From a virus (Duplodnaviria > Caudoviricetes): a DNA stretch of 64,000 nucleotides. This document shows, piece after piece, positions 1 to 64,000 of this stretch. A program made the position numbers and the translations under genes. The notes beneath the pieces are model-generated. The model was given only the letters and a program-made list of their open reading frames with translations. It was not told where the DNA came from and made no database searches. The DNA lies in the IMG/VR virus record IMGVR_UViG_3300028888_000057; one strand, written 5' to 3'. Numbering within the stretch: the first letter of the stretch is position 1; each line of letters starts with the position of its first letter.

Positions 1-2936
1 ATTCGACCTGTATTGTTTAATTCAGCCGTTGCTATATTTTGTAATTCTTTAGGTAAATCATCTACTGTTTTTCCGGCGGCTTCTAGTAATGGCTCTAACC
101 ATGCCATAGGAGTAACAGCTGCTACAAGATCTTTCGCTTTGACTTCGTCCGGAAGAGCTATATAACCAGATCGTTCTTTTTCTTTAAGGCCTCTAATTTG
201 ACTTTGAATATACGATTCAGCTTCTTTTGAGTAAGCGAAATTAGCATCTTCGTCTAAAAGTCTAGAGTAATACGGGCTTCTTCTTAACGCTTCAATTCTT
301 CCTTCTGCGCTTTGAAGATGGAAACGTCTTCTCGCAAATTCTTCTTTTGACTTTGCTTGTGTTTTAGCGTCAATCCCTATTGCCGCAGCAGTCTGCTGAG
401 ACATAATCGTCGGATCCGAAGACAAATCGTATGCTGTTCGCATAACCATCCAATGCGGAGTAGCACGATCATGAAATGCACCTTGTTCCTCAGGAAGCAA
501 CGTAACAATCCCGCTTGATGAATTCACACGACCTTCTTTTCGCGCTTGTTCATATCCGGCTTCACCATATTCTCCAACGTATGATTTTTTATCTAAAAAT
601 TTAAACCCTTCAAATTGCTTCACGGATGAATCTGTAAGAATTGCTCCGATGTCGTCCGCATTAGCTTTAAAGAATTTTTGACGTCTTAACTCGCGTTTCT
701 GATCGTCTGTCAAACTACGTCCTTTGCCCATAAGATCAAGAACATCTTGTTTGTCCGCAGTTGCACTTGGAGCCCAATACATTAATTTGCCATTTTCGTT
801 TGAAACCATCCAATTGCCATTCGCAGATTCTCCAACTTCATCTGGATTAAATGTTCCCATAATAGATCCAAACATATAATCAAGATCAACAGGATTCATC
901 ACGTATTTAGCAAAGCCCATCGCTGACCGCATTTGCACTGGACCATTTTTAAATAATTTGTTACTTCCTAACGCAGCTCCGTCTATGCGGTTCGGTTTAC
1001 CTTCATATTTTTTTCCTAAAGCATCATACAATGCTTCCATGTTCATAATACGAGTCTGGAAAGGTTTTTCAAATTCACCAAAAACCTCTTCGTAAGGCAT
1101 AGAAGATGACGCAGATTTAGAAAAGTTATTTATTTGTTTTATAAGTTTATCTTCTGGTATATCTCTCAAACCATTAGCATTTAGACCGCCAAAAAAAGAT
1201 GGGATATGACGTTCTTCAGCCCATGTGTTAATTTGTTTTTTAAGATCATTTTCAATCAGCGAAATCGAATCTTCATTTTGCATTAAATATGAATATTTTC
1301 TTCCGCCATATTCATAATCTTTACTTACAAGATTTTTTAATTCTGGGAGTCGACTTTCATTGATTGTTCCATCTTTTAAAAAATATGGCTTTGTTGATAA
1401 CGTCAAGATTGGCGGCGTTTTATAGATCGGCTTACCTGTACTCTCATCGCGACCAAATCCGAACGTGCCATTACCAACTCCGAAGCTCATATTGTTTCCG
1501 TTGGAATCTTTCCAGATGTCGGAAATAAGTTTCATTATTGGACTGTTAGTTCTTACAATAAATTGATCGTCTTCTGACTGATCAAATAAACCTGTTTTCT
1601 TTTTCCAGTTTGGATCACTTTCAACAAGACGACCCGTAGAAGAATCAACCCTTGTACGAGGAATAATAAATTGAGTCGGCGTACCAACAGTTTTTATTTT
1701 CGAACCTGAACTTCTATATTCAATTGGAGATCTTAAATAATCATTTACATTAACATTAGAATCGGCAACGATAGAACCGTCTCGCGAAAGAAGATCTAAT
1801 ACACCAATAGCAGACCTAACGCGTCCGCTCATGCGTCGATCTTGACGAGTATTTTCGCTGAAATCACGAATGTCTGAATCGTAAAAAGCATATCCTCTTC
1901 TTGAATCAGCGATTTGCCTAAGCGACAATCCTGCAAGTTTTCCAGCTTGAGCTCTAGTCAAACTTTTAGCCCAACGAAGCTCACCGCCTTCTCGTCTTGC
2001 AACGCCAGCCGCCTCTAAAATATCATAAACGTCAGAAGCATCGTCACTGTGTTCGATATAATCTTGAAGTTCTTTATATAATCCGGTTTTAACATTTATT
2101 CTTTGCTTTGGACTTTTTAAAGACTGTCTCCAGTTTTGAATATCTTGTTCTTCTGCTGACCCATTATTATAGTAAGCTCTTCTGAATTGTTCTGGGATAA
2201 TATCATGTGCATAAGTATGCCGTCTACCTGCTTTAAAAGGCGCTTCTGCGAGAAGAGATTGTCCAATTGATCGAGAGGCAGATGTATTATTTGACAGCAA
2301 CATTAATCGTAAATTGTTTTTTATTTGCTGATCCGTAAATTCTTGTCCGTTTCCTGCTGCTTTAAAACTATTTTTTATCGCGTTGTCGTTTGCTAAAACA
2401 GAAACATACCGATCTAAAGTAGGAGTTTGACCTTTGAATTGCTTCGCATTTAACTCAGCAATCCTGTTATTAACAGCGCGATTCATGATCGTAGGCGCGT
2501 TTTGTTTGAATGCGTGTTTACTCCATCCTAAATCCTGATCGTATGCTTCGTTGATCGCATTGATTCTTGCCGCAAATTCACGCAATCCAAGACTTTTAGT
2601 TATTAACGATGTTTCATCTAAACCTTTTCCGTAGTCCCTTTTCATTTGATTAATTAATCCAGAAACAGTTCTGGTGACATCCATAAATGGAGCAACCAAG
2701 GACTGAGAAAAGTTCTTGCCAAATTTAGTAATTTGCGATTGAAGCGTTGTTAATCCGTTTGAATACAAATTTAAGCTTTCTAAAAAATATTGAACAGACT
2801 CATTTTGGGGATCGTTAAATAGATCGATGGGGCTGCTCTTAACATTATTTCTTAATTCTTCTACTGCCTGACTGGCATCGTCAATCCCTTGTTTATTTAA
2901 TGTTGTTAATATCTCAACTGAAACAGTATTTGACAT
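1..2936 (-). CDS. Giant virion protein at the tape-measure position (runs off the window start), with an internal region resembling YonO/RdRP-like RNA polymerases
   Basis: ATG at 2936 with GGAGG upstream; my hand translation is open to base 1 (MSNTVSVEILTTLNKQG...). It is absent from the ORF track because the stop lies outside the window. It follows the tail-chaperone genes. Motifs RIDG..QMR..AK, ILTDSSVK and EAESYIQ..RSG are colinear with the two RNAPs in the window. Confidence 0.7.
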   Translation of the reverse strand, partial: MSNTVSVEILTTLNKQGIDDASQAVEELRNNVKSSPIDLFNDPQNESVQYFLESLNLYSNGLTTLQSQITKFGKNFSQSLVAPFMDVTRTVSGLINQMKRDYGKGLDETSLITKSLGLREFAARINAINEAYDQDLGWSKHAFKQNAPTIMNRAVNNRIAELNAKQFKGQTPTLDRYVSVLANDNAIKNSFKAAGNGQEFTDQQIKNNLRLMLLSNNTSASRSIGQSLLAEAPFKAGRRHTYAHDIIPEQFRRAYYNNGSAEEQDIQNWRQSLKSPKQRINVKTGLYKELQDYIEHSDDASDVYDILEAAGVARREGGELRWAKSLTRAQAGKLAGLSLRQIADSRRGYAFYDSDIRDFSENTRQDRRMSGRVRSAIGVLDLLSRDGSIVADSNVNVNDYLRSPIEYRSSGSKIKTVGTPTQFIIPRTRVDSSTGRLVESDPNWKKKTGLFDQSEDDQFIVRTNSPIMKLISDIWKDSNGNNMSFGVGNGTFGFGRDESTGKPIYKTPPILTLSTKPYFLKDGTINESRLPELKNLVSKDYEYGGRKYSYLMQNEDSISLIENDLKKQINTWAEERHIPSFFGGLNANGLRDIPEDKLIKQINNFSKSASSSMPYEEVFGEFEKPFQTRIMNMEALYDALGKKYEGKPNRIDGAALGSNKLFKNGPVQMRSAMGFAKYVMNPVDLDYMFGSIMGTFNPDEVGESANGNWMVSNENGKLMYWAPSATADKQDVLDLMGKGRSLTDDQKRELRRQKFFKANADDIGAILTDSSVKQFEGFKFLDKKSYVGEYGEAGYEQARKEGRVNSSSGIVTLLPEEQGAFHDRATPHWMVMRTAYDLSSDPTIMSQQTAAAIGIDAKTQAKSKEEFARRRFHLQSAEGRIEALRRSPYYSRLLDEDANFAYSKEAESYIQSQIRGLKEKERSGYIALPDEVKAKDLVAAVTPMAWLEPLLEAAGKTVDDLPKELQNIATAELNNTGR

Positions 2937-2956
2937 ACCTACTTAACCTCCTTTTA

Positions 2957-2985
2957 TTGACAAATTAAGTATTTCATGTTATAAA
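2957..2985 (+). promoter_or_regulatory. Sigma-A/sigma70-type promoter with extended -10
   Basis: TTGACA, 17-nt spacer, TGnTATAAA, upstream of the RBS of the ORF at 3027. Confidence 0.7.
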
Positions 2986-3026
2986 AAACGAGCAAACCCC
3001 TGCAATTGAAAAGGAGGAAGACTCGC

Positions 3027-3371
3027 ATGGAAACAATATTAATCAATGAAGTTACTTGTCCTGCCTGCGGAGGGCATTTGTTTGACAAAGAATATATTGA
3101 AAAAAAGTTGTATATATGCAGGCAATCTGTTGATATGTACTTTAGATGTAATCACATACTTGCTTTCTGTAAACAATGCAACAAACTTCAAGACGAAAAA
3201 GAATTCGGAAAGCATGGCGATGTCTGGGAATGCAAAGAATGTGGCGCAATTTGTTGGCCATTAACTGACGAAAAAAGAAGAAGAGAAGAAATTCTTTCTA
3301 AATATGAATCTCGGTCTAAAAAGTTCAACAGCGTTGCCAACGAAATAGAATCTTTACTAAAAAATGAATAA
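3027..3371 (+). CDS. Small multi-CxxC zinc-ribbon protein (moron-like, antisense to the late operon)
   Basis: AAGGAGG RBS; CPACGG, CKQC, CKECG motifs. Confidence 0.75.
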   Translation: METILINEVTCPACGGHLFDKEYIEKKLYICRQSVDMYFRCNHILAFCKQCNKLQDEKEFGKHGDVWECKECGAICWPLTDEKRRREEILSKYESRSKKFNSVANEIESLLKNE

Positions 3372-3457
3372 TGACATTGTAAAACATCAGAGATTTCACG
3401 ATTTAATTTTCCGTTAATTCAACTTCAATTAATGATTCAAATAAGGAGTGATTAAGA

Positions 3458-3697
3458 ATGGAGCGCATAAGTAACTCGGTGCCCTGCCGCAAATGCGGAG
3501 CCAACGAACATATTCCAAGATATGCACAAAGAGATTTCTTTATATGTAAGAAATGTTCCCAGCCGATCGGTTACAGATGCTCCGGATGTGAAGAGTTTTT
3601 TGAGAATGCCGACAACCTATATTATGACGGCAGTATATACAGATGTAAAATATGTAACACTATACAGTGGGGTTATTCTGATTGGAAGCTACAATAA
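3458..3697 (+). CDS. Small multi-CxxC zinc-ribbon protein, related to the ORF at 3027
   Basis: AAGGAG RBS; four CxxC pairs. Confidence 0.75.
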   Translation: MERISNSVPCRKCGANEHIPRYAQRDFFICKKCSQPIGYRCSGCEEFFENADNLYYDGSIYRCKICNTIQWGYSDWKLQ

Positions 3698-3735
3698 AAA
3701 AATAGGGGAGAGACAGTTAAATCTCTCCCCTTTTA
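3696..3735. terminator. Bidirectional intrinsic terminator
   Basis: AGGGGAGAGA/TCTCTCCCCT stem with an A-run on the left and a T-run on the right, between convergent genes. Confidence 0.75.
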
Positions 3736-4266
3736 TTATTTGACAAACTCGTCCAATATGTCTGTTCGTACGATATAAGCACGATTATTGATAGCTTGTT
3801 TTGCCAGCCGCACTTTTCCTTGTATCTCGCTTAAGTAAGATAATGTTCCTATTTCGCTAAGCGCTTGGTATACCGGATATAACAAATCCATTTCGTTCTT
3901 GCAAACTCTTCTTTCACGGCGAACCTCGCACAACTGCTGATATAACTTAAAACCAGCTCTTGCGTTTTTATTTCTGCTCATCTCGATAAAATGAAGAAGG
4001 TCTTGCTGTTCCGATTCTAATTTTGCCAACCGTGCCCGATCTGCTTCGTATCTGGAAAGCATATTCCGGACAGCCTCACAAAATTCTTTGAACGTTTCTT
4101 CAGGATGCAGCGTATCAAACTCTTCGTTGCTTTGTAGTATAGGCTTTGGATCAAAGTGTTCTTTTTCAACTGCAATAGGTTCAATTTCAATCTTTCTAGT
4201 AATCAATGAATCCAGTTGCGCCTGAGACATTCTATCTCTTGTTTTAGCTCTCGTTCTTGCTGACAT
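3736..4266 (-). CDS. Hypothetical coiled-coil phage protein
   Basis: 176-aa ORF with AAGGAG RBS. Confidence 0.7.
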   Translation of the reverse strand: MSARTRAKTRDRMSQAQLDSLITRKIEIEPIAVEKEHFDPKPILQSNEEFDTLHPEETFKEFCEAVRNMLSRYEADRARLAKLESEQQDLLHFIEMSRNKNARAGFKLYQQLCEVRRERRVCKNEMDLLYPVYQALSEIGTLSYLSEIQGKVRLAKQAINNRAYIVRTDILDEFVK

Positions 4267-4277
4267 AACAAACTCCT

Positions 4278-4664
4278 TTACGCATTATCTGTTGGAGCAG
4301 GGAAGGGAACAATATTGTCCGAAACGGCAGAAGTTCCATGATTTGCTTTCATGAATTCGACTACTTGCTTGATATAATCAGTTTCTTCCTGCATGATAGC
4401 AGGTTCTACAGTAGCGGTGATAAGATCATACAACCAGTCCATAACTTCTTTCTGTTTGGAGTCTCTCTTATTCCGTCTTTCGACTTCAAGCTCGAGTGTT
4501 TCCTTAACCTCTGCCGGGGACACTTCGTAATCTGAAATGTCGTTGAAATACAGCGCGTTATCTGCAAGGACAAGACGCCAGTCTGGTTCAAGATACCAAA
4601 TACCGTTATCAAGCGGATGAACTGCTACTTCCTTAGCTTTGGTAATAAATTCTGAATATAACAT
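4278..4664 (-). CDS. Hypothetical protein
   Basis: 128-aa ORF with GAGGTG RBS. Confidence 0.7.
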   Translation of the reverse strand: MLYSEFITKAKEVAVHPLDNGIWYLEPDWRLVLADNALYFNDISDYEVSPAEVKETLELEVERRNKRDSKQKEVMDWLYDLITATVEPAIMQEETDYIKQVVEFMKANHGTSAVSDNIVPFPAPTDNA

Positions 4665-4673
4665 ACTTTCACC

Positions 4674-4832
4674 TCAATATAGCTTAACAATAAGTCCTTC
4701 ATCGTATGTATTATTTTCTGTATAATATATTTCATCTCGGATGACAACTTCGGTAATCTCAGCGTCCTCCGCTACAACGTGACAGTCCTGTGGGTATTGT
4801 TCCAATATCTCAATTAGATCTCTGACTGTCAT
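4674..4832 (-). CDS. Small hypothetical protein (MTVRDLIEILEQYP...)
   Basis: 52-aa ORF that fills the gap between neighbours; read by hand. Confidence 0.55.
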   Translation of the reverse strand: MTVRDLIEILEQYPQDCHVVAEDAEITEVVIRDEIYYTENNTYDEGLIVKLY

Positions 4833-4838
4833 TTATAA

Positions 4839-5288
4839 TCACCGTTTCTTATGTTTATTGAAGATGGTTTTCTTTTCTTCAGGAATTACGCCTAATATAT
4901 GAGTCGATTCAGCGACCTTCTCAACAGGCTTTGGCTCTTCCTTCTCGATCTGAGTGCTGCCCTTGATAGCTTCAGGCTCATCCTTTACGGCAACATCAGC
5001 CGACACAATCCCGAATTCCTTAACCTTTGGGTAAGGGTTAGGAAGATTCATCTGTGCAATCTTGCGAACACAATTAATCATACGAATCTTGGAAGAACGT
5101 CCATTAATGGCCTTGGCACGCCAAGCGGCGCAAGCCAGCTTCGCTGTGTAGAACAGTTCGTTTGCTTCAATTACTTCGAAGTGAGGTTCTTCTGCACCTT
5201 CAATCCAGTTCCGAGCACATGCGTTAAAAGTACCTTCGTCGCCGTTTAAGGTTTCCATTACTCTTTCATAAAGTTCATAACTAGTCAT
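4839..5288 (-). CDS. Hypothetical protein
   Basis: 149-aa ORF with AAGGAG RBS. Confidence 0.7.
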   Translation of the reverse strand: MTSYELYERVMETLNGDEGTFNACARNWIEGAEEPHFEVIEANELFYTAKLACAAWRAKAINGRSSKIRMINCVRKIAQMNLPNPYPKVKEFGIVSADVAVKDEPEAIKGSTQIEKEEPKPVEKVAESTHILGVIPEEKKTIFNKHKKR

Positions 5289-5302
5289 TTTACATTTCTC
5301 CT

Positions 5303-5698
5303 TTATTTAAGGTATTCTTCGAACCAGCTGATATCACCAAGGGCTTCCTTAGCCTTTTCTTTCTGGTTCTCGCCAGCCTCAATAACTTTCATTGAACCCG
5401 GCATCGTTAATAATGTAGCCGCACTGTTTGTAGTGCTCTGCTTGTAAAGCGGATTGGCAGCCGCAATCATCTTGTTGATCGCTTCGCCGCCCTTCTTATC
5501 GAATACTGTCTTGCCGTACATATTGGACAGAGACTCGAAGTTCAGTCTCTTTCCCAATGCAGACAGAACGTCTTGGAAGAAGATGTAGTTCATATTATTG
5601 ATTTTGTCTTCGTCTACTTCGCCCAGGTGTGCCGCAATTGCAGCCACAGCTTCGTCAAGACTTAACGCTTCGCTACTGCCTGGGCTTCCCTGTTTTTT
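5303..5698 (-). CDS. Tail assembly chaperone, -1 frameshift extension (gpGT-like)
   Basis: The -1 frame is open from the slippery site (KQGSPGSSEALSLDEAVAAIAAHL...) and has no good RBS of its own. Confidence 0.7.
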   Translation of the reverse strand, partial: KKQGSPGSSEALSLDEAVAAIAAHLGEVDEDKINNMNYIFFQDVLSALGKRLNFESLSNMYGKTVFDKKGGEAINKMIAAANPLYKQSTTNSAATLLTMPGSMKVIEAGENQKEKAKEALGDISWFEEYLK

Positions 5699-6267
5699 CT
5701 TGCCGCTTCTTCCTTTTCGTCAATGTGGTTTATCCGGCCAAAGATCTTTACAATCCTATCGATAATGTCTGCATCGAAGTTATCGTAATGATCCCGTACA
5801 AACGTCGAGTCGTCGAACACAGACACAAGGAAGTCATATAACAACTGGTCTGCATCTCTCTTCTCATCTATTACACCCTTGCCGTACGTCAGCAATTCGT
5901 GTAAAGGTACAACCTTTATAATACCGTACCCCGAAGCTCCTTTGTTTCTAAAGTACTTCAGTTTGGTCGGTTTGATTTCGACTTTAATTCCGTCGATAAC
6001 TACGGTATTGTCTTCGTCGTTATCCAAAGGCATTTCTTCTTTGGGAGAAGATTCTTCCGGTGTAGTCTCGACAGGCTCAGACTCTTTTGGAGTCCCTTTT
6101 TTTGCAGACGTTTGAGCGGGTTTTGTTTTGTTGGGTTTAGACGCAGCCGGGGTTTGAACCTTCTCAACCGTCTCTTTAGGAGTGGACACGTCTTGGAGTT
6201 CTCCGGCCGGGGTTTTAGCATCTTCCATTTTAGGATTCGGCAGCTGGACAATCTCCATCGTGCTCAC
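5662..6267 (-). CDS. Tail assembly chaperone (gpG-like); true start may be ATG at 6228
   Basis: Lies after the tail-tube gene and ends just past an in-frame A-AAA-AAC heptamer. Confidence 0.7.
   Translation of the reverse strand: MSTMEIVQLPNPKMEDAKTPAGELQDVSTPKETVEKVQTPAASKPNKTKPAQTSAKKGTPKESEPVETTPEESSPKEEMPLDNDEDNTVVIDGIKVEIKPTKLKYFRNKGASGYGIIKVVPLHELLTYGKGVIDEKRDADQLLYDFLVSVFDDSTFVRDHYDNFDADIIDRIVKIFGRINHIDEKEEAARKNREAQAVAKR
5692..5698 (-). other. Programmed -1 ribosomal frameshift site A AAA AAC
   Basis: X XXY YYZ heptamer in the correct frame, linking the two overlapping ORFs. Confidence 0.75.
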
Positions 6268-6397
6268 CTTCTTCCTGCCTTATTTCTTTCAGTGTTTTTA
6301 AAATATCATATAGATGATATGAAATATCTTTCAGACTATTCGCAATGCTTTCCAAACTGCATCGAACAGTTCTGATCTTATTGTTGTTGAAAAACAT
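6230..6397 (-). CDS. Small hypothetical protein
   Basis: Purine-rich RBS; ORF ends 1 nt before ATG 6228. Confidence 0.45.
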   Translation of the reverse strand: MFFNNNKIRTVRCSLESIANSLKDISYHLYDILKTLKEIRQEEGEHDGDCPAAES

Positions 6398-6417
6398 ATT
6401 CCTTTCTCCCTTCAAAT

Positions 6418-6451
6418 AAAAAAGGGGATACTGTAAGGTTACAGTATCCCC
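6418..6451 (-). terminator. Intrinsic terminator after the tail-tube gene
   Basis: GGGGATACTGTAA/TTACAGTATCCCC inverted repeat followed by a T-run on the minus strand. Confidence 0.75.
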
Positions 6452-6517
6452 AAAAGAGATTAACTAACTGAAACCTTTATATAAAAACCTTATCGATAAT
6501 CGTTAGTAATCAAATGC

Positions 6518-9276
6518 TTACCTCTTGTAGTAAGCGGTGCTGTACGCGCCTTCATCGTTACGCTTAGCGTCCCAAATATGTTCAACACAGGTCGTTACTC
6601 TGTGCCCGCCTTTCGGCAGCTCTGCATCGCTGCAGAAGTTCTGACTATATCACGAACTCTTACGAGTCCCTCTTCATTTCGGATCACTTGATCCTACTCT
6701 ACTCGCTCGATCTCTCGGCTTTCGATAGTCGATAGGCATTTATTCACACACACGTTCAAAATAATGACCATTACACGGTTTGTTGTGTTTGATTGACCAA
6801 AAAATTGCTTCAGACGTTCTGTTGATAGAACGTCCTGCTTCTGCGCCGCTTCGGAAAACTTCGCCAGTTGTTAAATCTTTCACTGGAACATGAATTGAAT
6901 TCTTGTTGCCTTTTCTTGCAGCAGAAAAATTCTTCTTCTGCTCTTCGGACATCGGACCAGTTTTAAGCCCTTTATTCCACGGCGCATTGCCTCGGAAATG
7001 TGATTCAGCCAGTTTCTTCTTCTTTTCCTCTGAGAAGTTAAGACGTGCTTGGCTAATCTTCTGTCTTGTTTCTAGTGGCAATGTTCCACGATTTGGTTCT
7101 TCCAGCAGAATATTGTATCCATGTTCCTGTATGTTCGATTGATACTGCTCTATGTAGTATTTCTCTAATCTTACGCTTTCTTCGTAAGATAAGTCTTGAG
7201 CAAGTATTTCAAGTTCAAAGTTTTCCCATCCGTATTTACAGATAGCATTCCAGAATTTTGGACAGGTTTTATACCCGCTTCCATCTTTCTGAGCTCTTGC
7301 GCTAACCTTGCGCATTGTTCGGCCAATGTAAACTTTTGAATTAATCTTGTTAGTGTACTTATATACAATATTGTTGTTAGCTAATAAACTTTTTTCGTAT
7401 ACATGCACTGTTTAATCACTCCTCATATAATCGCTTTTTTGTGTGTGTGAAATTTAGCACGGGATTGTCTTCTTCTCTCCATTACGTCAATTTTCGAATG
7501 GCTTCAAAAATTTGAACCAATAGTATATGACAAAAGATAAGATAGAAGAGTTTCCCCGTTTAGAAGAGTTATTCAATGCAGCTTACGCTGCAAGGCCCCA
7601 GAGTTTATTTAGGGCTTGGAGTTCAAAGCTGAAGGTCGCAGCGCTCTTATAGCTCGTGTCCATACCAGGAATCTGAGTGATTCTAGCGCGGAACACCTTA
7701 ACGATGTAGTAGCCAGCAATAGCGCTCTCGGAGCAGTCGTCACCAGAGCCGTAAACCGGCCAGATTGCACTGCACTCGCCGATAGCGGATTCCTTATTGG
7801 TAACGATAGCTTCCTGCACTTCCTTCGTGTAATTGTACACGACATCCACGAAGTCGATATCATCGTCAGCAGAGAAGGTAATCTCCTTGCCATTGATCAG
7901 GTAATGACCCGCCGTCACAGTACCAGACTGAGTGGTGATGGGTTCCATACCAGCAATGTACACAGACCCTTCGATAGGAGTCTGCAGCAGGGTGATCTTG
8001 TGGTTAGCATCCGGCTCATGCCGCTCGCCAGTAGGCAGAGCATAGTTGGCATTCGCCGCATACTCGGTCTTGTTCGCCATAGCGAACAGGTCGGCATCAA
8101 ATTTGCCACACGTAAAATTCATCGTAAAAGTCGATGATCCGGGCAAAACAGCCACAGGGAACCATTGTGTTCAACGTAGGTCGTTACTCTACGTCCGTCT
8201 TTCGACAGCTGCATGTTGCCATGCAGATCAGACTATATTTATACCCAAGGATTATGCACATACTTGGGCCTATCTCTTTCGGGCCACTTGGCCCTACACC
8301 TTGGTGAGAGGTTAGTCGTTACACTTTACACAACACAATATTTAAATACTAATCCATCTGGATGCTTACGTGCTCCAGACACGTATCTCCAAATAGTCCT
8401 AGGCGTGACACCAAGTTCAGCGGCGCATTCTCTTACTGTTTTCCAAACTTGTCCCGTCTGAACACATGTGACACTATGAGGTTCTTTATTTGGTTTATAA
8501 TTGTCATCATCCACATACTTATAATGTTTGCCTTTACATTTATATCCATGATACAGACTTTCTTGCAAGCTAGCACTGTTGACATCGAGATCTTTTGCGC
8601 AGTAATTTGCACATTCCCACATTTCGCCCGTTTCAATACAAAGTACGGCTCTGGCGTTAGGGTTTTTACCACCTGACAACCCTGCGCCATCTCTACCACC
8701 AGACGTTATGTTGTATCCATATTGTCTTTCGTTGGACTTATACTTCGCAATTAATTCGATCTCAAGTGCATCAGCTTCTTCTCTGGATAAATTTGTTTTC
8801 ACAATTTCATGAACAATATTATCCCATCCGTATTTTCGAATTGCATTATAGAACATTTGTCCTTTGTATCTATGCCCTGTCGCGCCCCATCTTCTACGAG
8901 GATCGCCAGTACATTGACCGACATACTTTTTTCCATTTGCAACGACAGTATGAACATAAACAGTATACATATTAATCACTCCTTGTTATATCTGCTCAAC
9001 AATTGTGCTATTGTTGAGATTGTGTTGTGCTGTAGTTCGGGATTGTCCTCAAAGAGGAGTTCAACCGAATTAAGATAGACTCATTCATGCATTACTGCAT
9101 GAAGCCCCGTTTATTTCCAGGGACCACCCGGCGTTGATGTCCATAGTTTCAATGTTTGCGCTAACGGTCGCAGCGGTCAGTTCATCGAAGTAGAACGCAT
9201 GACCATCGCAGCGACGGAACACTACTTTCGGGACGTCAGCAACGTAACCCTTAAGAGCAGCATTATAAGTTGCCAT
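6518..9276 (-). CDS. Major tail (tube) protein in three exons: 9276-9119, 8162-7611, 6572-6518 (254 aa spliced)
   Basis: Splicing after U and after the terminal G restores the frame: ...NAGWSL/FPVAVLPG...FELQAL/DAKRNDEGAYSTAYYKR*. Codon style matches the capsid gene, and the gene precedes the chaperone. Confidence 0.8.
6740..7408 (-). CDS. Intron-encoded GIY-YIG homing endonuclease with NUMOD-type C-terminal repeats
   Basis: IVYKYTN...VYIGRT, AICKYGWENF, E..YI, GYN motifs. Confidence 0.85.
   Translation of the reverse strand: MHVYEKSLLANNNIVYKYTNKINSKVYIGRTMRKVSARAQKDGSGYKTCPKFWNAICKYGWENFELEILAQDLSYEESVRLEKYYIEQYQSNIQEHGYNILLEEPNRGTLPLETRQKISQARLNFSEEKKKKLAESHFRGNAPWNKGLKTGPMSEEQKKNFSAARKGNKNSIHVPVKDLTTGEVFRSGAEAGRSINRTSEAIFWSIKHNKPCNGHYFERVCE
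7475..7508 (-). promoter_or_regulatory. Putative phage-RNAP promoter inside intron 2, upstream of the endonuclease ORF
   Basis: TTGAAGCCATTCGAAAATTGACGTAATGG matches the repeated TGAAGCCAT-N-ATAAAGG motif. Confidence 0.5.
8163..9118 (-). mobile_element. Group I intron 1 of the tail-tube gene
   Basis: P1 CCCU/GGGG, GACUA and AUAUAGUC elements, terminal G; the 3' region GAGTAACGACCT..GTTGAACA is shared with intron 2. Confidence 0.85.
8326..8979 (-). CDS. Intron-encoded GIY-YIG homing endonuclease
   Basis: VYVHT...KYVGQ, NAIRKYGWDN, GYNITSGG, two NUMOD1-like repeats. Confidence 0.85.
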   Translation of the reverse strand: MINMYTVYVHTVVANGKKYVGQCTGDPRRRWGATGHRYKGQMFYNAIRKYGWDNIVHEIVKTNLSREEADALEIELIAKYKSNERQYGYNITSGGRDGAGLSGGKNPNARAVLCIETGEMWECANYCAKDLDVNSASLQESLYHGYKCKGKHYKYVDDDNYKPNKEPHSVTCVQTGQVWKTVRECAAELGVTPRTIWRYVSGARKHPDGLVFKYCVV

Positions 9277-9542
9277 TGCACATGACCTCTTTCATGATTT
9301 ATTTATATCTGACATCAATATTCTGTCCTCCCAGAAACTTCATATATCTGCCCGATATATCGTATAGAGGCCTTCAGATAACCTTTGAAGCTGTAACGTA
9401 GCTTCAGCCGCCCTAAGACAGAGAGACGGGCTGTGTAACCGTCTCTCCGCTTAAGGAGGAATTAACCATGTCGCAACGAGCAGCCTCCTGCCCGGAACTC
9501 GCTGCACTATGCGCCCAAAAAAATGCGCATATCCCCAAAGAA

Positions 9543-10007
9543 TTAATAGACCTTCATGTAATGGAAGGCTATTGTTTTGCGTTGATATCCTGTTACTCTT
9601 GTACCGCCATCCCAATCTCCGGCGATCCAGAAGCGATATCCCGTATCAGCAAGATATCTTTTGCTTGTTAATAACTTCTCAAGTTCTGCAACTATCAGAT
9701 CGATTCTTGTTATTAACCGATCGTCTCCTATGTTGCGCAACTCATCTTGCTTTACGTAAATGTCAAAGAGCATTAAATTCTTTTTGACGTTTGGTACATC
9801 TGTTTCATATCCCTGCATGTCCGAGTATGCGATCCGACATACTTCGTCTGTAAGCAATTTATTGCTATATCCGGCCCGAATAAAGTATCTGTCTACAAAC
9901 TGAATGATACCAGTTTTAGGAGGTAGTTTCATCAGGACTTTAAGGTCGTGATCTGGCCATATAACCTTTCGGATAATCGTATTCCATGCGTCGACCCATC
10001 CCATCAT
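9543..10007 (-). CDS. Putative tail terminator/completion protein
   Basis: Size and position directly upstream of the tail tube (positional inference). Confidence 0.5.
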   Translation of the reverse strand: MMGWVDAWNTIIRKVIWPDHDLKVLMKLPPKTGIIQFVDRYFIRAGYSNKLLTDEVCRIAYSDMQGYETDVPNVKKNLMLFDIYVKQDELRNIGDDRLITRIDLIVAELEKLLTSKRYLADTGYRFWIAGDWDGGTRVTGYQRKTIAFHYMKVY

Positions 10008-10528
10008 CAGTTACCACCTCCCAAATAGTTTTGTATTTCAGCTGCAACTAAAGGTTTTGCTGCTTCGCTTATCTCAGCTGAGCTGTTGCTTATTCCGATT
10101 CGAGTCGCATCTGGTGCAAGAAGCTCAACAATATGCACAGCTTCTTCTTCTCCGTCTAAATGTGGAAGTTCCAGCCACGGTAATTCAGTGCCCCAGAATT
10201 TCTGCGGAACAGAACTTGTATATGTAGAGCCATCTACGTTATGAGCCGTACCATTGTCACCACCAGCAACAGGGATATCATGATTTTTTAAATACTCAAT
10301 GATATAAGATTCTGATGGCTGCACAGAAAACTTAACCGAAGAACCTTCGCCTTCAACTGTGCATACCAGAGCAGACATGTCTTTTAAAAACTGAGCAGCC
10401 GCCTCAGGATTCATTTCTCCGGATAAGGCACCTGCTCGATCTTGAATTCCCTGATTGATTATGCTGACATCTATCTTCGGAGCAACAATTTCTCCGGCAG
10501 GTAAATTACTCATATCCATGTAGTCCAC
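10007..10528 (-). CDS. Putative neck/tail-completion protein
   Basis: ORF coupled to neighbours in the head-tail region. Confidence 0.45.
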   Translation of the reverse strand: MDYMDMSNLPAGEIVAPKIDVSIINQGIQDRAGALSGEMNPEAAAQFLKDMSALVCTVEGEGSSVKFSVQPSESYIIEYLKNHDIPVAGGDNGTAHNVDGSTYTSSVPQKFWGTELPWLELPHLDGEEEAVHIVELLAPDATRIGISNSSAEISEAAKPLVAAEIQNYLGGGN

Positions 10529-11282
10529 CTGCCGCTCTTTTTGCCTGAAACTTCAGTACACCATAAGACTTGGTAATATCTACACCTACACCATCAATAT
10601 CAACAATTTCATGAGTGTTTCCGCCCCAGTCAAACTTATCACCAATCTTTACTAATTTTGTATATTCATTATATTGTACAGTTAAAATGGTTAATGCTCC
10701 TGCGATTGTACCGGGAGTACCAGATACCGCAACATATTCCGGCCGCCCATCATAACGGAAAGCGTTTGCCGGAATAGACGGTGTTATTATTTGCATGCCA
10801 TCCGTAGAATTAACAGTATACTTTTCGCCACTAATAACATAACCCAAATCGTCAATTGCATACCCTTCGTCATCAACAAGAGGATGCTCATATCGTTTAA
10901 CTTCCAGAAAGAAATTACAGCGCACCATACGAGAAGGAGCATTGTTGGATTGTAAATGAACAGCCCAGTCTAAAATGTAGATCGAGCCATCAGGTTCAAC
11001 AACCATATCACCCTGTCTGATTCCACTTGTTACAGAAGCTCGAAGGTTCATGTTATTGTCTGTGTTTTCATATCTGGACTTTGTAGCATCGGGATATACT
11101 TCACCACGGATATATTGAGGCTCATAATCCTCTTTTTCTTTGTCGTACCAGTTCTTAATCAATTCCAAATCCATTACGGTATTTGGAATGTCCTGATTTA
11201 AGAAAGCATCAAAGTCTGCGGCCAATGTCCGAGGTACAAAGAACCGCTTCGACGTACCTGTTGGTACATATGGAATAGACAT
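10506..11282 (-). CDS. Putative head-closure/head-tail joining protein
   Basis: 258-aa beta-rich ORF with RBS, in the head-tail region. Confidence 0.5.
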   Translation of the reverse strand: MSIPYVPTGTSKRFFVPRTLAADFDAFLNQDIPNTVMDLELIKNWYDKEKEDYEPQYIRGEVYPDATKSRYENTDNNMNLRASVTSGIRQGDMVVEPDGSIYILDWAVHLQSNNAPSRMVRCNFFLEVKRYEHPLVDDEGYAIDDLGYVISGEKYTVNSTDGMQIITPSIPANAFRYDGRPEYVAVSGTPGTIAGALTILTVQYNEYTKLVKIGDKFDWGGNTHEIVDIDGVGVDITKSYGVLKFQAKRAAGGLHGYE

Positions 11283-11296
11283 TGGCCGTCACTCCT

Positions 11297-11626
11297 TTAC
11301 TTCATTGTCTGATTGATAAATTCTGAAATGGAAACCTGATCAGCACGAATACCATTATGCGACAGGTTCTGAGGTAACCGCTTAATTGCGTTTGCCTGAT
11401 CCAGCATCTTGTGTCGAATCTTCTTAAACCGTTCTTTGATTTCCGGATCCCAGTCTTCTTTCTGTTTGTTTCCGGAAAATACATAGAAAGCATCTTCGAT
11501 TTCCATAATAAGACGCATTAATTCAAGATTGAGCATCTCAGTATAGGAAACGAAATCATATTCTTTCTCAACAACGGTCTCAAGGTCTTTGTTTTTATAT
11601 TCAATTTTCACAGTCCACTCACTCAT
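11297..11626 (-). CDS. Hypothetical protein
   Basis: Likely start ATG 11626 with GAGG upstream. Confidence 0.6.
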   Translation of the reverse strand: MSEWTVKIEYKNKDLETVVEKEYDFVSYTEMLNLELMRLIMEIEDAFYVFSGNKQKEDWDPEIKERFKKIRHKMLDQANAIKRLPQNLSHNGIRADQVSISEFINQTMK

Positions 11627-11642
11627 TTTGCCCTCAAATCCT

Positions 11643-12083
11643 TTACGATGCGCCAAGAGTGTACCGAACCATCTTGTAGTAAATGATTCGACGCTCATTG
11701 TCGATTGTGTTGATTGTATCCTTCAGATTTACATATGGTTTATCTGCATTCGTTACCGTAATAGCATCCGTAGAATAACCAAATCGGTTATTCACATCGC
11801 TTTGAACTTTAGAAAAGAAATTAATTTTTGAACAAAGTTCAATATACTTTCTTTCATCCAACGGGAAAATTGCATCATAACCAAAGTATTGTTCTTCAGG
11901 ATCATCTCCGACAAGAACATATTTGTTCTCATCATATTGTTCTGAGCGGCCAGTATCAACAAAGAGCCTTTCGATCCCACCGATAACCATATTGATATAG
12001 TTACTGTCTGTTAATGGATATGGAGTTTCTTGCCACTCCGTCTCTTCTTTTAGCCAATCGGCTAATTTGGTAATGTTCAACAT
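11643..12083 (-). CDS. Putative head-tail adaptor
   Basis: Helical protein of about 146 aa, two genes after the capsid gene. Confidence 0.5.
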   Translation of the reverse strand: MLNITKLADWLKEETEWQETPYPLTDSNYINMVIGGIERLFVDTGRSEQYDENKYVLVGDDPEEQYFGYDAIFPLDERKYIELCSKINFFSKVQSDVNNRFGYSTDAITVTNADKPYVNLKDTINTIDNERRIIYYKMVRYTLGAS

Positions 12084-12103
12084 ACTGGCAGCCCCCAATT
12101 TAT

Positions 12104-12553
12104 TTATTCGCTAAACACATCAGCTTCGGGAAGTTTTGCCATGATAACCTTCATCTTGCTCGTAGGAAGATCCATTCCTTTCGCTACGTCAAGAATAGAA
12201 TTAAGTTCGATTACATCTTCAATCTTCTCTAACCAAGCTTCGATCTGCTTAGCTGACTTTTTCAAATTTGCGCTGATTTCTTCTTTACTGAAATGTTTTT
12301 CAGAATACGTATCTGTATACCCGCCAAGATCTTCCAGCGTCAGATCCTTGCCGTCATCGCTTACTACAACCAGTTCCTTGGAAGAAAATGGTTTCTTCTT
12401 TCCGCGAGCGATTGTCTCCAGATACAGAATGTCATTAACCGACATAGGTAAGAAACTACCTGCCCGAATAATTGGCTGAATACCGCTTGTCAGCGTTACG
12501 CCAATGTCATAACCGCAACGGTTATAGACGCGAAATACTTTTGATCCATCCAT
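12104..12553 (-). CDS. Hypothetical virion-module protein
   Basis: ORF after the capsid terminator; GAAGGA RBS before ATG 12553. Confidence 0.6.
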   Translation of the reverse strand: MDGSKVFRVYNRCGYDIGVTLTSGIQPIIRAGSFLPMSVNDILYLETIARGKKKPFSSKELVVVSDDGKDLTLEDLGGYTDTYSEKHFSKEEISANLKKSAKQIEAWLEKIEDVIELNSILDVAKGMDLPTSKMKVIMAKLPEADVFSE

Positions 12554-12579
12554 ATTTTCCTTCAATCCTTTCAAAAATT

Positions 12580-12613
12580 AAAAAGCGGGGAGAGGCCGAA
12601 ACCTCTCCCCTTT
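12580..12613 (-). terminator. Intrinsic terminator after the major capsid gene
   Basis: GGGGAGAGG/CCTCTCCCC stem with flanking A/T runs. Confidence 0.7.
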
Positions 12614-12648
12614 ATTTTTCACCTGTTTTCAAGTTAGATATGTCTAAC

Positions 12649-13653
12649 TTACGCAATCTCATGCGCACCGGCCGTAGGATTCTTGCCAACAACGAAAGCC
12701 GCGCCGAACCAAGTGTACAGCAGCACTTCAGTGACACGATCGTCGATGTTCTGAGAAGCCATAGAGTTGATACCGCCTTCGTTGACGATCTTCAGGTTCC
12801 GCATTTCTGCAGACTGTCCACCGGGAACAATATAGATCCAGTCAGGATTCAGCACAGGGGTCACGCCATCGGACTTGTAAGCATTGTTCATGCCTACAAC
12901 ATCAGCGCCCTTCCACTTGCCGATGAAGCCATTGCCGTTATGCTCATCAATCATGGAGCCAGAGTATGCCCAGGTGGGCGTAGCGTTGATCTTCATACCA
13001 GCAGAGGTATCCAGCTGACCCACGGCCGCGATATCACCAAGCAGAGTCACCGGACCCAGCCGACGGAAGTGCAACACCTGAGCCTCCAGCAAAGCGGGAT
13101 TGAAACCACCGGTGCTCTTGGCATACCAAGGAGTCGCATTCACATTCTGGAAGCCAGCCTGCAGAACGTTCTCCACGATCTCCAGCTTCTTCTCCAGAAT
13201 CTTAGCATTCGCTTCACGAATCAGGTCAGCCATATTGAAGCGGCCAGCCTTCAGATCAACAATGTTGATAGCAGGACGAGCGGAGATTTCCTTCGTCCCG
13301 ACCAGCAGCTGATGATCCGTGATGTAGCTACGGGCAGTGGTAGCACCCTTCGCCTGTACATAGGCATGGATGCCGTCAGTGCGAACCTTAAAGGCCGCCT
13401 TCTCGCCGTAGTTGATGGTCTTTTCGTCGGCAATCGCGCCGAGGAAATCCAGAGCCTTATTCTGCAGCTCTTCAACCGTAAACGCAACGATCTGACCGAT
13501 CTGATGGCAAGTCTGAGGATTCAGATCTTCCAGCAGTTCAGAGATCAGGCTGTTCGCCTTTTCGATCTGATCGGAGTCGATGCGTTCATCCTGATTCTGA
13601 GCGGCCAGAACCTTGATCAGCTTCGTGCCGCGTTCAATTTTAATATCAGTCAT
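12649..13653 (-). CDS. Major capsid protein
   Basis: 334 aa, strong codon bias, GGAGGTG RBS, position after scaffold and decoration genes, followed by a terminator. Confidence 0.8.
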   Translation of the reverse strand: MTDIKIERGTKLIKVLAAQNQDERIDSDQIEKANSLISELLEDLNPQTCHQIGQIVAFTVEELQNKALDFLGAIADEKTINYGEKAAFKVRTDGIHAYVQAKGATTARSYITDHQLLVGTKEISARPAINIVDLKAGRFNMADLIREANAKILEKKLEIVENVLQAGFQNVNATPWYAKSTGGFNPALLEAQVLHFRRLGPVTLLGDIAAVGQLDTSAGMKINATPTWAYSGSMIDEHNGNGFIGKWKGADVVGMNNAYKSDGVTPVLNPDWIYIVPGGQSAEMRNLKIVNEGGINSMASQNIDDRVTEVLLYTWFGAAFVVGKNPTAGAHEIA

Positions 13654-13669
13654 GTCCGTTCACCTCCGA

Positions 13670-14089
13670 TTAACCGATAGCGCCGGTAGCCAGAACGCCG
13701 TAGGCAGTACCCACAACGTACGCATTCGCAGCGCCACTCACAATAAACTCTTCGCCAACCAGAAGGGGATGAGCACGAAGCAGATCGCCCTTCTTCGTGA
13801 CGTATTCACGATTGTCATATTCTCCGCCATCATTGAAGTCGTCCATACCATTCTCAACAAAATAGTACCGCTTGTTCAGCTTGTCGACGACAAAACGATA
13901 GCCCAGTTCACCGTAGATATCGGTGATTTCCTTGCAGACAAACTTGGTAGTAGTATCAGCAGCAGGCAGCACCAGAGCGTCACCATCCTGCACCATGATA
14001 GTACCGTTGGCAACGGGATCAGCCGCGCCGTTTACCAGTTCGCCTTCATACACATAGCCCTGAAGCTTTGTCATGTATCCAGATGCCAT
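13670..14089 (-). CDS. Putative capsid decoration/cement protein
   Basis: 139 aa, strong codon bias, directly before the capsid gene. Confidence 0.6.
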   Translation of the reverse strand: MASGYMTKLQGYVYEGELVNGAADPVANGTIMVQDGDALVLPAADTTTKFVCKEITDIYGELGYRFVVDKLNKRYYFVENGMDDFNDGGEYDNREYVTKKGDLLRAHPLLVGEEFIVSGAANAYVVGTAYGVLATGAIG

Positions 14090-14122
14090 AGTAAACCATT
14101 TCCTTTCTATGAAAATTACGCC

Positions 14123-14572
14123 CTATCTTTTCTTATAGGTACGTTTTTCTTGGAACAGGGCTTTTTCTAAAGGCCATTTTCTGTGATAATATCTTCTCTC
14201 AAACTCTTTTACCGATACAACACAAAATCGTTCTATTGCTTCGCACAACAACATTGTTTCACCATTGATCACAACCTGTTTGTTGCTGCTTCTGTTTCGG
14301 CTGTTTTCTTTTCGAGAAACAAATCGACAATTTTCTGGAAAGTAACCCTTTTCATTATCGATTCTATCGATCTCCAGTCCTTGTTTCCAACCATGTTCCA
14401 ATGCCCATGAAATAAATGCTTCTGCATTATCCATAGACCATTCATTACATACGGTAATTCCTTTGCCGCCATAGTCTTTATATTGTGGATGATTCTCGTT
14501 CTCACAACGATAATGCATACAATGTAACACGTTAAATAAAGGCTTATAAGAAAGCCCATGAACAAAATACAT
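14123..14572 (-). CDS. Free-standing HNH-type homing endonuclease
   Basis: M.YRC...YKDYGGKGITVCNEW...EIDRIDNEKGYFPENCRFV..N signature; AT-rich compared with neighbours. Confidence 0.8.
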   Translation of the reverse strand: MYFVHGLSYKPLFNVLHCMHYRCENENHPQYKDYGGKGITVCNEWSMDNAEAFISWALEHGWKQGLEIDRIDNEKGYFPENCRFVSRKENSRNRSSNKQVVINGETMLLCEAIERFCVVSVKEFERRYYHRKWPLEKALFQEKRTYKKR

Positions 14573-14602
14573 AGCATTTATCTCCTAGGTTAGATTTTCT
14601 GC

Positions 14603-15958
14603 TTATCGACTAAGCAGATCCCGTCCGTTTTTCTTCTCTGCGGGCTGAAGCAGATCATAGTAATCAGCCTTAGCCGTCATAGAATCAACAAACGGGTTAA
14701 TCGCTTCTGCCGAAACATTCAGCTTTTCAACAGAAGCAACAACGCGCTGTTCCTTCAGACTCTTTACCTCTTCCGCCAGAGCCTTAATAGTCTCTGTCAG
14801 TTCAGCAATCATCTGTTCAGCGGTCTTCTTCTTCTCGTTATCGTTTTCGACACGAGGCACGGTTTCGTCAGAGGCGTCTCCTTCGGAGTCATCGGAGCCT
14901 TCCGCAGGTTCAGGATCTCCGTTTCCCGTTTCTCCGGGATTGTCTGTGGAAGTATCCGCAGAATCACCATCAGCTTCAGCGACGCGCAGTCCTTCTTCGG
15001 TCTCGACAAGAGTACCTTCAATTTGGTCACTTACGCCTTCTGTCACTTCCACACGCTGGAAAGCAGACTTTCCAGTCTCGCTATCGTAAGCGTGAGTCGT
15101 TTCTACTACAGTGGTGGTGTTCTCTACGTATACAGCCGCAGTTTCCGTTTCTTCAGCTTTTTCTTCCTTTTTTTTGCAGGAAGCGTCTTCTTCAGCTTCG
15201 ACTTCTGTTTCGGCTTCTTTTTCAGCCGTCTCGATCTCCGTCTCGGCTACCGCTTCGGGCTGAGTTTCTTTAACCTGTTCGGTCTCAGAAATCTGAGTAG
15301 TGGCTTCAGTTTCTTCAGCTAAAGCCTGCTCGGTTTCGAGCTTTTCAACATCCGCCATTTCTGTCTCACCCCTTTCGGTGTCATCTGCATTGCTCTCCGC
15401 TACAAACTCAAGAGCTACAGCGTCCTCGCAAGCAGGGAAGGTAACAATGGCAGTTCCTTCCAGATAGTTGTTCTCCGACGCATCAATTACGAGCGTTCCA
15501 TCTTCTTCTTCCGAATAATCGGAACATGCAATTTCAAAAGAGAATTTCAGTGCGCCTTCAGCAAAGAGTTCTGCAATGGCTTTACTTAACTTGACATTTC
15601 GCTTCGGAATTCGAGCGTAGCCTACAAGATAAGCACCACCATCAAATTCTTCTTTTTCGAACTGATAGAAAGATCCAATTTGCGTCGAATAAAATTCTCC
15701 GGTCTTTGCATTGTACATATGGCCGAGATTGGAGTATTTCCCGCTAGTAAGAGACTTAATGTCCGCATACAGCGGCAGTCCAACATACCGTTCTTCATCA
15801 GCGATAATCTCGTCGATAAAAGCTTCAGTAACCTTAACGCCGTTAAGATTCGCTTTAGGCGTTTCGAGTATTCTCATCTTTACAGACATGAATACGTCGG
15901 ACTGTTTCATTTCGGAGATGACAGAAGCAAAGCTGATAAATTTGGCCTTACTATTCAT
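14603..15958 (-). CDS. Prohead protease with fused acidic scaffold; probable nested scaffold start at 15358
   Basis: Protease-like N-terminal half (LGH, FSFEI, VTFPA) and Glu-rich C-terminal half; in-frame ATG 15358 preceded by AAGGGGTG. Confidence 0.7.
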   Translation of the reverse strand: MNSKAKFISFASVISEMKQSDVFMSVKMRILETPKANLNGVKVTEAFIDEIIADEERYVGLPLYADIKSLTSGKYSNLGHMYNAKTGEFYSTQIGSFYQFEKEEFDGGAYLVGYARIPKRNVKLSKAIAELFAEGALKFSFEIACSDYSEEEDGTLVIDASENNYLEGTAIVTFPACEDAVALEFVAESNADDTERGETEMADVEKLETEQALAEETEATTQISETEQVKETQPEAVAETEIETAEKEAETEVEAEEDASCKKKEEKAEETETAAVYVENTTTVVETTHAYDSETGKSAFQRVEVTEGVSDQIEGTLVETEEGLRVAEADGDSADTSTDNPGETGNGDPEPAEGSDDSEGDASDETVPRVENDNEKKKTAEQMIAELTETIKALAEEVKSLKEQRVVASVEKLNVSAEAINPFVDSMTAKADYYDLLQPAEKKNGRDLLSR

Positions 15959-16101
15959 TGTTTGTCTCCTTTTTGCTTTCAATTGTCAATGCTGGGAGTC
16001 AAGGCCAATTGAAGCGAATCTTTATATCAACAACCTTACGGTTGGAGATATTGAAAGTCCCGCCGGGTTGCGCATGAAACAGAGGCGTGGCGGGTTCTGT
16101 C

Positions 16102-16177
16102 TGGCTGCCCCTGTGGGGTTTGAACCCACGGCCTTCGGATTAACAGTCCGCTGCTCATCCAGCCGAGCTCAAGGGCA
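16102..16177 (-). tRNA. tRNA-Asn(GTT)
   Basis: 76-nt cloverleaf, anticodon arm CGGA-CTGTTAA-TCCG, GTTCAA T-loop, encoded CCA. Confidence 0.9.
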
Positions 16178-16317
16178 ACAAGAAACACCGGGGCCGAAGC
16201 CCCGGCTCTTGCTATCCGCGTTTAGAGTAGCGGCAACTCAGGTTTTCTGATAAACCATCTAACACACTTAAAGACATAGACTTATTTATAAAGGACGCTC
16301 TGCGCTACACGTCCATA

Positions 16318-17883
16318 TTATTCATCCGGCATAGAACCTTCAGGCGAAGAAGGCTTTGGCTGTTTTGAACGATCAGCCGCATCTGGATCGGATGTCCTTT
16401 CTGTATTATCAAGAGTCGGACGCCCTGCGCCTTCAGAAGATTCCTGAACAGTATTGCCTTCTCTGGAAACAAGAACAGAATCAATTTCTTCAGATTCTTC
16501 CTTACGTTGTTCAACTTCTTTGTCAATGGAATATCCAAATGCATCAAGATAAGTCTTTGTAGAAACAACACCGCGAGACCACAGTTCTTTGCATGCTTCA
16601 CGGAGAGCCTTTTTGCCTTCCATTGATAAAGGCATAAATTTAAATTCAGGAACTTCCTTCAAGTTATTAGTAGCCGGAATAATCTCTGTAAGCTTTTCAT
16701 TTACACGATTCATTAACTCACAGAACTTTTCTCTTGCGTCATTAATGCGTGCTTCAGCTGTTTGCATAGAAATCTGCGCCGATGCAAAAGTAGAGCCGTC
16801 CTGCGAAATACCGCTTACTATAATTCCAGATACACCACCTGCAGAAAGAATATCATTGTTCACATCTCTGTATTTATCCCATTGGAATAAGTCAGCCGTA
16901 TCAGCCTGTACAAACTTGGATTCTGCAAGATGGTTAGTAACCACAAGCGGGAACCCTGTCATGCCTCGTTTAAAGATATTCGATACCTGTCTCAACTGAT
17001 TTGCATCAGGCAGCATATCCTGTCCTTTTGTTGGATCACCATACTTAGCATGAGCAAAACCGTGTGCCGCAAGGTTCAGAATAGCTTTCTCATAAGTAGC
17101 AATCAATTCTTTTCTGGACAATGGTTCCAAAGCAGAAGCAATAAATGGAATTGCATATCTGTTCCAGCTTTCCTTGTTGCCTTGCATAACAAAAGTATTT
17201 TCAGGATTAAGCTGGGCATACTGTTGTCCTTTGTCAATGGCTTTCTTCACTTCTTCCGGATAACCCTTGAAGTAAGCATCCATGTTGTTGTCTTTGATCC
17301 AGCCTTCATAAATAGAGTATCCCTTTTCTCTCCATTCATTCTGAATCGAAAGACAGTCAAAATCCACGATAGGCATTCCATTTAACATCATATTACCGAT
17401 TCTGCATTTATGGATTGGCAATGTGATCAACTGCCCATTCAAAAGATAACAAACAACATTGTAATATTTCCAATATTCCAACATGATACCATTGATTTTC
17501 TCTCTTAGTCTCATTCGTTTATATTGATCTTCATACAATTTGATTGTTTTTTCGTTGTTGCCTGTCAAAAGCCAGCTTGAGCAGGTAGAGAATGGAACGA
17601 ATACATGCTGAATAATACCGCGAACAATCGGATCAGCATCCGTATAATAGTCCGCCAATTGGTAAAGACTGACAATATTATTCTGTTTGTCTCTCAAGAT
17701 AGAGTCATAATCATATCCTGAAAGATTTCCACTGAAAGTAATGTTAGAGTTAGTATAACTTTGAAATACATCTGGTGTATTGTCGCTAGTTGCACCAACA
17801 AATTCATTCCGGCGAGTCTTATCAATTGACTCAGAAGGAACCTTTAAGCGGGCGCTCGCCCTGAATCTGTCAAAAATACCCAA
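16318..17883 (-). CDS. Portal protein
   Basis: 521 aa between terminase and protease, with a C-terminal GRP motif. Confidence 0.8.
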   Translation of the reverse strand: MGIFDRFRASARLKVPSESIDKTRRNEFVGATSDNTPDVFQSYTNSNITFSGNLSGYDYDSILRDKQNNIVSLYQLADYYTDADPIVRGIIQHVFVPFSTCSSWLLTGNNEKTIKLYEDQYKRMRLREKINGIMLEYWKYYNVVCYLLNGQLITLPIHKCRIGNMMLNGMPIVDFDCLSIQNEWREKGYSIYEGWIKDNNMDAYFKGYPEEVKKAIDKGQQYAQLNPENTFVMQGNKESWNRYAIPFIASALEPLSRKELIATYEKAILNLAAHGFAHAKYGDPTKGQDMLPDANQLRQVSNIFKRGMTGFPLVVTNHLAESKFVQADTADLFQWDKYRDVNNDILSAGGVSGIIVSGISQDGSTFASAQISMQTAEARINDAREKFCELMNRVNEKLTEIIPATNNLKEVPEFKFMPLSMEGKKALREACKELWSRGVVSTKTYLDAFGYSIDKEVEQRKEESEEIDSVLVSREGNTVQESSEGAGRPTLDNTERTSDPDAADRSKQPKPSSPEGSMPDE

Positions 17884-17901
17884 GGCTTTTCGCCCCTTTC
17901 T

Positions 17902-19548
17902 TTAAAATCTTGAAACGATTCCGATCGCAGGTACTCCACGACGAAAACGTTTAACGTTTTCCTTTTCGAGCTCTGATATATAATCGTTTGCCATTGCCAG
18001 ACTTGAGTATCGGTCCTTGTGTTGTCCGGCGTGAGGAACATCATATGTCTTATTACCTGAGGAAGATGTGCGTTCCACGATATTGCCCATCTCAAACTGA
18101 AGGGCGTCGGCCTGAAGGAATATATCCATTTCTTCCTTGGTAAGTCTTAATCTTTCATCTTCAATTTCCTGCTGTCTTGCGCGCATTGTTCTTTCCTGAA
18201 TTGGAAGCTCAATCTTTTTCTTCTCAAAAGCAACACGCAAATTACTATAGATTCTTTGGTTCAAAGTGTTAACAGCGCGGAAAGGATGCAAAGCCTGAAC
18301 CGCATCAGGGTTAGACAGCGGTTCATCGTCTACAACAAGCGGTGGATATTCTTTACCCGATACAGGATCGATCCACTCCTGATCGAAGAAACGATCGAAA
18401 CTGTCTCCAACGCCTCGTGCGTCGTAGATAATCTTTTCCGTATTCGGGAAACGAAGATGATAATATCTACGTACTTGTTCTGCAAGATAGTCTAACGGTT
18501 TACCGTTGAAAGCACGCATATTGACTAACTTACGTGTGTATGTACCGTCTTTACATTCCACAAACTTAACTACAGAAAGGATTGAGTTATCAGATCCTTT
18601 AGCAGTAGAAGTAGCAATATCCAGACAGATAACATATTTTGATTTTGAATTCTTAGGCTGTTCCATTTCAATCTTATCTAAGTTACGACATGGAGTTGTA
18701 AGGTCAAACGGAAGAGCCGAGTTGGAATTGGCGCCCACAAACTTGGAACCATATTCCATATCAAACGTAGCTTCTGGCATACGTTCTTTTTCTTTCATGA
18801 AGAAGTCTATATCTGTAATACCATTTGCCGCAGCCGAACGATAATCCAATGCGCAGCAGAAGACAGACTTGTCTCCTTTGGCCATACGAGTGAGATCCTT
18901 CATAAAGTTGTCGTAGTACTGATTACTTTTTTCACATGCTGATGTGATAGTAATCGTTTTACTTGCGAAATCTTTGAATCCATAATTAAAGCAGACTTCT
19001 CTTGTCGTATTACGAATAGGAGAAACAACAGCTTCAAGCGTGTCCTGATCTACATCAAGGGCCTCATCGATAATTATAATTTTGGCCCGAATACCTCTGG
19101 CACTATCGATAGAGGCCGAGATAAGCTGACTGCCGTTTTTCAATGTACAGCTTGAGCTATCTTTCGAGACCTGAACAAGACTTTTTGAATTAGAAGCTGA
19201 GATTTCATTTGCTATATTTGGATTCTGTTCCGCCAAAAGTTTTAGCTTGCCCAAAGCAAGTGTCGCCTGCTTAGCCGTGGCCGAAACAATCAACACCGTT
19301 GTTCCCGGATACAGAGAACATAATGCAAAACCACCCAAAGAAGCCAGCCATGTTTTACCATAGCCACGGGAACATGTGTCTTTAGAATCAACACAGTTAC
19401 CCATTTGTCTCAGCATAACATGTTGAGTACGAGTTAGCTTAATTGGACGGTACGCATCTTCCACATAGACATCTAAGTGAGATCTGTAGAACATTACCTG
19501 TTCTTCCATAAGATCCCAATTAGTAATAACACCCATTCTCGGAGTCAT
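17902..19548 (-). CDS. terL: Terminase large subunit
   Basis: Walker A SRGYGKT, RGIR..IIIDEA Walker B, nuclease residues CLDIA, YDARG, KDRYS. Confidence 0.92.
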   Translation of the reverse strand: MTPRMGVITNWDLMEEQVMFYRSHLDVYVEDAYRPIKLTRTQHVMLRQMGNCVDSKDTCSRGYGKTWLASLGGFALCSLYPGTTVLIVSATAKQATLALGKLKLLAEQNPNIANEISASNSKSLVQVSKDSSSCTLKNGSQLISASIDSARGIRAKIIIIDEALDVDQDTLEAVVSPIRNTTREVCFNYGFKDFASKTITITSACEKSNQYYDNFMKDLTRMAKGDKSVFCCALDYRSAAANGITDIDFFMKEKERMPEATFDMEYGSKFVGANSNSALPFDLTTPCRNLDKIEMEQPKNSKSKYVICLDIATSTAKGSDNSILSVVKFVECKDGTYTRKLVNMRAFNGKPLDYLAEQVRRYYHLRFPNTEKIIYDARGVGDSFDRFFDQEWIDPVSGKEYPPLVVDDEPLSNPDAVQALHPFRAVNTLNQRIYSNLRVAFEKKKIELPIQERTMRARQQEIEDERLRLTKEEMDIFLQADALQFEMGNIVERTSSSGNKTYDVPHAGQHKDRYSSLAMANDYISELEKENVKRFRRGVPAIGIVSRF

Positions 19549-19552
19549 GTAA

Positions 19553-20464
19553 TCACGCTCCGTTTAAATCGAGTGCTTCAACGATGTATCTAAATTCTTC
19601 AATAGTTTTATCTACATCGTCTTTGGGCCATTCAATCTTACGAGTCATGCTGTGCCCGGTTGTTTCTAATTGGAATGCTATTTCCGACCATGAACCTACG
19701 CCGCTCTTATCACCGGGCTTACGTTTGCACGCAGCGAAGTTACCCGTCTTCATCAGCAGGTCATACTGGGCGATAGCATCTTTAACATCCTGCAAAGAGC
19801 ATTTGCCGGACATATATTTGTCCTGTGCTGTATCAACCAGCAACGACGCTTTAGCTAATTTCTTGGCGTTGTCCCTTAATGAAATATCAGAGAGGTCAAA
19901 GTCATTTTCCAAACCCTGATAGTAGGTTTCCAAGTATTCGATCTCAGAGGGCTTGAACATTCCATTGAACTCATGGGAGTAAATCTTAACGTTAGGATCG
20001 GCAGGCTTCGCGGCTGAGATATCAACGATCTTCCCGGCCTCTTTCGCTTCAGCATAACTATTCGCATAAACATCACCATTGTGATCCTCATACTTATAGA
20101 TCTGCGTCTTCTGCATCATTCCCGGAACAATCTTGCACGCAATACTTTCCAGTATTACCTGCTGTCTGTCTTCAGATGATTTCTGAAACACAGAGTTATT
20201 GGCCGCCTGTAAACCAGCCTGCTTAATTGCATTGGCCCACATCGATTCATTCCAAGCTCTGTTGTTTTCCCAGAAATATTCACGCATCTCATCCTTGGTC
20301 TGACACTGCGCAATACAGTCTTTACACCATGAATCTTTTCCGCCCTGATCGATCCAGTCGCGATTAGAGAAAAACTTTGCTACAGGTACAGTCCTGTGAC
20401 ATTTCACACAAAGCTTGGTTAACGGAGGTTTCTTCGCAGTAGTCCTGTACTTCGAAGTAATCAT
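19553..20464 (-). CDS. Zn-finger-containing protein upstream of TerL (possible small terminase)
   Basis: CVKC and CKDC pairs; position. Confidence 0.5.
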   Translation of the reverse strand: MITSKYRTTAKKPPLTKLCVKCHRTVPVAKFFSNRDWIDQGGKDSWCKDCIAQCQTKDEMREYFWENNRAWNESMWANAIKQAGLQAANNSVFQKSSEDRQQVILESIACKIVPGMMQKTQIYKYEDHNGDVYANSYAEAKEAGKIVDISAAKPADPNVKIYSHEFNGMFKPSEIEYLETYYQGLENDFDLSDISLRDNAKKLAKASLLVDTAQDKYMSGKCSLQDVKDAIAQYDLLMKTGNFAACKRKPGDKSGVGSWSEIAFQLETTGHSMTRKIEWPKDDVDKTIEEFRYIVEALDLNGA

Positions 20465-20778
20465 TCCGTATCATCCAAGATCTCCATCAGTTCCTTTTCA
20501 GGTCCTGTAAGATCTTCTTTCTTTACTGAAATGTATCCGTTCTCCATTTGCTTTGTAAGTGTCTCAATGTTCTTGAAAGTTCTTTCATTCCTAACCTGTG
20601 TATAGAACTCCGTTAAAGCAAGAAACAGTTCCGGTGTTTTTGTGTACTTAAAAGTACTGATGTTGTATTCTCCAACTCTCTTAACATACACGTACCGAAT
20701 TCCCTTATCAGCAAGGAACTCTACTTCTCGTCTCCACTGGGTCATATACTCCGAATCAAACGCCTTATTGGGTACCAT
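20461..20778 (-). CDS. Hypothetical protein, first gene of the late operon
   Basis: GAGGTG RBS; overlaps the next start. Confidence 0.65.
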   Translation of the reverse strand: MVPNKAFDSEYMTQWRREVEFLADKGIRYVYVKRVGEYNISTFKYTKTPELFLALTEFYTQVRNERTFKNIETLTKQMENGYISVKKEDLTGPEKELMEILDDTE

Positions 20779-20819
20779 TGTTTATCACCTCAATTTTTAA
20801 CTTTGGGAAGCTACTTCTT

Positions 20820-20846
20820 CCTTTATGTCACGTTTCGGATGGTTAC
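20820..20846 (-). promoter_or_regulatory. Putative phage-RNAP (late) promoter
   Basis: GTAACCATCCGAAACGTGACATAAAGG, a variant of the six-copy motif, about 40 nt upstream of the late operon. Confidence 0.55.
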
Positions 20847-21110
20847 GCTGCGAAAAGTTGTTAAAAGATGGAAATAAGTATTTTATTTGTATCAATGGAT
20901 ATTAAATGCTTTGCTTTTCTCGAAAGAGTTTTTTGTATGATTCGAAATATCGTGTTTTTAAATTTAAGAGGAGGGAGCTGGCCGTCAGGCCAAAGCTCCC
21001 TCTTTTTTTCTTATAGGTTACATAATGAAGATTGTTCGAAAAAGAGATGGAGGTTAATTTTCAAAGAGGACTTGGAAGGAAATAACGTGATATAAAAGGC
21101 TTGCACAGAA

Positions 21111-21150
21111 AGGTTTGAATTTGAAATAGGAGGTTTGAATTTGAAATAGG
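21111..21150. repeat. Two exact 20-bp tandem repeats AGGTTTGAATTTGAAATAGG plus a partial third copy
   Basis: Read directly; lies at the strand switch. Confidence 0.9.
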
Positions 21151-21367
21151 AGTTGGAAGAGAATATATATCGAGCAATTTACGCTCACAAAAACTTTTCA
21201 GCGTAAATTACGGCCCTTTTTCTGCAACGAATATCCCAACATTCTTAGAATGTTCTGGATATTTCTGATTTTCTGAAATGGGTCAGGTAGCTCAAAAATC
21301 CAATACAAAAAAAGAGAGTCGCAGCAATGCGGCTCTTTTTTTGATAAAAAAGAAGGAGGAAACAAAC

Positions 21368-21661
21368 ATGGATTACATCAGTATCATCAAAAAGGAAGCA
21401 GCTCCCTACATGGATCGTCTCTCGATCCGTAGAGAAGCAATGCTTAAGCAGGATGAAGAGCTTTACGAGTATAGTTTTTCATCTGCTTTCGATTGTGCCA
21501 AACATCATGACCACGACAGGTTAGTATCAGCCGTTAAAAAGATTAACGTACAGTTAATCAAAGACGGTAAAAAGCCTCTTTGTAGCGATGATCGCTACGA
21601 GGCAGCAAAGTTTTGCTGCATTATCAGCGGCAGAAAAGAGTTAGTAGACTATGTTTACTAA
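21368..21661 (+). CDS. Hypothetical early protein
   Basis: AAGGAGG RBS before ATG 21368. Confidence 0.7.
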   Translation: MDYISIIKKEAAPYMDRLSIRREAMLKQDEELYEYSFSSAFDCAKHHDHDRLVSAVKKINVQLIKDGKKPLCSDDRYEAAKFCCIISGRKELVDYVY

Positions 21662-21728
21662 CAAAAACCACAAGGAGAGACTGAAAAGCCTCTCCTTTTT
21701 TTATTATTATCAAATAAGGAGGAAAATT

Positions 21729-21893
21729 ATGTATAACTCTCCATACAAACTGTATATCGATAATGATTATATTGAGTACAAGTTCATTACCGATGCTGCA
21801 CAAGCGTGGGCAGACGAACCCAACGCCAAAATATTCGATGCTAATGGCATTGAGGTAGAACAAGAGGACATCGAATCAGTCCTCTGTTGGTAA
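21729..21893 (+). CDS. Small hypothetical early protein
   Basis: AAGGAGG RBS. Confidence 0.65.
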   Translation: MYNSPYKLYIDNDYIEYKFITDAAQAWADEPNAKIFDANGIEVEQEDIESVLCW

Positions 21894-21979
21894 CTTTGAC
21901 AAACAGGAGATCCAAGCGGTCTCCTGTAGTCAGAGCTACTGTCTCTGAAAAAAATAAAATAAGAAAGGTGGTACCCATC

Positions 21980-22378
21980 ATGATTAACATTATCGACATT
22001 TTTCCTGCTCTTGCAGCCGCATTGGCAACGTTCCTTATTTGCTTTGTTGTTTACAAAGCGGTAACGGGAAACCAAACAGCAACGATTATTCTTACCGCGA
22101 TCGTTAGTTTCATAATTCTCATTGGAGCAGCTGCAGCAGGAACAGCAGAAACACAATACAAATACCAATTAGAAATTTGTATTGTTAATGTCTCCGCAGA
22201 AGAAATCAATATTATTCGTTTGTCAGATGGAAATGAATATGCCATCGACTTCGAATATGGTTGGTCTAATGGACTCAACATTGTTATCTTTAACAATAAC
22301 AATACTACATCGCCTTATGATGATATTGTTATTGTAAGAAATGAACTGTTCTATGGTTTTATTAACAGCAACATTTAA
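21980..22378 (+). CDS. Putative membrane protein with two transmembrane segments
   Basis: Two hydrophobic stretches; AAAGGTGG RBS. Confidence 0.65.
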   Translation: MINIIDIFPALAAALATFLICFVVYKAVTGNQTATIILTAIVSFIILIGAAAAGTAETQYKYQLEICIVNVSAEEINIIRLSDGNEYAIDFEYGWSNGLNIVIFNNNNTTSPYDDIVIVRNELFYGFINSNI

Positions 22379-22520
22379 ATACTGTTGCTTTTTATACGGC
22401 ATAAGGTAAGCCTGCTCCACGGTGGACGAAACCTTGAAACATGCGGGTGTTTGCCGCAGTAACCTGCAACGGTTACACATTATATGCACCTACTGCATAG
22501 TGTAGGAGAAGGAGGATACC

Positions 22521-22976
22521 ATGTCTATCAATACCATCACACCCATAAACTGGTTTGAAGATTTCAACGGAGCGAATTTTGGCTTTATTAGACAAGCAGC
22601 TTGTAATAATAATTTACCATTCGACGATAAACTGAAAACCATTAGTTTACCAAGATGTATTGAAGCCGTTGATGGGTTCGGGATTCAGGGAAGCTTTGAG
22701 AACCATCAAATTGTATTCACCGTTGTTGTTGTTAACTATGAAGAATGTGGTGGAGATCCAGATGATCCAAATTGGGAATATCAACTGATCCCAACGCTCT
22801 GGCTATACAGTGGGACATGGGACAAACACAAAATAGAAGGGTTAGCTTCTAGCAGCCAATTGGCAGTTGGCAAAATGCTACAGGGCATTTATAGAAACGC
22901 AAATGTTCATAATCCAGAGGTCGCATCTGCATTAAAGACACATAAGTTTAAATTCAGAACATTCGGCTTTTGTTGA
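22521..22976 (+). CDS. Hypothetical protein
   Basis: AAGGAGG RBS. Confidence 0.7.
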   Translation: MSINTITPINWFEDFNGANFGFIRQAACNNNLPFDDKLKTISLPRCIEAVDGFGIQGSFENHQIVFTVVVVNYEECGGDPDDPNWEYQLIPTLWLYSGTWDKHKIEGLASSSQLAVGKMLQGIYRNANVHNPEVASALKTHKFKFRTFGFC

Positions 22977-23251
22977 AGACAAAAGGTAGGTATAAAAGCC
23001 TGCTTTTTTATTTCAACATACGTGAACAGAAGAGCTCTGAGTAATCAGAGTTCTTTTTTATATATCAACATGCATGAAGTACTCGCTCATGCATTACAAC
23101 CGCAAAATCCCAGCGGTATGAGTGTGGCAATTGGGTGCCGTGCTATACGAAACATAGCTCAAGGCCGAGCAGGCGCATCTTAGCTCAAAGATGCAAATGT
23201 TTATCAATTCTATTTTGTTGTCTCTTAAGTGAGACAGAAAGGAAGGAAACC

Positions 23252-26200
23252 ATGTCTAAGATTAATACTTCTATTGCTGTCGTCTCCGCTCTGATCAACG
23301 AAGGGAAAATTCCGACGAAGGTGGCAAATGCTTTAGCGATTTCTCTGTCTGTAACCGAATTAAGACAGATCGTTGCCAACAATGCTCTTGACCGTCTCAT
23401 GAAGATTGAAGGCATCGGTGAAAAGAGAGCTGCAACCATTATTAAGGTGCTTACTGGAAAGATCCCTCAGCGGCTTTCCGAGAGCCGCACCGGCAAGAAG
23501 ATCAGCACTCGGGAACCGAGCGTAGGGTTCTCCCTTCGTTCGTTCGCTTCCAAGACCGTAATGAAGGAATATGTTCCGTACATCGAAGCGATAAATAATA
23601 TCGAACTGTACAAAGAAACCGAAAACGGTCGTATGCTCGATGACGAAGCATTGCTTGATGCCCGTCAGGCATATGCTGAACTCAAGAAGTTTTCGAACGA
23701 ACTGGACGAAAAGAACTTACCGTTCTCTCTGTTCCAGAACGAAGGAACTATCTCACGGATGAGCCGCAGCATCGGCTCTGACATTTTCGGGATCGATTAC
23801 ACCTCAAAGAAACCGACAACCGCATGGATTACTGTCGAACATGGAATCCAAGAGCTGATCAATTTCAATTGGCACGTTTTCGGCAACACGAAAACCGAAG
23901 CCGAAGCTGAAAAGAATCGCCTGCAGCAGGAAATCGAACACAGACTCGGTAACGCCGGTGTTCGGATGTATGTTGGCAACACGAGCGTAGAAAGCTCAAT
24001 GATCCACTACGGTGGATTCGCAGCTTCAGCATCTCACCAGAAAGACGAGAAGTTGGTTATGGCTGACGCAAAACTTATGAAGCTTCATGAAGAAGCAATC
24101 TGGTTCACTATGAAGATGGCCGAAGTATTTGATCTTGAGATCAACGGAGCGGCAATTTGGAAAATGAGAGCAAACCTTCTTAGACCGATCCGTTGCGGTC
24201 TCAAAATCAAAGGTGGTCGCCAGCTTACGCTGAATGACATCGAAATTAAGGAACCGATCATTGTTAATCGTGTCATCAAGAACGCTCGAAAGATTGGTGA
24301 ACTGAACGAAGAGACGGGTGAAATCTTCGAAGACGGCAAAATGGCTGTTGAAAAGACCTTGGCCGACGGCACTCTTATGTCTACCGTGGAACTCGAACAG
24401 TGGGGTCAGACCACTTCTTATGGCATCAAGGGATGCTCGGGAGACGGAGCCGCTCCGATCAAGTACGCAGCGAAACTGGAAGGGAAAGAAGTTCCTTTGA
24501 TGAAACCCATCCTTATGGATGGGGGATGCTGGAAATTCGATAAAGTCAGATGTTCCTGGGAAGAATTCGTTCGTAGAGCGAACAAGCTCGCCGAACGGTA
24601 TCCGAGTTTGAATAAACTCTGGCTGCTCCGCGAAGGAGACGAGCTGGAAGACGACGTTAAAGTTCGTCGACTGACTCGGAGTCTTATTCAGCAGTGGATC
24701 CATCTCGACGCTCGCGACATCCGTATGATCACTAAGAAGAGCCGCAAGAGCCTGAACAAAATGAAGACCTTAAAGGGTGCTATCAACATGATGGCCGAGA
24801 CTGGACGGGAAGAAAAGAGCCAGTTGGGTAAGGTGTTTGAGAAAGCACCGTGGCTGGTACTTAATCCTGAAGTTCAGAGATATCTCGAAACAAGGTTTGT
24901 CCGGAAACAGAGGGAAGCTGCGGCATGTAAGTTTAAGACGACTGGGTTTTATCCTTACATTCAGGAAGACTTTGTTGCCATCGCCCAAATTTGGGTGTTT
25001 GGTGCCGATTCCAACCGTATGGATCTGGGCGTGTTGAAGGCAGGCGAAATGAGCGTCGCTGATGTGGCACCCAAGCAGAAAATGCTGGCAGTCCGGTTTC
25101 CTGCGAACTATCAGACCGCTGCCGTACGTATCAATGTGCCTTGTCGCGAAGCTTTCAGTTCTTGCAGCAACATCTGCATGATCTCAATCTACGACGATAT
25201 CCTGATCCGTCAGGATGGTGACGTAGATGGTGACGAAATGGCCATCATTCTGGATGAAATCGCAATAGCTGCGACTGAAAGAATGTACGAAGAGTTCAAT
25301 CCTCCGGTTGTCGTGTTCGCACACGGAGGAAAGGCTCCGAAGAAAAAGATCAGCAATCGGGCTGGTCTTATTGAAACTATGTATAATGACTTGTGGAAGG
25401 CCAAGAAGTTTGATGGCGTTGGAAAGTATGCCAATCTGGCAACTCTTTGTTGCCACCTTGCTTCTCTGGCTTATGCCCATGGAGATATGGACGAAGTTAA
25501 GATGCGCCTTGTTCAGATGTCTCTGGCATCGACTGGTGCTATCTTAGCGATTGACCAAGTGAAAGGCAACGCCGTCAGCGACGAGCTGATCGAGCGACTG
25601 GAACAGATCAGCAAGTCTGTCAGGAACCAGTGTCTGAACATGATGCCGTTCACTCAGCAGTTCGTCAAAGGCCTGAAGGCTGATGAAGTTCTGCCTGAAA
25701 GTGATGCTTTGTGTGATCAGATGGCTGGTCTGATCATTCGCGATACCAACGACAAGGAAACCAACGGTTATAAACTTGAAGTTGGTAACGCGCAGTGGAA
25801 CGCAAAGGAAGCGAAGCGGGCTATGCTCGACTTTGGCCTGAGAACGACTTCACTCCGGAACTCTCCTGTTCCGAAGAGCATTCTCGATACACTGGCGGAT
25901 AACTGGTTCAACGACAAGAACAATGCTGATCAGGAGACCTTCCGTCTGATCAAGGCTGGTCAGCCCGTTCAGATGAAGGATCTGGTACTTCTCATGTGGA
26001 GAAATGCATGTGCGTTGGAATTCCGTATGACCGGGGATAATCTGACCGCCAAGCGGGAAGAGTATCTGAAGATTGTACGTGAAATGCTGTATACACAGGC
26101 AACCTCTGCTAAATGGGTTGGTAATGACGGGCACGTATTCACCGATGCCGAAAAGAAAGCTTCTGTCGTGAACGTTCTGGTGTATGATGCACTTAACATG

Positions 26201-26500
26201 AGCGGCAAAGGCAATGGTATCGATGATGACAAGAAGGGATCCTATGCAATCTTCGTACTGAAGGTGTTTGCGAAGGAGATCCTCTGGTGTCTCGAACGGA
26301 ACCATGCAGATGCCAACCTGTTCAACATCAAGTATGCGACTGCTACCGATCTGGAGATCGAAGAGTCCGCAGAAGCGATTGAGAACATTCTGGCCGACGG
26401 GTGGGGCAACATTGACGAAGATCAGGAAGTGTGGTTCTCCGATGAGGATAACTACACAGACTATGATCTTGGCGACAATGACTATGTAGAAGAATGTTAA
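23252..26500 (+). CDS. Single-subunit two-barrel RNA polymerase (YonO/RdRP-like) with N-terminal helix-hairpin-helix
   Basis: Catalytic DGDVDGD, VRFP, LADG..GIKG and AIDQVK motifs; HhH IEGIGEKRA; RBS before ATG 23252. Confidence 0.8.
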   Translation: MSKINTSIAVVSALINEGKIPTKVANALAISLSVTELRQIVANNALDRLMKIEGIGEKRAATIIKVLTGKIPQRLSESRTGKKISTREPSVGFSLRSFASKTVMKEYVPYIEAINNIELYKETENGRMLDDEALLDARQAYAELKKFSNELDEKNLPFSLFQNEGTISRMSRSIGSDIFGIDYTSKKPTTAWITVEHGIQELINFNWHVFGNTKTEAEAEKNRLQQEIEHRLGNAGVRMYVGNTSVESSMIHYGGFAASASHQKDEKLVMADAKLMKLHEEAIWFTMKMAEVFDLEINGAAIWKMRANLLRPIRCGLKIKGGRQLTLNDIEIKEPIIVNRVIKNARKIGELNEETGEIFEDGKMAVEKTLADGTLMSTVELEQWGQTTSYGIKGCSGDGAAPIKYAAKLEGKEVPLMKPILMDGGCWKFDKVRCSWEEFVRRANKLAERYPSLNKLWLLREGDELEDDVKVRRLTRSLIQQWIHLDARDIRMITKKSRKSLNKMKTLKGAINMMAETGREEKSQLGKVFEKAPWLVLNPEVQRYLETRFVRKQREAAACKFKTTGFYPYIQEDFVAIAQIWVFGADSNRMDLGVLKAGEMSVADVAPKQKMLAVRFPANYQTAAVRINVPCREAFSSCSNICMISIYDDILIRQDGDVDGDEMAIILDEIAIAATERMYEEFNPPVVVFAHGGKAPKKKISNRAGLIETMYNDLWKAKKFDGVGKYANLATLCCHLASLAYAHGDMDEVKMRLVQMSLASTGAILAIDQVKGNAVSDELIERLEQISKSVRNQCLNMMPFTQQFVKGLKADEVLPESDALCDQMAGLIIRDTNDKETNGYKLEVGNAQWNAKEAKRAMLDFGLRTTSLRNSPVPKSILDTLADNWFNDKNNADQETFRLIKAGQPVQMKDLVLLMWRNACALEFRMTGDNLTAKREEYLKIVREMLYTQATSAKWVGNDGHVFTDAEKKASVVNVLVYDALNMSGKGNGIDDDKKGSYAIFVLKVFAKEILWCLERNHADANLFNIKYATATDLEIEESAEAIENILADGWGNIDEDQEVWFSDEDNYTDYDLGDNDYVEEC

Positions 26501-26904
26501 ACCATAATACACGGGAGCCGCACGATCGGCTCTCGTAATTGTGGCTTAACACACCACAATATCACCCCAAAACCCTAACTTCGACACCGACCGATTCTAT
26601 TAGGGCGGGGGAGTTTTTTGGGACGCTCTAATTTTACGGGGCCAATATTTTTTCGGGCCCTATATATTTTTCTCGCAATATATATTTTCTCCATTGTTAT
26701 TATATTATCTCCGTCCCACAAGTGGGACTACAAATACTTTTGTGAAGAATGTTGTTTTCAAACATTTCTGTGTCACGTTCTTAATTGTCGCGGCGACCGA
26801 ATATTTTACAGGGCGGGAGAGATTTTAAACCCTTCGGACTTACAATTTCTTTCCATCCTTATTTTATCAATCTTTCGCCTTTCCTTAACTTGAAATACTC
26901 ACAC

Positions 26905-26960
26905 GGCCCGCAAGCGGGCCTGCAAATACATCTGCGAAAGGAAAACCATCTCCTTTCAAG
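26905..26960 (+). repeat. CGCAAGCG hairpin element with a conserved downstream stem (copy 1)
   Basis: Full-length relative at 28739-28795; hairpin-only copies at 27005-27020 and 45792-45803. Confidence 0.65.
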
Positions 26961-27077
26961 GTTTCTCATTAATCAATTTTCCTACTGTTCGCACACGATC
27001 CACCGGATCGCAAGCGATCCTGCTAAGTACCCTTATGGGAAAATCCCGTATTACATAATTAAATATTTTAGGAGGTA

Positions 27078-27335
27078 TTGGTTATGTTCATGGAAACTCG
27101 TAATGCTCTGAAGAAGGCTCTGGCGGACTGGAAGGAACGGCTCGTTGAGCATGACAGGAAGGTTGCCAAGCTTGAAGCTCTCGTTCGCTCTTTTAACGAA
27201 AACACCCCGGAGCATCTGTTTGTTCCTACCATGCAGGTCTTGAAGAAGGCTGAGCAGGAAGCTGATTTGATTCGGCTGAACTGCCGTGCTTTGGAGACTG
27301 AACTGAAGAAATACAGTCTTAAGCCTGCAGCATAA
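27078..27335 (+). CDS. Hypothetical coiled-coil protein
   Basis: AGGAGGT RBS, biased codons. Confidence 0.7.
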   Translation: MVMFMETRNALKKALADWKERLVEHDRKVAKLEALVRSFNENTPEHLFVPTMQVLKKAEQEADLIRLNCRALETELKKYSLKPAA

Positions 27336-27771
27336 TCTCGTATATCCAGTAAACCGCCCCGGCTACTGCTTAGCGCTGGTTGGGACGGTTAATTGGCTAC
27401 ACGAGGACTTTCAAGCATGTGACTATGGCAGACTGAAAGTCAATGCTTGAGACATGTCCTACATTTCGCGTCATGTTTTGCGGAAGTTGCCAGTTCTGCT
27501 TGACATGAGCGGCATGGGTCCCGGGGGATTAAGGGTCCCCTGGGATTTCCATTCAATAATGACATTTTCCTACTTCATGGGTTACCTCCTTCCTTTGGAG
27601 AGAATGGATTTCTTCCTTGAGCAAGAAGAATGAAATTCTCTCCTTTCTTTGGTAAAACCAGCCATTGGCTGATTTTATATAACCCGAATTAATCAAAGAC
27701 TGAGATCTCGAATTCGGGCTATTTCTCTCTTGCTTATTAATTATCGATTAATTTTAGGAGGATCAAACAAT

Positions 27772-28209
27772 ATGTTTAACGTTGATATCTACACAGACGG
27801 AGCGTGCTCCGGGAATCCCGGCCCTGGCGGATACGGTGCGATTATTACCTGCAAAGGGCAGGAAAAGATTGTCCGTGGTTTCGTTGAAAATTCTACCAAC
27901 TGCAGAATGGAACTGATTGCCATTATTGAAGCAATCAAAGTTCTGAACAAACCATGTCAGATTCAGGTCTACACAGACGCAAAGTACGTCGTTGACGGTG
28001 TGACCAACTGCAAGAAATGGCTGGCCAAGAAAGATCTTGCCAATCGTGACTTGTGGATGGAACTCATCACAGTAGGCAACGAAGGCAAGCACAAGATGAA
28101 ATTCATTAAAGTCAAAGGTCATTCCGGAGATGTGATGAATGAACGCTGTGACAAAATTGCCAAAGAACAGATTCGTAAATACTGGCATGAAAGGACTGGA
28201 ATGGAATGA
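27772..28209 (+). CDS. rnhA: Ribonuclease HI
   Basis: YTDGACSGNPGPGG, TN.RMEL, TD.KYV, N.DLW, VKGHSG..NERCD. Confidence 0.95.
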   Translation: MFNVDIYTDGACSGNPGPGGYGAIITCKGQEKIVRGFVENSTNCRMELIAIIEAIKVLNKPCQIQVYTDAKYVVDGVTNCKKWLAKKDLANRDLWMELITVGNEGKHKMKFIKVKGHSGDVMNERCDKIAKEQIRKYWHERTGME

Positions 28210-28286
28210 AAAAGCAGGTGGCTATCTATCTTTTCGCATTTCTGGTTCCAACGGTTTTATCTCTGATTTTTGTGAGGTGAATAAAT

Positions 28287-28484
28287 ATGCATGAGTATCA
28301 ATGTATTGATACCGAGTATGGAGTGAAAGGATTCATGCCCAGCGGGGAACAGCGTGAGTTTGCAACAGAGTCGGAATATCGGGATGCATATACCGATGAG
28401 GAAAACGAAATCTACGATGAGATGTACAGACTGAACAATGGTTTTCAGTATGAAATCGAAGAAGATTTCGTGCTTGGCGCATGA
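28287..28484 (+). CDS. Small acidic hypothetical protein
   Basis: GAGGTG RBS. Confidence 0.6.
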   Translation: MHEYQCIDTEYGVKGFMPSGEQREFATESEYRDAYTDEENEIYDEMYRLNNGFQYEIEEDFVLGA

Positions 28485-28732
28485 TCCTGTTATTTACATC
28501 TGTCGCAATGATTGCTATCTCGTTCTGGGCCGGAATGAAGACAGCAGACAGATACCATCGAGAGGCCATGCAGCATGAAGAATATTCCCTGAGATTAGCC
28601 CATGCAAGAATAGAATCAGGAAGTTATCCATCATATGTTGCACCAATTCAACCCATCGGTCAACCATTTATGGACAGACTGAAATCCCAAGGGAAAGCTA
28701 CCCAACAAATTCGAAAATCCAAACAAGCATGA
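28481..28732 (+). CDS. Small membrane-anchored protein
   Basis: N-terminal hydrophobic segment; ATGA overlap. Confidence 0.55.
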   Translation: MILLFTSVAMIAISFWAGMKTADRYHREAMQHEEYSLRLAHARIESGSYPSYVAPIQPIGQPFMDRLKSQGKATQQIRKSKQA

Positions 28733-28930
28733 TTCCCCGGGGCGCAAGCGCCCCTACAGGAATACATCTGTGAAGGGTAAACCAATTCCCTTCAAATCCC
28801 CATCATGTGGCGTCCGATACCCACAATAAATACCGCCGTCGGATAGGACTGTCTCCCGAAAGAGCTGGGCAGATTGCAATGCAGAAATTGCTGAACCCAT
28901 CGATTAAATTTTATTGATTAACGGAGGATT

Positions 28931-29338
28931 TTGAAAATGACTAACTTCCTTGCTTCTGGACATATTGTCCGTAATGCTGCTACCCGTACCGTGACCGTTG
29001 GCAACGTGCCGACTCTGGTGACCGACTTCACCGTGGCCGTCAATGACGGATATGATCCCAAGACCAATCAGCCCCGGTATACCAACTACTGGCGCGTGAG
29101 CCTGTGGCGTGAGACCGGCGCAAAGCTGGCTCCGCATCTGGTTCAGGGTCGTGCTGTGAACATCACCGGTATCCCGACTGCCCGTGCGTGGCTGGATCAG
29201 AACGGCAAGCCTCAGGCTCAGCTTGAGGTGAAGGAAGCCCGTGTCGAGCTGATCGGCAAGAAGCCGGGTGATGACATTCCTGAGGAGCCGATTCCTGCGG
29301 ATGTTATCCCGGAAGAGGAACTGCCTTTCAATCAGTAA
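28931..29338 (+). CDS. ssb: Single-stranded DNA-binding protein 1
   Basis: OB-fold pattern (G.I, FTVAVN, V.LW, G..V.I.G) and acidic tail EEELPF. Confidence 0.88.
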   Translation: MKMTNFLASGHIVRNAATRTVTVGNVPTLVTDFTVAVNDGYDPKTNQPRYTNYWRVSLWRETGAKLAPHLVQGRAVNITGIPTARAWLDQNGKPQAQLEVKEARVELIGKKPGDDIPEEPIPADVIPEEELPFNQ

Positions 29339-29348
29339 TTGAAACCAT

Positions 29349-29388
29349 AGGGGGAATCAGAGCGATGGGGCTCTGGTTCCCCTTTTTT
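29349..29388 (+). terminator. Intrinsic terminator after ssb
   Basis: GGGGAATCAGAGC/GCTCTGGTTCCCC stem plus T-run. Confidence 0.75.
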
Positions 29389-29422
29389 CGACTTCTCCAT
29401 GTTGCATGTTCGATTGCGTTGC

Positions 29423-29464
29423 TTCGGTACCTAACTTTGAAGCCATGGAAGTGTGACATAAAGG
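29423..29464 (+). promoter_or_regulatory. Putative phage promoter with upstream palindrome
   Basis: TTCGGTACCTAA then TTGAAGCCATG..CATAAAGG. Confidence 0.55.
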
Positions 29465-29643
29465 AGAGAGACTAAAAGTTTTTTCTTTTTTTCTTTCCAG
29501 AATATTTTATTTCTTCGTATCTTACGAGAGATTTTTAATCACGAAGGCGTGTCTTGATGAGGGGATGACTATTTGTCCATCTGAAAACGACAGCGGCCTA
29601 TTTGATTATTTTTTCTCGGTAAATACGTTGAAAGAAGGAAAGG

Positions 29644-29913
29644 GTGATATTTTTGGAAACTTGTTTTAACTACTGTGATCCAAAGACTGCATTCTTCAGC
29701 TCGGACGAACGAAAGTGGATCAATAAAATTCACAAGCTGAAAGAAAAGTACCCTTACGAGATCACGATCATTGCTGAGCCAAAGGATAACGACGGGTGTA
29801 TCTATTGCAGACTTCCGGTTGCGTGGCTCAGAGTCCAGCCCAAGATCAAGCGAGAGATGTCCGAAGAACAAAAGGCGGCTTTTGTAGAGCGAATGGGCAA
29901 TCTTCATAAATAA
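29644..29913 (+). CDS. Hypothetical phage protein
   Basis: 89-aa ORF with purine-rich RBS. Confidence 0.65.
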   Translation: MIFLETCFNYCDPKTAFFSSDERKWINKIHKLKEKYPYEITIIAEPKDNDGCIYCRLPVAWLRVQPKIKREMSEEQKAAFVERMGNLHK

Positions 29914-30085
29914 CGAGAGATTTTTAGTCAAATTCGTTTTGTTTGTGGCAGGATGAGAATTTCTCCACCTAAATATTCAAACAAGCTAATTGGTTTCAAT
30001 TTCATCGTATATTACGAGGGTTCTGAACAAACGTGACTGAATATTACTCTGCAGATTGCAGAATGACTGTCGTATGGCAAATTAG

Positions 30086-30128
30086 TTCGGTACCGAAATT
30101 TGAAGCCATGCGAAACGAGCCATAAAGG
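30086..30128 (+). promoter_or_regulatory. Putative phage promoter for the tRNA cluster, with upstream palindrome
   Basis: TTCGGTACCGAA then TTGAAGCCATGCGAAACGAGCCATAAAGG. Confidence 0.6.
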
Positions 30129-30180
30129 AAGAGGATGTATGAAAGGTGGGTTCGCTCCCCGCTGATCCTTCTTCCAGGCT

Positions 30181-30229
30181 GTCGGTGTGCGCTATACGCT
30201 TAATCGCAAACCAGCCTTTTGCGGCCGAC
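30181..30229 (+). ncRNA. Structured RNA motif with CCAGCC loop, copy 1
   Basis: Second copy at 31303-31353 with compensatory stem changes. Confidence 0.55.
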
Positions 30230-30345
30230 AGTAATTTAATAAACAGGCTGCTTATCCCGTACCGATGCAAAGAAGAAGAGCAGCCGCTTACCCGATGCTT
30301 ATACAGAATGATATTAGCTAACTGGGTATAGTGTCGGGTTTGTAT

Positions 30346-30420
30346 GGGGCATTAACGCAACGGTAGCGTATCTGCTTTGCAAGCAGAAGGTTGCAGGTTC
30401 AAGTCCTGTATGCTCCACCA
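30346..30420 (+). tRNA. tRNA-Ala(TGC)
   Basis: Cloverleaf, TCTGC-TTTGCAA-GCAGA, G3.U70 pair, CCA end. Confidence 0.9.
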
Positions 30421-30517
30421 CGACTGAGGGCGACGTTAGGGCGGTCGTAAAATAAAACTCTGAACAAGTCACTGTCAAAAGCCGGCAAATGTTTGACATA
30501 CTTGACGTCGTATCTAT

Positions 30518-30588
30518 CGAAGGTGTGGTGTAACGGTAACACGCGTCACCAGGAATGACGAGTCGCAGTTCGAATCTGACATCTTCGA
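30518..30588 (+). tRNA. Atypical or pseudo tRNA-Pro(AGG)
   Basis: Acceptor, D and anticodon stems intact; loop CCAGGAA has C33; T-stem imperfect; no CCA. Confidence 0.5.
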
Positions 30589-30721
30589 CGTGTCGCGACT
30601 GATGTGTGGAGTTTTGATTTCTTTCGGCCATACAGAGAATGACAATCCAATGAAAGAAATAGCGGCATGGTGACAGCCGGTTGAAAAAGAAGGGCTCGCT
30701 ACCCAGTCACCTTATCATTAT

Positions 30722-30808
30722 GGCTCGTTGGCGCAAATGGAAGATTCGCAAGTGATTTAAAATCACTCGGGGCATATCCCCATATCGGTTCGAGTCCGAT
30801 ACGAGCCA
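30722..30808 (+). tRNA. tRNA-Leu(TAA)
   Basis: AGTGA-TTTAAAA-TCACT, long variable arm, GTTCGAG T-loop. Confidence 0.85.
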
Positions 30809-30878
30809 CTGCTTCCTTTATGGAAGCCCAACACCTCCTTTCATCATAAGGCCGCATGTCAAAGTGCGGCCGACTTAT

Positions 30879-30972
30879 CTCAGCTTAGTGTAACGGAGAG
30901 CACGACGGTCAACTGCATGCCACAGTAAACACTGTGTGACTGGATGAGACAGTTCGAATCTGTCAGCTGGGA
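30879..30972 (+). ncRNA. tRNA-like RNA with an insertion in the anticodon loop
   Basis: Acceptor CTCAGCT/AGCTGGG, D arm and perfect T arm; the anticodon stem encloses about 25 nt including the hairpin CACAGT/ACTGTG. Confidence 0.6.
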
Positions 30973-31018
30973 CTTGCCCATTTTCTGAATAGTGGGCATT
31001 CATTAACTAACTCTCCTT

Positions 31019-31105
31019 GACGGTGTCTGTTTCTCAGCAAAGTCACATCGAAAGATGAAGCACTACTGGACTTAATCAGCCGTTCGATTCGGCTGGCCGT
31101 CACCA
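31019..31105 (+). ncRNA. tRNA-like RNA with acceptor stem, T arm and ACCA end but no D stem or canonical anticodon arm
   Basis: GACGGT/GCCGTC-ACCA; AGCCG-TTCGATT-CGGCT. Confidence 0.55.
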
Positions 31106-31106
31106 A

Positions 31107-31181
31107 TGGGGATTCGTATATTGGCTATTACGCTCGGCTTTGACCCGAGAAAGGGCGGATCGTAACCGTCATCCCCAGCCA
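31107..31181 (+). tRNA. tRNA-Gln(TTG)
   Basis: TGGGGAT/ATCCCCA-GCCA; CTCGG-CTTTGAC-CCGAG; variant T-loop. Confidence 0.85.
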
Positions 31182-31302
31182 TATTACGACAGGACTTCTT
31201 TAAACACGAATAAAAATAATATTTTTAATCCGTGCCTGTAAGAATCAAAAAAACACCCTGTCGTAAAAAAATCCACTCGGGGAAATCGACAAATCCGAGT
31301 GA

Positions 31303-31353
31303 GTTCGGTGTACGCTATATACTCAATTGAGAACCAGCCTTTCTCAGCCGGAC
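31303..31353 (+). ncRNA. Structured RNA motif with CCAGCC loop, copy 2
   Basis: Covaries with copy 1. Confidence 0.55.
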
Positions 31354-31444
31354 AATTTATATAATCGCTTCGTGGCCGCACAATCATTCTTATAGGCCGT
31401 CAGAATCAATTTGCTGCTGTCGCCCTTCGTGCGAAGCAGTTCTA

Positions 31445-32082
31445 CGCGTATTATATATATTAACCATATTAAGTATCTCTTAGTATACCTAAGGTATAAC
31501 GTTATTAGTAACATATACGTATCGTTACTTAGATTGTTTTATTATTATTTATTATTATAGGCTTATTTGGTTATATTTTCTTTTGGGAGAAAATATAACC
31601 AATAAGCCATTATATATATTATTAATATTACTATCCTTCTATAAAATCTACATAAAGCATTTAACTCTACGAAGCTATATTATTCTCTTAAAGAGATTAC
31701 TTACTTAAATTAAGAGAATCTTAAAGAGAATAAATAACGTAACAGTCTAATACAAGTAACGTATTTATAATCAAGTAATGAAGAATGAATGATATTCTCT
31801 TAATTAATAAATAAAAAACATTCTCTCTTAGAATAGTAATAATATACGTAACACTATATTCAATAAACTTATATCTTATTACTAACGGACTATAACTAAT
31901 TATTTAGATATATATGTCTTAGGATAATATAATGCAGTATTAAATAAGATTATAGACTTTATACTTTGCAAGTATAAAGGATATAAGATTATTTAATACG
32001 GTTATAGATATTTTTATTTCTTTATTATAATAATATATATAATAATATTAAAGAAAGAATATTATTCTTTTAGATAATAATA
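31445..32082. other. Extremely AT-rich non-coding tract 1
   Basis: No ORF in the track; very few G/C; low complexity. Confidence 0.85.
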
Positions 32083-32116
32083 CTAAGGCGGTCTCAGCCG
32101 CCGGAAAGGAGTATCA

Positions 32117-32467
32117 ATGACGGATCTTGAAAAACACCTGCTTGCTGACTTAACCTGCCAAGGAAAAGACTGTGATGACTGCTTCAGAGAATTCAACACC
32201 ACAAGATGCCCAGCCGTCAATAGAGTCCAGCTCGACAATGAAGGACTGAATAAAGACTCTATAATGTATAAATATGCAGAAGTATTAGACGGCTGCTTAG
32301 ACGTTAACGGCGCCTGCGGAAGTTGCAAAGCAATAGAACGAGTTGATGAATGTCCAAGACGCAAATACAGAGAGTTAGCACGGGCTGAATACGAACAATC
32401 CGGCTTTAATACTCTGTATATCAATCTTATAAACGATAACGACCTATATGACATTCTAGGAGAATAA
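32117..32467 (+). CDS. Cys-rich small protein (paralogue family A)
   Basis: C..C..C / CP pattern occurs twice; AAAGGAG RBS. Confidence 0.75.
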   Translation: MTDLEKHLLADLTCQGKDCDDCFREFNTTRCPAVNRVQLDNEGLNKDSIMYKYAEVLDGCLDVNGACGSCKAIERVDECPRRKYRELARAEYEQSGFNTLYINLINDNDLYDILGE

Positions 32468-32469
32468 CA

Positions 32470-32841
32470 ATGACTGATATATTTTATAACCTCGCTGATG
32501 CTATGTCCGGCTGTAATACACGTCTCTGTGATGACTGCTATAAGCATTTTGGTTTAGATCACGTGTGTCCAACAGACAAGTATTATGAAAAAGCAAAAAG
32601 AGAATATACAAACAGAACTAATGACTGGATTGAATTTAAGGATAATTATCCAGTTGCGGCTATGTACTTGCACGGTAAATTCTATTGCACTGGCCATACC
32701 TGTGTGATTTGTAGACGACTGGCCGGTATAGATAACTTAGGACCATGTCCTGGCATGCTAGAAAAAGAAACTCAGCAAGAATTAAAGATTAAAACTTATA
32801 ATATATCAGTGACTGACTTAGAGAATATCCTAGGAGAATAA
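32470..32841 (+). CDS. Cys-rich small protein (family A)
   Basis: Close paralogue of the ORF at 32844. Confidence 0.8.
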   Translation: MTDIFYNLADAMSGCNTRLCDDCYKHFGLDHVCPTDKYYEKAKREYTNRTNDWIEFKDNYPVAAMYLHGKFYCTGHTCVICRRLAGIDNLGPCPGMLEKETQQELKIKTYNISVTDLENILGE

Positions 32842-32843
32842 AA

Positions 32844-33206
32844 ATGATTGATATTTTATATAATTTCGCTGATGCATGTTCCGGCTGTGGTAGCCGCACA
32901 TGTCGCGACTGTTACAAGTATTTTCATACGAATGACGTATGTCCTATTGACAGTTATTATCATAAAGCAAAGAAAGAATATGAAAATCAGACAAGTAACT
33001 GGTATGAGTTCAAGAGAGAGTATCCAATCTCGGCTGCTTATGTACATGGCAAGCTTTACTGCACCGGCCATGACTGTACGAGCTGTAAAGCCTTGATTGG
33101 GACAGAATCTTGTCCGGCTGATATGGCTGCGGAAACACAGGAAGAATTAAAGATCATAGGTTATAAGATATCAGTGACTGATTTGGAGGAGATACTGTGC
33201 CAGTAA
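32844..33206 (+). CDS. Cys-rich small protein (family A)
   Basis: Close paralogue of the ORF at 32470. Confidence 0.8.
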   Translation: MIDILYNFADACSGCGSRTCRDCYKYFHTNDVCPIDSYYHKAKKEYENQTSNWYEFKREYPISAAYVHGKLYCTGHDCTSCKALIGTESCPADMAAETQEELKIIGYKISVTDLEEILCQ

Positions 33207-33430
33207 ATTTGAAGTTTCCAAATATAGATATGCCGGTCAAGCTTACTTATCCGGATAATATTTATTTTGCTCCTCAGCTTGGTAACACTGTTCATGTGAT
33301 TGATTCGGCTAGAAACCTTCTGGGTGATTATGTCGTGGCTGAGTTATCGAATGGCGGCTATACTCTACGGAAGGTCAGTGACTGCAAGGTGGATGAAAAA
33401 GAAATTTTAGAGATTCTGCAGGAGAATTAA
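33197..33430 (+). CDS. Small hypothetical protein
   Basis: Overlapping start; shared acidic C-terminal tail. Confidence 0.65.
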   Translation: MPVNLKFPNIDMPVKLTYPDNIYFAPQLGNTVHVIDSARNLLGDYVVAELSNGGYTLRKVSDCKVDEKEILEILQEN

Positions 33431-33960
33431 TATCTATATAATATATATTATTATAATAATAAGAAATAATATTATTAATAATCTATAATAATAAATAATC
33501 TGAATAAATATAATTAAATAAATTAAGATTATTATTCTTATTAATGAATATTATTACTCTTATAGATTATACATTATTTAGATATTACTCTCTTAAGATA
33601 ATTATATTCCTTTAAATTAATTATATTATCTTTAAGATGTATCTCTTTAAGATTATTAATATCTCTTAGAGATTATACTTTCTTTAGAGATTATTATCTT
33701 AAGGATAAATGAATCCTTTATAGGGATTATTCTTATTTAGAGATAGATACTATTAGAAGAGAATAATTCTTTAGATTAAAACTACACATCTTTTTACTAA
33801 TTCTTAATATATTTTTACTACACACATATTCTTTAGATATTATACACATTACTATTTATATTAATAATACTAACCATATTAATAACAATATCTCTAAAAG
33901 ATAATATAATCCTTTATTAATATAATATAAAGAATAATATTTATAATATAAAGATAAATA
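33431..33960. other. Extremely AT-rich non-coding tract 2
   Basis: Repeated AGATTAT-like words; very few G/C. Confidence 0.85.
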
Positions 33961-34008
33961 CTACACTTTGATAACTGGCGGGGAGAGAACTGGCCGGGGA
34001 GAATTGAA

Positions 34009-34362
34009 ATGATTAAACAGTACGCCGAGAATATGATTGAAAATTGCGAAGGATGCTCTAAATGTAAGTATAAAGGCAATTGTTTTGTTAGAGCAAATAG
34101 AGAACAGGTAGCAAAAGAAGTAAAAGAGAATTCTGAAGAATGGCAGGAATTCCTTGAAGAAATGCCGGCCGTGGCTATATACGCTGGATCACACGCTATT
34201 TGCAATTGGTTCAGCTGTGAACAGTGCAAAAGCTTCTTCAAATGGGACAAAATTCGTGGGTTTCCTTGCGACAAAACCACTGAAGTAATTGAACAATGGG
34301 ATAATAACAAGGTAAAAATTGATTCTGAAGAACTCTTGGATCTTTTAGGAGACAAAATATGA
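34009..34362 (+). CDS. Cys-rich small protein (family A)
   Basis: W.EF....P..A.Y.G...C...C..C shared with 32470 and 32844. Confidence 0.75.
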   Translation: MIKQYAENMIENCEGCSKCKYKGNCFVRANREQVAKEVKENSEEWQEFLEEMPAVAIYAGSHAICNWFSCEQCKSFFKWDKIRGFPCDKTTEVIEQWDNNKVKIDSEELLDLLGDKI

Positions 34363-34628
34363 ATATAGGCGATAAGGTATTAGTGACTGGCCCGGAAGGT
34401 TGGACAGGCGAAAGACAAGAGTATTACATTAACAACAACGAGTACACAGTGGCTCCTAGTATGTATCAATATAAAGGCAAAGAAACAACAATCTGTGCAA
34501 AGTATCATCGTAAACCTGACACTTGGCTACTTCATGGCATACCGGGTTTTTATTGGCACGAATCATGGTTGCAGCCGGTAGAAACAATTCAACTGTCAGA
34601 TGAAATCTTCGATATTCTGGAGGAGTAA
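34359..34628 (+). CDS. Small SH3/KOW-like protein (family B)
   Basis: IGDKV.V.GPEGW...YWHESWL.PV. Confidence 0.7.
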   Translation: MNIGDKVLVTGPEGWTGERQEYYINNNEYTVAPSMYQYKGKETTICAKYHRKPDTWLLHGIPGFYWHESWLQPVETIQLSDEIFDILEE

Positions 34629-34629
34629 T

Positions 34630-34896
34630 ATGCTTGAGAAAGGAACTCCGGTTGTGATTGTCGGCCCTGAGGGTTGGGACGGGCAAGACCGTGATTATGA
34701 AATCAATGGTGAAATATATCACATCAACAATATCATGAAAGATTATCTTGGTCAGAAAACACGTATTCTTGCTGGAAATGATCAGCTGGATGATTGGTAT
34801 AGCGTTGAGTCTAATTACTGGTGGTGGCATGAAAATTGGTTAAAGTACGATAAGATAAATATCGATGATAATGAGTTAGAAGAGATGCTCTTGTGA
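34630..34896 (+). CDS. Small SH3/KOW-like protein (family B)
   Basis: GPEGWDG...WWHENWL. Confidence 0.7.
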   Translation: MLEKGTPVVIVGPEGWDGQDRDYEINGEIYHINNIMKDYLGQKTRILAGNDQLDDWYSVESNYWWWHENWLKYDKINIDDNELEEMLL

Positions 34897-35534
34897 AAAC
34901 TTTGTATTCTGTCTGGAATAACACACCGGATAACGATTCAATCATTGCGGCCGGATTAACAGTTGATGAATGTGCTAAACTTCTTGGAATCAAAAAGAAT
35001 ACTGTCTACGAACAAGTCAGCCGAAGAAAACATGGTAAGAATTGCAGTATTTTGATTATTTCAGAAATGGTAAAGGATGATGAGGAGGAGGATAACATGG
35101 TAGTAATTAAACCCGGAAATATTCTTGATGCTAAAGAGAACCTGATCTTTCAGCAGGTTAATTGCCAGAATGTAATGGGCTCAGGTTTGGCTAAGGCCAT
35201 CTATACCAAATGGCCTGTTGTGAAAGAAAAGTATCATAAATTTTGTGACGGAAAGAAACCTGAGGATCTTCTTGGACACTTTCAGACTGTACAGGTGACT
35301 GATAATCAGTATGTCGTTAATATCTTTGGTCAGCTGAGCTATGGCCGTGAAAGGATTCATTATACCGACTATAATGCTTTAGACAAAGCTTTTAAAGCAA
35401 TCTCCAGAACAAGAGGATCAATTGCTGTCCCATATGGTATGGGAGCAGGATTGGCTAATGGAGACTGGAGCACCGTCCTTCTTTTGATTAAGAAACATTT
35501 CTATGATCATAATGTGACAATTTATAAATTGTAA
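34893..35534 (+). CDS. Macro-domain (ADP-ribose hydrolase-like) protein with N-terminal HTH; strong internal start at 35097
   Basis: GNILD..IFQQVNC..MGSGLAKAI..P.GMGAGLANGDW. Confidence 0.85.
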   Translation: MKTLYSVWNNTPDNDSIIAAGLTVDECAKLLGIKKNTVYEQVSRRKHGKNCSILIISEMVKDDEEEDNMVVIKPGNILDAKENLIFQQVNCQNVMGSGLAKAIYTKWPVVKEKYHKFCDGKKPEDLLGHFQTVQVTDNQYVVNIFGQLSYGRERIHYTDYNALDKAFKAISRTRGSIAVPYGMGAGLANGDWSTVLLLIKKHFYDHNVTIYKL

Positions 35535-35574
35535 TGTTTTAGAGCGGATTGGATTTTTGATCCGAACCGCATAA

Positions 35575-35661
35575 GCGAGGGTGGCAGAGTTGGCTGATCG
35601 CTCCGGTCTTGAAAACCGGTGAGCCTACTGGGCTCCGAGGGTTCGAATCCCTCCTCTCGCG
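35575..35661 (+). tRNA. tRNA-Ser(TGA)
   Basis: CCGGT-CTTGAAA-ACCGG, long variable arm, GTTCGAATCC. Confidence 0.9.
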
Positions 35662-35668
35662 CTATTAT

Positions 35669-35745
35669 GCACCCTTAGCTAAGTTGGTCGTAGCTGCGGC
35701 CTTGTAAGCCGTGTAATCAGCTGGGTTCGAGTCCCAGAGGGTGTA
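35669..35745 (+). tRNA. tRNA-Thr(TGT)
   Basis: GCGGC-CTTGTAA-GCCGT; acceptor GCACCCT/AGGGTGT. Confidence 0.8.
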
Positions 35746-35831
35746 CAAACCGTCACATCCTTGCGGTATATAAATTTGGGTGTCGGCAAGCAGGGCCAAA
35801 CTGCTGCAGGTGTGGTAGTCAGGCACATCGA

Positions 35832-35930
35832 AATACGAGTGCTGGAATAGGTAACAGTACGAAGGTCGGTAAGATTCCGCAAGAGTTAGAGGGGCGGAAT
35901 AATGTGAGGTGCAAATCCTCACCTCGTATT
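35832..35930 (+). ncRNA. tRNA-like RNA with TGCAAAT T-loop, copy 1
   Basis: Terminal stem, D-arm-like AATAGGTA, T arm GTGAGG-TGCAAAT-CCTCAC identical to the copy at 47475. Confidence 0.55.
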
Positions 35931-35934
35931 TTAT

Positions 35935-36008
35935 GGGAAATTAACTCAGTTGGTAGAGCCACTGTCTTGCAAGTAGGATATCTGCGGTTCGAGTCCCAAA
36001 GGGTATAC
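35935..36008 (+). pseudogene. Degenerate or chimeric tRNA (TGC loop; 3' end resembles the neighbouring tRNA-Thr)
   Basis: D arm CTCAGTTGGTAGAG and GGTTCGAGTCC are present but the acceptor stem does not pair. Confidence 0.5.
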
Positions 36009-36071
36009 TACAAAAAAAGAACAATTCGATAACATAACACAATCGTAAAAGTTGATTGAGGAGTAGAAAAA

Positions 36072-36539
36072 ATGATTGTCAAGAAAAGAATTATTGCTAC
36101 AGAAGATATAGTAGTTCCGTTCTATGGGATTAGATTATTATCAGAACAAGAATATAAAACATACAGTCGTAAAATCAACGAGATTGATTATTGGTGGTGG
36201 CTAAGTTCTCCTGACTCAAACAAGATATTTGCTGCGTGTGTGTGGATCGATGGTCACAACAGCTACATGTGTGTAAACAGAAAAAATGGTGCTGTTCGTC
36301 CTGTTTTAATCGGAAGATTTTGTAAGCTTAAACAGGGAGATGAGTTCGAACTTGCAGGCTACACATGGACAGTGTTGAATGATGAATTGGCACTTTGCAA
36401 TGACGTTATAGGCTATACATGCTTCAGAAAAGATTTAGTTGCGGATGACGCTAATGAATATGATGCATCTGATGTGAAAAAGTGGCTATATGACTGGGCA
36501 GAACAAAATGGAATCGGATTTACTCTAAGTGCTGTATAA
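36072..36539 (+). CDS. Hypothetical protein (DUF6273-like WWL.SP / GAVRP motif)
   Basis: LLSEQEY..YWWWLSSP..GAVRPV. Confidence 0.6.
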   Translation: MIVKKRIIATEDIVVPFYGIRLLSEQEYKTYSRKINEIDYWWWLSSPDSNKIFAACVWIDGHNSYMCVNRKNGAVRPVLIGRFCKLKQGDEFELAGYTWTVLNDELALCNDVIGYTCFRKDLVADDANEYDASDVKKWLYDWAEQNGIGFTLSAV

Positions 36540-36560
36540 AATAGATGAAGGAGAAGAAGA

Positions 36561-37166
36561 ATGAGCTGGTGGACATACGTTAAAGGTGTCGTCGAGGTTG
36601 AAGTTCCTGGTCGAACTCAGGCAGAAATTCGATACGTACTTGAATCGGTTCTTGATCATCTTCCCCGTGTTACCGGCTCGGAAGGTGATATGAACGTATA
36701 TATATCACAAAGAGCCGGGCATAACTGCTCAAGCTCCTGCGATGAATTCGGACTCAAAACCAATAACCTCAAAGATTATGATGGTTTCAAAACCAGAAAA
36801 CACGGCTGGCTTGAAACACAGAGCAGATATATGTTAACCGTTGACGGTGCTCTTCGGGATAGAGAATTTGAAGAAACAAAACGTGAATTTATGAAATGGA
36901 TCTGTAGACTGGCGAAGCGGCTGAACATCTATTCCCTTGTAGTTAAGATTAGCGATTACAGTAAGTCAATGATCATTTCTAAGGTGGCACCTTTTGACCA
37001 AATGTTCGAATGGAAAGACGGTGAAAAGAGATGGACTTCTTACCTACTCTGGGAAAGAGATCCGCAAAGTTACTGGCCGCTTGAACTTGCAAACAAGTAT
37101 TTTGATGAAGAATACATTGATAAAGAACTGGAACGCAGAAATAAGTGGCATGAAAGTTTTGATTGA
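36561..37166 (+). CDS. Hypothetical phage protein
   Basis: 201-aa ORF with AAGGAG RBS. Confidence 0.7.
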   Translation: MSWWTYVKGVVEVEVPGRTQAEIRYVLESVLDHLPRVTGSEGDMNVYISQRAGHNCSSSCDEFGLKTNNLKDYDGFKTRKHGWLETQSRYMLTVDGALRDREFEETKREFMKWICRLAKRLNIYSLVVKISDYSKSMIISKVAPFDQMFEWKDGEKRWTSYLLWERDPQSYWPLELANKYFDEEYIDKELERRNKWHESFD

Positions 37167-37169
37167 AGT

Positions 37170-38890
37170 TTGAGGAAACATAATATGGCTAAATTTGTAG
37201 TTCCGTCCAGAAAGGACACAATAGTTTGCTGTCATAGATGTAAAACGTTATATGTTCCAGAAAAGATGGATTTTCCAGGAAGTTCATTTTTTGAAGAATG
37301 CCCATTGTGTCATTCCAGTAGTAATGATTGGAGTGATACGATTCCATTATGGAAGTATAATTTGATTAAACTGTTCAGAGTGGGCCCAAAAGAAATGCTG
37401 AAATAAAAGAAAGGTTTCTATGACTATTAAAGAGTTGGTATATGACTATTTCTTCCCGGAAGGCAATATAAAATCCAGAAAAAGAGATATTCTTTTTAAG
37501 CTGGCTAAGCGCGGTACTGATATATCGAAAAAAGAAAATGTCGAATTATTGTATCGTGGCTGTATCGTGCAACCAGATTATTTATATAACAAACAAGTGG
37601 TTAAATTCTGGATTGAGACACAATCTCGTACAAACGATTATATCATCTGGGTGCTATATGATGAATAATGCAACGCACTAAGGAGTTGATTCCTAATGAA
37701 CAATCTAACACTAAAAGAAATATATAGACTTGCAGAATCAAATCTTACAGATACATATAATTATCAGAGAAAACGAGTTCGTGAAATGAAAAGAAAAGCA
37801 AATGCGGATATCGAACGCGCAAGACAATGGAATATTCTGGCTTCTAGATTTGATGAGTTATCAAAAGAAACTTTTGATAAAATAATGCAGTTAATAGAAT
37901 TACAAAAAGAATAATTTTTTTTAGAGTGGGACCAAAAGAAATGTTGAAATGAGGTGAAGTGGTAATGAGTGAAGCTCCTACACAAAAACAAGAAGAATAC
38001 GCTAAATATTTAGCTCAGCGGGTGTGTAAAGACCTTCCGAAAGAATATACAAAAACTGCTTATTCCGATTTTATCAGTCGTTGGAAACCTGTTGTTAAAG
38101 CTGAAGATGATGCTATGAATGAACCGAGTGCATGGCAATTGCAATATTATTAAAAGGCCGGTAAAGTGGAAATAAACTACAACTGTAAAAAATTAGGAGG
38201 ACAATATGAGTATCCGGTGGTATCTGGAAGATAAATCATGGTCGTATGAAATGGATCTCGCATATCCATTACGTCCATATAGGCTATACGACCCCAACGG
38301 AAAACTTCATAAAGAATTTGGGAGCTTAGATGATTTGAATCATTATGTGAAAATCATAAAAGAAGTAACTCCTGTGATCGAGAAAAACATTAAAAATAAG
38401 GTGAAAAAATGAGATTATACGGAGCTAAAGTTTCTCAAGATTATATTCAACTTCCTAAAGGGCGGAAAAGACTGAAGCGCAGGTATCCGGCGAGCATTGT
38501 CTATCCATATTCGTGCCATAGGAGAAAATAAAAATGTTTATTGATCAGTTTACACCGGAACAGATTGAACTAATTAAGAAAGAATTACAAGAAAAACAAA
38601 AGAGTCAGAAACAGGCCGTCCTTGGACTTGACGAAGAGTTGCGGAAGATGTTTCCAATTGATTATCAGAAAGCTTCAGAAGAAGAAAAAGAATTATGGCT
38701 CAATCGCAGAAGTCTCGATAAACTTTTGTATGAAATTATTGATTTGACACTTCAAAATAATTTGACATATCAACGTGCATATCGAGGAATAAAACTTCGG
38801 AGAGGTTCTCAAATTGATCCTGAGTTGAAAGAGGAATACATAGAGATGGCAAATGAGTTGATGACAATCATCAACAAACATAAGAAATAA
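37170..38890 (+). CDS. Run of six small hypothetical ORFs (37170-37406, 37420-37668, 37696-37914, 37959-38153, 38206-38412, 38534-38890)
   Basis: Closely packed same-strand ORFs with RBSs; no family recognised. Confidence 0.6.
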
Positions 38891-38899
38891 GGAGCTATT

Positions 38900-39256
38900 A
38901 TGGGCTGGATCGTAGATCGTAATCCAACAGTTAAAGGACAATACTTGTGTACTGTTTATGAAGAAGATGAATATTATATTTGTATATGTAATTGGAATGA
39001 TAAGTGGACTTGCGCATGTGATGATGTAAATGTCATTGCTTGGCAAGCACTTCCCGAAACCTATAAAGTAACCAATAAGAAGTATATAGAAAACACAATC
39101 GATAAACTTGAAAGAGATCTAAAGAACGTCAAAAAGATTATTAGAGAAACTGATAAAAAGGGCTTACTTGATACGATTAACAAAATTGTAATTAATGCCC
39201 ATATTGATTTAAGTACATGTACAAATTTTAGCGGAGTCAAACTCTCCAAGGAGTGA
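38900..39256 (+). CDS. DUF551-like protein
   Basis: MGWI..P..G.YL ... V.AWQ.LPE.Y. Confidence 0.6.
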   Translation: MGWIVDRNPTVKGQYLCTVYEEDEYYICICNWNDKWTCACDDVNVIAWQALPETYKVTNKKYIENTIDKLERDLKNVKKIIRETDKKGLLDTINKIVINAHIDLSTCTNFSGVKLSKE

Positions 39257-39576
39257 ACATGATTGAAGAGTATTTGAAACAACTTTATTTCTGTCATGGT
39301 CACCATTGCGACGAATGTCGAAAGCATTCCGGAGCAAATCATTGTCTTGTTTCAAGAGATTTTGATTGTCCACACGAAGCTCCGGCGTGGTTAAAAGATA
39401 TTACCAATATAAATAAAACATGCAAAATAATTCCCGAATCAGCCAATTGTAAAACATGTAAACACTATACAACATGTCCTGTGATAACCCATAAACAGTT
39501 AGCATTAGATTATGCATATAATCGAAATCAGCCTGTTGTGGACGATAGTTTGTTACTTGAAATATTAACAAAATAA
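39253..39576 (+). CDS. Cys-rich small protein (family A-like)
   Basis: C.GH.C..C motif; acidic C-terminal tail. Confidence 0.65.
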   Translation: MNMIEEYLKQLYFCHGHHCDECRKHSGANHCLVSRDFDCPHEAPAWLKDITNINKTCKIIPESANCKTCKHYTTCPVITHKQLALDYAYNRNQPVVDDSLLLEILTK

Positions 39577-39587
39577 GGAGTGATTAT

Positions 39588-40037
39588 ATGGATCAGGAAG
39601 CCAAAGCTGATAATGGTAAAGCACGACTGACATTGGTTCCGAGAAAGATTCTTTATGACGTTGCAAGAATCAGAGAGTTCGGAACAAAGAAGTATAAAGA
39701 TCCTGATAACTGGAAAAAAGTAGAAGCTTGGAGATATAAGGACGCGCTGATGCGTCATCTCTGTGCCTATCTTGATGATCCGAAGAGTGTCGATGAAGAG
39801 AGCGGCTTGCCTCATTTGTGGCATGCGGCTTGTAATATGGCTTTCCTTTGTGAGATGGAAGACTGGGAAGAAAAGAAAGAAGAAGTTGTTGAAAAACCGA
39901 AGTGTAAAGATTGCAAGTATTGTTGCGAAGTGAATAGAGGAAATAAAGTTTATATTTGTAAAGAAGTAAGTAAATTTGGCAAGACAATCTTCAATATTGA
40001 AGCGCCGATTTGCGAAAAAGGAACAAGAAAAGAATAA
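39588..40037 (+). CDS. dATP/dGTP diphosphohydrolase-like protein (DUF5664) with C-terminal Zn finger
   Basis: KADNGK..L.LVP, FG.KKY..NW, ALMRH, DEESGLPHL.HAACN..FL. Confidence 0.8.
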   Translation: MDQEAKADNGKARLTLVPRKILYDVARIREFGTKKYKDPDNWKKVEAWRYKDALMRHLCAYLDDPKSVDEESGLPHLWHAACNMAFLCEMEDWEEKKEEVVEKPKCKDCKYCCEVNRGNKVYICKEVSKFGKTIFNIEAPICEKGTRKE

Positions 40038-40058
40038 GCCGGAAAGGAGGGAAAAATA

Positions 40059-40598
40059 ATGGCTTTAACAAAGATTGATCTGGAAACGATGGATAATCGT
40101 AACTTTCACTACAAGGCTCAATGGAAACCTGATGTGGAAGAGTACTACAAGAAAGCGGATGCCCAACTTGTAGCCGGAGAAATCTATTCACTGGGAGACA
40201 ACCCTTCGACGAAGGAAGTTCTCGAAATGGCCCGAAGTGAAGATAGAGAAATCCATAAGCTGATTGAGTGGGATGACAGTATCGCAGCCGAAAAGCATCG
40301 GATGTATCAGGTCAGAAAGATTATGGGTAATATCCAGATCACTGAGATCAAGCTGAAAAAAAAAGCGCCTCAGAAGATTAAGGTTCCGCTGAGAATGTTC
40401 TACCATCTGAAAGGCGAAGAAGGATATCACGCCACTCCGACTATCATCGAAAACAAAGACTTAAATGACAAACTTCTGGCAACAGCCAAGGCAGAACTGG
40501 CTGCGTTTGTCACTAAGTATTCGATCCTCACAGAGCTTCAGCCTGTTTTCGATGCCATCAGGAGCCTGGATAATCCGCCTGATAATCCGGCGGCCTAA
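40059..40598 (+). CDS. Conserved helical protein, candidate partner of the RAMP/periodic-RNA system
   Basis: EVLEMAR....IH.LIEWDDSIAAEKHR..Q.R motif; its stop is a few nt before RNA unit 1. Confidence 0.7.
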   Translation: MALTKIDLETMDNRNFHYKAQWKPDVEEYYKKADAQLVAGEIYSLGDNPSTKEVLEMARSEDREIHKLIEWDDSIAAEKHRMYQVRKIMGNIQITEIKLKKKAPQKIKVPLRMFYHLKGEEGYHATPTIIENKDLNDKLLATAKAELAAFVTKYSILTELQPVFDAIRSLDNPPDNPAA

Positions 40599-40604
40599 AT
40601 CAGA

Positions 40605-40719
40605 GTGCGGTTAGTACAATAAGGGACTTGTGAGTCCCTACAACAAGAGTACACATCATATTTCAACACATCATAATGCAGGACATCACATTACAAGTCT
40701 CTTGTTGTGCTAATCGCAC
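40605..40719 (+). ncRNA. Periodic guide-like RNA unit 1
   Basis: About 27-bp terminal stem GTGCGGTTAGTAC..CTTGT / ACAAG..GTGCTAATCGCAC with G.U pairs, enclosing AYA-NN pentamers. Confidence 0.8.
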
Positions 40720-40819
40720 AAAAACAGCTTACGATATTATATAAAAGCATTAATAATAACAGTTTATTAAACTTTAATATATCATAACATATCAAAACTC
40801 AAGACATTACAATATACAA

Positions 40820-40934
40820 CTTCGTTGACTCTCATAAGGGCATGTATTATGTCCTACTACAATATAGAGCAATATAGGAAAAACAAGGACAAAACAACAC
40901 AGTACAACACATGCTCTTATTAGAGTCAACGGAG
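40820..40934 (+). ncRNA. Periodic guide-like RNA unit 2
   Basis: Stem CGTTGACTCT..GGGCATGT / ACATGCTC..AGAGTCAACG; 12 in-phase pentamers. Confidence 0.75.
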
Positions 40935-41055
40935 CATTATTCAACAGTTCTGTTGACAATAACAGAACAAATCAATAAAACACTAAAAATTACACAATCA
41001 AACAGTAAAGAACATCATTTATTTTTTGAAAATTATTTTTAAAGGAGAAAATATT

Positions 41056-41724
41056 ATGAAGAAGAACAATAACGAATTTGAACTGCTGAATATCGACGCC
41101 AAGGTTAAACATATGGAAGTCTACATTGAAGGAGACGGAGATCTCGTTCTGAACAAGATGAACGCCCGTACTTTCCGTGAACTGATGAATCCAGATCGTA
41201 AAGCAGCGAAAGAACAGCCGAACGTATGGGAAGACATCATCACTTCCATCCATTGGCGTGATCCTCTGGGAGTAAAGGACACTTATCAGTGTTGTGATGA
41301 AAACTTTATGAATAAGCTCCTGAAGGAAAATGCTCCGTGTATTACCCAGTTCGGTCTCATGCAGAGTCTGAAGCAGGCCGTTGTACGCAATGAGATCGAT
41401 ACCTATAGCACCAAGTTTGACAATGCGGTGAATATCATCGCGGTTAATGGACTTATTCCGGTCGAAATCAGCGGCTGGTCTTTGGACAGTCGTCTGATGA
41501 GTCCGAAGCGTGGAGCCCCGATTTCCGTGCATATCAACCATTTCCATAACTGGAAAGCACATTTTCATGTAGCTTATATGGATAACGTGTACAGTCGGGA
41601 TCAGATTCTGAACGTGATTAACCTGGCTGGATTTGGTCTGGGCATTGGCTCCGGCCGGACTTCTGGTTATGGTCGTTATCATATCACGGCTGTTGAATCC
41701 TATACGGATACTGAAGCCGCTTAA
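41056..41724 (+). CDS. Stand-alone Cas7/RAMP-superfamily RNA-binding protein
   Basis: N-terminal strand V.IEG.GDL, central helix GLMQSLKQA, and C-terminal Gly-rich loop AGFGLGIGSGRTSGYGRY typical of RAMPs; AAGGAG RBS. Confidence 0.8.
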   Translation: MKKNNNEFELLNIDAKVKHMEVYIEGDGDLVLNKMNARTFRELMNPDRKAAKEQPNVWEDIITSIHWRDPLGVKDTYQCCDENFMNKLLKENAPCITQFGLMQSLKQAVVRNEIDTYSTKFDNAVNIIAVNGLIPVEISGWSLDSRLMSPKRGAPISVHINHFHNWKAHFHVAYMDNVYSRDQILNVINLAGFGLGIGSGRTSGYGRYHITAVESYTDTEAA

Positions 41725-41742
41725 TTCTCTGTGTACCAATCC

Positions 41743-41864
41743 GATGTGGTTGGTACCATAGAGAGCTTGTAAGCTCTTAGATCAAGATAGAGTAAATTAG
41801 AGCACGATAGAATAGGACATAAAAGAACAGCACATAACAAGCTTTCTATGGTGCTAATCACATC
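41743..41864 (+). ncRNA. Periodic guide-like RNA unit 3
   Basis: Stem GATGTGGTTGGTACCATAGAGAGCTTGT / ACAAGCTTTCTATGGTGCTAATCACATC; 13 pentamers. Confidence 0.8.
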
Positions 41865-41873
41865 AACATATCA

Positions 41874-41982
41874 GTGCGGTTGGCATTGTTGGAGACTTGT
41901 TCTCCGTAATACAAAACTCTGTATAACAGAAGAATCAACAACAGAACAGCACAGTACAAGTCTTCAATAGTGCCAACGGCAC
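41874..41982 (+). ncRNA. Periodic guide-like RNA unit 4
   Basis: Stem GTGCGGTTGGCATTGTTGGAGACTTGT / ACAAGTCTTCAATAGTGCCAACGGCAC; 11 pentamers. Confidence 0.8.
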
Positions 41983-42064
41983 AAGCACACTATAAGTAAG
42001 CATAATACAGGACAGCGAAACTACAGAACAATGCAGGAGTTTACAAAACAGAAAGTGCCAACGT

Positions 42065-42188
42065 TGCAGTTGGCACGTTAGAGAGCTTGTTTGGCTCTTA
42101 ATGCAAAATAGCTTAGAGCAGAATAAGGTACGATACTACAAAATAGATAACGACACAACAGAACAAGCTTTCTAATGTGCTAATTGCA
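42065..42188 (+). ncRNA. Periodic guide-like RNA unit 5
   Basis: Stem TGCAGTTGGCACGTTAGAGAGCTTGT / ACAAGCTTTCTAATGTGCTAATTGCA; 14 pentamers. Confidence 0.8.
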
Positions 42189-42264
42189 CAAAATACAGAA
42201 CATCAAACTAAAGGACAAAAGAAAACAGATAAGTACAGCACAGCATAATATTTCTGGAGGAAAT

Positions 42265-42555
42265 ATGTTTAAAGTTGGAGATATTGTTCAGCTTAAAACA
42301 CAGTCAGAACTTAATGCTGAACACATAAGATGTGATACAGGTTCAGCTTCGCATAAGTACGGTGGATCCATTTGTGAAATTATAGAGATAAAAGGCAATG
42401 GTTATAAATTAAGTCCAATAGAAAACGTTGACAATTGCCCCGATAGAGAAGTTCACGATATTTCATATTGGTACTGGTCAAATAAGAACTTGAAACCATA
42501 CAATACTATTAAAGTTAATGAAATGGAAATGTTGACAATATTATCGGAGGCATAA
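42265..42555 (+). CDS. Small SH3/KOW-like protein (family B)
   Basis: FKVGDIVQLKT..GSA.HKYGGSIC..W.W. Confidence 0.75.
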   Translation: MFKVGDIVQLKTQSELNAEHIRCDTGSASHKYGGSICEIIEIKGNGYKLSPIENVDNCPDREVHDISYWYWSNKNLKPYNTIKVNEMEMLTILSEA

Positions 42556-42839
42556 TGTTTAATCCGGGAGACTTAGTTCAGATTAAAACAAGAGAAGAAG
42601 TATTAGAAGAAGGACGGCTGTGTTCCAAAGGTAGCGCGCTTCATAAATATGGCGGATCAATATGTAAGGTTAGAGATGGAGAAATATTTTATCGACTAGA
42701 AAGTGTTGATGTTGTTGATAATTTACCAGATATACATCTCTCAACTATAGAAGATTGGGACTGGAGCAATCGCAACCTGAAACTGGCTTATAATCCCGAA
42801 ATAAACACTAATGAGCTCATGAATTTACTGGAGGCATAA
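42555..42839 (+). CDS. Small SH3/KOW-like protein (family B)
   Basis: Tandem paralogue (GSALHKYGGS). Confidence 0.75.
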   Translation: MFNPGDLVQIKTREEVLEEGRLCSKGSALHKYGGSICKVRDGEIFYRLESVDVVDNLPDIHLSTIEDWDWSNRNLKLAYNPEINTNELMNLLEA

Positions 42840-43135
42840 TGGAATACAAAGTTGGTGAACTTGTTCAGATTAAAACAAGAGACGAAATGATAGCTGAAGG
42901 ATATTTTTGTAGCGAAGGAAGCGCATTACATAAATATGGAGGATCCACTTGCAGAGTTCAGCGTATCGACGGTATGGTTTGCACACTTAACCCTGTTAAC
43001 ATTATAGATAACTTGCCTCATCAATACGAAAAGCCGATTGAAAAATGGAAATGGCATAGTTCAAGTCTTAAATATCCGGAAAACGAAATAAAGATTGATA
43101 TAGATACAATGGTTGATATTTTATCGGAGGCATAA
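42839..43135 (+). CDS. Small SH3/KOW-like protein (family B)
   Basis: Tandem paralogue (GSALHKYGGS). Confidence 0.75.
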   Translation: MEYKVGELVQIKTRDEMIAEGYFCSEGSALHKYGGSTCRVQRIDGMVCTLNPVNIIDNLPHQYEKPIEKWKWHSSSLKYPENEIKIDIDTMVDILSEA

Positions 43136-43419
43136 TGAAATACGCAATTGGAGACAAAGTAGAAGTAATCGGCCCACCAAATTGGGACGGTAAAGACGAT
43201 TATCGAATTTATTGTAATAATAATCGAGAAGATTACGCTTTTGGAATTCATATGAGAGATAGAATCGGATTTGTTAGCGAAATAGAATCTTTATATGCCT
43301 ATAAAGATAATTGTTATCATTTGCGTAATGATACAGATGCTTATTACTATCATGCAGATTGGCTGGCTCCTGTTGAAACAATTAATGTTGAAGGACTTGA
43401 AGATCTTTTGGAGGACTAA
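43135..43419 (+). CDS. Small SH3/KOW-like protein (family B)
   Basis: IGDKV.VIGP..WDG..YYH.DWL.PV. Confidence 0.75.
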   Translation: MKYAIGDKVEVIGPPNWDGKDDYRIYCNNNREDYAFGIHMRDRIGFVSEIESLYAYKDNCYHLRNDTDAYYYHADWLAPVETINVEGLEDLLED

Positions 43420-43649
43420 TGTTTTACGTAGGGGATCAGGTTAGGCTAGTTGGTTATCAAGATAACATCGACCTGATGGAGCAAAATCTTGGAAGGGTAT
43501 TCACAATCACAGACAAATACGAAAAGAATCGTGATAAGCCAGCATACTATCTGAATGATGGTTATAGATTTATTTATCGGGAAGATTGGCTTGAACCTGT
43601 TGAACAAACAATTAATACCGATGAATTAGAGGACTTGTTAGGAGAATAG
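43419..43649 (+). CDS. Small SH3/KOW-like protein (family B)
   Basis: VGDQV..EDWLEPV. Confidence 0.72.
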   Translation: MFYVGDQVRLVGYQDNIDLMEQNLGRVFTITDKYEKNRDKPAYYLNDGYRFIYREDWLEPVEQTINTDELEDLLGE

Positions 43650-43650
43650 T

Positions 43651-43932
43651 ATGTATAAAATTGGAGATGAAGTACTCCTCAAGAAACCTGATTGGTTTCC
43701 AGAAAATAAAGTATGTATAGAGCAAGGTACATCCGGAGAAGAAACTGTATGTTTTATTGATTTAATGCTTTATGCTGTAGGACAACAAACAAGAATTAAA
43801 CAAGTATATTTCGATAAAAAAGATTGTTACCTTCTTGAAAACATCGGTAACTATTGGCACGAAAACTGGCTGGAACCTGTTAATCAAGTTAATGTTGATG
43901 AAGATACATTAACAGAGCTACTTGAGGTGTAA
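43651..43932 (+). CDS. Small SH3/KOW-like protein (family B)
   Basis: IGDEV..YWHENWLEPV. Confidence 0.72.
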   Translation: MYKIGDEVLLKKPDWFPENKVCIEQGTSGEETVCFIDLMLYAVGQQTRIKQVYFDKKDCYLLENIGNYWHENWLEPVNQVNVDEDTLTELLEV

Positions 43933-43936
43933 TAAT

Positions 43937-44143
43937 ATGACTCAGGAAAAATATCGTAAGGTAAACGGTCTTGAATATGTCGGCAAACATGTCAAAAAAT
44001 GGTACAAAGTAACAAGAGTAGTGGGTCCGGCTGGGCCAACAATCACGGACAGAGTCCTTGGCTTTGAAGACGCTAAGAGGATGTGTCAAGGCATGTGGGA
44101 CTGGGAAGTTATCCGGGAAGAAGACGGAGCTGTGGTATATTGA
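43937..44143 (+). CDS. Small hypothetical protein
   Basis: GAGGTG RBS. Confidence 0.6.
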   Translation: MTQEKYRKVNGLEYVGKHVKKWYKVTRVVGPAGPTITDRVLGFEDAKRMCQGMWDWEVIREEDGAVVY

Positions 44144-44433
44144 TTCAATATTTAACCCATCAAACATATAAAACGGCAAAAACAAAGAATCCTGACATGG
44201 TTGACTTTCAGATCGTGAGTCGCCGCCAGGTTGAATTTGCAATCTGTATTCGTTTATATAGACAGAAACACGAACTGTCCTTACAACAGTTCGCAAATAT
44301 CGCCAGTAAGTATGGCGTAAAGATTTCAAATGCGGATATATCATGTTATGAACGATATGTTCGTGTCCCATCGAAAAAGAAAATGGAAACAATACTGAAA
44401 GCTATGCACTTGGAACTGAATGATTTGGATTAA
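44140..44433 (+). CDS. XRE-family HTH protein
   Basis: IRLYR.KH.LS.QQFA..ISCYE...P. Confidence 0.7.
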   Translation: MIQYLTHQTYKTAKTKNPDMVDFQIVSRRQVEFAICIRLYRQKHELSLQQFANIASKYGVKISNADISCYERYVRVPSKKKMETILKAMHLELNDLD

Positions 44434-44447
44434 GGAGAGAAAAATCG

Positions 44448-44984
44448 ATGACGTTGGAAGAAAAGATTGCCAAGAAAGAAGCTATGGCCGCAGCTCAGCT
44501 GATTAAAGATCAGATGACGGTTGAGCAGAAGATTCAGTTTTTGAATACACCTTATAAAGATATGCCAGACGAACTGAAAGTTGGAATGGTTAAGAATCCA
44601 CAGAAGTTTATGTTTGTAAAGATGAAGAACCACCGCATTGGAGATCAGAGAGAAACATTCGGTGCGAGGTTGATTCGTTATCGTGATAAATACAGCCTGT
44701 CTCAGAAAGATTTCTGTGAACTGGCCGAAGAATATGGCAAGAATTATAAAGTTCATATTACGCTTCGCGATATGAATAACTATGAAAACTATAACGTAAG
44801 CCCGAAAATCGATAAGATGACCCTGATCGAAGAAGTCATGGGAATGAAAATTGATTACTTTGCCGGATATGGCGCTGAAGACCGTACATGCCGCAACGAG
44901 AAAGTAGAATCTCGTTATCGTGCTAAGAGAGGTAAGAAGGATGCTCCAAGAATTTCTGGACGAGAACATTTGGCTACTGATTGA
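44448..44984 (+). CDS. XRE-family HTH protein
   Basis: FG.RL.RYR.KY.LSQ.DF..NYEN...P. Confidence 0.75.
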   Translation: MTLEEKIAKKEAMAAAQLIKDQMTVEQKIQFLNTPYKDMPDELKVGMVKNPQKFMFVKMKNHRIGDQRETFGARLIRYRDKYSLSQKDFCELAEEYGKNYKVHITLRDMNNYENYNVSPKIDKMTLIEEVMGMKIDYFAGYGAEDRTCRNEKVESRYRAKRGKKDAPRISGREHLATD

Positions 44985-45249
44985 CAAGAATAGGAAAGAA
45001 GAAATTTCAGATTTCTGCGATATTATACAAAATTACATACAGACATGGGCTTATCAAGCTGTAGGGGACTCTTTGTATGAATACTTATGTCATACACGGT
45101 CCGGTCCCTATCATTTTGTGAAAAATAAAAATCACATAACTGGTAATTCTTATCATTATAATCACACAATTGTTTCTTTACGTGATTTTCTCAATAATTT
45201 AGATGAACCTGACATACAAGAAGATGAAATGATGGAGATGTTAAAATGA
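44941..45249 (+). CDS. Hypothetical protein with acidic C-terminal tail
   Basis: ORF ending IQEDEMMEMLK. Confidence 0.6.
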   Translation: MLQEFLDENIWLLIDKNRKEEISDFCDIIQNYIQTWAYQAVGDSLYEYLCHTRSGPYHFVKNKNHITGNSYHYNHTIVSLRDFLNNLDEPDIQEDEMMEMLK

Positions 45250-45382
45250 AACTTGTAGCCACTTTAAAAGTAAAGATTGATGTTGAAGACGATGAGATGC
45301 CTAACCTTTCCAAGGATCGGTTGATTTCAATTCTTCGAGATCTTGGACTTGATTATGAGATTCTTCAGACAGAGGTGGAAGA

Positions 45383-45706
45383 ATGAGCTTAGTATTTGAT
45401 CAAATTCTAAGTCAATTTACAGACTATCGGTCAATCACATCGTTTTGGGATGACTTTACAATCGCAGATGCGTTCGGAGACAGTGCGATTCTTGACACTT
45501 ACAGGCGAGCCTTTGCGGAATGGAAAACTGATTACAAATATCTGACAGAATTGGTGATGGTGCTGAACCACAAGATCTGGCAATGGAACGAAAAGAACGA
45601 AGAGAGAGCCAAGTTATACGATAGCTTGTATTGTCAGGCTAATGATTATGCTCTTAGCAACCTCAAAGACGAAGAGTTGTCATATTTCTGGACTGTTACC
45701 GATTAA
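45383..45706 (+). CDS. Hypothetical phage protein
   Basis: FWDDFTIAD.FG..ELV.VLNHKIW; GAGGTGG RBS. Confidence 0.7.
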   Translation: MSLVFDQILSQFTDYRSITSFWDDFTIADAFGDSAILDTYRRAFAEWKTDYKYLTELVMVLNHKIWQWNEKNEERAKLYDSLYCQANDYALSNLKDEELSYFWTVTD

Positions 45707-46177
45707 GGGGAATTGTATATCATAGTTTCTATAGGAATAAGAACACTCCTTTTTCGTACAATCACCGCTTCCAATCTTGTCGCTTTGACCCGGCGCAAGC
45801 GCCTGTCAACACACACTTACGAAATCCGCAATCCCTTATAACATAACGTTTTCCATGCTATTGGACTATGCGGATTGGTCGGATTAATGAATATTATTCA
45901 TGCCATGCATATATTATGCAGCAAATATTCATAATACAAAATTTGAAAGATGTAATTAAACACACAAACAAAACAAAACAAAGCAAACAGGTAAGAAACA
46001 AACATAAAAAATAAGTCTTAATTTCCGAAATCATTTTAATTTTTTCGTGCTTTTTATTTTATGTTTTTTGCCTTTTTCATGCTTGTTTTGTTCCGGCCCA
46101 TCGCTTCGCTGCGCTCGCTCCGGGCTGGTAGGATGAACGTTTTCATACGTTCGAAAAAGAATTTAAGGAGATAATTT

Positions 46178-46525
46178 GTGAACAATTTAACTATCTATGG
46201 TCGAGTGACCAATGATCCTCAGATGACAGAGAAAGAGATTGGAGGAGTCATTAATCATATTTGTGAGTTTTCCGTCACGGTTGACAACGAAATGTTTAAA
46301 GTTAGGACTATGCGGGAAATTGCAGAGACATGTGCCGCCGAACTGAAGAAGAATGATCGTGTGATCGTAAAAGGAACCGTCGGGCTGAGAAGCTTTGTTC
46401 AGGGCAATATCGTGTATACGAATATGGTTGTCCGAGCAGAGGAAGTTCAGTTTGTAGACCGTGAACATTCAACAGAAAAGAAAGAATATATTATTCAGGA
46501 AGACATCGATGAGATGCCTTTCTAA
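46178..46525 (+). CDS. ssb: SSB-like protein 2
   Basis: N.L.I.GRV..DP; tail DEMPF. Confidence 0.75.
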   Translation: MNNLTIYGRVTNDPQMTEKEIGGVINHICEFSVTVDNEMFKVRTMREIAETCAAELKKNDRVIVKGTVGLRSFVQGNIVYTNMVVRAEEVQFVDREHSTEKKEYIIQEDIDEMPF

Positions 46526-46537
46526 AGAAAGGAAAAA

Positions 46538-46909
46538 ATGAATAAAGTATTTATCGAAGGCAATCTGATTAAAGATCCCAGTACTCAGGATTGCGAATTT
46601 ATTGATAACAGTACCGGTGAAGTTACTAAAGTTAAAGTTTGTAACTTCACCATGGCTGTGAATGATGGATTTGGTGAAAACAAAACCACCACGCTGTTCA
46701 ATGTACATGCATGGCGGTGGCTTGCAGATAAGTGCAGCAAGTTTCTGACAAAGGGTCGCGGTGTCATCGTCCTCGGCACGATCTACGCCGGAAAACCGTT
46801 CAAAGCTCCTGATGGAACAATGACTTCTGTTCTTGATGTGAGAGCCGAAGAAGTAAAGTTTCTCGGAACGGTAAAGAAGGACGATCCTGAAGATGACTTT
46901 CCCTGTTGA
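46538..46909 (+). CDS. ssb: SSB-like protein 3
   Basis: NKV.I.GNL.KDP, F.MAVN, KG..V.V.G; tail DDFPC. Confidence 0.8.
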   Translation: MNKVFIEGNLIKDPSTQDCEFIDNSTGEVTKVKVCNFTMAVNDGFGENKTTTLFNVHAWRWLADKCSKFLTKGRGVIVLGTIYAGKPFKAPDGTMTSVLDVRAEEVKFLGTVKKDDPEDDFPC

Positions 46910-46935
46910 TCTCTAAGATCAACACCTGCCGCTAT

Positions 46936-46976
46936 GGGGCCGGTGTTTGATGGGGGCACCGGCTCCTTTTTCTTTT
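46936..46976 (+). terminator. Intrinsic terminator
   Basis: GGGGCCGGTG/CACCGGCTCC plus T-run. Confidence 0.7.
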
Positions 46977-46989
46977 GAAAGGAAAACTT

Positions 46990-47460
46990 ATGATATATAG
47001 AGTAAATGATTATGACTGGACTATGGATACGATTGACGAAGTAATCGATTGGTGTATTACATCTGATTATCATGAAGATGAAGATGAGTTCAAAGAATAT
47101 GTCAATGAAATTTATTGTGATCAGCAAATCGAAATCGCCGGAAATACTTATTATGCGTTCGATGCATTAAAGAGTAACCAGCATGAATACGACAGATTGA
47201 TGCGAGAATACTGTGAAGAGCAGAACAACTATGATGCAGAAGAAGCTCGTTACGAACTCGAAAGAGCAGACAACGGAGAAGTTGTCTATATTCAGGGCTA
47301 TAGAGTAACTTGCATTGACGAGTCCGGCGCCTATGATGGTAATGAAGATGTCCAGTGCGAAGAAAAGATTGACCCTGTCAAAGTTGTAAAAGAAGCTTTG
47401 GAAACGCAAAAGATCAAAGAAGAACAAAACTTCTCTGACTTGGTGCAGATTCTAAGGTAA
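46990..47460 (+). CDS. Acidic hypothetical protein
   Basis: AAAGGA RBS. Confidence 0.65.
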   Translation: MIYRVNDYDWTMDTIDEVIDWCITSDYHEDEDEFKEYVNEIYCDQQIEIAGNTYYAFDALKSNQHEYDRLMREYCEEQNNYDAEEARYELERADNGEVVYIQGYRVTCIDESGAYDGNEDVQCEEKIDPVKVVKEALETQKIKEEQNFSDLVQILR

Positions 47461-47474
47461 ATCAACGAGATGTT

Positions 47475-47585
47475 TTGAGTGGTGGTGCAATAGGTAGACA
47501 CAACCCGGTTGGATATTTGTCTGGATTGGACGAGGAGAAAGCCGGAATAACAATCCATGTGAGGTGCAAATCCTCACCCGCTTAA
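47475..47585 (+). ncRNA. tRNA-like RNA with TGCAAAT T-loop, copy 2
   Basis: TTGAGTGG/CCGCTTAA stem, D arm GTG-CAATAGGTAGA-CAC, T arm identical to the copy at 35832. Confidence 0.55.
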
Positions 47586-47715
47586 CATACAGTCATGAAG
47601 AGGAAGAAAAGAACGATGGATTGACTGGAATGACAAGCGGTTTGAACTCGGGTTTATCCCGGTTCAGCCGAACTTGTCGAATTATTAAAGATTAAAATTT
47701 AAGGAGATTAAAACC

Positions 47716-48363
47716 ATGAAGGAAACAATGACGATCCACAAGGCTTTGAGTGAACTGAAGGTTCTGGATGCACGTATTGAAAGTGAAATTACTGTCACAA
47801 CATTCGTTGTAGCCAACAAGCACAGCAACAAGAAGATCAATGGTGTTGATGTTACTGAGTATGCGGCTACCGTCAAGGATGAATACAAGTCTATCCGGTC
47901 TCTGATTAACCGTCGCAATGCGATTAAGCGTGCTGTTACGCTGTCCAACGCTGTGACGAAGGTTAAGATCGGTGACAAGGAATATACTGTCGCTGAAGCA
48001 ATTGACATGAAGAATGCCGGAATGAATAACTATCAGCGGCTGCTGGATCAGATTGGGAATAATCTCAAGTATGCCCAGCGGAAATGTGAAGGCGAGAACG
48101 GTGAAAAGCTGGATCAGCGAGCTGAATCTTACCTGAAGACTATGTTTGATTCTGCCGATCCCAAGAATCTTTCTGAGGAGATCGAAAAGCAGAGGAAGGC
48201 CTTCATCGAGTCTCAGTCATTCGAGCTGGTAGATCCGATCAATGCTTCTGATGTCCTGAAGGAACTGAAGGACATGACGGATACGTTTATGAGCGATGTT
48301 GATTCGGCTCTGTCCGTGTCTAATGCTCTGACTTCGATTGAAGTAGAGTACGAAACCCTGTAA
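47716..48363 (+). CDS. Coiled-coil protein resembling the DIP1984/septicolysin-like family
   Basis: MT..KAL.ELK.LD.RI, I..SN..T.V.I....TVAEAI, D.ALS.SNA.T.I.V. Confidence 0.65.
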   Translation: MKETMTIHKALSELKVLDARIESEITVTTFVVANKHSNKKINGVDVTEYAATVKDEYKSIRSLINRRNAIKRAVTLSNAVTKVKIGDKEYTVAEAIDMKNAGMNNYQRLLDQIGNNLKYAQRKCEGENGEKLDQRAESYLKTMFDSADPKNLSEEIEKQRKAFIESQSFELVDPINASDVLKELKDMTDTFMSDVDSALSVSNALTSIEVEYETL

Positions 48364-48369
48364 ATAAAG

Positions 48370-48710
48370 ATTGCCTGGACACGAAAATTCTAAACGATAT
48401 TCTCTGTGAGTTTCGCGAAGTCTCTCAGGTCAAATAAATAAAACTTCGCTCCATGGTTTGTAGCGAAAGACTGTAAATCTTTCGAACAAAAGATTGCAAC
48501 TGTTAACTGCAATTTGATGTTTAATAAACATATTTTCTCTGTAAAGCTCAAACCTGAAAGCTGAAAGCTGAAACTTTATCGTTAAAAGTTTAATTCGTGT
48601 AAAGATAAAGGATTATACACTAAAGAGAAAAGTTAGATCAAATCCTGTGTAAAGGTTTGTCGGATGAATATCCTGCCGCTGAAGGCTCCGTCAGGCTGTG
48701 TTCAGGCAAT
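48370..48710 (+). ncRNA. About 340-nt stem-closed RNA with a 7-nt periodic tract
   Basis: 13-bp terminal stem ATTGCCTGGACAC/GTGTTCAGGCAAT; internal hairpins; heptamers at 48539-48638. Confidence 0.7.
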
Positions 48711-48843
48711 TATATTTTTATAAATACCTTTCCGTTTTGTTTATATGCTTCAGGCGTTGTGCATTAAACAGCGCTTACCAGTCCCATCTGGGATGATATA
48801 CCATACACATATCGAAAAATTAGGAAAGAGAGGGATTAAAAGT

Positions 48844-49455
48844 ATGGTTAAGGTTACTGTTATTACTGCTGGAGGACGGAAGACTGACAATTTTGATGAG
48901 GCGATGACTCCGAAGGAAATTTTGGAAGCGCTGGACGTGGATTATTCTGCGGCTACGAACTCTCTGGATGGCGCTCGTCTGGACACTCGGGGCATGAACA
49001 CTTCGCTGCGTGAACTTGGCGTTGGTGAGACCGCTCGTATGACTTCCATTGTGAAGATCGACAATGCGGCTAACATCACGCTGGCTGGTTCTGCGGCCGT
49101 GGTGACCTCCGCCGTTTCTCTGGAAGATCTGAAGCGTGTGGAGAAGTTTGCTCCCGAAGCGCTGAAGATCGTGGACGAGGATGGAGAGACCGTATTCAAG
49201 GTCTGCACTCGGGAGAACTCTGCTGGTTCTATCAACAAGTACGGCGTTGTCTTCGGTTCTGTTGTGAATCATGAAGGCAAGGCGACCGTTACCGTCGTGA
49301 TCGATCCTGATATCGAGGACAAGCGGGAAGCGGTGAAGGACATGATGGGTGCTGCCATTCTGGACCTGAACTCGATCGAGAAGGAACTGCCTGAAGTCCT
49401 GAAGGATATCGCAGAAAAGGAGAAGGAGATCGAAGGCTGCATCGAGCAGAAGTGA
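48844..49455 (+). CDS. Ubiquitin-like (beta-grasp) domain fused to a C-terminal domain
   Basis: V.VTV....T..EIL..L.V......LDG..L......L.ELG......SIVK pattern; highly biased codons; first gene of the E2-JAB-E1 operon. Confidence 0.65.
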   Translation: MVKVTVITAGGRKTDNFDEAMTPKEILEALDVDYSAATNSLDGARLDTRGMNTSLRELGVGETARMTSIVKIDNAANITLAGSAAVVTSAVSLEDLKRVEKFAPEALKIVDEDGETVFKVCTRENSAGSINKYGVVFGSVVNHEGKATVTVVIDPDIEDKREAVKDMMGAAILDLNSIEKELPEVLKDIAEKEKEIEGCIEQK

Positions 49456-49463
49456 TCTTCTTT

Positions 49464-49499
49464 GGAGGGCGGCTTGCGATAGTCGCCCTCCTTTTTTTT
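49464..49499 (+). terminator. Intrinsic terminator or attenuator between the Ubl and E2 genes
   Basis: GGAGGGCGGCT/AGTCGCCCTCC plus T8. Confidence 0.75.
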
Positions 49500-49525
49500 A
49501 GAAAAATTCAAGGAGATTACGAAAA

Positions 49526-50947
49526 ATGTTTAGAAATAACGTTGAAGTATTTGACCCCATCCCAAAGGAATATCTTGATCAGTTCAAGAGACCGCTTAAT
49601 TCGTTTGACTATGCGTTGGATGTTCTTGGCCTTGCACTGCTGAAGCCAAGGATTGAAAATTATAATGGTATTGAAGGTGTCTTCTGTAGTTATGAATCTC
49701 TGCAGACAGCCGTTGAAGATTGCAAACCTGAACTCAGAACGCAAAATCCACAGTTCTACTTTATAACATTCGAAAACAATAGCGAAGATGTTGATTTCTC
49801 CGCTTTCAAAGACTTCACTCGTTTCACAAGGTTTGAAGAATATCTTAAGAAGAATGCTGACCGCAACGCAGTAATCTTCTATCATGAAACTGAAAACATT
49901 GTTTATATCTTTATTGACAGCAGGCAGCTGAACATTTATCATCTATGTCTGTTCATGCTGTCCAAGTATTATCCGGCTCTGTTTAAAGCACATCCGTTAA
50001 CTGAGAAGGAACTGATTCTGACCAAGACGTTATCAAAAACGGATCGTGAGGCATTCCAGAATGAAATCATGAACAACCTTGGCGATCTGACTGAAGTGTT
50101 CAAGAAGATCCGAATCGCTTCTTTGATTCGTCAGTTCCACCAGAACAAGATCGATGTCGCAAAGAAGGATCTGGCACAGATCGAATCTATGCTTCGCGAT
50201 GTTATGGAACAGTACGCAAATTACTCCAAACAGCGGAAAGAAAAACTTGTGTGGCTGACAGGACTGAATGAAACGGAAAACGAAACTGAGGAAGAAAAGG
50301 AAATCGTTGAGTATCTGTCGACCAACAGCAAGATTCACGACGTTAAGATTCAGGACGGGCGGATCAAGTTCAGCGTTGCAACAGAAATGATGCAGTATAA
50401 TCCTGATGCATATGAAATCTATGCAAAGAAAGGATATATCTTTGATGGCCACTATAACGAGTGGTGGGCAGACATGTCTACTTTGACAGGAGTGTTCGCA
50501 GAACGTGACAACAGAAAACTTCTGCTTGATCATATCTTCAATGAAGATCCTGATTATCGTATCAAGCTGTGTGGTAACTACGATCTGGATATGAACGATA
50601 ATGAAGTCAGAACCAATTCGGATTATCGATACGTTGGATCTGCATTTGAAGACTGTTTGCCGAATCCGCATCTGAGAATTCATCGTTGCCTGGGTGGATA
50701 TGAAGAAAAGATCATGAATGCTCTGTACAACAACGAACTGATGAGCGCACTGGAACTGTGCGTATATAGTGCTGGATCTGTCGATCTGGACGAAACTGAA
50801 CAGACCTTCCGGCCACTGATTGGCTGGCTTTGTACTACTCAGAAGAAATGCCTGTTGGATCGAGACGGAAACAGTTTAACGCCGGAAGAAGCGATTGTTC
50901 AGATCAAAGACAAGGAGAAAGAAAATGAAGCCGATTGTGCTGACTGA
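49526..50947 (+). CDS. Coiled-coil protein with C-terminal prokaryotic E2-like domain
   Basis: PNPHL....CLG motif resembling the E2 active site; operon context. Confidence 0.6.
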   Translation: MFRNNVEVFDPIPKEYLDQFKRPLNSFDYALDVLGLALLKPRIENYNGIEGVFCSYESLQTAVEDCKPELRTQNPQFYFITFENNSEDVDFSAFKDFTRFTRFEEYLKKNADRNAVIFYHETENIVYIFIDSRQLNIYHLCLFMLSKYYPALFKAHPLTEKELILTKTLSKTDREAFQNEIMNNLGDLTEVFKKIRIASLIRQFHQNKIDVAKKDLAQIESMLRDVMEQYANYSKQRKEKLVWLTGLNETENETEEEKEIVEYLSTNSKIHDVKIQDGRIKFSVATEMMQYNPDAYEIYAKKGYIFDGHYNEWWADMSTLTGVFAERDNRKLLLDHIFNEDPDYRIKLCGNYDLDMNDNEVRTNSDYRYVGSAFEDCLPNPHLRIHRCLGGYEEKIMNALYNNELMSALELCVYSAGSVDLDETEQTFRPLIGWLCTTQKKCLLDRDGNSLTPEEAIVQIKDKEKENEADCAD

Positions 50948-51764
50948 TAAAGCAAAAGAAGTAATGATGAAGCACTTCATGGAGAAATTCAACAAAGCTC
51001 TCGATGAATATGCGTTCAATATTGACAAGAAAAAGTTTTCCTTTGAAGCTGAGATAAATCAAGTTGCCAAAGAAAAGGTTCATATTGTTTATAGCCCGAC
51101 AGCATATCTGAGAATGCTGAAGCTTGTTAATTATTATGAGTCTGAAGTAACTTGGTATGGTTTGGTTAAGAGGCTCGACGAAAAGACGTATCATGTCTAT
51201 GATGTGATCGTTTGTCCGCAGTACGTATCTGGTGCCAAAGTCGATACGGATGATGATGAAACGATGGAGTTCTTCGGTAATCTGACGGATGAGCAGGCTG
51301 AAAATATGTATTATCAGGCGCATAGTCATGTGAACTTCTCGACCGAAGCTTCTGGTGTTGACTTGCAGAATCAGATTGATATTCTGGGTAATATGCTGAA
51401 TAAAGATGGATTCTTCCTGTTCCAGATTTGGAACAAGAAAGGAGAAGTCAGCACTTATCTGTATGATCTCGGAGCCAACATCTTCTACGATTCCAAAGAT
51501 GTAGTCATGGAGATCGAAGATCCGGATTATGAATCTCTGGATGCGTTTGTCGAAGCCAATAAATCCTTGGTGAAAAAAAGAGAAGTAAAACCAGTCGCAA
51601 ACATCGGAAGAAACGATGGATGGTACGGTGATTGGCCGAAAGGCGCAGCCGGATACGGATCTGGTTACGGTTCCGGTTATTATGGTGGATACAACAGAAA
51701 TGATGATGCATATTATGTAAATGGATACAATTATCAGAATGGGAGGTTCTTTGACGAAGAATGA
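50925..51764 (+). CDS. JAB/JAMM metallopeptidase
   Basis: E(V)..YG and HSHVNF....SGVD; Gly/Tyr-rich tail. Confidence 0.85.
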   Translation: MKPIVLTDKAKEVMMKHFMEKFNKALDEYAFNIDKKKFSFEAEINQVAKEKVHIVYSPTAYLRMLKLVNYYESEVTWYGLVKRLDEKTYHVYDVIVCPQYVSGAKVDTDDDETMEFFGNLTDEQAENMYYQAHSHVNFSTEASGVDLQNQIDILGNMLNKDGFFLFQIWNKKGEVSTYLYDLGANIFYDSKDVVMEIEDPDYESLDAFVEANKSLVKKREVKPVANIGRNDGWYGDWPKGAAGYGSGYGSGYYGGYNRNDDAYYVNGYNYQNGRFFDEE

Positions 51765-52447
51765 ACTTAGCAAAGAGTTTTGAATTCTTTAATCCTGAAA
51801 AGGTAAAGGATCGTATTCATATTATCGGATGTGGTTCTGTCGGATCAACGGTTGCAGAACTGTTAATTCGGGATGGTCTGAAGAACTTCAGCCTGTACGA
51901 TTTTGATACAGTAGAAGAACATAATCTTGTAAACCAGATGTTCACCGGGGACGATCTGTATAAGCCTAAAGCACACTGTGTAAAGAATCGGATGATCCAT
52001 GTGGTTCCTGAGTCTGATCGAAAAGAACTCAGCGAAACGATCAAGGTGTATGATAAAGGCTGGACGGGTCAGAGGCTGTCTGGTTACATTTTCCTCTGTG
52101 TGGATAATATCGAACTTCGAAAGAAGATCGTGGAAGACAACATGTATAATAACTCTGTCAAAGCGATGTTTGATTTCAGAACGGCACTGACAAGTGGTCA
52201 GCACTATGCAGCTGACTGGTCTGACGCAAAACAGATTGCAGATTTGTTGGACACAATGGATTTTACACATGCAGAGGCTGAAAAGAACACACCGCTGTCT
52301 GCCTGTAAGGTATCGATGTGTGTCGCTCCGACGGTCTGGGCTGTAGCGATGGCCGGGGTTGTAAACTTTATGAACTTTGTAAAGGACGGAATCATTCGGA
52401 ATCAAGTTATTGTAAACCCGTTTGATTTCAATATCATTGAACTTTAA
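51761..52447 (+). CDS. ThiF/E1-like adenylyltransferase
   Basis: IIGCGSVGS, DFDTVEEHNL.NQ, CVDN..R, candidate catalytic Cys in SAC. Confidence 0.9.
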   Translation: MNLAKSFEFFNPEKVKDRIHIIGCGSVGSTVAELLIRDGLKNFSLYDFDTVEEHNLVNQMFTGDDLYKPKAHCVKNRMIHVVPESDRKELSETIKVYDKGWTGQRLSGYIFLCVDNIELRKKIVEDNMYNNSVKAMFDFRTALTSGQHYAADWSDAKQIADLLDTMDFTHAEAEKNTPLSACKVSMCVAPTVWAVAMAGVVNFMNFVKDGIIRNQVIVNPFDFNIIEL

Positions 52448-52451
52448 TGAA

Positions 52452-52732
52452 TTATCATAATGAAAACGTAGAAATACTCTTTAGATGTTATTTAAAGGAA
52501 CGATTGGCTGGATGAGTAGGTCGCTGCGGGCAGGTCCTGAAGGCGCCCAGTGGAGTGTCGATCCGCTGGCAGAGAGGCTGGACGGAGGTGGCAGGTCAGC
52601 GCGATCCGACTGAAAACCGGGAAAGTGGAGATTCAAATCCGGAGAAGACGACCAATTGGATCTCGAACGCGTCCAGCGGGCCCTGGAGGAGCACCTCGTG
52701 CGGCAGCGGATTTTCCTTTTAGATTATGATAA
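52452..52732 (+). ncRNA. Retron-like msr/msd RNA, upstream copy
   Basis: Inverted repeat TTATCATAAT/ATTATGATAA, G at 52462 directly after the stem, GC-rich nested stems. Confidence 0.7.
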
Positions 52733-52742
52733 GGATAATAAT

Positions 52743-53867
52743 ATGATTTACATAACAAGAAAAAGAATTGCAATACCCAAACAAGTGACTTTGGAAGACA
52801 TCTTGTTGGACCGAGAAATTCCGGAGTTAAAAGATATAGGAACAAGCACACTGACAAGAGTTTATCCTGAAACTCCAGATGAGCTTAAACATTGTTTCAA
52901 TATTGATTTATTAATCAAATGGTTGAATGACTTCAATGAACGACATGCTGAGCTATTCCAAAGAGATAGAAACAGTATGTATTATCAGTTCAAAATACCA
53001 AAGAAAACAGGAGGATTCAGAGAAATTGATGCTCCTGTCAAAGAGTTGCAGAGCGCGCTAACAGAAGTGGTTAATTTTCTAAAGAATCAATGCAATATTC
53101 TGTATCATACGGCGGCATTTGCCTATATCGAAGAGAGAAGCACGGTAGATTGTGTCAGAAGACATCAGAAAAACAATAGCAATTGGTTCCTGAAACTGGA
53201 TATTAAGAGCTTCTTTCCAAGCACTACGCTGAAGTATCTGATGCACATCAGCAGCATGACGTATCCACTGTCGGAAATCTGCAAGGTTCCAGAGGGAAAG
53301 TCAGCGTTGGAGAGGACATTCAGTCTTGCTTTTAAAGATGGCAAATTGCCACAGGGAACAACATTAAGTCCGTTGATTTCGAACATTGTAATGTTGCCAA
53401 TAGACTTTAAGGTCTTCAATACATTGGCAGCAAGAAAGATTGTATATACTCGTTACTGCGATGATATGATTATCTCGGCTCAGGAGAAGTTTCCGTGGCA
53501 GGAAGTTGTAAAGATTGTCAAAGATGCTTTTACAGAAATGGGAGCACCATATCGGATCAATGACGAAAAGACAAGGTTTGGATCAAAGAAAGGAAGTAAC
53601 TTTAATCTCGGATTAATGCTGAATGGAAACAATGATATCACTGTAGGTTATAAGGCGAAGAAACGCTATAAAGCTGCGCTGTGTTCATTTATCCAGGATA
53701 CAATCCATGGAAATCGTTGGCCGCTGGAAGATGTAACGCATCTGAACGGGCTGACAAGTTACTATCGCTATCTGGAGAAAGAATATTTTGATCAGATATG
53801 GAAAAGAGCAAGCGAAAAGTGGAACGTAGATATTGGTGCTTTGTTTAAATCATATCTATCAACGTAA
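52743..53867 (+). CDS. Retron-like reverse transcriptase (374 aa)
   Basis: IPKKTGG.R.I.AP, AFAY, LKLDIKSFFPS, LPQG..LSP, YTRYCDD, NLGL; no maturase or endonuclease domain. Confidence 0.9.
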   Translation: MIYITRKRIAIPKQVTLEDILLDREIPELKDIGTSTLTRVYPETPDELKHCFNIDLLIKWLNDFNERHAELFQRDRNSMYYQFKIPKKTGGFREIDAPVKELQSALTEVVNFLKNQCNILYHTAAFAYIEERSTVDCVRRHQKNNSNWFLKLDIKSFFPSTTLKYLMHISSMTYPLSEICKVPEGKSALERTFSLAFKDGKLPQGTTLSPLISNIVMLPIDFKVFNTLAARKIVYTRYCDDMIISAQEKFPWQEVVKIVKDAFTEMGAPYRINDEKTRFGSKKGSNFNLGLMLNGNNDITVGYKAKKRYKAALCSFIQDTIHGNRWPLEDVTHLNGLTSYYRYLEKEYFDQIWKRASEKWNVDIGALFKSYLST

Positions 53868-54008
53868 ACAATGAAGAGGCAGTTACATGCACTTTTGATG
53901 TGATTAGAAGAGAAGAAATGGTATTTAGTCTGATGATACTATCGGTATTTTCAGGGATAAATTCCTGAAAATACAGCTATTATCATAACTAAAGTTTAGA
54001 TTGTTTAC
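53864..54008 (+). ncRNA. Retron-like msr/msd RNA, downstream copy
   Basis: Inverted repeat GTAAACAAT/ATTGTTTAC, G at 53873 after the stem, long hairpin at 53924-53993. Confidence 0.7.
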
Positions 54009-54011
54009 TTT

Positions 54012-54046
54012 TAGTGCGGATGCCTCGGGTGTCCGCACTATTTTTT
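54012..54046 (+). terminator. Intrinsic terminator closing the Ubl-RT operon
   Basis: TAGTGCGGATGCC/GGTGTCCGCACTA plus T6. Confidence 0.8.
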
Positions 54047-54076
54047 CATGTTATGCAATTATATTTGATAAAATCT

Positions 54077-54163
54077 TTGAAGCCATGCGAAACGAGCCTT
54101 AAAGGTAAAACACAAAATAGTTAGGTACCGAACTATGAAGCCATGCGGAACACAACATAAAGG
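54077..54163 (+). promoter_or_regulatory. Two tandem putative phage promoters with a palindrome between them
   Basis: TGAAGCCATGCG..TAAAGG twice; TTAGGTACCGAA at 54121-54132. Confidence 0.6.
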
Positions 54164-54226
54164 AAGAGAAAATTATTCCGTATCGGAATTCACATAAATA
54201 AAAGATGATGGAAGGGGGCTCAACAT

Positions 54227-57200
54227 GTGTCTTCGGTGAAGACATACCTGCAAGATCAGGTAAGGTTGGTAACGCTGAGCAGTAACGATTTATTTACAGA
54301 TGATGAATATAGTCAATATGTAAAGATCGTGCAGCTAGGCAACACGTACAACGAAAGGATCGGAAAAGGAGAAGACAAGGATACTCTGAAGCCAATTCTC
54401 CGGGAAAAAGAAAAGCTCAAAGAAAAATTGTCAACAACTATTCAGAAAAGAGGGGAGAATCCTCGGGTTGTTAATCTGAACATGGTTGTTCATCATTCCA
54501 AAGACTCTCCATTTCCATTTCCGAAAGGTATTACGTGGAAAAATCTCAAAATCACACGCAGGATTGCAGAATTTTCATGTGAACTGACAAGAGCAATGGG
54601 TCTCAATAATCTGGACTGTACGCTTGATCTGATCGTGATTAAATGGAAAGACTTGAATCTTCTGAAGCAGCTGGTACTGTATGGATTCTATATGCCGATT
54701 CTCCATGGAGACGAAGTTGAAATGAGACACTATCAGTTTCTGACTGCATCAGCCGGACAGTTGAGACGCGACAAAACAATCTTCATTTCGGATGAGATGT
54801 GGAACAAGATTCACAGACGCATCGAGTGTGGAATGAACTGGGAAAGAATCAATGTTCATGGAGGTATCGTCGCAAATAAACTGCTGGCTTATATTGCGTT
54901 GGCTAACAGTGCTACGGATGTCTGGACGGACTTTGATATTGACCGGTGTATTGTCATAGACGATTTCGAGGCTGAAGTAACTGATCGAATGATGTATATT
55001 AAGGAAGATTATACATATGAGATCGGTAAACGAACGGTAATGATCAACCACACTGATGGATGTGGAATGATGCTGCCAACAGTCTCGAAACTGAATTTTA
55101 TGACAAGACTGCCATTCATCAAAGGATTGCTTGTGAGCTTTGATTATATTAAATTCTGCAAAGTCAATAATGTTCCTCCGATTATCAAGGATATTTATGG
55201 CAAAGAACATGACCTGATTAAAGAAAATATACAGATAATCTTTACGAAGAGTATGTTCAAAGCCTATAAGTATTTTGAAAGCTTCGAAGAGTACAAAGCA
55301 GAATTTAAAGCATGTGGCGCACAGGCCGGAATTACCAATTATGAAGAAGAGTATATTCCGGATGCGACATTGAATTATCAATTCATTCAAACACTAGTAA
55401 ATTTTACTGATGAGGAGATACAACAATTCATCAAAAATGATCATGATAAGATTGAAAAGCTTGGAACCAACAAAGATTCAATGTTGAACACGTTGGGAGC
55501 CAGAAAGGAATCTGACAATCCTTATAAAGCGGCGCTGGCATACTATCCGGAACTGTTGAGAGAAGCGTATAGCAAAGAAACGATTCGAGCGATCAGGAAG
55601 AGTATGATGCTGGATGCAAAGTCTGGAAAGATTCACTGCGAAAACAAGAGATTGTTTGCAGTACCTGATCTCTACGCCGCCTGTGAGCGGTGGTTTATGG
55701 GGATCGAAGAACCAGAAGGATTGTTAAGGGGAAATGAAATAGCTTGTCTGCCGTATAGAAGGCATGATAAAGCAGATGTTCTAAGAAGTCCGCATTAACA
55801 TAGGTGCCTTTACACAGTAATGTGTATCGAAAAATGTGGTTAACCTGTAAATACAGGGTGTCGCTGAAAAGCGGCTAACGGAGAACGAACTAAACGATAG
55901 AGTTTGGAGGTGAGAAAATGAGCAAGCTTAAAGATTTAACTGGACGGATGTTTGGATTTCTTTACGTTCAAAGAAGAATGCCTAATTATGTTCAAGAAAA
56001 CGGAAGAACAAGAACGAGATGGCTAACAACGTGTCTCTTGTGTGGAAAAGCTTATGTTGCAGATGGTAGTCATTTGCTGCACGGTGATATTATTAGTTGT
56101 GGCTGTTTTAAGAACATGAAAAGCGCATTAAGAGGTCAAGAATATACAGGCGTCCAGAAACCAATTCGAGATTTGACCGGCATGAAATTTGGATATCTTA
56201 GAGTAATTGAAAGATGCGAAAATTTTGGGCCAAAAACAGCATGGTTATGTTTGTGTGAGAATTGTGGCAGTTATACAAAGGTTCGCTCGAATCATCTCCT
56301 TCGAGGATTAGTATCCAGTGATGGCTGTATAAAGTCTGTAAGAGAAGAGCAAATGGCAAAATGGTTTAATGAACACAAAATTCCATTTGAAAGAGAATAT
56401 ACTTTTCCAGACTTATTAGGCGAAGGTGGAAGTAATCTAAGATTCGATTTTGGTTTAATAGACAAGAAAAATAATTTAATTTGTTTAGTTGAATATCAAG
56501 GAGAACAACATGGTTTAGATAAAACTGGAGAGTTTGGCAGACAACAAAGAGAACAAACTGACAAACAAAAAATTGATTATTGTTTAATAAACCATCTTGC
56601 TTTTCAAAGTGTTTGGTACAATAGAGATTTTGAAGAGCAAATGCAAGAAATCGAAAAGTTCTATCGCAAGTCAACTGCCGTGCCAAACCGGAAAACCGGA
56701 AGGTGTATCGACTATCCCGAGAGGGAGTAGGGTTCAAGTGAAACTCTTGAATTCGAAACGCCACACAACCCGTAAGGGCTGATGACATAGTCAACTCCGC
56801 TACGAAATATCGGGAAACCGACGGTACGAAGGTTAGCAATGGAACATTTTATCTGCCCAATTGTTCATGATCAGAAAATATATGATTGGTTTTATACAAA
56901 CGGAGTCGTAACTTCTTGTCACAGCATGGTATCGAGGGTGCTCCAGTTCGATGTCGATGGAGATCAACTTAACGTAATTGTTGATCCGTTATTCATTAAG
57001 GTTGCTGAAAAGAATATCAAAGAGTTTGACGTGGTTCCATTATTCTATGACGCAGAGAAAGGTGATGCTACTCTGATGTCAAAGGAGGCACAGTTTGAAG
57101 GTCTGAAGATTGCCCATGAATATTCAGGTATCGGAGAAATATCAAACATGCTGACAAGACTATGGAATCGAAATACTCAGGACAGGATTGCTGCCGCATT

Positions 57201-58080
57201 TCTTTGCAGATTTAACAACGCTGTGATCGATGCAGCAAAGATTGCCAAGATCAATCACTATAATCAGTATCCTGAAATTGAAAAACGTATCAACAAAGCT
57301 ATAGGAGGCAAGAACTCACGTATGCCTGCTTGGTTCAAGTACTCTAAGAATCAGAGGAAAAATGGCAATGAACACAAGCAGTATGCAAAACCCAATAACT
57401 CAACAATGAACCGAATATCTTCTTACTTTGATGATATTGGAAAGATCAACATGAATTTTGCTGGGGTGCCGTCATTCAACTGGCAAATGCTTCTCAGCGG
57501 GCCGTGTACAAATACATGGCCGGAAATTCCAATGCTGTTCTGTGAGATGGATAATGTTAATATTTCTAACGTAATCGAATCTCATGACATTCCTTATGCA
57601 TCTGAGAAACAGAAGATCAATGGTTATTCCATGATGGCAGAAATGATCAAGGATGAAATCATTGATCAGTTTGGTTCGTTAGAAACTGCATATCCGTATG
57701 TAGTAAAACATCTGTTTGCAGGAGAAGGTATGAATAAAGCCGCTCACAAACAGATGTTCTGGCGCGTGTTTGGCAATATTGCGCTGGAAAACTTAAAGAA
57801 AAATGTTAACAACTGTGATGTTTGTCCGGATTGTAAGATGAGAATCCCATCGTGGGTGAAGGATCATTATTGTGTGAAGAATACATCCGGCTTCTATGAA
57901 TGTATAGATTGCCATAAGATGTGTGAAAGAACTTCTTCATCGCAATATCGATGCGCAGATTGTCAAAATAAATATCGACTAACACAAAGAAAACTGGCTC
58001 AGAGAAACCGTCGAAACCAATTGAAAGAGGATGAAGAGAAACGTATTGTTTCCTGGCTATCGTCCTTCAGGGAGATATAA
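54227..58080 (+). CDS. YonO-like single-subunit RNA polymerase in two exons: 54227-55795 and 56833-58080 (938 aa)
   Basis: TASAGQLR, HTDGCGM, R.PFIKG, spliced RSPH/LAMEH, catalytic FDVDGD, IDAAK. Confidence 0.88.
55796..56832 (+). mobile_element. Group I intron in the RNAP gene
   Basis: P1 GCAU/GUGC, GACUA and GACAUAGUC elements, terminal G; removal restores the frame. Confidence 0.85.
55918..56730 (+). CDS. Intron-encoded homing endonuclease (Zn repeats plus Vsr/PD-(D/E)XK-like domain)
   Basis: Two DLTG..FG.L.V..W.C.C.CG..SCGC repeats; LRFDF..VEYQGEQH..D..K. Confidence 0.8.
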   Translation: MSKLKDLTGRMFGFLYVQRRMPNYVQENGRTRTRWLTTCLLCGKAYVADGSHLLHGDIISCGCFKNMKSALRGQEYTGVQKPIRDLTGMKFGYLRVIERCENFGPKTAWLCLCENCGSYTKVRSNHLLRGLVSSDGCIKSVREEQMAKWFNEHKIPFEREYTFPDLLGEGGSNLRFDFGLIDKKNNLICLVEYQGEQHGLDKTGEFGRQQREQTDKQKIDYCLINHLAFQSVWYNRDFEEQMQEIEKFYRKSTAVPNRKTGRCIDYPERE

Positions 58081-58205
58081 AAAACGGTTCTTTCTGGCCG
58101 TCGTATATTCTTTGTAAAGCGCGAACTGAATCAAGTAAGCGTTCTGGATTCAGAGTCGTAAGTCAGGTCGATGGACAAACAAAGTTTTCGCTGCCGAAGG
58201 TTCTG

Positions 58206-58604
58206 GTGACAGAGTTATACGGTCATCAGGATTTGATCAATTATCTCTCAATATACTGTACGAGAGATAAGGCTGGCGGAAGAAAATACTTTCCCCGTGG
58301 TGCGTTGTGCTGGTTTGAATGTAACCGGTACGGTGAACCATTGGGTTCAGTATATTACATTAAAAGGGTACCGGATACATCCATGTATTTTGTGACAAAG
58401 ACAGGTCATGTTTTCGCTCAGAACACTTATCGGAAATTCGTAGAAGCTAAAGCACGTAAAAAAAGCATAAATGAAATTCTGTCAGGTGACATCAAGCTTG
58501 AAAAATATTATCTGTCTCACAAAAAACCGATCCTGTATCAACCAACTGGAAGAAGGAGAAAAAGAAATGCCGGCAAAGAAAACGGTAGAACAAGAAGTTC
58601 CTGA
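58206..58604 (+). CDS. Hypothetical basic protein; start uncertain
   Basis: The frame stays open well upstream of the GTG, to about 58035. Confidence 0.5.
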   Translation: MTELYGHQDLINYLSIYCTRDKAGGRKYFPRGALCWFECNRYGEPLGSVYYIKRVPDTSMYFVTKTGHVFAQNTYRKFVEAKARKKSINEILSGDIKLEKYYLSHKKPILYQPTGRRRKRNAGKENGRTRSS

Positions 58605-59286
58605 AGTTATCCATCATAACATGAGGTTTTATGGACAAGTTCAGGATACGCCGCAAGAAGCGAGAAAAGAAATCGCAGCTGGAAGACTTAAGGGCTATAC
58701 GGATATTAATCCGATGTGGCGAATCAAGAAGCTTACAGAGATCTTTGGCCCCGTAGGATACGGATGGTGGACTCAAAATGAAAAGTATGACCTCCATACC
58801 TGTTCCAACGGAGAAGTCGCAGTATTCTGTACGCTCGAATTGATCATAGTCGACCCTGAAACGAATGAGCAATCACATCCGATTACAGGTATTGGTGGCA
58901 ACAAAGTCGTATCCAATGAAAGAAACGGTGTATATTGCAATGATGAAGCGTATAAGATGGCTTATACGGACGCTCTGTCAATTGCTTGTAAGGCACTGGG
59001 CTTCAGTCATGATATTTATTATCAGAAAGATAGAACCAAATATACGGCTCTGTCTTCTGATGATGCTCCTGCTGCTGAAGTCAACACAACAGAAATCGTA
59101 TCTCGGATTCAGAAGGGAATCAACTTCCTGACAAAAGACATGAACAATGAACAGAAAGACAAATTCGTGATGGATGTTGTTGTTCCCAAGATTGGTAATC
59201 CAAACTATATGGCGTGTAAAGATGTGGTCAAGTTACAGGCTCTTCTCGATACGCTGCTGACTATGTCCAAGGCCAAAGCAGCTTAA
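58567..59286 (+). CDS. Rad52/Sak-like single-strand annealing protein
   Basis: INPMWRI..L.E.FG..G.GW, GIGG, DEAYKMA.TDALS.A...LG...DIY. Confidence 0.8.
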   Translation: MPAKKTVEQEVPEVIHHNMRFYGQVQDTPQEARKEIAAGRLKGYTDINPMWRIKKLTEIFGPVGYGWWTQNEKYDLHTCSNGEVAVFCTLELIIVDPETNEQSHPITGIGGNKVVSNERNGVYCNDEAYKMAYTDALSIACKALGFSHDIYYQKDRTKYTALSSDDAPAAEVNTTEIVSRIQKGINFLTKDMNNEQKDKFVMDVVVPKIGNPNYMACKDVVKLQALLDTLLTMSKAKAA

Positions 59287-59433
59287 AGCTGTTTAGCACT
59301 CCCGGGAGTACGTGCGCTCCCGGGAGATATTGTCTCATTAAACAGAAAAATTCAAGTGCGCACTTATAGATAGAAAATTCCCGAGACCAGTAATAGCACG
59401 AATAAAAAACTATTAACTGGAGAGAAAATTATT

Positions 59434-59814
59434 ATGGCAAATGATGCAAAAGTATGTATTGTTGGAAATCTGATCAAGGATCCTATGCAGAACAATTATA
59501 ACAACTCAACTGTTGTCTCTTTCATCGTGGCCGTTAAGACCACCAAAAAGGATGCGGAGAATAAACCTGTTTCTGACCTGTACAGCGTAAGCGTATGGGG
59601 AAAGTTCGGAGAAGTTCTTTATCCCATGATGCAAAAGGGAACGATGGTTCAGGTAGTTGGCGACCTGATCCTTCAGGAATATACCGATAAAAAGACCGGA
59701 GAAAAGAGAGAAGGTCTCGCAGTGCGAGCTTCTGACGTAAAACTGCTGGCAAAATTAAAGAGCGCCCCGAAGAATAATAATGATGATGATTATTCTGGGC
59801 CAGACCCATTCTAA
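59434..59814 (+). CDS. ssb: SSB-like protein 4
   Basis: GNL.KDP, F.VAV, V.VWGK, KG..V.V.G.L; tail DPF. Confidence 0.85.
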   Translation: MANDAKVCIVGNLIKDPMQNNYNNSTVVSFIVAVKTTKKDAENKPVSDLYSVSVWGKFGEVLYPMMQKGTMVQVVGDLILQEYTDKKTGEKREGLAVRASDVKLLAKLKSAPKNNNDDDYSGPDPF

Positions 59815-59899
59815 TAAGTAAATAATAATCTGCAATGAGCTACCGAGTGAGAACTTGGTTCTGTTGATGTAATTAGCAGATTCGAAAAGGTAAATAATC

Positions 59900-59938
59900 G
59901 AGTTTCCTGGCTGCCAAACTAGGGCAGCCAGGAAACTC
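59900..59938. repeat. Perfect 16-bp inverted repeat upstream of the primase-helicase gene
   Basis: GAGTTTCCTGGCTGCC-N7-GGCAGCCAGGAAACTC. Confidence 0.85.
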
Positions 59939-60007
59939 ATAACAAAATAAATCTTAAGATTGCAGAAAAATATAAAAAAAGGGAAAAAGAAAGGAACAGA
60001 AAATATT

Positions 60008-62815
60008 ATGAACGCGATGACGAGTGCCGTTATTGATCTCGCCAACAAACACAACTTTGACGAATGGCGGATTATCGGAGACGAATTGAAGGTTAAGGGA
60101 AAATGTCCTTTGTGCTTCGGCGGCCCGCATGGCGACCGTGACACATTCTCTATCAACACAATTACCGGAGCTTGGAACTGCAAGCGCGGCAACTGTGAAG
60201 GAATTGATGGAGCCGGAAAAACAAGTGGAACTTTCAAAGAACTCTGTCGTTATTTCGGGGAAGAAGCTCCGGAAGGATTTGCGATGCCCCGTCAGTCTGT
60301 AGCGAAGAAAAAGAGCTATGATAAACCTGATCCTAACAACATTAAGCCCATCACGGAAGAAATCATTCGCTATTTTGCGACCAGAAAGATTAGTGAAGAA
60401 ACTCTTCAGGATTGGAAGATTGGTTCCGACAAGGAAGGAAACATTGTGTTTCCGTTCTATCGTGACAACATCTTGACGTATGTCAAGTATCGGGTTCCAA
60501 AGAAGTTTGAAACGCTTAAGAAGGAATATGAAGAAAAGATTGCCAATCTGTTCCCTGATGAGGCGGCTAAGATCAAGAAGCCGATGAAGGAATGGCAGAT
60601 GGCTAATACAGAGCCGATTCTTTATGGCATGGACAATGTGACGTTTAACAAGCCTCTTGTGATTGTCGAAGGTCAGATTGATGCGCTTTCCATGTATGAA
60701 GCAGGCGTGTCCAATGTCGTGTCCGTTCCGGCCGGATGCAATAATCTGGAATGGATTAATCTCTGCTGGGACTGGCTGGAAAAGTTTAATCAGATCATTC
60801 TCTTTGGAGATTCTGATGAACCTGGAATGGAAATGATGTCTGTTGTTTCCAAGCGGCTGGGAGAGGATCGGTGCATGATCCCCAAAGAGTATCCTGAAGT
60901 TATCTGGAATGGGCAAGATCTTAACAGGATCTGCAAGGATGCTAATGAAATCCTCGTATGTTATGGGCCTGATTATCTTAAAGAACTGGTTGATTCATGT
61001 GAACCTGCTCCGATTAAGGGTGTATTGGAACTGTCGAAAATTCCGTTTATTGATCCGACAACTGTGCCGAGAATCATGACCAAGATTCCGCAGCTGGACA
61101 ATATGATTGGCGGGCTGGGAGAAGGCGGAGTAACGATTATTAGCGGAAAAAGGGGCGAGGGTGGACGATTCGCCCTCGTAAAACATGGTGAACCTATAAA
61201 TATAGGGTGTGCCGTAAGGTGCTAACGGGGAAGCCTAAAGCAATGCCATGGTAATCCCGTGCCAAGACTGCTGCACTAATATTCTAACAGGATGGTGATG
61301 TGCATTGAATATTAAGCATGAATTGGATATTGTTGGAAAACATTTTTTTGACAATTCTGGTTTAGAATTTGTTGTACTATGTGAAGCTGGTAGATCAGAA
61401 TGCGGCAATATGTTGTATGATATCAAATATGTAAAGTCAGGATATATAAATAAAAAAAGAAGACGGATAGAAATTAGAAGAGGAGAAGTTAAAGATAAAC
61501 TAGCTCCTGTTGTATCCGGTGTGGGTTGCATTGGTGATGTAATTATTCCGAATTCAAAATGTATCAACAGAAAACTATATGAAACATGGAAAAACATGAT
61601 TTATAGATGTTATAACCCAAAATGTCACTCATATAAATATTATGGTGCGCGAGGAGTTAAAGTCTGTAAAGAATGGTTATGTTTTGAATGTTTTCTGAGA
61701 GATGTAAAAGAATTAAATGGATACAATGAAGAATTAATTATGAATAAAATGATTGAGTTAGACAAAGATATCATAAATAGATCCGCCAAAGAATATAACC
61801 AGCAAACATGTCAATGGGTTCTTGTTTCTGACAATAGAAGTGAATCTGCTAAACACAGATGGGATCAGTATAGAATGCAGCAGTAAGGTGTAACGACTAT
61901 CCCGTAAGGGAGTAACGTATTGGTGAAACTCCAATATGTGAAGTGCCATGCCTAGGACTGAACATCCTAGCGAAGATATAGTCTGATCTACATGGAAACA
62001 TGTAGCTAACATAAATGAAATCTACCATTGCTGGACCGATTGCTCTTAGTGCTATTCAGCAGGGTTATAAAGTATGCTCTTATTCTGGAGAACTTTCTGC
62101 TTACAAATATCTGGAGTGGATTATGCTTCAGGCAACTGAAAGAAAGTATATTGCCTATAAGACTGATGAAAGATCCGGAAAGAATATTTGTTATGTGCAG
62201 GAAGATATTCAGACCAGAATAAAGAGATGGCTGGATGGAAAATTCTTCCTGTATGACAACTCTATTATTTCGGACGAAAAGCAGACAGATTCCATTCTGA
62301 AAGCCTTTGAAGCATGTGCCAGAAGATATGGATGCAAAGTTTTTATCTGTGACAATTTGATGTCCGCACTGGTATCTTCAGACGAAGAAAACAAGGCGCA
62401 GGCAAAGTTCACTGCGCAGCTGAAGTCTTTCGCCGTAAAGTATAAGGCGCATGTATTGGTAGTCGCCCATCCAAGAAAGACAGCCTCTGGAAGTACGTTC
62501 CAGAATGATGACGTGAGTGGGAGTAGTGCGATTACAAACCTCGCTGACACTGTAATTAATGTTGAGAAGTCTCCTAAGTTAATTCGAGTAACAAAGAACA
62601 GAGACTTCGGTGTTACCGGAACCATTCCGATGATGTACGATCCTGCAAACCGTAGACTGTTTCAGGCCTCAACTGCGGACAGGACGATCTATGGCTGGGA
62701 TCATACAGGAATCAAAGTTCCGGAAGATGCCGCTGAAAGTCTTGAAGAGTTTGCAATTGATGACGGTGTAGACCATTCATCTGATGTTATGAAAGAACTG
62801 TTTGAAAGAGGGTGA
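60008..62815 (+). CDS. Primase-helicase (T7 gp4/Twinkle-like) in two exons: 60008-61162 and 62018-62815 (650 aa)
   Basis: Zn finger CPLC..C..C, TOPRIM EGQIDA / D.DEPG, spliced Walker A GKRGEG/KST, DNL, VAHPRK, K.R. Confidence 0.9.
61163..62017 (+). mobile_element. Group I intron inserted in the helicase Walker A codons
   Basis: P1 CGAGGGU/GCCCUCG, GACUA, AAGAUAUAGUC, terminal G. Confidence 0.88.
61305..61886 (+). CDS. Intron-encoded HNH-type homing endonuclease
   Basis: W.NM..RCY....Y..YG..GV.VC.EW..F..F, LDKD, C.WV. Confidence 0.8.
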   Translation: MNIKHELDIVGKHFFDNSGLEFVVLCEAGRSECGNMLYDIKYVKSGYINKKRRRIEIRRGEVKDKLAPVVSGVGCIGDVIIPNSKCINRKLYETWKNMIYRCYNPKCHSYKYYGARGVKVCKEWLCFECFLRDVKELNGYNEELIMNKMIELDKDIINRSAKEYNQQTCQWVLVSDNRSESAKHRWDQYRMQQ

Positions 62816-63946
62816 TGAACATGACTTTTGTTCAGGTTAAATTTAAAACGGTATACGGTGAACCGGACGCTGTGATGGGCGGAATTGCTGTCTACAAGTA
62901 TGATCATTTGATTGGTGTAATATGCGGATGCTGTGGCCATTACCATCCTGCAAAAGAAGTGTTCATCGTCAAAGAGTATGAAGAATGGTTAAATTTGGGC
63001 GATGCAATCGTTGAGATTAACGATGCTGCGGAGGACTGGGATGACGAATTTGAAGACGAATAAACTTAGATTGTACGATATCGAAGTAACAGAAACCTGT
63101 AAATCCTTTTATACTGTTCAAGCACATAACGCCAAAGAAGCTAATGAACTATTTGAAAAGTGGGTTAACGAAGAAGGAGCTGATACTGTAGCCCGAGATC
63201 TAAGTAAGAATTGCTTGGGTTGGGACTACAGTACAGCGAAACCTGCTAATCCTTCTTCGTGGATCGATGTCCCCTATAAAGAGTAATGTATACGGCTTAC
63301 AAAACTACGTATCAACTTAGAGAATTAAAATTTGATACGGAAAGAGAAGCTTTGGATTATGTGCATTCATTAAAGAAAAGTGTTCAGAAGTATTATAAGG
63401 TTGTCTGTGCTTTAGATTTAACATGGAACGTCTTTGCTATTTTACCGTCTGATGAAATATTGTCTTCAGAAACGTTCCAGGCTGCTGAAAAGTGGTGCGA
63501 AGATGCTCCGTGTGATTCTTATATTCTTAACGGCAAAGGGAATATATGCTGCCGAATTGATGGCTGCATAAAGGAGTTGAACAGCATTGAATCTGTTCGA
63601 TTCTTTAAAAACAAAATTTTGTGTATCGAAAGAGATACATCAAATCAAATTAACAACGTTATCGCTGTAAAAAGAATTGAAAATATAAACAAACACATTG
63701 AACACATATTAGAAAGTGAGGGGATTTCAGATGAACGTATTTGTATTAGTTGAAGAAACTGAACAGCCGGAATTCGTATATGATGGAGAAGCAGCGGAAC
63801 CGACCAGTCGGATCATGGGGATTTATCAGGATTCCGAACGAGCCAATAAAGAAATGGAAAAGTTCAATGAAATGGCTAAGAAAGATGAAGAGGAATACGA
63901 AACCGATCCTGTAACTTATTATGTAGAAGAGAGACCTCTGCTGTGA
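62812..63946 (+). CDS. Run of four small hypothetical ORFs (62812-63063, 63041-63286, 63286-63753, 63731-63946)
   Basis: Overlapping, translationally coupled same-strand ORFs. Confidence 0.6.
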
Positions 63947-64000
63947 TATATAGAGCAAGCGTTCTGACAAGAATGGGAAACTATTCAAAAGAATTCGCTA

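Follow-up and report, generated by a model that had tools for sequence, protein, structure and literature searches.

The window, a 64,000-nucleotide stretch of Caudoviricetes DNA (IMG/VR record IMGVR_UViG_3300028888_000057), begins on its minus strand with a large reading frame, P0001, whose 3' end is open, the gene continuing past the left window edge. P0001 is 100% identical to residues 1-978 of P0005, the full-length protein of 5782 aa encoded by a 149,320-bp JGI/IMG contig. On the same strand, genes for terminase, portal, major head and adaptor/chaperone-like proteins lie upstream. The features discussed here, with minus-strand motifs as read in the P0001 translation, are:

3..2936, minus: P0001, the first 978 codons of a predicted tape-measure gene (ORF list and translation)
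1353..2936, minus: N-terminal ~528 aa of P0005, conserved in close relatives
3..1352, minus: in-window part (aa ~529-978) of a predicted two-barrel RNAP module
nt 989, minus: RIDGAALG
978..983, minus: D652-G653, opposite the invariant (H)TDG of YonO-family polymerases in the alignment
nt 938, minus: VQMRSAMGFAK
906..935, minus: Q668-M-R670...K677, basic residues of the beta-like barrel, invariant in 15/15
nt 644, minus: AILTDSSVK
618..620, minus: K773, the final residue of AILTDSSVK, invariant in 15/15
nt 407, minus: IMSQQTAAAIGIDA
nt 275, minus: PYYSRLLDED
23135..26500, plus: P0002, a stand-alone, divergent YonO-like RNAP (RFP...DGDVDGD; phrog_8308, 3.5e-17)
54227..55798 and 56839..58080, plus: a second YonO-like RNAP, split (phrog_8308, 8e-121 and 5e-39)
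55918..56730, within 54227..58080 (plus): HNH endonuclease ORF between the RNAP halves (HNH PHROGs)

The N-terminal ~528 aa of P0005 belong to no recognizable family, with no match in Pfam, PHROG or PDB; close relatives keep, for example, HDIIPEQFR and RGYAFYD here as invariant alignment columns. The RNAP module that follows spans residues ~530-1170, possibly reaching ~1400. Its in-window part comprises an N-terminal domain, the beta-like barrel (DPBB-B) and a connector, and the catalytic barrel falls 18-70 codons past the window edge. A PD-(D/E)xK-like motif series is seen after the module.

The two plus-strand polymerases are genuine YonO-like genes. P0002, with which the large genes of the plus-strand arm begin, aligned with the YonO family in hhalign over 514 columns (E=1.3e-9) and is a candidate non-virion polymerase. 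The split enzyme is 42% identical to SPbeta YonO; its first half ends in ...LRSPH, and DVDGD is found at aa 38 of the second. An Rfam search of this split gene recovered no group I intron at the gathering score, the sole match scoring 16.6 bits (E=0.23). YonO-like phage RNAPs in general correspond to phrog_8308 and, weakly, to the Pfam RdRP family PF05183.

Relationship to YonO-type RNA polymerases

An earlier note, made from the letters of the window, had proposed that P0001 holds a third RNA polymerase domain, pairing a series of its peptides with counterparts that do lie in P0002 and the split gene. All of the quoted P0001 peptides were recovered by translation at the places given. Individually, the motif pairs are no better than chance. 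BLASTP of P0001 gave no match to P0003, and its match to P0002 (E=0.002) has a register unlike that of the proposed pairing. A 5-sequence profile was likewise too weak in hhalign (E=0.15 against 4 YonO sequences, 0.37 against 26), sub-profiles of the YonO motifs failed to locate the correct site in P0005, and the family HMM found nothing by hmmsearch. The larger family profile of 15 sequences, compared by hhalign with a 26-sequence YonO profile, gave E=5.3e-5 over 397 columns, with a reversed control of 0.49. This alignment spans YonO residues 121-544, which include the N-domain, both barrels, R.P and DxDGD, and it reproduces all four of the proposed pairings in the same order. Sister modules from the tape measures of complete phage genomes gave E=8e-24 against the window family and E=2e-5 against the YonO family, and the reversed controls of the family and sister-module matches to YonO were clean. 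Possible sequence homology to gp96 of Thermus phage P23-45 is confined to the catalytic barrel; the family matched its DPBB-A region with P=0.0018 as an 11-sequence profile and P=0.018 with 15 sequences.

The full-length protein supplied what the earlier note had predicted blind, namely an R.P and a DxDGD beyond the window edge. R996-N-P998 lies 18 aa past it and 47 aa before DFDGD, and D1043-F-D-G-D1047 lies 65 aa past it, as the only D.DGD in the 5782 residues of P0005; together with the significant YonO match, these motifs bear out the third polymerase domain. All 15 family members, at 20-50% identity, keep Q668, R670, K677, K773, A939, R996, P998 and D1043-D1047, while G653 is found in 14 of 15 and D652 in 11/11. 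In the YonO family the counterparts of R670 and K677 are an invariant R and an invariant K, which in P0003 are R294 and K299, and the IIFTKSxFK motif of that family aligns its invariant K with K773. The distance from R.P to DxDGD is 47-63 aa in the family versus about 42-43 in the YonO-like genes of the window. P0005 is retained by the filter of Suppl. Data 4 in PMC10770324, an [RK]xP 20-100 aa before DxDxD. The invariant set corresponds to the active-site residues of both barrels, the beta-like (Q668...K677) and the beta'-like (R996...D1047), and Q668, R670 and K677 are expected to touch the RNA 3' end and a phosphate of the substrate.

Curated models do not capture this module. Neither Pfam nor PHROGs placed an RNAP family on P0001, its last 378 aa, P0010 (a homologous ORF from contig L001) or P0018, and at E as high as 10 PF05183 and phrog_8308 still gave no match to these three proteins, although P0010 and P0018 include DFDGD. 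The module therefore lies outside those curated families and only within the wider superfamily. Neither P0001 nor the 5-sequence profile matched any PDB sequence, YonO itself having no solved relative in such a search. Comparison of language-model features gave P0010 560-1440 a score of 0.93 with 183/256 features shared, and 22 of its 30 matches were PF05183 RdRP clusters; the in-window part alone scored 0.76 with no family and no RdRP-like features. The RNAP domain is not recognizable from the in-window part alone.

Searches for further loci were largely negative. With the window DNA, P0001, P0002 and the P0010 core as queries, megablast and tblastn gave no match in 50,697 phage records; a word-indexed search for homologues, whether of near, greater or lesser length, gave a single 146-aa fragment and otherwise nothing; and no P0001-related loci were found in viral and metagenome contigs. 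The pattern NTGDFDGD was absent across 185,579 species genomes, and from these results no host genome or prophage could be identified. A P0001 search of five related phage records was also negative, a result that reflects low sensitivity, since a homologous module is in fact present in their tape measures.

The fold was modeled on the relative P0010, which is 26% identical to the window's own sequence. In this family-only AlphaFold model, with pLDDT ~57-65 around the DxDGD barrel, the best full-domain PDB matches, out of 48,161 chains, are RDR2, QDE-1, P74-26 gp62 and P23-45 gp96, every one a two-barrel RNAP. In Foldseek searches of PDB and BFVD, RdRP-type proteins ranked top at non-significant E values (0.49 and 0.028). 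An earlier model built from 5 sequences (pLDDT 40.8) was unusable. A two-barrel polymerase fold is shown in the predicted structure of the relative P0010.

Fusion of the module to a tape measure

The tape-measure core PF10145 was detected in the relatives L086 and L091, and residues 2644-2853 of P0005 are 77% identical to that segment. The presence of a PF10145-type core within P0005 itself indicates that the polymerase is fused to the tape rather than replacing it; of the two options in the earlier note, a polymerase fused to or standing in for the tape measure, the first is upheld and the second dropped. In a relative's contig YomU-type tube and YomX_C genes lie upstream of the homologous gene. 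Judged by its core and its position downstream of head and connector genes, the predicted protein is a genuine tail tape measure.

The polymerase-tape fusion occurs in at least 10 independent contigs, of which two are complete genomes of 148-150 kb and one is a 124.6-kb genome that is near-complete (92%). Unbroken ORFs of 4182 to 6256 aa carry the DFDGD module followed by the PF10145 core in P0005, P0006, P0007, L086 and L089-L091. Three near-complete IMG/VR phage genomes (CheckV 92-100%), two of them with terminal repeats, share this order. In L001, P0010 ends after 1728 aa and the next ORF begins 3 nt on, which suggests that the parts may be separate genes in some relatives. Identity is ~24% in the module versus 77% in the tape core.

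Proposed role of the tail-borne polymerase

It is probable that the ORF at the left edge is the N-terminus of a 5782-aa tape measure that carries a single-chain two-barrel RNAP of the YonO/QDE-1/RdRP clade for tail-delivered early transcription. We infer virion packaging, ejection and RNA polymerase activity of P0005 by analogy with P23-45 gp96. On this model P0005 would be assembled within the tail tube and, upon infection, ejected before the DNA, its tape part forming or lining a channel across the envelope. The polymerase would then transcribe the first-entering (pre-early) genes of the incoming genome without the host polymerase, and P0002 and the split-gene polymerase would transcribe later gene classes. 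As the barrels of P0005 are joined by a connector that exceeds that of YonO by ~100 aa, the clamp-less form that is thought to let gp96 through the tail is not evident in P0005.

A more extended scenario may be put forward tentatively. Possibly this fusion and that of the Thermus phages have separate origins, a YonO/RdRP-clade polymerase having been captured by a TP901-type tape in widespread 125-150-kb phages and now evolving far faster than the tape. Such phages might possess a three-polymerase cascade, a tail-delivered enzyme followed by two non-virion YonO-like ones, and the embedded nuclease-like segment might act on the entering genome end.

We regard it as unlikely that the two-barrel fold is present without being an injected transcriptase, the module being instead a relic, a part cleaved in tail assembly or an enzyme of another substrate. 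In the last case it could be a primase-like or RNA-templated polymerase, or a partner of the adjacent nuclease-like segment at the genome end. The PD-(D/E)xK-like motifs after the module and the long inter-barrel connector would be compatible with these alternatives, and QDE-1-type enzymes are reported to accept both RNA and DNA templates (PMC9508822). However, the complete invariance of the catalytic residues across the 15 divergent members argues against an inactive relic, the genome already has two further polymerases for later transcription, and in the sole tape-measure fusion studied by experiment the virion RNAP is active and DNA-dependent (PMC10770324).

That the R.P...DFDGD motifs and the collinear short matches arose by chance, in a non-enzymatic tape extension or a metal- or calcium-binding loop, is far less probable. 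The non-significant single-sequence and small-profile comparisons and the lack of any Pfam, PHROG or PDB sequence match would fit such a coincidence, but the profile-profile E values with clean reversed controls, the two-barrel nature of all the best full-domain structural matches and the identity of the invariant residues as the catalytic set of both barrels all stand against it. The consensus of the EF-hand loop includes Gly-6 and Glu-12, both absent from the DFDGD motif. Least probable of all is an assembly or gene-calling artefact joining polymerase and tape genes, for which the ORF break in L001 might be cited, but which is contradicted by the uninterrupted ORFs of the same order in many contigs and three near-complete genomes.

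Taken as a tail-delivered polymerase, the P0005 module acquires a wider interest. To our knowledge, a tape measure bearing a transcription-starting enzyme was unsuspected before 2024, its sole worked example being a small Thermus phage group, and a polymerase on the tail tape had been shown before P0005 only in Thermus phage P23-45. P0005 is a second, sequence-distinct example of a polymerase on the tape. That a separate and apparently common large-phage lineage shares the design suggests that transcription delivered by the tail recurs as a strategy. Pfam and PHROGs do not see the module, for all its relation to YonO, and many giant proteins annotated as tape measures may conceal polymerases. 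With three polymerases of the same superfamily, a single genome also becomes a natural setting in which to study the divergence of promoter specificity and temporal control.

Comparison with known polymerase systems

N4 has a virion RNAP of the T7-like, right-hand single-subunit kind, which differs from the two-barrel enzymes. An N4-type fold for the P0005 module was considered and rejected, the structural matches being two-barrel enzymes, and the resemblance is one of functional analogy only. The N4 enzyme and gp66 of phi14:2 are both virion-packaged polymerases that enter along with the DNA as parts of very large proteins (PMC10770324). The analogy with N4 and crAss-like phages drawn in the earlier note holds for this concept of a packaged polymerase, though neither is the best analogue. 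Unlike P0005, gp66 belongs to a podovirus-type virion and is no part of a tape measure; it is absent among the structural matches listed for the family model. RDR2 and QDE-1 (PDB 7W84, 7Y7P) resemble the model in fold only, at 8-9% sequence identity, and unlike the phage tail protein P0005 are cellular eukaryotic enzymes of RNA silencing. YonO of the Bacillus prophage SPbeta shares the motif order of the P0005 module, but it is a free-standing, non-virion enzyme of 839 aa, whereas the module is embedded in a 5782-aa tail protein and has ~100 aa inserted between the barrels relative to YonO.

The closest analogue of P0005 is instead P23-45 gp96, a virion RNAP fused to the tape-measure protein (Chaban et al., Nat Commun 2024, PMC10770324; PDB 8H2M/8H2N), and this published design lowers the novelty of the P0005 fusion. 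In both, the polymerase module and the tape measure form one ORF, and both phages encode separate non-virion RNAPs, one in P23-45 and two candidates here (P0002 and the split gene). The two proteins nevertheless have no BLAST-level similarity anywhere, the tape part included; gp96 has a metallopeptidase domain whereas P0005 has a PF10145 (TP901-type) core, and the inter-barrel connector is long in P0005 but short and disordered in gp96. As modeled, the module of the P0005 family appears structurally nearer to RDR2, QDE-1 and gp62 than to gp96. The phages themselves differ in host lineage and in genome size, 84 kb for P23-45 against 149 kb here.

The left-edge gene and its complete product

Region 1-1100 falls within a single minus-strand ORF (3..2936, 978 aa), which is open past the window's left edge and contains, where stated, each of the peptides from which an earlier note had proposed a third RNA polymerase domain in a tape-measure-position protein. 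Terminase, portal, major head and adaptor/chaperone-like genes lie upstream of it on the minus strand, and because these head and connector genes precede it on the same strand the ORF occupies the tail-module position. Other elements of the window are:

3006-3371 and 3458-3697 (+): two small ORFs rich in Cys (zinc-ribbon-like, CxxC...CxxC), directly upstream of where the tape-measure gene starts and on the other strand
6740-7408 and 8326-8979 (-): a pair of homing-endonuclease paralogues (phrog_314, GIY-YIG type) inserted among head/tail structural genes
16058-16177 (-), 30346-30808 and 35575-35745 (+): six tRNA genes

One tRNA and an abiF RNA motif (39.9 bits, slightly above the gathering score) lie between the portal gene and the next structural gene.

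Phage-database and word-indexed searches gave no match. An exhaustive search with phmmer, covering 1.84 billion representatives, recovered P0005, a 5782-aa protein from a 149,320-bp JGI/IMG contig, whose residues 1-978 are 100% identical to the window ORF, along with relatives of 6256, 5646, 1728 and 896 aa; a look-up of the cluster of the 896-aa protein added one of 1114 aa. After the window's last codon P0005 continues with ...AAFNRNPDAPDQ..., followed after 47 residues by ...NTGDFDGDTIRMY. The R.P and DxDGD signatures predicted beyond the edge are both present, R996-x-P998 lying 18 residues past it and D1043-F-D-G-D1047, the sole D.DGD in all of P0005, 65 past it. The two signatures are 47-63 residues apart in the family, similar to the ~42-43 seen in the YonO-like genes of the window itself. 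Scanning metagenomes for NTGDFDGD yielded seven further relatives, most of them giant ORFs longer than 4000 aa and one of them from a probably TAG-recoded phage.

Two relatives have unusual reading frames. The gene in L087:1-14824 (JAEEGL016803088.1) contains 40 in-frame TAG codons and few TGA or TAA; with TAG read as Q it becomes a clean ORF with HRNP...NTGDFDGDT, and its source is probably an amber-recoded phage. The 1728-aa relative P0010 (L001:4851-10516, an ENA contig) stops inside the nuclease-like segment described below, with the next ORF 3 nt on, which could mean that the polymerase gene stands alone here, or that the frame is broken by a frameshift or by an error in sequencing.

Relationship to YonO-type RNA polymerases

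The peptides to which the earlier note had compared the ORF derive from two real polymerase genes of the window:

23135..26500: P0002, a stand-alone divergent YonO-like polymerase, RFP...DGDVDGD (phrog_8308 at 3.5e-17; YonO family E=1.3e-9, hhalign)
54227..55798 and 56839..58080 (+): a split YonO-like gene (phrog_8308 at 8e-121 and 5e-39; 42% identity to SPbeta YonO)

The halves of the latter are separated by a 270-aa HNH homing-endonuclease ORF (55918-56730), the split falling exactly after the conserved ...LRSPH (R.P motif) and the second half resuming just before DVDGD. It could be either an intron-interrupted or a truly split gene. Rfam gave only a weak group I intron match (56593-56814, 16.6 bits, E=0.23). 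The gene is one intact ORF in only 32 of 80 related viral loci.

The N-terminal module of P0005 is homologous to YonO-type polymerases. Pfam, PHROGs and PDB sequence searches found no match to it, even for relatives with DFDGD; while the family numbered only five sequences, profile comparisons gave no significant match and the first AlphaFold model could not be used. Three near-complete IMG/VR phage genomes (CheckV 92-100%), located via their YonO genes, carry tape-measure ORFs (open frames, stop to stop) of 5061 aa (G001, 148 kb), 5162 aa (G002, 124.6 kb) and 5519 aa (G005, 150 kb), each with one ...ADFDGDVM-type motif near residue 950-1050. Their N-terminal modules match both the window's family (E=8e-24, 612 columns) and the YonO family (E=2e-5, 402 columns). 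When the 15 sequences are pooled into one profile with P0005 as master, this profile aligns with that of 26 YonO sequences at E=5.3e-5 across 397 columns (P0005 528-1052 to YonO 121-544; reversed-sequence controls, 0.4-0.6), a match of the kind that the earlier note had named as a test. This single alignment recovers every motif pairing proposed there, namely DG...Q.R...K with TDGCG...R...K, AILTDSSVK with IIFTKSQFK, IMSQQTAAAIG with TYQMLQTL, and the SKEAES...ERSGYI stretch with HTKEII...AKSGKL, and continues across R.P and DxDGD. The active site is conserved: Q668, R670, K677, K773, A939, R996, P998 and D1043-D1047 are invariant in all 15 members, and the catalytic signatures of the two barrels are among them.

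A polymerase-like fold is likewise predicted by a family-only AlphaFold model of P0010, which is 26% identical to the window's protein; its DxDGD barrel is of moderate confidence only.

Best full-domain PDB matches of the model (two figures per entry)
7W84_A, maize RDR2: 12.9; 405
7Y7P_A, QDE-1: 10.4; 404
8F5M_A, P74-26 gp62 non-virion RNAP: 9.5; 352
8H2M_A / 8H2N_A, P23-45 gp96 virion RNAP: 8.1 / 8.0; 325 / 322

Fusion to a tape-measure protein

PF10145 (PhageMin_Tail) is detected in two relatives, L086 and L091, at residues ~2540-2950 (E=6e-27 and 6e-29), and P0005 2644-2853 is 77% identical to this segment; beyond it come a stretch that is hydrophobic and rich in glycine and long sequence resembling coiled coil. 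As this core resides in the same protein, the polymerase is fused to the tape measure; the alternative offered in the earlier note, that it stands in for the tape measure, does not hold. The observation of polymerase motifs in the tape protein is confirmed, and its interpretation as a polymerase, which by analogy would be an injected virion enzyme, is supported. Between L086 and P0005 the tape core is 77% identical but the N-terminal polymerase module only ~24%, a contrast in sequence conservation that suggests either that the two parts have evolved at very different rates or that modules have been exchanged.

After the polymerase module (P0005 ~1415-1680) there is a PD-(D/E)xK-like motif series (..PDLML.., ..IDYKSS.., ..QSIFY), invariant in close relatives; Pfam detected no nuclease family in L086 and L091. 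A run of at least eight glycines (P0005 4495-4502) is invariant in three giant close relatives. A 2026 paper reportedly ties tape-measure homorepeats to tail length.

Proposed role and comparison with P23-45 gp96

Thermus phage P23-45 provides a published precedent: its gp96, a tape measure of 5002 aa, has an active virion RNA polymerase as its N-terminal part (active fragment 327-1124, DFDGD at 779-783). This enzyme transcribes the pre-early genes, among them the one for a non-virion RNA polymerase, and probably does so while retained at the tape-measure pore (Chaban et al. 2024, PMC10770324). By analogy, the module described here is likely to be a transcriptase, which would leave through the tail before the DNA does and would transcribe the first-entering genes, with P0002 and the split YonO-like enzyme taking over later transcription.

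This precedent reduces the novelty of the architecture. Sequence likeness to gp96 is confined to the catalytic barrel (FRNP...STGVDFDGDT versus NRNP...NTGDFDGDT, P=0.0018), BLAST shows no relationship between the tape parts, and in structure the modeled module appears closer to RDR2, QDE-1 and gp62 than it is to gp96. That the two fusions had an independent origin is plausible but unproven. The literature searched contained no description of a lineage of 125-150-kb phages with tape-fused polymerases. What is new relative to the P23-45 system is a YonO-like polymerase on a TP901-type tape measure, recurring in a lineage of such phages that carry further YonO-like polymerases.

What the first reader, a model, noticed from the sequence alone, without database searches (positions are those of the whole stretch)
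40059..42252. Candidate non-CRISPR RNA-guided system: lone Cas7-like RAMP inside an array of 5-nt-periodic (AYA-NN) stem-closed RNAs
Seen in sequence: a 222-aa protein with a RAMP-type Gly-rich loop (GFGLGIGSGRTSGYGRY), with no cas1, cas3, cas6 or CRISPR array in the window. It is flanked by five related units (40605-40719, 40820-40934, 41743-41864, 41874-41982, 42065-42188). Each has a 25-30-bp terminal stem whose arms differ between units but still pair, often by G.U, which indicates RNA structure on the + strand. Each loop is a run of in-phase pentamers made of a semi-constant triplet (ACA/ATA/GCA/TTA, third base A) and a variable dinucleotide. Unit 3 reads tta-GA tca-AG ata-GA gta-AA tta-GA gca-CG ata-GA ata-GG aca-TA aaa-GA aca-GC aca-TA aca-AG (13/13 triplets end in A); unit 5 is 14/14 and unit 2 is 12/12. 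Established: Cas7-family RAMPs polymerise along guide RNA with a fixed nucleotide step. Inference: one subunit binds each pentamer, holding the triplet and displaying NN for target recognition. From memory and unverified, phage systems called VIPR pair a RAMP with GGY-NN repeats; this locus would be an A-rich variant with a different triplet and long closing stems.
Basis: partly seen in the sequence, partly recalled or inferred. Interest (0 to 1): 0.96.

Follow-up and report, generated by a model that had tools for sequence, protein, structure and literature searches.

The report
Phage VIPR system with AYA-NN guides
A gut or rumen phage carries a VIPR-type RNA-guided system (a lone Cas7-like protein plus five-base-repeat guide RNAs) that uses A-Y-A in place of the published G-G-Y constant letters, and one guide spells, codon by codon, a conserved motif of the DNA polymerase gene of rival phages.

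Summary
Five ~115-nt units closed by 27-30-bp stems hold in-phase A-[C/U]-A-NN pentamers. Four or five further tracts without stems lie between them.

The 222-aa protein is a Vipr homologue. Its family profile hits PDB 36pp 'SUSP1 Vipr protein' at E 1e-13. The AlphaFold model (pLDDT 92.6) matches Csm3 and Cmr4.

More than 100 related phage loci share the order partner gene, AYA-NN array, vipr. None has GGY tracts.

New here: the stem-less tract at 42190-42249 matches 24 of 24 guide letters, only under the published 1-nt-skip rule. The match is a conserved family-A DNA polymerase motif (I/M-D/E-SLGKK-D/E-VAA-I/M) in 7 IMG/VR phage contigs, and 92 contigs match its first nine dinucleotides. Guides from two relatives hit other motifs of the same gene, on either strand.

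The G-loop dipeptide that reads G1 and G2 in SUSP1 (D-W) is S-G here, and it tracks the triplet in seven systems sampled.

Verdict: a real VIPR system and a variant of a kind published in 2026. An October 2026 preprint lists non-canonical triplets; its TGH/NN is the reverse complement of this motif. The scan has already found AYA-NN VIPR loci on other genomes.

The parts
40059..40598 (+). Candidate vipr-accessory (vap-like) gene, 179 aa
   Evidence: A homologue lies upstream of the array and vipr in 94 of about 101 related loci; it is 62% identical in L006. There is no Pfam, PDB-sequence or fold match. It is not detectably related to SUSP1 vap1.
40605..40719 (+). Unit 1: stem-closed vrRNA-like unit, pentamer tract 40638-40697
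   Evidence: (I4)
40724..40818 (+). Open tract s1, 19 pentamers, no closing stem
40820..40934 (+). Unit 2: stem-closed unit, tract 40854-40913
   Evidence: (I2)
40962..41016 (+). Open tract s2, 11 pentamers
41056..41724 (+). vipr gene: 222-aa single-RRM RAMP with G-loop GFGLGIGSGRTSGYGRY
   Evidence: Pfam RAMPs below threshold, E 0.0046. The family profile hits PDB 36pp_D 'SUSP1 Vipr protein' at E 1.2e-13. hhalign to the SUSP1 ORF gives 98.3% probability. AlphaFold2 pLDDT is 92.6. Foldseek top hits are Cmr4, Csm3 and type VII Cas7 at probability 1.0.
41743..41864 (+). Unit 3: stem-closed unit, tract 41777-41841 (13 pentamers)
   Evidence: (I3). It differs from the 96%-identical relative L084 at 10 of 26 NN positions and at none of the 13 third-position A.
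41874..41982 (+). Unit 4: stem-closed unit, tract 41906-41960
   Evidence: (I1)
41987..42052 (+). Open tracts s4a and s4b (6 + 7 pentamers, with a phase shift between them)
42065..42188 (+). Unit 5: stem-closed unit, tract 42098-42167 (14 pentamers)
   Evidence: (I5)
42190..42249 (+). Open tract s5: a 12-pentamer guide whose NN string spells a DNA polymerase A motif of rival phages
   Evidence: The 9-NN pattern gave 92 IMG/VR stretches. The full 12 NN match 24/24 in 7 contigs, in the sense codon register. The target ORFs are PF00476 DNA_pol_A, E 2e-23. Only skip 1 gives 24/24; skips 0, 2 and 3 give 17-18. The tract is identical in L084.

Best explanation
This is a phage VIPR system of a large gut and rumen phage clade.

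Shown by computation:
- The 222-aa protein is a Vipr-family RAMP.
- It is flanked on its own strand by about ten tracts of A-[C/U]-A-NN pentamers. About half are enclosed by ~28-bp covarying RNA stems.
- A conserved partner gene lies upstream.
- The NN string of tract 42190-42249 equals codon positions 1-2 of a conserved motif in the family-A DNA polymerase gene of other phages. Their nearest named relatives infect Oscillospiraceae, Acutalibacteraceae and Ruminococcus.

Inferred by analogy with SUSP1 VIPR (bioRxiv 10.64898/2026.04.26.720920 and .720927):
- The array is transcribed with the operon and cut into roughly 60-125-nt vrRNAs.
- One Vipr protomer binds each pentamer, burying A-Y-A and displaying NN.
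- The filament pairs NN with target DNA and skips every third (wobble) base, so synonymous mutations do not give escape.
- It blocks transcription of the rival's polymerase gene, favouring this phage in co-infected or lysogenic cells.

Further inference: the long stems are processing or end-protection signals. RNase III is the obvious candidate for a 28-bp duplex. A full filament on a 13-repeat loop would be longer than the stem that ties its ends. The S-G G-loop dipeptide, in place of D-W, would underlie the switch from GG to A-Y.
For: Protein:
- The family profile hits SUSP1 Vipr (PDB 36pp) at E 1.2e-13.
- hhalign to SUSP1 ORF 28474-29061 gives 98.3% probability.
- The model has pLDDT 92.6 and its best Foldseek hits are Cas7-family proteins.

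RNA:
- The period-5 signal is concentrated in the locus.
- 82 relatives carry about 175 tracts on the vipr strand, 1 on the other strand, and no GGY tract.
- The logo is A .75, C .67/T .29, A .98, with flat NN.
- 63 of 119 tracts in relatives have flanks that pair at -25 kcal/mol or better, against 1 of 119 mismatched flank pairs.
- 58 of 66 stems are more stable on the + strand, with 13% G.U pairs.
- 17 of 27 pairs in the window's units are compensatory.

Guide function:
- The s5 9-NN pattern gives 92 IMG/VR stretches, against 0, 1, 1, 1 and 3 for five other guide patterns.
- The full guide matches 24/24 in 7 contigs and 23/24 in 5, all in frame in PolA ORFs.
- Skip 1 gives 24/24; other skips give 17-18.
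- Guides of relatives L088 (sense) and L012 (antisense) hit two other PolA motifs, with the skipped base at the wobble position.
- A guide of L002/L003 spells the vipr G-loop codons of other family members, 18/20.
- Unit 3 NN diverge (10/26) between 96%-identical phages while the third A never changes.

G-loop:
- D-W (SUSP1) and E-W (L110) go with GGY.
- S-G, S-H, T-Q, A-H and T-C go with [A/T][C/T]A.

Hosts: the MAG bins holding the family (Ruminococcus, Oscillospiraceae, Lachnospiraceae) overlap the hosts of the nearest named relatives of the target polymerase.
Against: - No expression, processing or binding data exist for this locus.
- Only one of about ten tracts has a demonstrable target. 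Exact-block scans for u1, u2, u3, u5 and s1 gave only chance-level hits.
- Among relatives, the number of independent guides with a 7-NN hit at skip 1 (8) barely exceeds shuffled guides (5.5) in the small locus set.
- NN composition fits codon positions 1-2 (r 0.88) only slightly better than the bulk dinucleotide composition (r 0.82).
- The G-loop/triplet link rests on seven systems that are not phylogenetically independent.
- RNase III processing is pure inference.
- The partner gene has no recognisable fold.
Confidence: 0.85

Rival explanations
1. The RNP targets RNA (rival mRNAs), as type III CRISPR backbones do, and not DNA.
For: The closest solved folds are the RNA-targeting Csm3 and Cmr4. 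SUSP1 VIPR can pair with ssRNA in vitro (10.64898/2026.04.26.720927, read). The L012 guide is antisense to PolA and could pair with its mRNA.
Against: The window's s5 guide and the L088 guide have the same sense as the mRNA, so they can pair only with the template DNA strand. Targets on both strands are what DNA recognition predicts.
Confidence: 0.05
2. The tracts are not guides of this phage's own effector. They would be decoy or sponge RNAs, for example ACA-rich bait for ACA-cutting MazF-type toxins, or anti-VIPR decoys that titrate rival Vipr proteins.
For: The RNA is very rich in ACA and UACA. Published satellites use solo vrRNAs to redirect a phage's VIPR (10.64898/2026.10.15.759431, abstract).
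Against: Strict 5-nt phasing, hypervariable NN and a 24/24 codon-register match to a rival gene are not needed for a sponge. The tracts are always syntenic with a vipr gene on the same strand.
Confidence: 0.04
3. The five stem-closed units are a separate family of structured RNAs (processing stalks, sRNAs or terminator-like protective hairpins). On this view only the open tracts act as guides, and the loop periodicity reflects shared ancestry and no guide function.
For: The only tract with a target is stem-less. A closed 28-bp stem is geometrically awkward for a full filament on the loop (inference). A competing mini-hairpin is present in four of the five units.
Against: Unit 3 shows guide-like evolution, with NN changing and the third A fixed. 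In relatives, stem-closed tracts include the ones with targets: the L002 guide at 2880-2929 has a -46.6 kcal/mol flank duplex and L012 2716-2765 has -48.8.
Confidence: 0.06

Closest known systems
Type II VIPR of Escherichia phage SUSP1 (Vipr, vap1, four vrRNAs; bioRxiv 10.64898/2026.04.26.720920 and .720927; PDB 36pp)
   Same: The protein is homologous. The locus is minimal: vipr, one partner gene and flanking non-coding arrays on both sides of vipr. The repeats are 5 nt long with three fixed and two variable letters, in 9-16 repeats per tract. Targeting follows the 1-nt-skip rule in codon register on either strand, and the targets are in competing mobile elements.
   Different: The fixed triplet is A-[C/U]-A and not G-G-Y. 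The G-loop residues that read G1 and G2 in SUSP1 (D177, W178) are S199 and G200 here, and the loop is shorter. There is no 3' pseudoknot tail; half the tracts are enclosed by ~28-bp stems. The partner gene is unrelated to vap1. The hosts are gut Bacillota.
Non-canonical VIPR-like arrays in the Evo-PIN/COMPASS survey (bioRxiv 10.64898/2026.10.21.760802): 21 clusters with triplets such as GAC, CAC, WGT and TGH next to Vipr-like folds
   Same: These are period-5 arrays with a non-GGY fixed triplet beside a Vipr-like protein. TGH/NN is the reverse complement of NN/DCA, which is the profile seen here (first position A, T or G; then C; then A). This clade may therefore already be among those clusters, read on the other strand.
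   Different: The text held gives only cluster-level logos. It gives no strand assignment, stems, targets or G-loop comparison. The figure listing all motifs is not held, so identity with this clade could not be checked.
Hammerhead-interspersed and staggered vrRNA arrays of other VIPR types (fig. S18-S19 legends of 10.64898/2026.04.26.720920)
   Same: Several guides are encoded head to tail and must be separated from one transcript.
   Different: No ribozyme was found: an Rfam E-value scan of 40000-42600 gave nothing credible. Long covarying duplexes flank alternate tracts instead.
Cas7 backbone subunits of class 1 CRISPR-Cas (Csm3, Cmr4, type VII Cas7)
   Same: The RRM/RAMP fold with a G-rich loop. 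By analogy, one subunit binds per fixed step along the guide.
   Different: The step is 5 nt and not 6 nt, and the guide is gapped. There is no repeat-spacer array. No other cas gene is seen next to the locus.

Membership tests
VIPR system | Vipr protein: a small single-RRM RAMP homologous to characterised Vipr | tested here: met
   The profile hits PDB 36pp 'SUSP1 Vipr protein' at E 1.2e-13. hhalign gives 98.3%. The fold matches Cas7-family proteins at probability 1.0.
VIPR system | vrRNA genes: tandem 5-nt repeats with three constrained and two hypervariable positions, next to vipr | tested here: met
VIPR system | Fixed triplet is GGY, or the listed variants NNNGG, YNNNG, NNNNG | tested here: not met
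   The de novo logo is A-[C/T]-A-NN. There are no GGY tracts in 82 relatives. Non-GGY triplets are reported for Vipr-like loci in 10.64898/2026.10.21.760802, so this feature no longer bounds the family.
VIPR system | Target recognition by NN with one skipped base (xNN) | tested here: met
   s5 matches 24/24 at skip 1 and 17-18 at skips 0, 2 and 3. The 9-NN pattern gives 92 hits against 0-3 for other guides. This is computational only.
VIPR system | An adjacent accessory (vap) gene | tested here: inconclusive
   A conserved syntenic partner is present in 94 of about 101 loci. It has no similarity to SUSP1 vap1 and no recognisable DNA-binding or nuclease fold.
VIPR system | Viral genome context, with no CRISPR array or adaptation genes | tested here: met
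   Portal, terminase, primase and 8 tRNAs are in the window. No CRISPR-like tandem array is present. The cas gene screen covered only neighbouring and large ORFs.
VIPR system | vrRNAs are expressed and co-purify with Vipr; the RNP represses its DNA target | not testable with these tools
   This needs sRNA-seq, pull-down and reporter assays.
VIPR type II (SUSP1 / P. fulva clade) | vrRNA ends in an invariant 3' tail with a pseudoknot; vap1 is the partner | tested here: not met
   Tracts end in the 3' arm of a ~28-bp closing stem, or run into the next unit. The partner is unrelated to vap1.
Class 1 CRISPR-Cas | A repeat-spacer array with a multi-subunit cas operon | tested here: not met
   No array with a 50-80-nt period is present. 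The locus has a single RAMP gene.

The most novel reading that the evidence does not exclude
The AYA-NN clade is a second, naturally re-coded version of the VIPR protein-RNA interface. In this reading the G-loop dipeptide (D/E-W against S-G, S-H, T-Q and others) sets which constant triplet is accepted. Orthogonal Vipr/vrRNA pairs could then coexist in one cell, or be engineered. The ~28-bp stems would be a third route of vrRNA maturation (host RNase III), beside tails and hammerheads, yielding one guide from each loop and one from each inter-stem spacer.
Probability: 0.35. Interest if true: 0.75.

Novelty: new variant of a known kind. Interest (0 to 1): 0.6.

Why it matters
VIPR was described only in 2026, and all of its mechanistic work rests on GGY-type systems of Proteobacteria phages.

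This locus belongs to a very large clade. There are more than 2,270 protein clusters at 90% identity, all from metagenomes or MAG bins of gut and rumen Bacillota. The clade keeps the 5-nt architecture and the 1-nt-skip code but has swapped the constant triplet and the residues that read it. That is a natural experiment on how Vipr recognises its RNA, and a possible source of orthogonal programmable DNA binders.

The locus also has a clear predicted natural target. The guide covers a conserved, wobble-proof motif in the replicative DNA polymerase gene of rival phages. This extends the published 'inter-phage warfare' picture from satellites and lysogeny regulators to a core replication gene, and to the gut virome.

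Tried and rejected
Signal and RNA family checks:
- The plain period-5 Fourier power of A does not single out the locus, because A fills two phases. It was replaced by a phase-by-base chi-square.
- An Rfam E-value scan of 40000-42600 gave no ribozyme or known RNA, only chance miRNA and snoRNA rows.
- Promoter and terminator scans were no better than shuffles.

Protein searches:
- tblastn of the protein against 50,697 phage records gave nothing significant.
- The search for related loci with the 64-sequence alignment failed because it had no conserved block; a closer alignment worked.
- The partner gene gave no usable match in Pfam, PDB sequences, Foldseek PDB, BFVD or VIA-wide. The only BFVD hit is an uncharacterised gut-phage homologue.

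Target searches for the window's guides:
- Self-targeting in the window: none at any skip.
- Exact-block scans gave 0-3 hits with no extension beyond the block, judged chance: u3 in IMG/VR and metagenomes, and u5, u2, s1 and u1 in IMG/VR.
- The two metagenome hits for u3 (22 and 23 of 26) lie in 54-58% GC contigs. One falls in a 17-codon frame. They were not accepted.

Family-wide tests:
- The skip-rule test on the 0.7-Mb locus set was not significant when counted by independent guides.
- NN composition as a codon signature is suggestive but weakly discriminating.

Other: no whole genome is held for this window, so the phage's own polymerase outside the 64 kb could not be examined.
Full report
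**What is there.** The region 40599-41055 and 41725-42264 is non-coding and flanks a 222-aa gene at 41056-41724.

Folded as + strand RNA, each gives a long closing stem at -43 to -50 kcal/mol, z -7.7 to -10. An alignment of the five units shows 17 of 27 stem pairs with compensatory changes.

The loops are in-phase pentamers. A occupies positions 1 and 3, and position 2 is almost never A. A phase-by-base chi-square over the whole 64 kb puts 8 of the 18 top-0.5% windows inside this 1.6-kb locus.

Laying the sequence out in fives shows further tracts between the stem-closed units, so there are about ten tracts in all. Four of the five units also carry a small hairpin that competes with the loop-proximal part of the long stem. 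It is 9-16 kcal/mol less favourable than the closed form.

**The protein.** Pfam gives only a sub-threshold RAMP hit.

The family is very large. More than 2,270 clusters at 90% identity were found, and the 120 listed come only from ENA, Logan and JGI. A search of 1.8 billion representatives found 143 more distant relatives.

A 64-sequence profile hits one solved protein, 'SUSP1 Vipr protein' (PDB 36pp), at E 1.2e-13. hhalign against the SUSP1 ORF gives 98.3% probability. The AlphaFold2 model is confident (pLDDT 92.6), and its best Foldseek matches are Cmr4, Csm3 and type VII Cas7. The protein is therefore a Vipr.

**What is published.** VIPR systems were described in 2026 (10.64898/2026.04.26.720920). 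They comprise Vipr plus vrRNAs of GGY/NN pentamers, a 1-nt-skip (xNN) DNA code, vap partner genes and seven types. The alternative repeats listed are NNNGG, YNNNG and NNNNG.

The structure paper (10.64898/2026.04.26.720927) shows that D177 and W178 of the G-loop read G1 and G2.

A later survey (10.64898/2026.10.21.760802) reports 21 clusters with other triplets, for example GAC, CAC, WGT and TGH. TGH/NN is the reverse complement of the profile found here. No paper held mentions ACA or AYA.

**The family.** 82 IMG/VR and ENA relatives carry about 175 [A][C/T]A-NN tracts on the vipr strand, one on the other strand, and no GGY tract. The logo is A .75, C .67/T .29, A .98, with flat NN.

- 63 of 119 unique tracts have flanks that pair at -25 kcal/mol or better, against 1 of 119 for mismatched flanks.
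- 58 of 66 stems are more stable as + strand RNA, with 13% G.U pairs and a mean of 28.6 bp. The RNA is therefore read from the gene's strand, and the motif is AYA and not TRT.
- A 140-190-aa partner gene precedes the array in 94 of about 101 loci. It has no recognisable fold and is unrelated to SUSP1 vap1.
- MAG bins that hold the family are Ruminococcus, Oscillospiraceae, Lachnospiraceae, Blautia and other Clostridia.
- The window itself is phage DNA, with portal, terminase, primase and eight tRNAs.

**Guide-like evolution.** A contig that is 96% identical in Vipr (L084) has the same downstream array. Across the tracts, substitutions hit NN at 11%, the Y position at 15% (mostly C/T), the third A at 1.7% and the stems at 2.4%. 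In unit 3, 10 of 26 NN positions differ and none of the 13 third-position A.

**Targets.** The window has no self-target.

NN strings were written as NNxNNx patterns and used to scan IMG/VR. Five guides gave 0, 1, 1, 1 and 3 hits, none extending beyond the searched block.

The sixth, open tract s5 (42190-42249), gave 92 stretches. Over all 12 NN, 7 contigs match 24/24, 5 match 23/24 and 11 match 22/24. About 89 of the 92 lie in the same context, NPNSVxQMKxWL...[IM][DE]SLGKK[DE]VA. They are in frame on the sense strand of ORFs with a median stop-to-stop length of 668 codons. These ORFs are family-A DNA polymerases (PF00476, E 2e-23).

Against these loci, only skip 1 gives 24/24. Skips 0, 2 and 3 and shuffled guides stay at 17-20. 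s5 is identical in L084. No such motif occurs in the window.

Guides from relatives hit the same rival polymerase gene:
- L088 matches in sense, codon phase 0, at a second motif in 16 loci.
- L012 matches in antisense at a third motif, 20/20, in 35 loci.

In both, the skipped base is at the wobble position.

A guide of L002/L003 spells the vipr G-loop codons of other family members, 18/20. It scores 16/20 against its own gene, which uses Ser where the target has Ala. This echoes the published anti-vipr guides (abstract).

The nearest named relatives of the target polymerase (66-73% identity) are 'Ca. Heliusvirales' phages of Oscillospiraceae, Acutalibacteraceae and Ruminococcus. Two of them match s5 at 20/24.

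**Caveats.**
- In the small locus set, the count of independent guides with a 7-NN hit is not significantly above shuffles.
- The codon-like NN composition is only weakly diagnostic.
- Nine of ten window tracts have no known target.

**The recognition interface.** In the alignment, SUSP1 D177-W178-R179 correspond to S199-G200-R201, and the loop after R is shorter.

Distant relatives with E-W or D-W G-loops exist. De novo logos give:
- GGT for SUSP1 (D-W) and GGC for L110 (E-W).
- [A/T][C/T]A for S-G (this window), S-H (L112), T-Q (L111), A-H (L115) and T-C (L116).

The sample is small and not phylogenetically independent. Even so, it agrees with the structural roles of the two residues.

**Mechanism and standing.** The best reading (0.85) is a VIPR system that silences the DNA polymerase gene, and other unidentified genes, of competing phages by gapped, wobble-skipping RNA-DNA pairing.

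Sense-strand guides cannot pair with mRNA, which argues for DNA targeting. The role of the stems (processing by RNase III or end protection), the one-protomer-per-pentamer assembly and the role of the partner gene are all inferred.

It is a variant of a kind published in 2026 and not a new category. The scan has already flagged AYA-NN VIPR loci on other genomes, including one with a polymerase-motif guide.

Noticed in passing
window 39588-40037: A 149-aa protein with the N-terminal domain of dATP/dGTP diphosphohydrolase (PF18909, E 1.4e-26; phrog_801) lies just upstream of the VIPR operon. Enzymes of this kind accompany base-modified phage genomes, so the phage DNA may be modified.
   Followed up: no
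window 42265-43932: Six tandem paralogous small genes (76-98 aa) lie directly after the array. All start M-x-x-x-G-D-x-V and end in an acidic L-x-E-A/L-L-E tail. They have no family match.
   Followed up: no
window 52656-53867: A reverse transcriptase gene (RVT_1, E 8.9e-22; also phrog_2825 'polymerase'). It may belong to a diversity-generating retroelement.
   Followed up: no
window 54227-55798, 56839-58080 and 23135-26500: Three large proteins of phrog_8308. One has a weak RdRP (PF05183, E 7e-6) hit, which may point to a phage-encoded two-barrel RNA polymerase split over several genes.
   Followed up: no
L002/L003 2880-2929 (IMG/VR relatives): A stem-closed guide whose NN spell Y-A-G-F-G-L-G-I, the most conserved part of the vipr gene. 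It matches other family members at 18/20 and its own gene at only 16/20. It looks like an anti-VIPR guide with a built-in self/non-self difference.
   Followed up: partly
window 40624-40646, 41762-41784, 41889-41910, 42083-42106: Each of units 1, 3, 4 and 5 has a 5-6-bp mini-hairpin (-5 to -6 kcal/mol) made from the distal 5' arm and the bases that follow it. It is mutually exclusive with the inner part of the long stem and could act as a co-transcriptional or assembly switch.
   Followed up: partly
window 33423-33696: A cluster of AT-rich tandem repeats (periods 10-39) lies in a non-coding stretch after the tRNA block. It may be an origin or a packaging region.
   Followed up: no
window 16102-35746: Eight tRNA genes (Asn, Ala, Pro, Leu, two Gln, Ser, Thr), which is typical of a large lytic phage.
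   Followed up: no

What the first reader, a model, noticed from the sequence alone, without database searches (positions are those of the whole stretch)
40622..42098. Each unit carries a conserved alternative hairpin that competes with its long stem
In all five units the inner part of the 5' arm can instead pair locally with the bases just downstream: AGGGACT-tgtg-AGTCCCT, AGGGCAT-gtatt-ATGTCCT, AGAGC-ttgtaa-GCTCT, GGAGA-cttgt-TCTCC, AGAGC-ttgtttg-GCTCT. The sequences differ but the pairing is kept, and the pentamer phase starts right after this hairpin. Inference: the long stem is a precursor (for example an RNase III substrate) and the short hairpin becomes the 5' handle of the mature guide, or the two folds form a loading switch.
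Basis: partly seen in the sequence, partly recalled or inferred. Interest (0 to 1): 0.7.

Follow-up and report, generated by a model that had tools for sequence, protein, structure and literature searches.

The report
Competing hairpin in phage VIPR guide RNAs
Each guide-RNA gene of this phage's VIPR system (a CRISPR-related, RNA-guided DNA silencer first described in 2026) can fold in two mutually exclusive ways, a long closing stem or a small 5' hairpin, and this double fold is kept in relatives from dozens of other phages, so it probably governs how the guide is matured or loaded.

Summary
Observation confirmed. All five quoted hairpins are at the stated places (-6.2 to -10.5 kcal/mol). Each uses the inner 5-7 nt of the 5' arm of a 27-33 bp stem, so the two folds exclude each other.

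The locus is a divergent VIPR system (bioRxiv 10.64898/2026.04.26.720920). It has a lone Cas7-like RAMP homologous to the solved SUSP1 Vipr, a conserved upstream partner gene, and tracts of 10-13 pentamers. The constant triplet is A-H-A, not the published GGY.

The hairpin holds across the family. In 140 non-redundant units from 50 loci, 76% fold to -5 kcal/mol or better. Controls gave 27% (partner swapped), 25% (partner shuffled) and 3% (mirror site at the 3' arm). It persists where Vipr is only 29-37% identical.

The long stem is also real and acts in RNA: G.U outnumbers A.C 491:95.

Naked RNA prefers the long stem by about 10 kcal/mol. Without the 3' arm, the hairpin is in the predicted fold of 71% of units.

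Best reading, which is inferred: the stem is a precursor or locked state, and the hairpin caps the 5' end of the guide once the stem is cut or opened. No RNA ends could be mapped and no targets were found.

This scan has noted VIPR systems on other DNA before. I class this as a new variant of a known kind.

The parts
40059..40598 (+). vap-like partner gene (179 aa, P0001), ending a few bases before unit 1
   Evidence: Homologues sit just upstream of the RNA array in 80 of 81 related loci. It matches phrog_15946 of unknown function and no Pfam family. The AF2 model has pLDDT 85.7 with no convincing fold match. It is not similar to SUSP1 Vap1.
40605..40719 (+). Unit 1: long stem with arms 40605-40633 and 40691-40719; competing hairpin 40622-40639; pentamer tract about 40638-40697
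   Evidence: unit -45.1 kcal/mol, z -7.8; hairpin -10.5
40759..40823 (+). Linker pentamer tract between units 1 and 2
   Evidence: At least 17 of 20 A at pentamer positions 1 and 3. Linkers across the family show the period of 5.
40820..40934 (+). Unit 2: long stem with arms 40820-40852 and 40902-40934; competing hairpin 40837-40855; tract about 40854-40913
   Evidence: unit -41.5 kcal/mol, z -10; hairpin -8.2
40962..41016 (+). Pentamer tract after unit 2, upstream of vipr
41056..41724 (+). vipr: lone Cas7-like RAMP (222 aa, P0002) with a C-terminal glycine-rich loop GxGxxxxxGxG
   Evidence: AF2 pLDDT 93. Foldseek top hits are Cmr4, Csm3 and type VII Cas7, E about 1e-6. hhalign to SUSP1 Vipr gives probability 98% and E 1e-13. 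The family profile hits PDB 36pp_D 'SUSP1 Vipr protein' at E 2.4e-13. Pfam RAMPs hit is weak. The family has 2270 relatives, none named.
41743..41864 (+). Unit 3: long stem with arms 41743-41770 and 41837-41864; competing hairpin 41762-41777; tract of 13 pentamers
   Evidence: unit -47.3 kcal/mol, z -9.7; hairpin -8.5
41874..41982 (+). Unit 4: long stem with arms 41874-41900 and 41956-41982; competing hairpin 41891-41905; tract of 11 pentamers. The 3' arm can also form its own small hairpin, GTGCC-aac-GGCAC.
   Evidence: unit -45.2 kcal/mol, z -7.1; hairpin -6.2
41983..42064 (+). Linker between units 4 and 5, with a weaker pentamer tract
42065..42188 (+). Unit 5: long stem with arms 42065-42092 and 42161-42188; competing hairpin 42082-42098; tract of 13 pentamers
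   Evidence: unit -49.7 kcal/mol, z -8.4; hairpin -9.1
42180..42254 (+). Pentamer tract after unit 5, ending at the ribosome-binding site of the next gene
   Evidence: 19 of 20 A at pentamer positions 1 and 3

Best explanation
The five units are guide-RNA (vrRNA) genes of a divergent VIPR system. Vipr, a lone Cas7-like protein, should polymerise along each tract of 10-13 pentamers, one protomer per pentamer. It would hold the constant A-H-A triplet and present the two variable bases to read DNA. This step is inferred from the published SUSP1 system.

In this subfamily each tract is closed by a 23-33 bp RNA stem. The inner 5-8 nt of the 5' arm can pair instead with the bases just downstream, giving a small G-rich/C-rich hairpin next to the first pentamer.

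Shown here:
- Both pairings exist and exclude each other.
- Both are kept by covariation across the family.
- The long stem is favoured in naked RNA.
- The hairpin is the predicted fold of the nascent RNA, before the 3' arm exists.

Inferred:
- The hairpin forms first during transcription.
- The long stem then closes. It is either a dsRNA-nuclease site (RNase III type) that cuts the array into loop guides and linker guides, or a lock.
- Once the stem is cut or pulled apart by the growing Vipr filament, the hairpin re-forms and caps the 5' end of the guide. This would be the counterpart of the 3' pseudoknot cap of SUSP1 vrRNAs.
For: System identity:
- Cas7 fold.
- Homology to SUSP1 Vipr.
- Period-5 signal: identity 0.47 at lags 5, 10 and 15 against 0.25-0.36 at other lags. 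Pentamer profile: A 79%, C/T/A, A 84%, N, N.
- 78% of tracts have no frame slip; median 13.4 pentamers.
- The vap-like gene is present in 80 of 81 loci.
- Phage context: portal and terminase.
- Published VIPR description.

Hairpin:
- Present in all 5 window units.
- 76-78% of family units against 3-27% in controls.
- Own partner -8.3 against swapped partner -5.0 kcal/mol.
- Covariation score 0.41 against 0.28 in shuffles (0 of 500 reach it) and at most 0.25 when slid.
- Present in loci whose Vipr is only 37% and 29% identical, the latter with a different constant triplet.

Long stem:
- z-scores of -7 to -10.
- Inner duplex -17.4 with own partner against -5.7 swapped.
- G.U to A.C ratio 491:95, p = 3e-65, so the pairing acts in plus-strand RNA.

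Tuning and order of folding:
- 5'-arm G.U pairs peak at base pairs 7-10 from the inner end, which is the hairpin's 5' strand.
- The same G pairs with C locally in 82% of cases but distally in only 68%.
- The hairpin is in the MFE of the RNA lacking the 3' arm in 71% of units.

Geometry: the SUSP1 filament has 6 protomers per 72 A turn and a capped end.
Against: - No RNA-end, expression or cleavage data were available.
- In naked RNA the hairpin costs a mean of 10.5 kcal/mol. It still costs 4.7-6.9 kcal/mol after trimming the stem to its inner 10-14 nt. Something must therefore actively open the inner stem.
- The pentamer register relative to the hairpin end is not fixed, which weakens a ruler role.
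- Linker tracts have no equivalent universal hairpin. Only 37% of 3' arms form one of their own, against 12% of shuffles.
- The published cap is at the 3' end, not the 5' end.
- No natural targets were found under the 1-nt-skip rule, so DNA targeting by this clade is unproven.
- Related loci share ancestry, so counts are not fully independent, even after the 70% identity filter.
Confidence: 0.5

Rival explanations
1. The hairpin only helps folding. It transiently hides the G-rich inner 5' arm during transcription, so that this segment does not mispair with the tract or with neighbouring units. It is then displaced for good by the 3' arm. The long stem would be the functional structure of the mature RNA, and the hairpin would have no role in the loaded complex.
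For: - The long stem is favoured by about 10 kcal/mol.
- The hairpin is predicted in the nascent RNA.
- The hairpin loop and outer arm give the 3' arm a free foothold for strand displacement.
- The hairpin sets no fixed pentamer register.
Against: - A straight Vipr filament over 10-17 pentamers should not tolerate its two ends being tied by a stem. This is inferred from SUSP1 geometry.
- G.U wobbles weaken exactly the contested part of the stem. That is unexpected if the stem only has to win.
Confidence: 0.22
2. The hairpin is a specific binding site for a protein: the first Vipr protomer, the vap-like protein or a host factor. It would nucleate or bound the filament. The long stem would serve only for stability or to insulate neighbouring tracts, with no processing.
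For: - The hairpin has a semi-conserved G-run/C-run composition and a C-poor loop.
- It abuts the first pentamer.
- The vap-like gene is strictly syntenic.
- In SUSP1 a terminal structure caps the filament, and a consensus tail is treated as what makes a vrRNA competent for Vipr complex formation.
Against: - Hairpin sequence is only 55-67% conserved per position, and stem and loop lengths vary.
- This reading does not explain why the hairpin must overlap the stem.
Confidence: 0.18
3. The local complementarity is a relic of how the units arose, for example a tract inserted into an older hairpin with a short duplication. Alternatively the units are DNA-level elements (cruciform or recombination sites), and the small hairpin has no function of its own.
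For: The hairpin's 3' strand and the inner 3' arm are near-repeats of each other, since both complement the same 5' segment.
Against: - Pairing is kept while sequences differ in 140 non-redundant units, and it is specific to each unit's own partner.
- The mirror site shows nothing (3%).
- G.U outnumbers A.C 5:1, and the strand-specific pentamers point to RNA.
- The feature survives down to 29-37% Vipr identity.
Confidence: 0.05

Closest known systems
VIPR type II system of Escherichia phage SUSP1 (Vipr + Vap1 + vrRNAs; bioRxiv 10.64898/2026.04.26.720920 and 10.64898/2026.04.26.720927)
   Same: - Phage-borne lone Cas7-like RAMP of about 20-25 kDa, homologous in its C-terminal half.
- A small partner gene.
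- Several roughly 100-nt RNAs on both sides of vipr, each with 9-16 pentamers made of three constant and two variable bases.
- A structured element at one end of the tract.
   Different: - The constant triplet is A-H-A, not GGY.
- The SUSP1 base-reading G-loop residues D177 and W178 align with Ser and Gly here; R179 is kept.
- SUSP1 vrRNAs have a conserved 3' hairpin-pseudoknot tail and no closing stem. Here the tract is enclosed by a 23-33 bp stem with a competing 5' hairpin.
- Unit sequences differ from each other.
- The partner protein is unrelated to Vap1.
Non-canonical VIPR arrays reported from a genomic language model (bioRxiv 10.64898/2026.10.21.760802: GAC/NN, CAC/NN, WGT/NN, TGH/NN) and the NNNGG, YNNNG and NNNNG variants of the discovery paper
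   Same: Period-5 arrays beside Vipr-like folds, with constant triplets other than GGY.
   Different: An A-H-A triplet, a stem-closed tract and an alternative hairpin are not mentioned in the text I could read. The figures were not available, so I cannot exclude that one of the pictured clusters is this clade.
Class 1 CRISPR crRNA with a Cas7 backbone (for example type III Csm3 or Cmr4)
   Same: The same protein fold polymerising on a guide RNA. A short structured or fixed handle flanks the variable part.
   Different: - There are no identical direct repeats, no spacers, and no cas6, cas5 or cas10 genes.
- The period is 5 with a sequence-fixed triplet, rather than 6 with a flipped base.
- Processing would be at long imperfect stems, not at repeat hairpins.
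RNase III-processed long stems in phage and bacterial polycistronic RNAs (established knowledge, for example rRNA precursors and T7 early RNA)
   Same: Imperfect stems of about 2-3 helical turns (median 27 bp) that flank functional RNAs within one transcript.
   Different: Cleavage is untested here. The conserved alternative hairpin overlapping the stem is not a general feature of such sites.

Membership tests
VIPR system | Lone RAMP (Vipr) homologous to characterised Vipr proteins | tested here: met
   The family profile hits PDB 36pp_D 'SUSP1 Vipr protein' at E 2.4e-13. hhalign to SUSP1 Vipr gives probability 98.1%. The AF2 model matches Cas7 proteins (Cmr4, Csm3, type VII) at E about 1e-6. 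A 27%-identical relative (L085) sits beside a GGY-like array.
VIPR system | Glycine-rich loop and thumb of RAMPs | tested here: met
   A GxGxxxxxGxG motif lies at residues 196-206, with G192, G196 and G206 invariant. There is a weak Pfam RAMPs hit over residues 128-208. The model has a long beta-hairpin at 140-164 in the region aligned to SUSP1 Vipr. The thumb is assigned by position only.
VIPR system | No CRISPR array or other cas genes in the locus | tested here: met
   No identical direct repeats were found. Neighbouring genes have no cas families. No CRISPR repeat family reached Rfam gathering score in the 64 kb window.
VIPR system | vrRNAs made of about 9-16 tandem pentamers with three constrained and two variable positions | tested here: met
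   Window tracts have 10-13 pentamers. The family median is 13.4, and 78% of tracts are in a single frame. Positions 1 and 3 are A in 79% and 84% of pentamers; positions 4-5 are variable.
VIPR system | Constant triplet GGY, the canonical consensus | tested here: not met
   The triplet is A-C/T/A-A and the tracts are G-poor at 13.5% G. The literature allows 'a related consensus'.
VIPR system (type II architecture) | Conserved 3' tail (hairpin plus pseudoknot) after the tract | tested here: not met
   The SUSP1 tail is visible. Here the tract is followed by the 3' arm of a unit-specific long stem, and only 37% of 3' arms form a hairpin of their own.
VIPR system | Adjacent accessory (vap) gene | tested here: met
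   A conserved gene lies upstream of the array in 80 of 81 loci. It is unrelated to SUSP1 Vap1 and its fold is unknown.
VIPR system | Variable dinucleotides match natural DNA targets with a 1-nt skip | tested here: inconclusive
   There was no excess of matches for any skip rule in 1.4 Mb of held sequence. Exact-pattern scans found 0 hits in viral and metagenome contigs. In genomes there was 1 chance-level hit.
VIPR system | vrRNAs are expressed and co-purify with Vipr | not testable with these tools
RNase III-type processing stem | Double-stranded RNA of about two helical turns or more | tested here: met
   Gapless stems have a median of 27 bp (5-95%: 23-33). RNA-level pairing is shown by G.U outnumbering A.C.
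RNase III-type processing stem | Staggered cleavage within the stem in vivo | not testable with these tools
   No RNA-end data.
Terminator/antiterminator attenuator | One of the alternative hairpins is followed by a U-run | tested here: not met
   No terminator-like site was found at any unit on the plus strand. The hairpins are followed by A/C-rich tracts.

The most novel reading that the evidence does not exclude
A large, unnamed VIPR subfamily (over 2000 proteins in metagenomes) builds its guides on a different plan from the published one. Its constant triplet is G-free (A-H-A, or AUU in a distant member). Each tract is locked in a long stem. A conserved 5' hairpin takes over when Vipr loads or a dsRNA nuclease cuts. 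That would amount to a protein- or nuclease-triggered RNA switch that licenses guides, caps the filament at the opposite end from SUSP1, and lets one array yield both loop guides and linker guides.
Probability: 0.35. Interest if true: 0.65.

Novelty: new variant of a known kind. Interest (0 to 1): 0.55.

Why it matters
VIPR is a months-old class of very small programmable DNA binders. Only the SUSP1 and P. fulva type has been dissected, and how vrRNAs are matured and loaded remains largely undescribed.

This locus and its roughly 80 relatives show a second guide architecture, with a conserved two-state fold at the exact junction between handle and guide. If the switch is real, it defines what must be kept when such guides are reprogrammed. 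It would also show how arrays are cut into guides without Cas6 or ribozymes. The different constant triplet and G-loop residues offer a natural experiment in how Vipr reads its repeat.

Tried and rejected
- Rfam: no family matched the units. There was only a sub-threshold miRNA-precursor hit.
- blastn and tblastn against GenBank phages: no match.
- A covariance model built from 15 close units recovered only 28 matches, 5 of them on the wrong strand, so it served only as a small side test.
- Target hunting with the published 1-nt-skip rule found nothing above shuffled controls in held sequence. Four exact scans of viral and metagenome contigs found nothing. Of the two genome scans, one found nothing. 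The other gave a single hit in a Sulfurimonas MAG, at the expected chance rate and without the flanking dinucleotide.
No whole genome is held for this window.
- The vap-like protein has no Pfam family, no Foldseek match and no VIA-align match above Z 4.
- A pyrimidine-motif triple helix (purine-rich 5' segment plus its two pyrimidine partners) was rejected. Both partners are antiparallel Watson-Crick complements, not parallel Hoogsteen strands.
- A pseudoknot that keeps the hairpin while its 4-7 nt loop pairs with the 3' arm was rejected on steric grounds.
- A TRAP-like ring wrapped by the loop was an early idea. It was dropped once Vipr homology was established.
- Local hairpins within the outer arms are enriched only at the 3' arm (37% against 12% of shuffles) and are not universal.
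- No promoter or terminator signal above chance was found.
Full report
**The observation.** The window holds five units on the plus strand (U1 40605-40719, U2 40820-40934, U3 41743-41864, U4 41874-41982, U5 42065-42188). Each has a 27-33 nt imperfect inverted repeat closing a 49-70 nt A/C-rich interior. Folded alone they give -6.2 to -10.5 kcal/mol, with z-scores of -2.4 to -3.2. In every unit the hairpin's 5' strand is the inner part of the 5' arm, so hairpin and long stem cannot coexist. The whole units fold as long stems at -41.5 to -49.7 kcal/mol, with z-scores of -7 to -10.

**What the locus is.** Between U2 and U3 lies a 222-aa gene (41056-41724) ending in a GxGxxxxxGxG loop.
- Its AlphaFold model (pLDDT 93) matches the Cas7 backbone proteins of type III and type VII CRISPR systems.
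- A profile of 40 relatives hits the solved 'SUSP1 Vipr protein' (PDB 36pp) at E 2.4e-13. It aligns to the SUSP1 gene product with 98% probability.
- Vipr is the protein of VIPR systems, described in 2026 preprints that I found by literature search.
- As published, VIPR is a lone RAMP that polymerises on vrRNAs of 9-16 pentamers. It holds a constant GGY and presents the two variable bases, which read DNA with a one-base skip.

The interiors of the units here are such tracts.
- Base identity at lags 5, 10 and 15 is 0.47, against 0.25-0.36 at other lags.
- The pentamer profile is A (79%), C/T/A, A (84%), N, N.
- The window tracts parse into 10-13 in-frame pentamers.
- The linkers between units carry tracts as well.
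- No tract occurs anywhere else in the 64 kb or on the other strand.

The window is a tailed phage, with portal and large terminase genes. A 179-aa gene upstream (40059-40598) has homologues in the same position in 80 of 81 related loci. It has no recognisable family or fold and is unrelated to SUSP1 Vap1. The SUSP1 G-loop residues that read GG (D177, W178) align with Ser and Gly here, which fits a different constant triplet.

**Is the small hairpin more than chance?** I fetched 81 related viral loci and located long-stem units with a script. It found 274 units in 81 of 82 sources; 195 were distinct at score 19 or more. A 32-nt window spanning the inner 5' arm and the next 20 nt was then folded.

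| Set | Test window | -5 kcal/mol or better |
|---|---|---|
| 195 distinct units | own 5' side | 78% |
| 195 distinct units | mirror site at the 3' arm | 3.6% |
| 195 distinct units | downstream bases shuffled | 27% |
| 140 units, 50 loci (under 70% alike) | own 5' side | 76% |
| 140 units, 50 loci | mirror site | 3% |
| 140 units, 50 loci | shuffled | 25% |
| 140 units, 50 loci | downstream segment from a unit of another locus | 27% |

For own against swapped partner, p = 6e-31. The pairing is therefore specific to each unit's own sequence.
- A small covariance-model alignment agrees: covariation 0.41 against 0.28 in shuffles (0 of 500 reach it) and at most 0.25 when the partners are slid.
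- The hairpin is G-rich on its 5' strand and C-rich on its 3' strand. It has a C-poor loop of mostly 3-6 nt, and only 55-67% conservation per position.
- It persists in a locus whose Vipr is 37% identical (three units, -4.5 to -9.9 kcal/mol).
- It persists more weakly (-3.2 kcal/mol) in one at 29% identity, whose pentamers are AUU/NN.
- A 27%-identical relative has a GGY-like continuous array without closing stems.

**Is the long stem real, and in RNA?**
- The inner 14 nt of the two arms form a duplex of -17.4 kcal/mol with their own partner, against -5.7 with a swapped one.
- Within stems delimited by Watson-Crick pairs only, G.U-type positions outnumber A.C-type positions 491 to 95 (p = 3e-65). 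Both types arise by transitions, so this asymmetry means selection on the plus-strand RNA rather than on DNA.
- Stems are 23-33 bp long, with a median of 27.

**How the two folds relate.**
- Of the 5'-arm bases used by the hairpin, about 95% are also complementary to the 3' arm. This is a three-way match.
- In the naked unit the long stem wins. Forcing the hairpin costs a mean of 10.5 kcal/mol, and only 3 of 189 minimum-energy folds contain it.
- Without the 3' arm, which is the state of the nascent transcript for some 60-90 nt, the hairpin is in the predicted fold of 71% of units.
- After trimming the stem to its inner 14 or 10 nt, the cost falls to 6.9 or 4.7 kcal/mol.
- G.U pairs with the G in the 5' arm peak at base pairs 7-10 from the inner end (13-29%, against 0-10% at the other positions). 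This is the hairpin's 5' strand.
- The same G pairs with C in 82% of local pairs but in only 68% of distal pairs. The contested part of the stem is thus systematically the weaker one.
- The first pentamers of the 3' arm often still fit the A-H-A pattern (ACAAG or ACATG in the window). Vipr binding there would itself unzip the inner stem. This last point is an inference.

**Mechanism proposed.** These steps are inferred.
1. The hairpin folds first during transcription.
2. The 3' arm then closes the long stem.
3. The stem is either cut by a dsRNA nuclease of the RNase III type, or opened by the Vipr filament. Cutting would release both loop tracts and linker tracts as separate guides.
4. The hairpin re-forms as a 5' cap next to the first pentamer.

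The published SUSP1 filament rises about 12 A per protomer and is capped by a terminal RNA structure. A 10-17-pentamer filament could therefore not keep its ends tied by a stem.

Points against this model:
- no RNA-end data;
- no fixed register between hairpin and pentamers;
- no universal hairpin for linker tracts;
- the cap is at the opposite end from SUSP1;
- no natural targets were found, so DNA targeting by this clade is unproven.

**Comparison and novelty.** The locus meets the defining features of VIPR that could be tested: Vipr homology, RAMP hallmarks, no CRISPR parts, pentamer vrRNAs, a partner gene and viral context. It departs in three ways: the constant triplet, the absence of the 3' pseudoknot tail, and the stem-closed, two-state unit.
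- The readable text of the VIPR preprints mentions staggered arrays, ribozyme-interspersed arrays and single vrRNAs. It also mentions other triplets (NNNGG, YNNNG, NNNNG, GAC, CAC, WGT, TGH).
- It does not mention A-H-A, closing stems or an alternative hairpin. The figures were not available to me.
- The protein family is large but unnamed: 2270 clusters, all from metagenome sources in the listed rows.
- This scan has already noted many VIPR systems on other DNA, and one un-followed note on a relative of this protein next to a long hairpin.

I therefore class the finding as a new variant of a known kind. The functional reading is plausible but untested.

**Caveats.**
- Units were detected with G.U-tolerant, gapless scoring.
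- Hairpins were defined with RNAfold.
- Related loci share ancestry, so the counts overstate the number of independent events.
- The energy model ignores proteins and folding kinetics.

Noticed in passing
window 42055-42076: Just upstream of unit 5, GTGCCAAC-gttgca-GTTGGCAC forms a further local hairpin that uses the outer 5' arm of unit 5. This is a third alternative pairing. On the minus strand the same bases score as a terminator-like site.
   Followed up: partly
window 41968-41982, 40706-40719, 42175-42188 (3' arms of U4, U1, U5): The outer 3' arms share a near-palindromic motif, GTGC-yaay(n)-GCAC, that can fold on its own. Across the family, 37% of 3' arms do so against 12% of shuffles, but only 15% of 5' arms. 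It could cap the following linker tract.
   Followed up: partly
L083:3735-3965: A relative with 29% Vipr identity keeps the long stem and has tracts in both loop and linker, but its pentamers are AUU/NN instead of A-H-A/NN.
   Followed up: partly
L085:690-930: A relative with 27% Vipr identity has a continuous G/T-rich GGY-like pentamer array upstream of vipr, with no closing stems. It links this family to canonical VIPR arrays.
   Followed up: no
window 16058-16094 (-): An Rfam abiF RNA match just above gathering score (39.9 against 37 bits) lies directly beside a tRNA gene at 16105-16177.
   Followed up: no
window 52656-53867 (+), with 23135-26500, 54227-55798 and 56839-58080: A polymerase/reverse-transcriptase-like gene (phrog_2825, phrog_1423) lies near three genes that all hit phrog_8308. 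This could be a diversity-generating retroelement with its targets.
   Followed up: no
window 30346-30808 and 35575-35745: Two clusters of phage tRNA genes; there are six tRNAs in the window in all.
   Followed up: no
window 39588-40037 (+): A dATP/dGTP diphosphohydrolase N-terminal domain protein (PF18909, E 1e-26) lies just upstream of the vap-like gene.
   Followed up: no
window 41779-41800 and 42110-42125: In U3 and U5 the tract contains AGAGC, the same pentanucleotide as the hairpin's 5' strand. In the long-stem fold, the freed 3' strand of the hairpin is predicted to pair with it. This may be chance in AGA-rich tracts.
   Followed up: no

Follow-up and report, generated by a model that had tools for sequence, protein, structure and literature searches.

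A ubiquitin-like cassette beside a multi-template retron-type reverse transcriptase in a large sheep-gut phage

Retrons combine a retron-type reverse transcriptase (RT) with an upstream non-coding RNA in which a long-range terminal stem closes a set of recognition hairpins and, after them, a template hairpin; the 5' arm of that stem carries a conserved G at its inner end. Genes for accessory proteins, typically of a toxin-type or other known effector class, lie in the same block of a bacterial defence island, and RT-msDNA keeps the effector in check. Ubiquitin-like (Ubl) conjugation has several bacterial counterparts. The bacterial ISG15-like (Bil) systems encode Ubl, E2-like, JAB and E1 activities in one operon, BilABCD, in which the E2 has a UBC fold with a catalytic Cys and the Ubl ends in glycine; type II CBASS pairs a JAB peptidase with Cap2, a fused E1-E2 that acts on a CD-NTase and conjugates the tail of an enzyme; and the PRTRC (ParB-related, ThiF-related) cassettes of plasmids and integrative elements combine a ThiF-family enzyme with JAB and E2-like proteins, their set comprising PRTRC proteins A-F and a ParB-related protein. 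In eukaryotes, ubiquitin precursors are fused to ribosomal proteins or made as polyubiquitin, and cutting them frees the second protein in equal amount. A literature search found no paper describing the pairing of a Ubl cassette with a retron.

Such a pairing occupies positions 48844-54040 on the plus strand of the window, by which is meant the whole 64,000-nucleotide stretch analysed here. The carrier is a large sheep-gut phage: portal, terminase, major-head-like, tail-fibre and primase-helicase genes, together with eight tRNAs, confirm that the window is phage DNA. The block consists, in order, of a Ubl-X gene, a terminator, a gene for a Cys/His protein (E2L), a JAMM peptidase gene, a ThiF-type E1 gene, an RNA-RT-RNA unit and a second terminator, and all of the elements listed by an earlier note on this DNA were found where it had placed them. 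The first, strong intrinsic-terminator-like element (49464-49499) consists of a hairpin at 49464-49491, beginning 9 nt past the Ubl-X stop codon, with an 11-bp stem containing 8 G-C pairs and a run of T8; the second (54012-54046) has its hairpin at 54012-54040, with a 13-bp stem containing 7 G-C pairs and a run of T6. A scan of the intervening sequence, from 49491 to 54012, returned weak intragenic hairpins only and no strong terminator, upholding the earlier note's view of an uninterrupted stretch, and the sequence is compatible with a single transcript for the whole block.

The first gene begins at ATG 48844, downstream of a GAGAGGG-type ribosome site, and its homologues all start M-[IV]-K-V. 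An AlphaFold model of its N-terminal 72 residues (pLDDT 95.6) has the beta-grasp topology of the ubiquitin/SUMO fold, matching SUMO1 and ubiquitin with TM of 0.6-0.7 in Foldseek and giving VIA matches with Z of 8-9, so that the proposed Ubl-domain gene is borne out. From the model, both structural searches and the ends of homologues, the domain is set at residues 1-75 (48844-49068, plus strand), ending K-I-D-N-A; its terminal residue is Ala75, rather than the usual Gly. The 128-residue partner domain that follows, X (49069-49455, plus strand), is delimited by the fused and separate forms found across loci, and is modelled as a beta-rich core with a 40-residue C-terminal helix. It has no match in Pfam or Atlas, and its structural relatives are only uncharacterised gut-phage proteins of 130-139 residues (TM 0.80-0.85).

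Ubl and X genes are rearranged in order between loci, and fused, split and tail-extended forms coexist in the family. In 62 loci X is encoded as a gene of its own ahead of the Ubl gene; in 32 others and in the window it is joined directly to the Asp-Asn-Ala of Ubl. The free-standing Ubl genes of dozens of loci end at Asp-Asn-Ala (K-x-D-N-A) or one to three residues beyond it; a few variants end DGG(C). Because the free-standing ends coincide with the fusion point, these sequences imply that the JAB peptidase would process Ubl-X after Asp-Asn-Ala. As in eukaryotic ubiquitin fusions, the tag forms the N-terminal part of the fusion and would be activated by a cut at its last residue; in contrast to them, the partner is a phage protein, processing presumably falls to the JAMM peptidase encoded in the same operon, and the different gene forms exist side by side within one family.

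That peptidase, encoded at 50925-51764 on the plus strand, was identified by its motif and by profile matches. Residues E74, H133-S-H135, S143 and D146 give the complete JAMM spacing, extending the HSH..S..D pattern first noticed, and 35 homologues all retain E74, H133-x-H135, S143 and D146. The Prok-JAB profile is matched by 11 of the 35 family members, and the JAB profile matches the RPN11 deubiquitinase with an E-value of 1.4e-3. Translation most likely starts at ATG 50925, which gives a 23-nt overlap with E2L; TTG 50895 is an alternative start. The stop codon of the JAB gene is in turn overlapped by 4 nt by the start of the E1 gene (51761-52447, plus strand), so the three genes overlap as had been claimed. 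The E1-like adenylating enzyme is short, at 228 residues, and belongs to the ThiF family (Pfam ThiF, 1.3e-20), in keeping with the earlier assignment; C182 is invariant among its homologues. Its profile matches UBA5 (2e-14) and also Uba1, MoeB, MccB and Cap2, the last at about 5e-10 against Cap2 structures, and it matches the PADLOC E1-E2 model at 1.5e-16.

The E2 assignment of the 473-residue E2L (49526-50947, plus strand) is moderately supported. The model (pLDDT 92) runs from an alpha/beta domain at the N terminus through a helix of 65 residues to a UBC/RWD-like domain at the C terminus. Residues H382 and C388 of the motif LPNPH-x5-C-LGG do not vary across 38 homologues, and this His-x5-Cys occupies the position expected of an E2 active site. 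For residues 255-420 the best VIA matches outside coiled coils are RWD domains, which have the UBC-like superfold, with Z of 6.3-7.2 (Knl1 4nf9, 7.2; Ltn1, 6.6 and 6.3), a Z of about 7 falling in the range that the tool calls common. Sequence searches of Pfam, NCBIfam and PDB gave no match and no E2 family, and Foldseek gave none against PDB at E <= 0.001. The family itself is large, with 2,506 cluster representatives (E <= 0.001). The E2-like reading of the earlier note falls short of secure.

Bil is matched in gene content, with Ubl, JAB peptidase and E1 in one operon beside a candidate E2-like protein, and in the resemblance of the window Ubl model to the Ubl in 8tyz_B, a solved E1-E2-Ubl complex from a bacterium (VIA Z 8.7, rmsd 2.5 A, 74 residues aligned). 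The block differs from Bil in being phage-borne with an RT and RNAs attached, in the large extra N-terminal domain and coiled coil of its 473-residue E2L, and in a Ubl with a terminal Ala and an X partner, fused or separate. The Ubl, E2L and JAB of the window gave no family match by sequence, and no ORF gave a Bil-named match in PADLOC or NCBIfam, in library versions that may lack Bil models. Type II CBASS shares the JAB partner, and the resemblance of E1 to the Cap2 models is confined to their E1 part; here, however, E1 and E2L are separate genes, the item to be conjugated is a true ubiquitin-fold protein, no CD-NTase match was found among nine ORFs scanned, and the block holds no cyclic-nucleotide effector. 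As in PRTRC cassettes, a mobile element carries a ThiF-family enzyme with JAB and E2-like proteins, but membership was rejected: with PRTRC_ThiF, whose cut-off is 144.75, E1 reaches 29 bits, NCBIfam shows no PRTRC family match at E <= 1 for the remaining four block proteins, and no ParB-like gene was found in the block.

Downstream of E1 lies a retron-type RT of 374 residues (52743-53867, plus strand) with a YCDD active site and intact catalytic aspartates (D153, D240 and D241, all invariant), together with a conserved N-terminal extension of about 60 residues that contains invariant Thr residues. The start is most likely ATG 52743, judging from homologues; a longer ORF from TTG 52656, extending into the upstream RNA, was dropped. 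The protein matches RVT_1 (9e-22), and nearly all of the 25 PADLOC matches listed, out of 77, are retron RT models, the best among these being RT_II-A (1e-51), which together with the retron-like RNAs on either side bears out the retron RT of the earlier note. Type II-A, the nearest by RT profile in the retron classification reportedly set out by Mestre et al. in 2020, corresponds to the St85/Sen2 and Ec86 family. The best NCBIfam match is retron_St85_RT (8e-55), and since its 186 bits fall below the cut-off of 235, the enzyme is retron-type and not a curated St85 member.

Three msr-msd-like RNAs, all on the plus strand, were found in the window, two flanking the RT in the RNA-RT-RNA layout already proposed and the third 6 kb downstream. 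RNA 1 (52452-52732) coincides with inverted repeat I3, scores 58.8 bits with R1 and 51.3 bits with R2, and has a 10-bp terminal stem, a conserved G at 52462, a hairpin with an AUGUUAU loop and a 200-nt core at 61% G+C. Its terminal stem and hairpin 2 are backed by covariation. In rumen RNA-seq data from two studies, the stretch 52477-52719 is covered by separate contigs that end inside the borders of RNA 1. They give a weak hint that it is expressed, although such contigs do not distinguish DNA from RNA or reveal a branch. RNA 2 (53861-54011; inverted repeats I21 and I1; R2 31.1 bits, E 7e-5; fold z-score -4.2) has a 12-bp terminal stem, G53873, an AUGUGAU-loop hairpin at 53892-53910 and a 26-bp A+U-rich hairpin at 53933-53986. 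RNA 3 (59829-59966; R2 45 bits, E 3e-8) has an 8-bp terminal stem, G59837, an AUGUAAU-loop hairpin and a perfect 16-bp hairpin at 59900-59938. Long template hairpins are present in all three. Over 13 RNAs, 103 of 104 cells of the 8-bp terminal stem are paired, with compensatory changes at five positions, and the 5' arm is followed by an invariant unpaired G, opposite an invariant AG, that would be the branch point. Pairing in hairpin 2, the one with the AUGUnAU loop, reaches 95.8% as against 67.5% in shuffles, and both sides change in six of its seven pairs.

A single RT would be served by three RNAs with a common 5' recognition part, consisting of terminal stem, conserved G and AUGUnAU-loop hairpin, and as the template hairpin differs in each, copying would be expected to yield three different small single-stranded DNAs. 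The likeness to retrons covers RT type, RNA architecture and the presence of accessory genes in the block, and production of branched multicopy single-stranded DNA (msDNA) is predicted. The differences are that the carrier is a large lytic-looking phage and not a bacterial defence island, that one RT has three template RNAs, including one at a distance of 6 kb, where retrons have one cognate RNA, and that the accessory genes encode Ubl, E1, E2-like and JAB proteins instead of a toxin-type or known effector class.

On the protein side, Ubl would first be translated as the Ubl-X precursor, which the JAMM peptidase would cleave after Asp-Asn-Ala75, releasing X and leaving Ubl with a free carboxyl end. 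In a putative thioester relay, the short E1 would adenylate that end and probably pass Ubl by way of its invariant C182 to C388 of E2L, which would in turn attach it to target-protein lysines; removal of the tag may likewise fall to the JAMM peptidase. It is conceivable, though highly improbable, that Ubl is instead joined to the RT product, small DNA or RNA, or to the N-terminal extension of the RT, making a covalent protein-nucleic acid particle. The conservation of that extension with its invariant Thr residues, the place of MccB, which joins a peptide end to a nucleotide, among the profile relatives of E1, and a Ubl end of Asn-Ala in place of Gly-Gly would all suit such chemistry; however, a Cys-bearing E2-like protein with a JAMM peptidase is the classic set for protein-to-protein tagging, and some relatives keep the standard Gly-Gly end.

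In 156 of 160 IMG/VR loci, collected via E1 or JAB, the RT adjoins E1 or the cassette, and E1 lies upstream of the RT in 76 of the best 80 RT relatives, the other four being cut by contig ends, so that none of the 80 with sufficient upstream sequence lacks the cassette. The earlier note had allowed that the RT might prove a sporadic neighbour in related phages, and this near-constant adjacency disposes of that idea. Hundreds of related phages retain both, and the linkage extends to homologues with as little as about 20% identity in E2L. We tentatively favour, at a little short of an even chance, a composite phage system that joins two arms, a Ubl cascade and a multi-template retron; because RT-msDNA restrains the effector in known retrons, the likeliest link is that RT-DNA-RNA particles would sense or gate and the Ubl cascade would act, perhaps in conflict with host defences or rival phages. 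Either of the earlier note's two proposals, a ligase module that would serve as the effector of the retron or one with which the phage would tag proteins of host defence or of rival phages, may apply.

The linkage might also reflect two independent modules, a stand-alone retron, with small DNAs serving for example as nuclease or sensor decoys, and a separate Ubl cassette, kept as neighbours by common descent and shared expression timing without working together. We consider this unlikely, although the two arms are separable: in phage L038 a clean deletion of 1.54 kb removes RNA and RT but leaves the Ubl cassette, and one MAG, L240, contains the cassette but no RT in all of its 2.6 Mb. In two loci that seemed to lack it, the RT lies 6-7 kb farther downstream, so an insertion of that size can part it from the cassette; several loci have a DUF6273-like gene interposed between E1 and the RT; and a search for fused E1-RT or RT-X proteins found none, which is weak evidence for independence. 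Mere co-travelling fits poorly, however, with linkage that holds in both directions and over such divergence, and that survives both the internal rearrangement of Ubl and X genes and the turnover of flanks, where 494 ORFs fall into 347 clusters and the commonest gene family is common to only 17 of 40 non-redundant loci.

The block has a steady address, between a tail-fibre gene and a block of RNA polymerase, exonuclease and primase genes, and adjoins replication genes in 28 of 32 RNA-polymerase relatives at >=46% identity. Such a stable site in the closer clade looks more like that of a core function than of a swappable defence island, and raises the alternative that the block serves phage replication or assembly, with Ubl tagging, for example, replication proteins of phage or host, or virion proteins, at a defined moment, and the small DNAs regulating or priming steps at the replication module. 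We judge a life-cycle role of this kind quite unlikely. In its favour, RNA 3 lies directly upstream of the primase-helicase gene, and an ancient connection of Ubl and JAB domains with phage tail assembly was reportedly described by Iyer et al. in 2006. However, the cassette is absent nearby in three RNA-polymerase relatives at 46-47% identity and in all at <=44%; the template cores have no other match within the window and are unconserved even between close relatives, a misfit with a fixed replication role; and the phage contig of L038 persists after loss of its RT.

Retrons and bacterial ubiquitin-like systems are both host weapons against phages, and in the window both lie on the phage side and are locked together. 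The window represents a large phage of the sheep gut, and the sole sequencing run that contains it at full length is a sheep gut metagenome. Its minus strand encodes portal, terminase and head-like proteins at 12-20 kb, and the phage also carries a tail-fibre protein at 47716-48363, two YonO-like single-subunit RNA polymerases, an exonuclease, a primase-helicase and eight tRNAs. The block begins with a 203-aa gene (ORF1, ATG at 48844), followed by a strong terminator-like hairpin (49464-49491), a 473-aa gene (E2L, 49526-50947), a 279-aa gene (JAB, from the ATG at 50925) that overlaps the E2L gene by 23 nt, and a 228-aa gene (E1, 51761-52447) that overlaps the JAB stop by 4 nt; a gap of 295 nt then precedes the reverse transcriptase (RT) gene, and a gap of 144 nt separates that gene from a strong second terminator (54012-54040). 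Thus every element that the earlier note had listed, from the ubiquitin-like gene and its terminator through E2-like, JAB and ThiF genes to an RNA-RT-RNA unit and closing terminator, was found at 48844-54040, all on the plus strand. Within the phage collection the block has no near-DNA match and E2L no tblastn match, and the RT is present at 80% or more of its length in one record only, MT835544.1.

ORF1 encodes a ubiquitin-like domain (Ubl) fused to a partner domain, X. In a model predicted from an alignment of 41 homologues (pLDDT 95.6), residues 1-72 form a beta-grasp that matches SUMO1 and ubiquitin by Foldseek (TM 0.6-0.7, rmsd 2.3-3.3 A) and many ubiquitin-like domains by VIA structure comparison (Z 8-9), among them 8tyz_B, the Ubl chain in an experimentally solved E1-E2-Ubl complex from bacteria (Z 8.7, rmsd 2.5, 74 aligned residues). 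X, residues 77-203, is predicted to consist of a beta-rich core and a 40-residue helix, has no match in Pfam or the Atlas collection, and is structurally similar only to uncharacterised gut-phage proteins of 130-139 aa, the VIA match list for the whole model being taken up by the Ubl domain, such that X was barely probed there. Among relatives, the Ubl encoded by its own gene terminates in K-x-D-N-A followed by the stop codon, some free-standing forms carrying one to three extra residues after D-N-A (DNAA, DNAR, DNALAA, DNATSK) and a few variants ending in DGGC. The X gene is separate and directly upstream of the Ubl gene in 62 loci, and X is fused straight after D-N-A in 32 loci and the window; on alignment, the start of free-standing X corresponds to the residues that follow D-N-A in the fusions. 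Such a meeting of Ubl ends and X fusions at or near this tripeptide is what would be expected of a tag that needs a peptidase to expose its final residue, as in ubiquitin precursors. Maturation would leave Ala75 (window 49068) as the end of the tag, and the operon's own JAMM enzyme is the obvious candidate for the processing activity. With fused, split and tail-extended versions, the Ubl gene provides a ready natural experiment on tag maturation.

The 279-aa protein possesses JAMM spacing, with E74, H133-x-H135, S143 and D146 invariant; 11 of 35 family members match Pfam Prok-JAB, and the family profile matches the proteasomal deubiquitinase RPN11 (E 1.4e-3). The 228-aa protein is a ThiF-family adenylating enzyme (1.3e-20) with an invariant C182, and its profile matches UBA5, Uba1, MoeB, MccB and Cap2. 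The family of E2L, the marker protein of the system, is large, with 2,506 cluster representatives (50% identity) at E<=0.001 and 1,350 at E<=1e-30, and has no sequence-family match: the E2L profile found nothing meaningful among PDB sequences, none of 38 members matches the Prok-E2 families, and an Atlas search returned viral hypothetical proteins only. Foldseek likewise found no PDB match to the E2L model at E<=0.001. The predicted model (pLDDT 92) begins with an alpha/beta domain, which a 65-residue helix connects to a C-terminal domain; the order of elements in the latter, helix, four strands, loop and helices, we read as that of the UBC fold. Coiled coils apart, its only structural matches are RWD domains, of Knl1/Ltn1 (Z 7.2, 6.6 and 6.3, about 91 residues aligned), and the UBC-like superfold includes RWD. 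H382 and C388 are invariant across 38 homologues with identity down to 14-20%. The earlier reading of the block as a ubiquitin-like conjugation operon continuous with a retron is supported in part: the identities of the Ubl, JAMM, E1 and RT components and the constancy of the RT as partner hold, and 'E2-like' is a likely but unproven label for E2L.

The best scores of the RT are to retron models: PADLOC RT_II-A (1e-51) and NCBIfam retron_St85_RT (8e-55), the latter at 186 bits, below the cut-off of 235. The catalytic aspartates are kept, in a YCDD motif in the window versus YADD in the family. A start at TTG 52656 is an artefact, as homologues of about 380 aa begin M-x-Y-I-T, fitting ATG 52743. 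The 295 nt upstream of the RT, RNA 1, have retron anatomy, with a 10-bp stem pairing 52452-52461 with 52723-52732. The G directly after the 5' arm is invariant in 13 of 13 RNAs and stands opposite an invariant AG, and across these RNAs the eight innermost pairs of the terminal stem are broken in just one of 104 cells (103 intact), five positions showing compensatory changes. The G is followed by a variable hairpin and then by a hairpin with an AUGUnAU loop, the latter paired in 95.8% of cells (shuffles, 67.5%; slid controls, about 40%), with two-sided changes in six of its seven pairs; the remainder of RNA 1 is a 200-nt core of 61% G+C versus 40% in the phage. Scanning the window with R2, a covariance model built on the 5' portion that the RNAs have in common, uncovered two further copies, RNA 2 (53861-54011), directly 3' of the RT with a 26-bp hairpin, and RNA 3 (59829-59966), just upstream of the primase-helicase gene with a perfect 16-bp hairpin. 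A fourth R2 match at 42831-42902 (19.8 bits, E 0.04) is ordinary coding sequence lacking the AUGUnAU hairpin.

Two close relatives, L002 and L085, carry two tandem RNA copies between E1 and RT. Neither the rest of the window nor the roughly 375 fetched loci contain a match to the template cores, and R1, another model for these RNAs, detects the RNA solely in the window's own subclade. In each of three rumen RNA runs from two studies, 52477-52719 is covered by a separate contig, with word depths of 47, 24.5 and about 12 versus 0-7 on neighbouring-gene contigs; as the data are assembled contigs, whose depth and ends are weak evidence, this is only a hint of RNA 1 building up as an RNA of its own. 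RNA 2 and RNA 3 have no usable RNA-contig cover, which has no bearing on their expression. Over 44000-64000, the only Rfam matches are to a group I intron, below threshold, and to the L20 leader, a chance match on RNA 2. In six relatives (L026, L031, L032, L073, L080 and L105) the RT begins 4-17 nt after E1, leaving no room for a template RNA, and the RNAs of those loci must therefore lie elsewhere.

The association of the RT with the cassette of Ubl, X, E2L, JAB and E1 genes holds in both directions. In IMG/VR, the E1 alignment found 281 relatives and the JAB alignment 159, from which 160 loci were kept; the RT is downstream of E1 in 156, the misses falling mostly at contig ends. In the reverse survey, covering the best 80 of 546 RT relatives, E1 lies upstream in 76, and in the other four a contig ends within 1.2 kb of the RT. 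In GTDB species genomes, 56 JAB relatives were found, almost all in MAGs of gut Clostridia (Oscillospiraceae, Lachnospiraceae, Ruminococcus, Christensenellaceae and others), with an RT in the fetched flank in 42. The RT is consequently a near-constant partner of the E1/E2/JAB set, not the sporadic neighbour that would have refuted the original proposal. The flanks are far less stable: the best-shared flank gene, RNA polymerase, is present in 17 of 40 non-redundant loci, and the 494 flank ORFs of those loci fall into 347 clusters. In the window's clade, 28 of the 32 relatives that are at least 46% identical have the cassette immediately 5' of the RNA polymerase gene, and none of the RNA polymerase relatives of 44% identity or less has it within 10 kb; these relatives came from an alignment-based scan, a single-protein scan having given none.

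The RT unit is separable. Compared with the near-identical locus L037, the gut-phage contig L038 has cleanly lost 1.54 kb that correspond precisely to the template RNA and RT (L038 7754-7799 versus L037 7799-9338), and retains the Ubl cassette, cassette and downstream genes being 91-97% identical to the relative. Four RT-less loci have long flanks: two with an RT 6-7 kb farther downstream, one MAG without an RT and one locus on a short contig. A search for longer proteins containing E1 or RT found no fusions, which is weak evidence. Separability and the lack of fusion proteins keep alive the alternative that two independent modules merely travel together, which we regard as unlikely; a two-way linkage that persists through deep divergence and changing flanks argues for a functional tie between the two arms, which we hold to be more probable than not. 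A subgroup of loci has a 250-265-aa gene with a weak DUF6273 match between E1 and RT (for example L027 7694-8491 and L064 7684-8436), the gap then being 1.1-1.4 kb. The sole cultured-isolate match in the JAB scan, L293 from Allochromatium humboldtianum DSM 21881, is a distant pair of E1 then JAB at 28% identity, lacking E2L, Ubl and RT matches, and is probably a different system.

The protein arm has the look of a standard cascade, which would begin with cleavage of the precursor after Ala75 and adenylation of the new Ubl carboxyl end by E1; a thioester would form on E1 C182 and then on E2L C388, and lysines would receive the Ubl. Removal of the tag may be a further task of the JAMM enzyme. 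The strong terminator behind the Ubl-X gene would favour much tag and little enzyme. The nucleic-acid arm would be a retron with a single RT for its three templates, and, by analogy with known retrons, its RT-DNA particle would gate the accessory proteins, a step that is as conjectural as the targets. It is something of a long shot that the small DNAs of the RT directly license or aim the Ubl ligase, in a nucleic-acid-gated or even nucleic-acid-linked tagging machine with which large gut phages mark host-defence or rival-phage proteins, the several fast-changing templates providing several specificities. A role for the block in the phage's own replication or assembly is doubtful, and attachment of the Ubl to the RT product itself is very improbable.

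With its retron-type RT and RNA features the block resembles retrons, but the usual retron has one RNA, a toxic effector and a place in a bacterial defence island, and the block departs from all three. As read from its genes, it resembles a Bil-type Ubl system in its working; among PADLOC and NCBIfam models it gave no family match to Bil, Cap2/Cap3 or PRTRC beyond the generic ThiF fold (E1 against PRTRC_ThiF scores 29 bits, cut-off 144.75). A full-text literature search found no paper describing a retron paired with a Ubl-type cascade, and the PRTRC papers it returned merely name the cassette. We class the block, from its gene content, as a phage-borne retron with a ubiquitin-like cascade as partner and several templates, widespread and undescribed in the literature searched. 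Should the arms cooperate, the block would define a new type of retron, partnered by a protein-tagging cascade. It would also be the first retron in nature to offer its enzyme several templates, and a new use of ubiquitin-like tagging by viruses. The layout of one enzyme and many templates could interest users of retrons for in-cell DNA production.

Other features of the window concern its remaining genes. A YonO-like RNA polymerase gene (phrog_8308, with a weak Pfam RdRP match) is in two halves, 54227-55798 and 56839-58080, split by an HNH homing-endonuclease ORF at 55918-56730; the halves are contiguous in relatives such as L166, and the split is probably a mobile intron or similar insertion. 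A divergent second paralogue occupies 23135-26500. The primase-helicase (phrog_239) is likewise in two pieces, 59960-61225 and 62015-62815, and between them, at 61749-62005, lies a group I intron-like RNA that scores 31.6 bits (E 1e-4) against Rfam RF00028, short of the gathering score. Clusters at 30346-31181 and 35575-35746 on the plus strand comprise seven tRNA genes, two for Gln and one each for Ala, Pro, Leu, Ser and Thr, and a tRNA-Asn lies on the minus strand at 16102-16177. In the spacer between the tail-fibre and Ubl genes, 48380-48701, ARAGORN identifies no tRNA; the sequence does not align with that of relatives, some of which, several in number, encode tRNAs at this place. Separate contigs from RNA libraries cover the spacer at high word depth (61 in X5, 32 in X12), and four YGTGTAAAG-like motifs occur in it about 50-65 nt apart, so that a leader, a small RNA and a promoter array are all conceivable.
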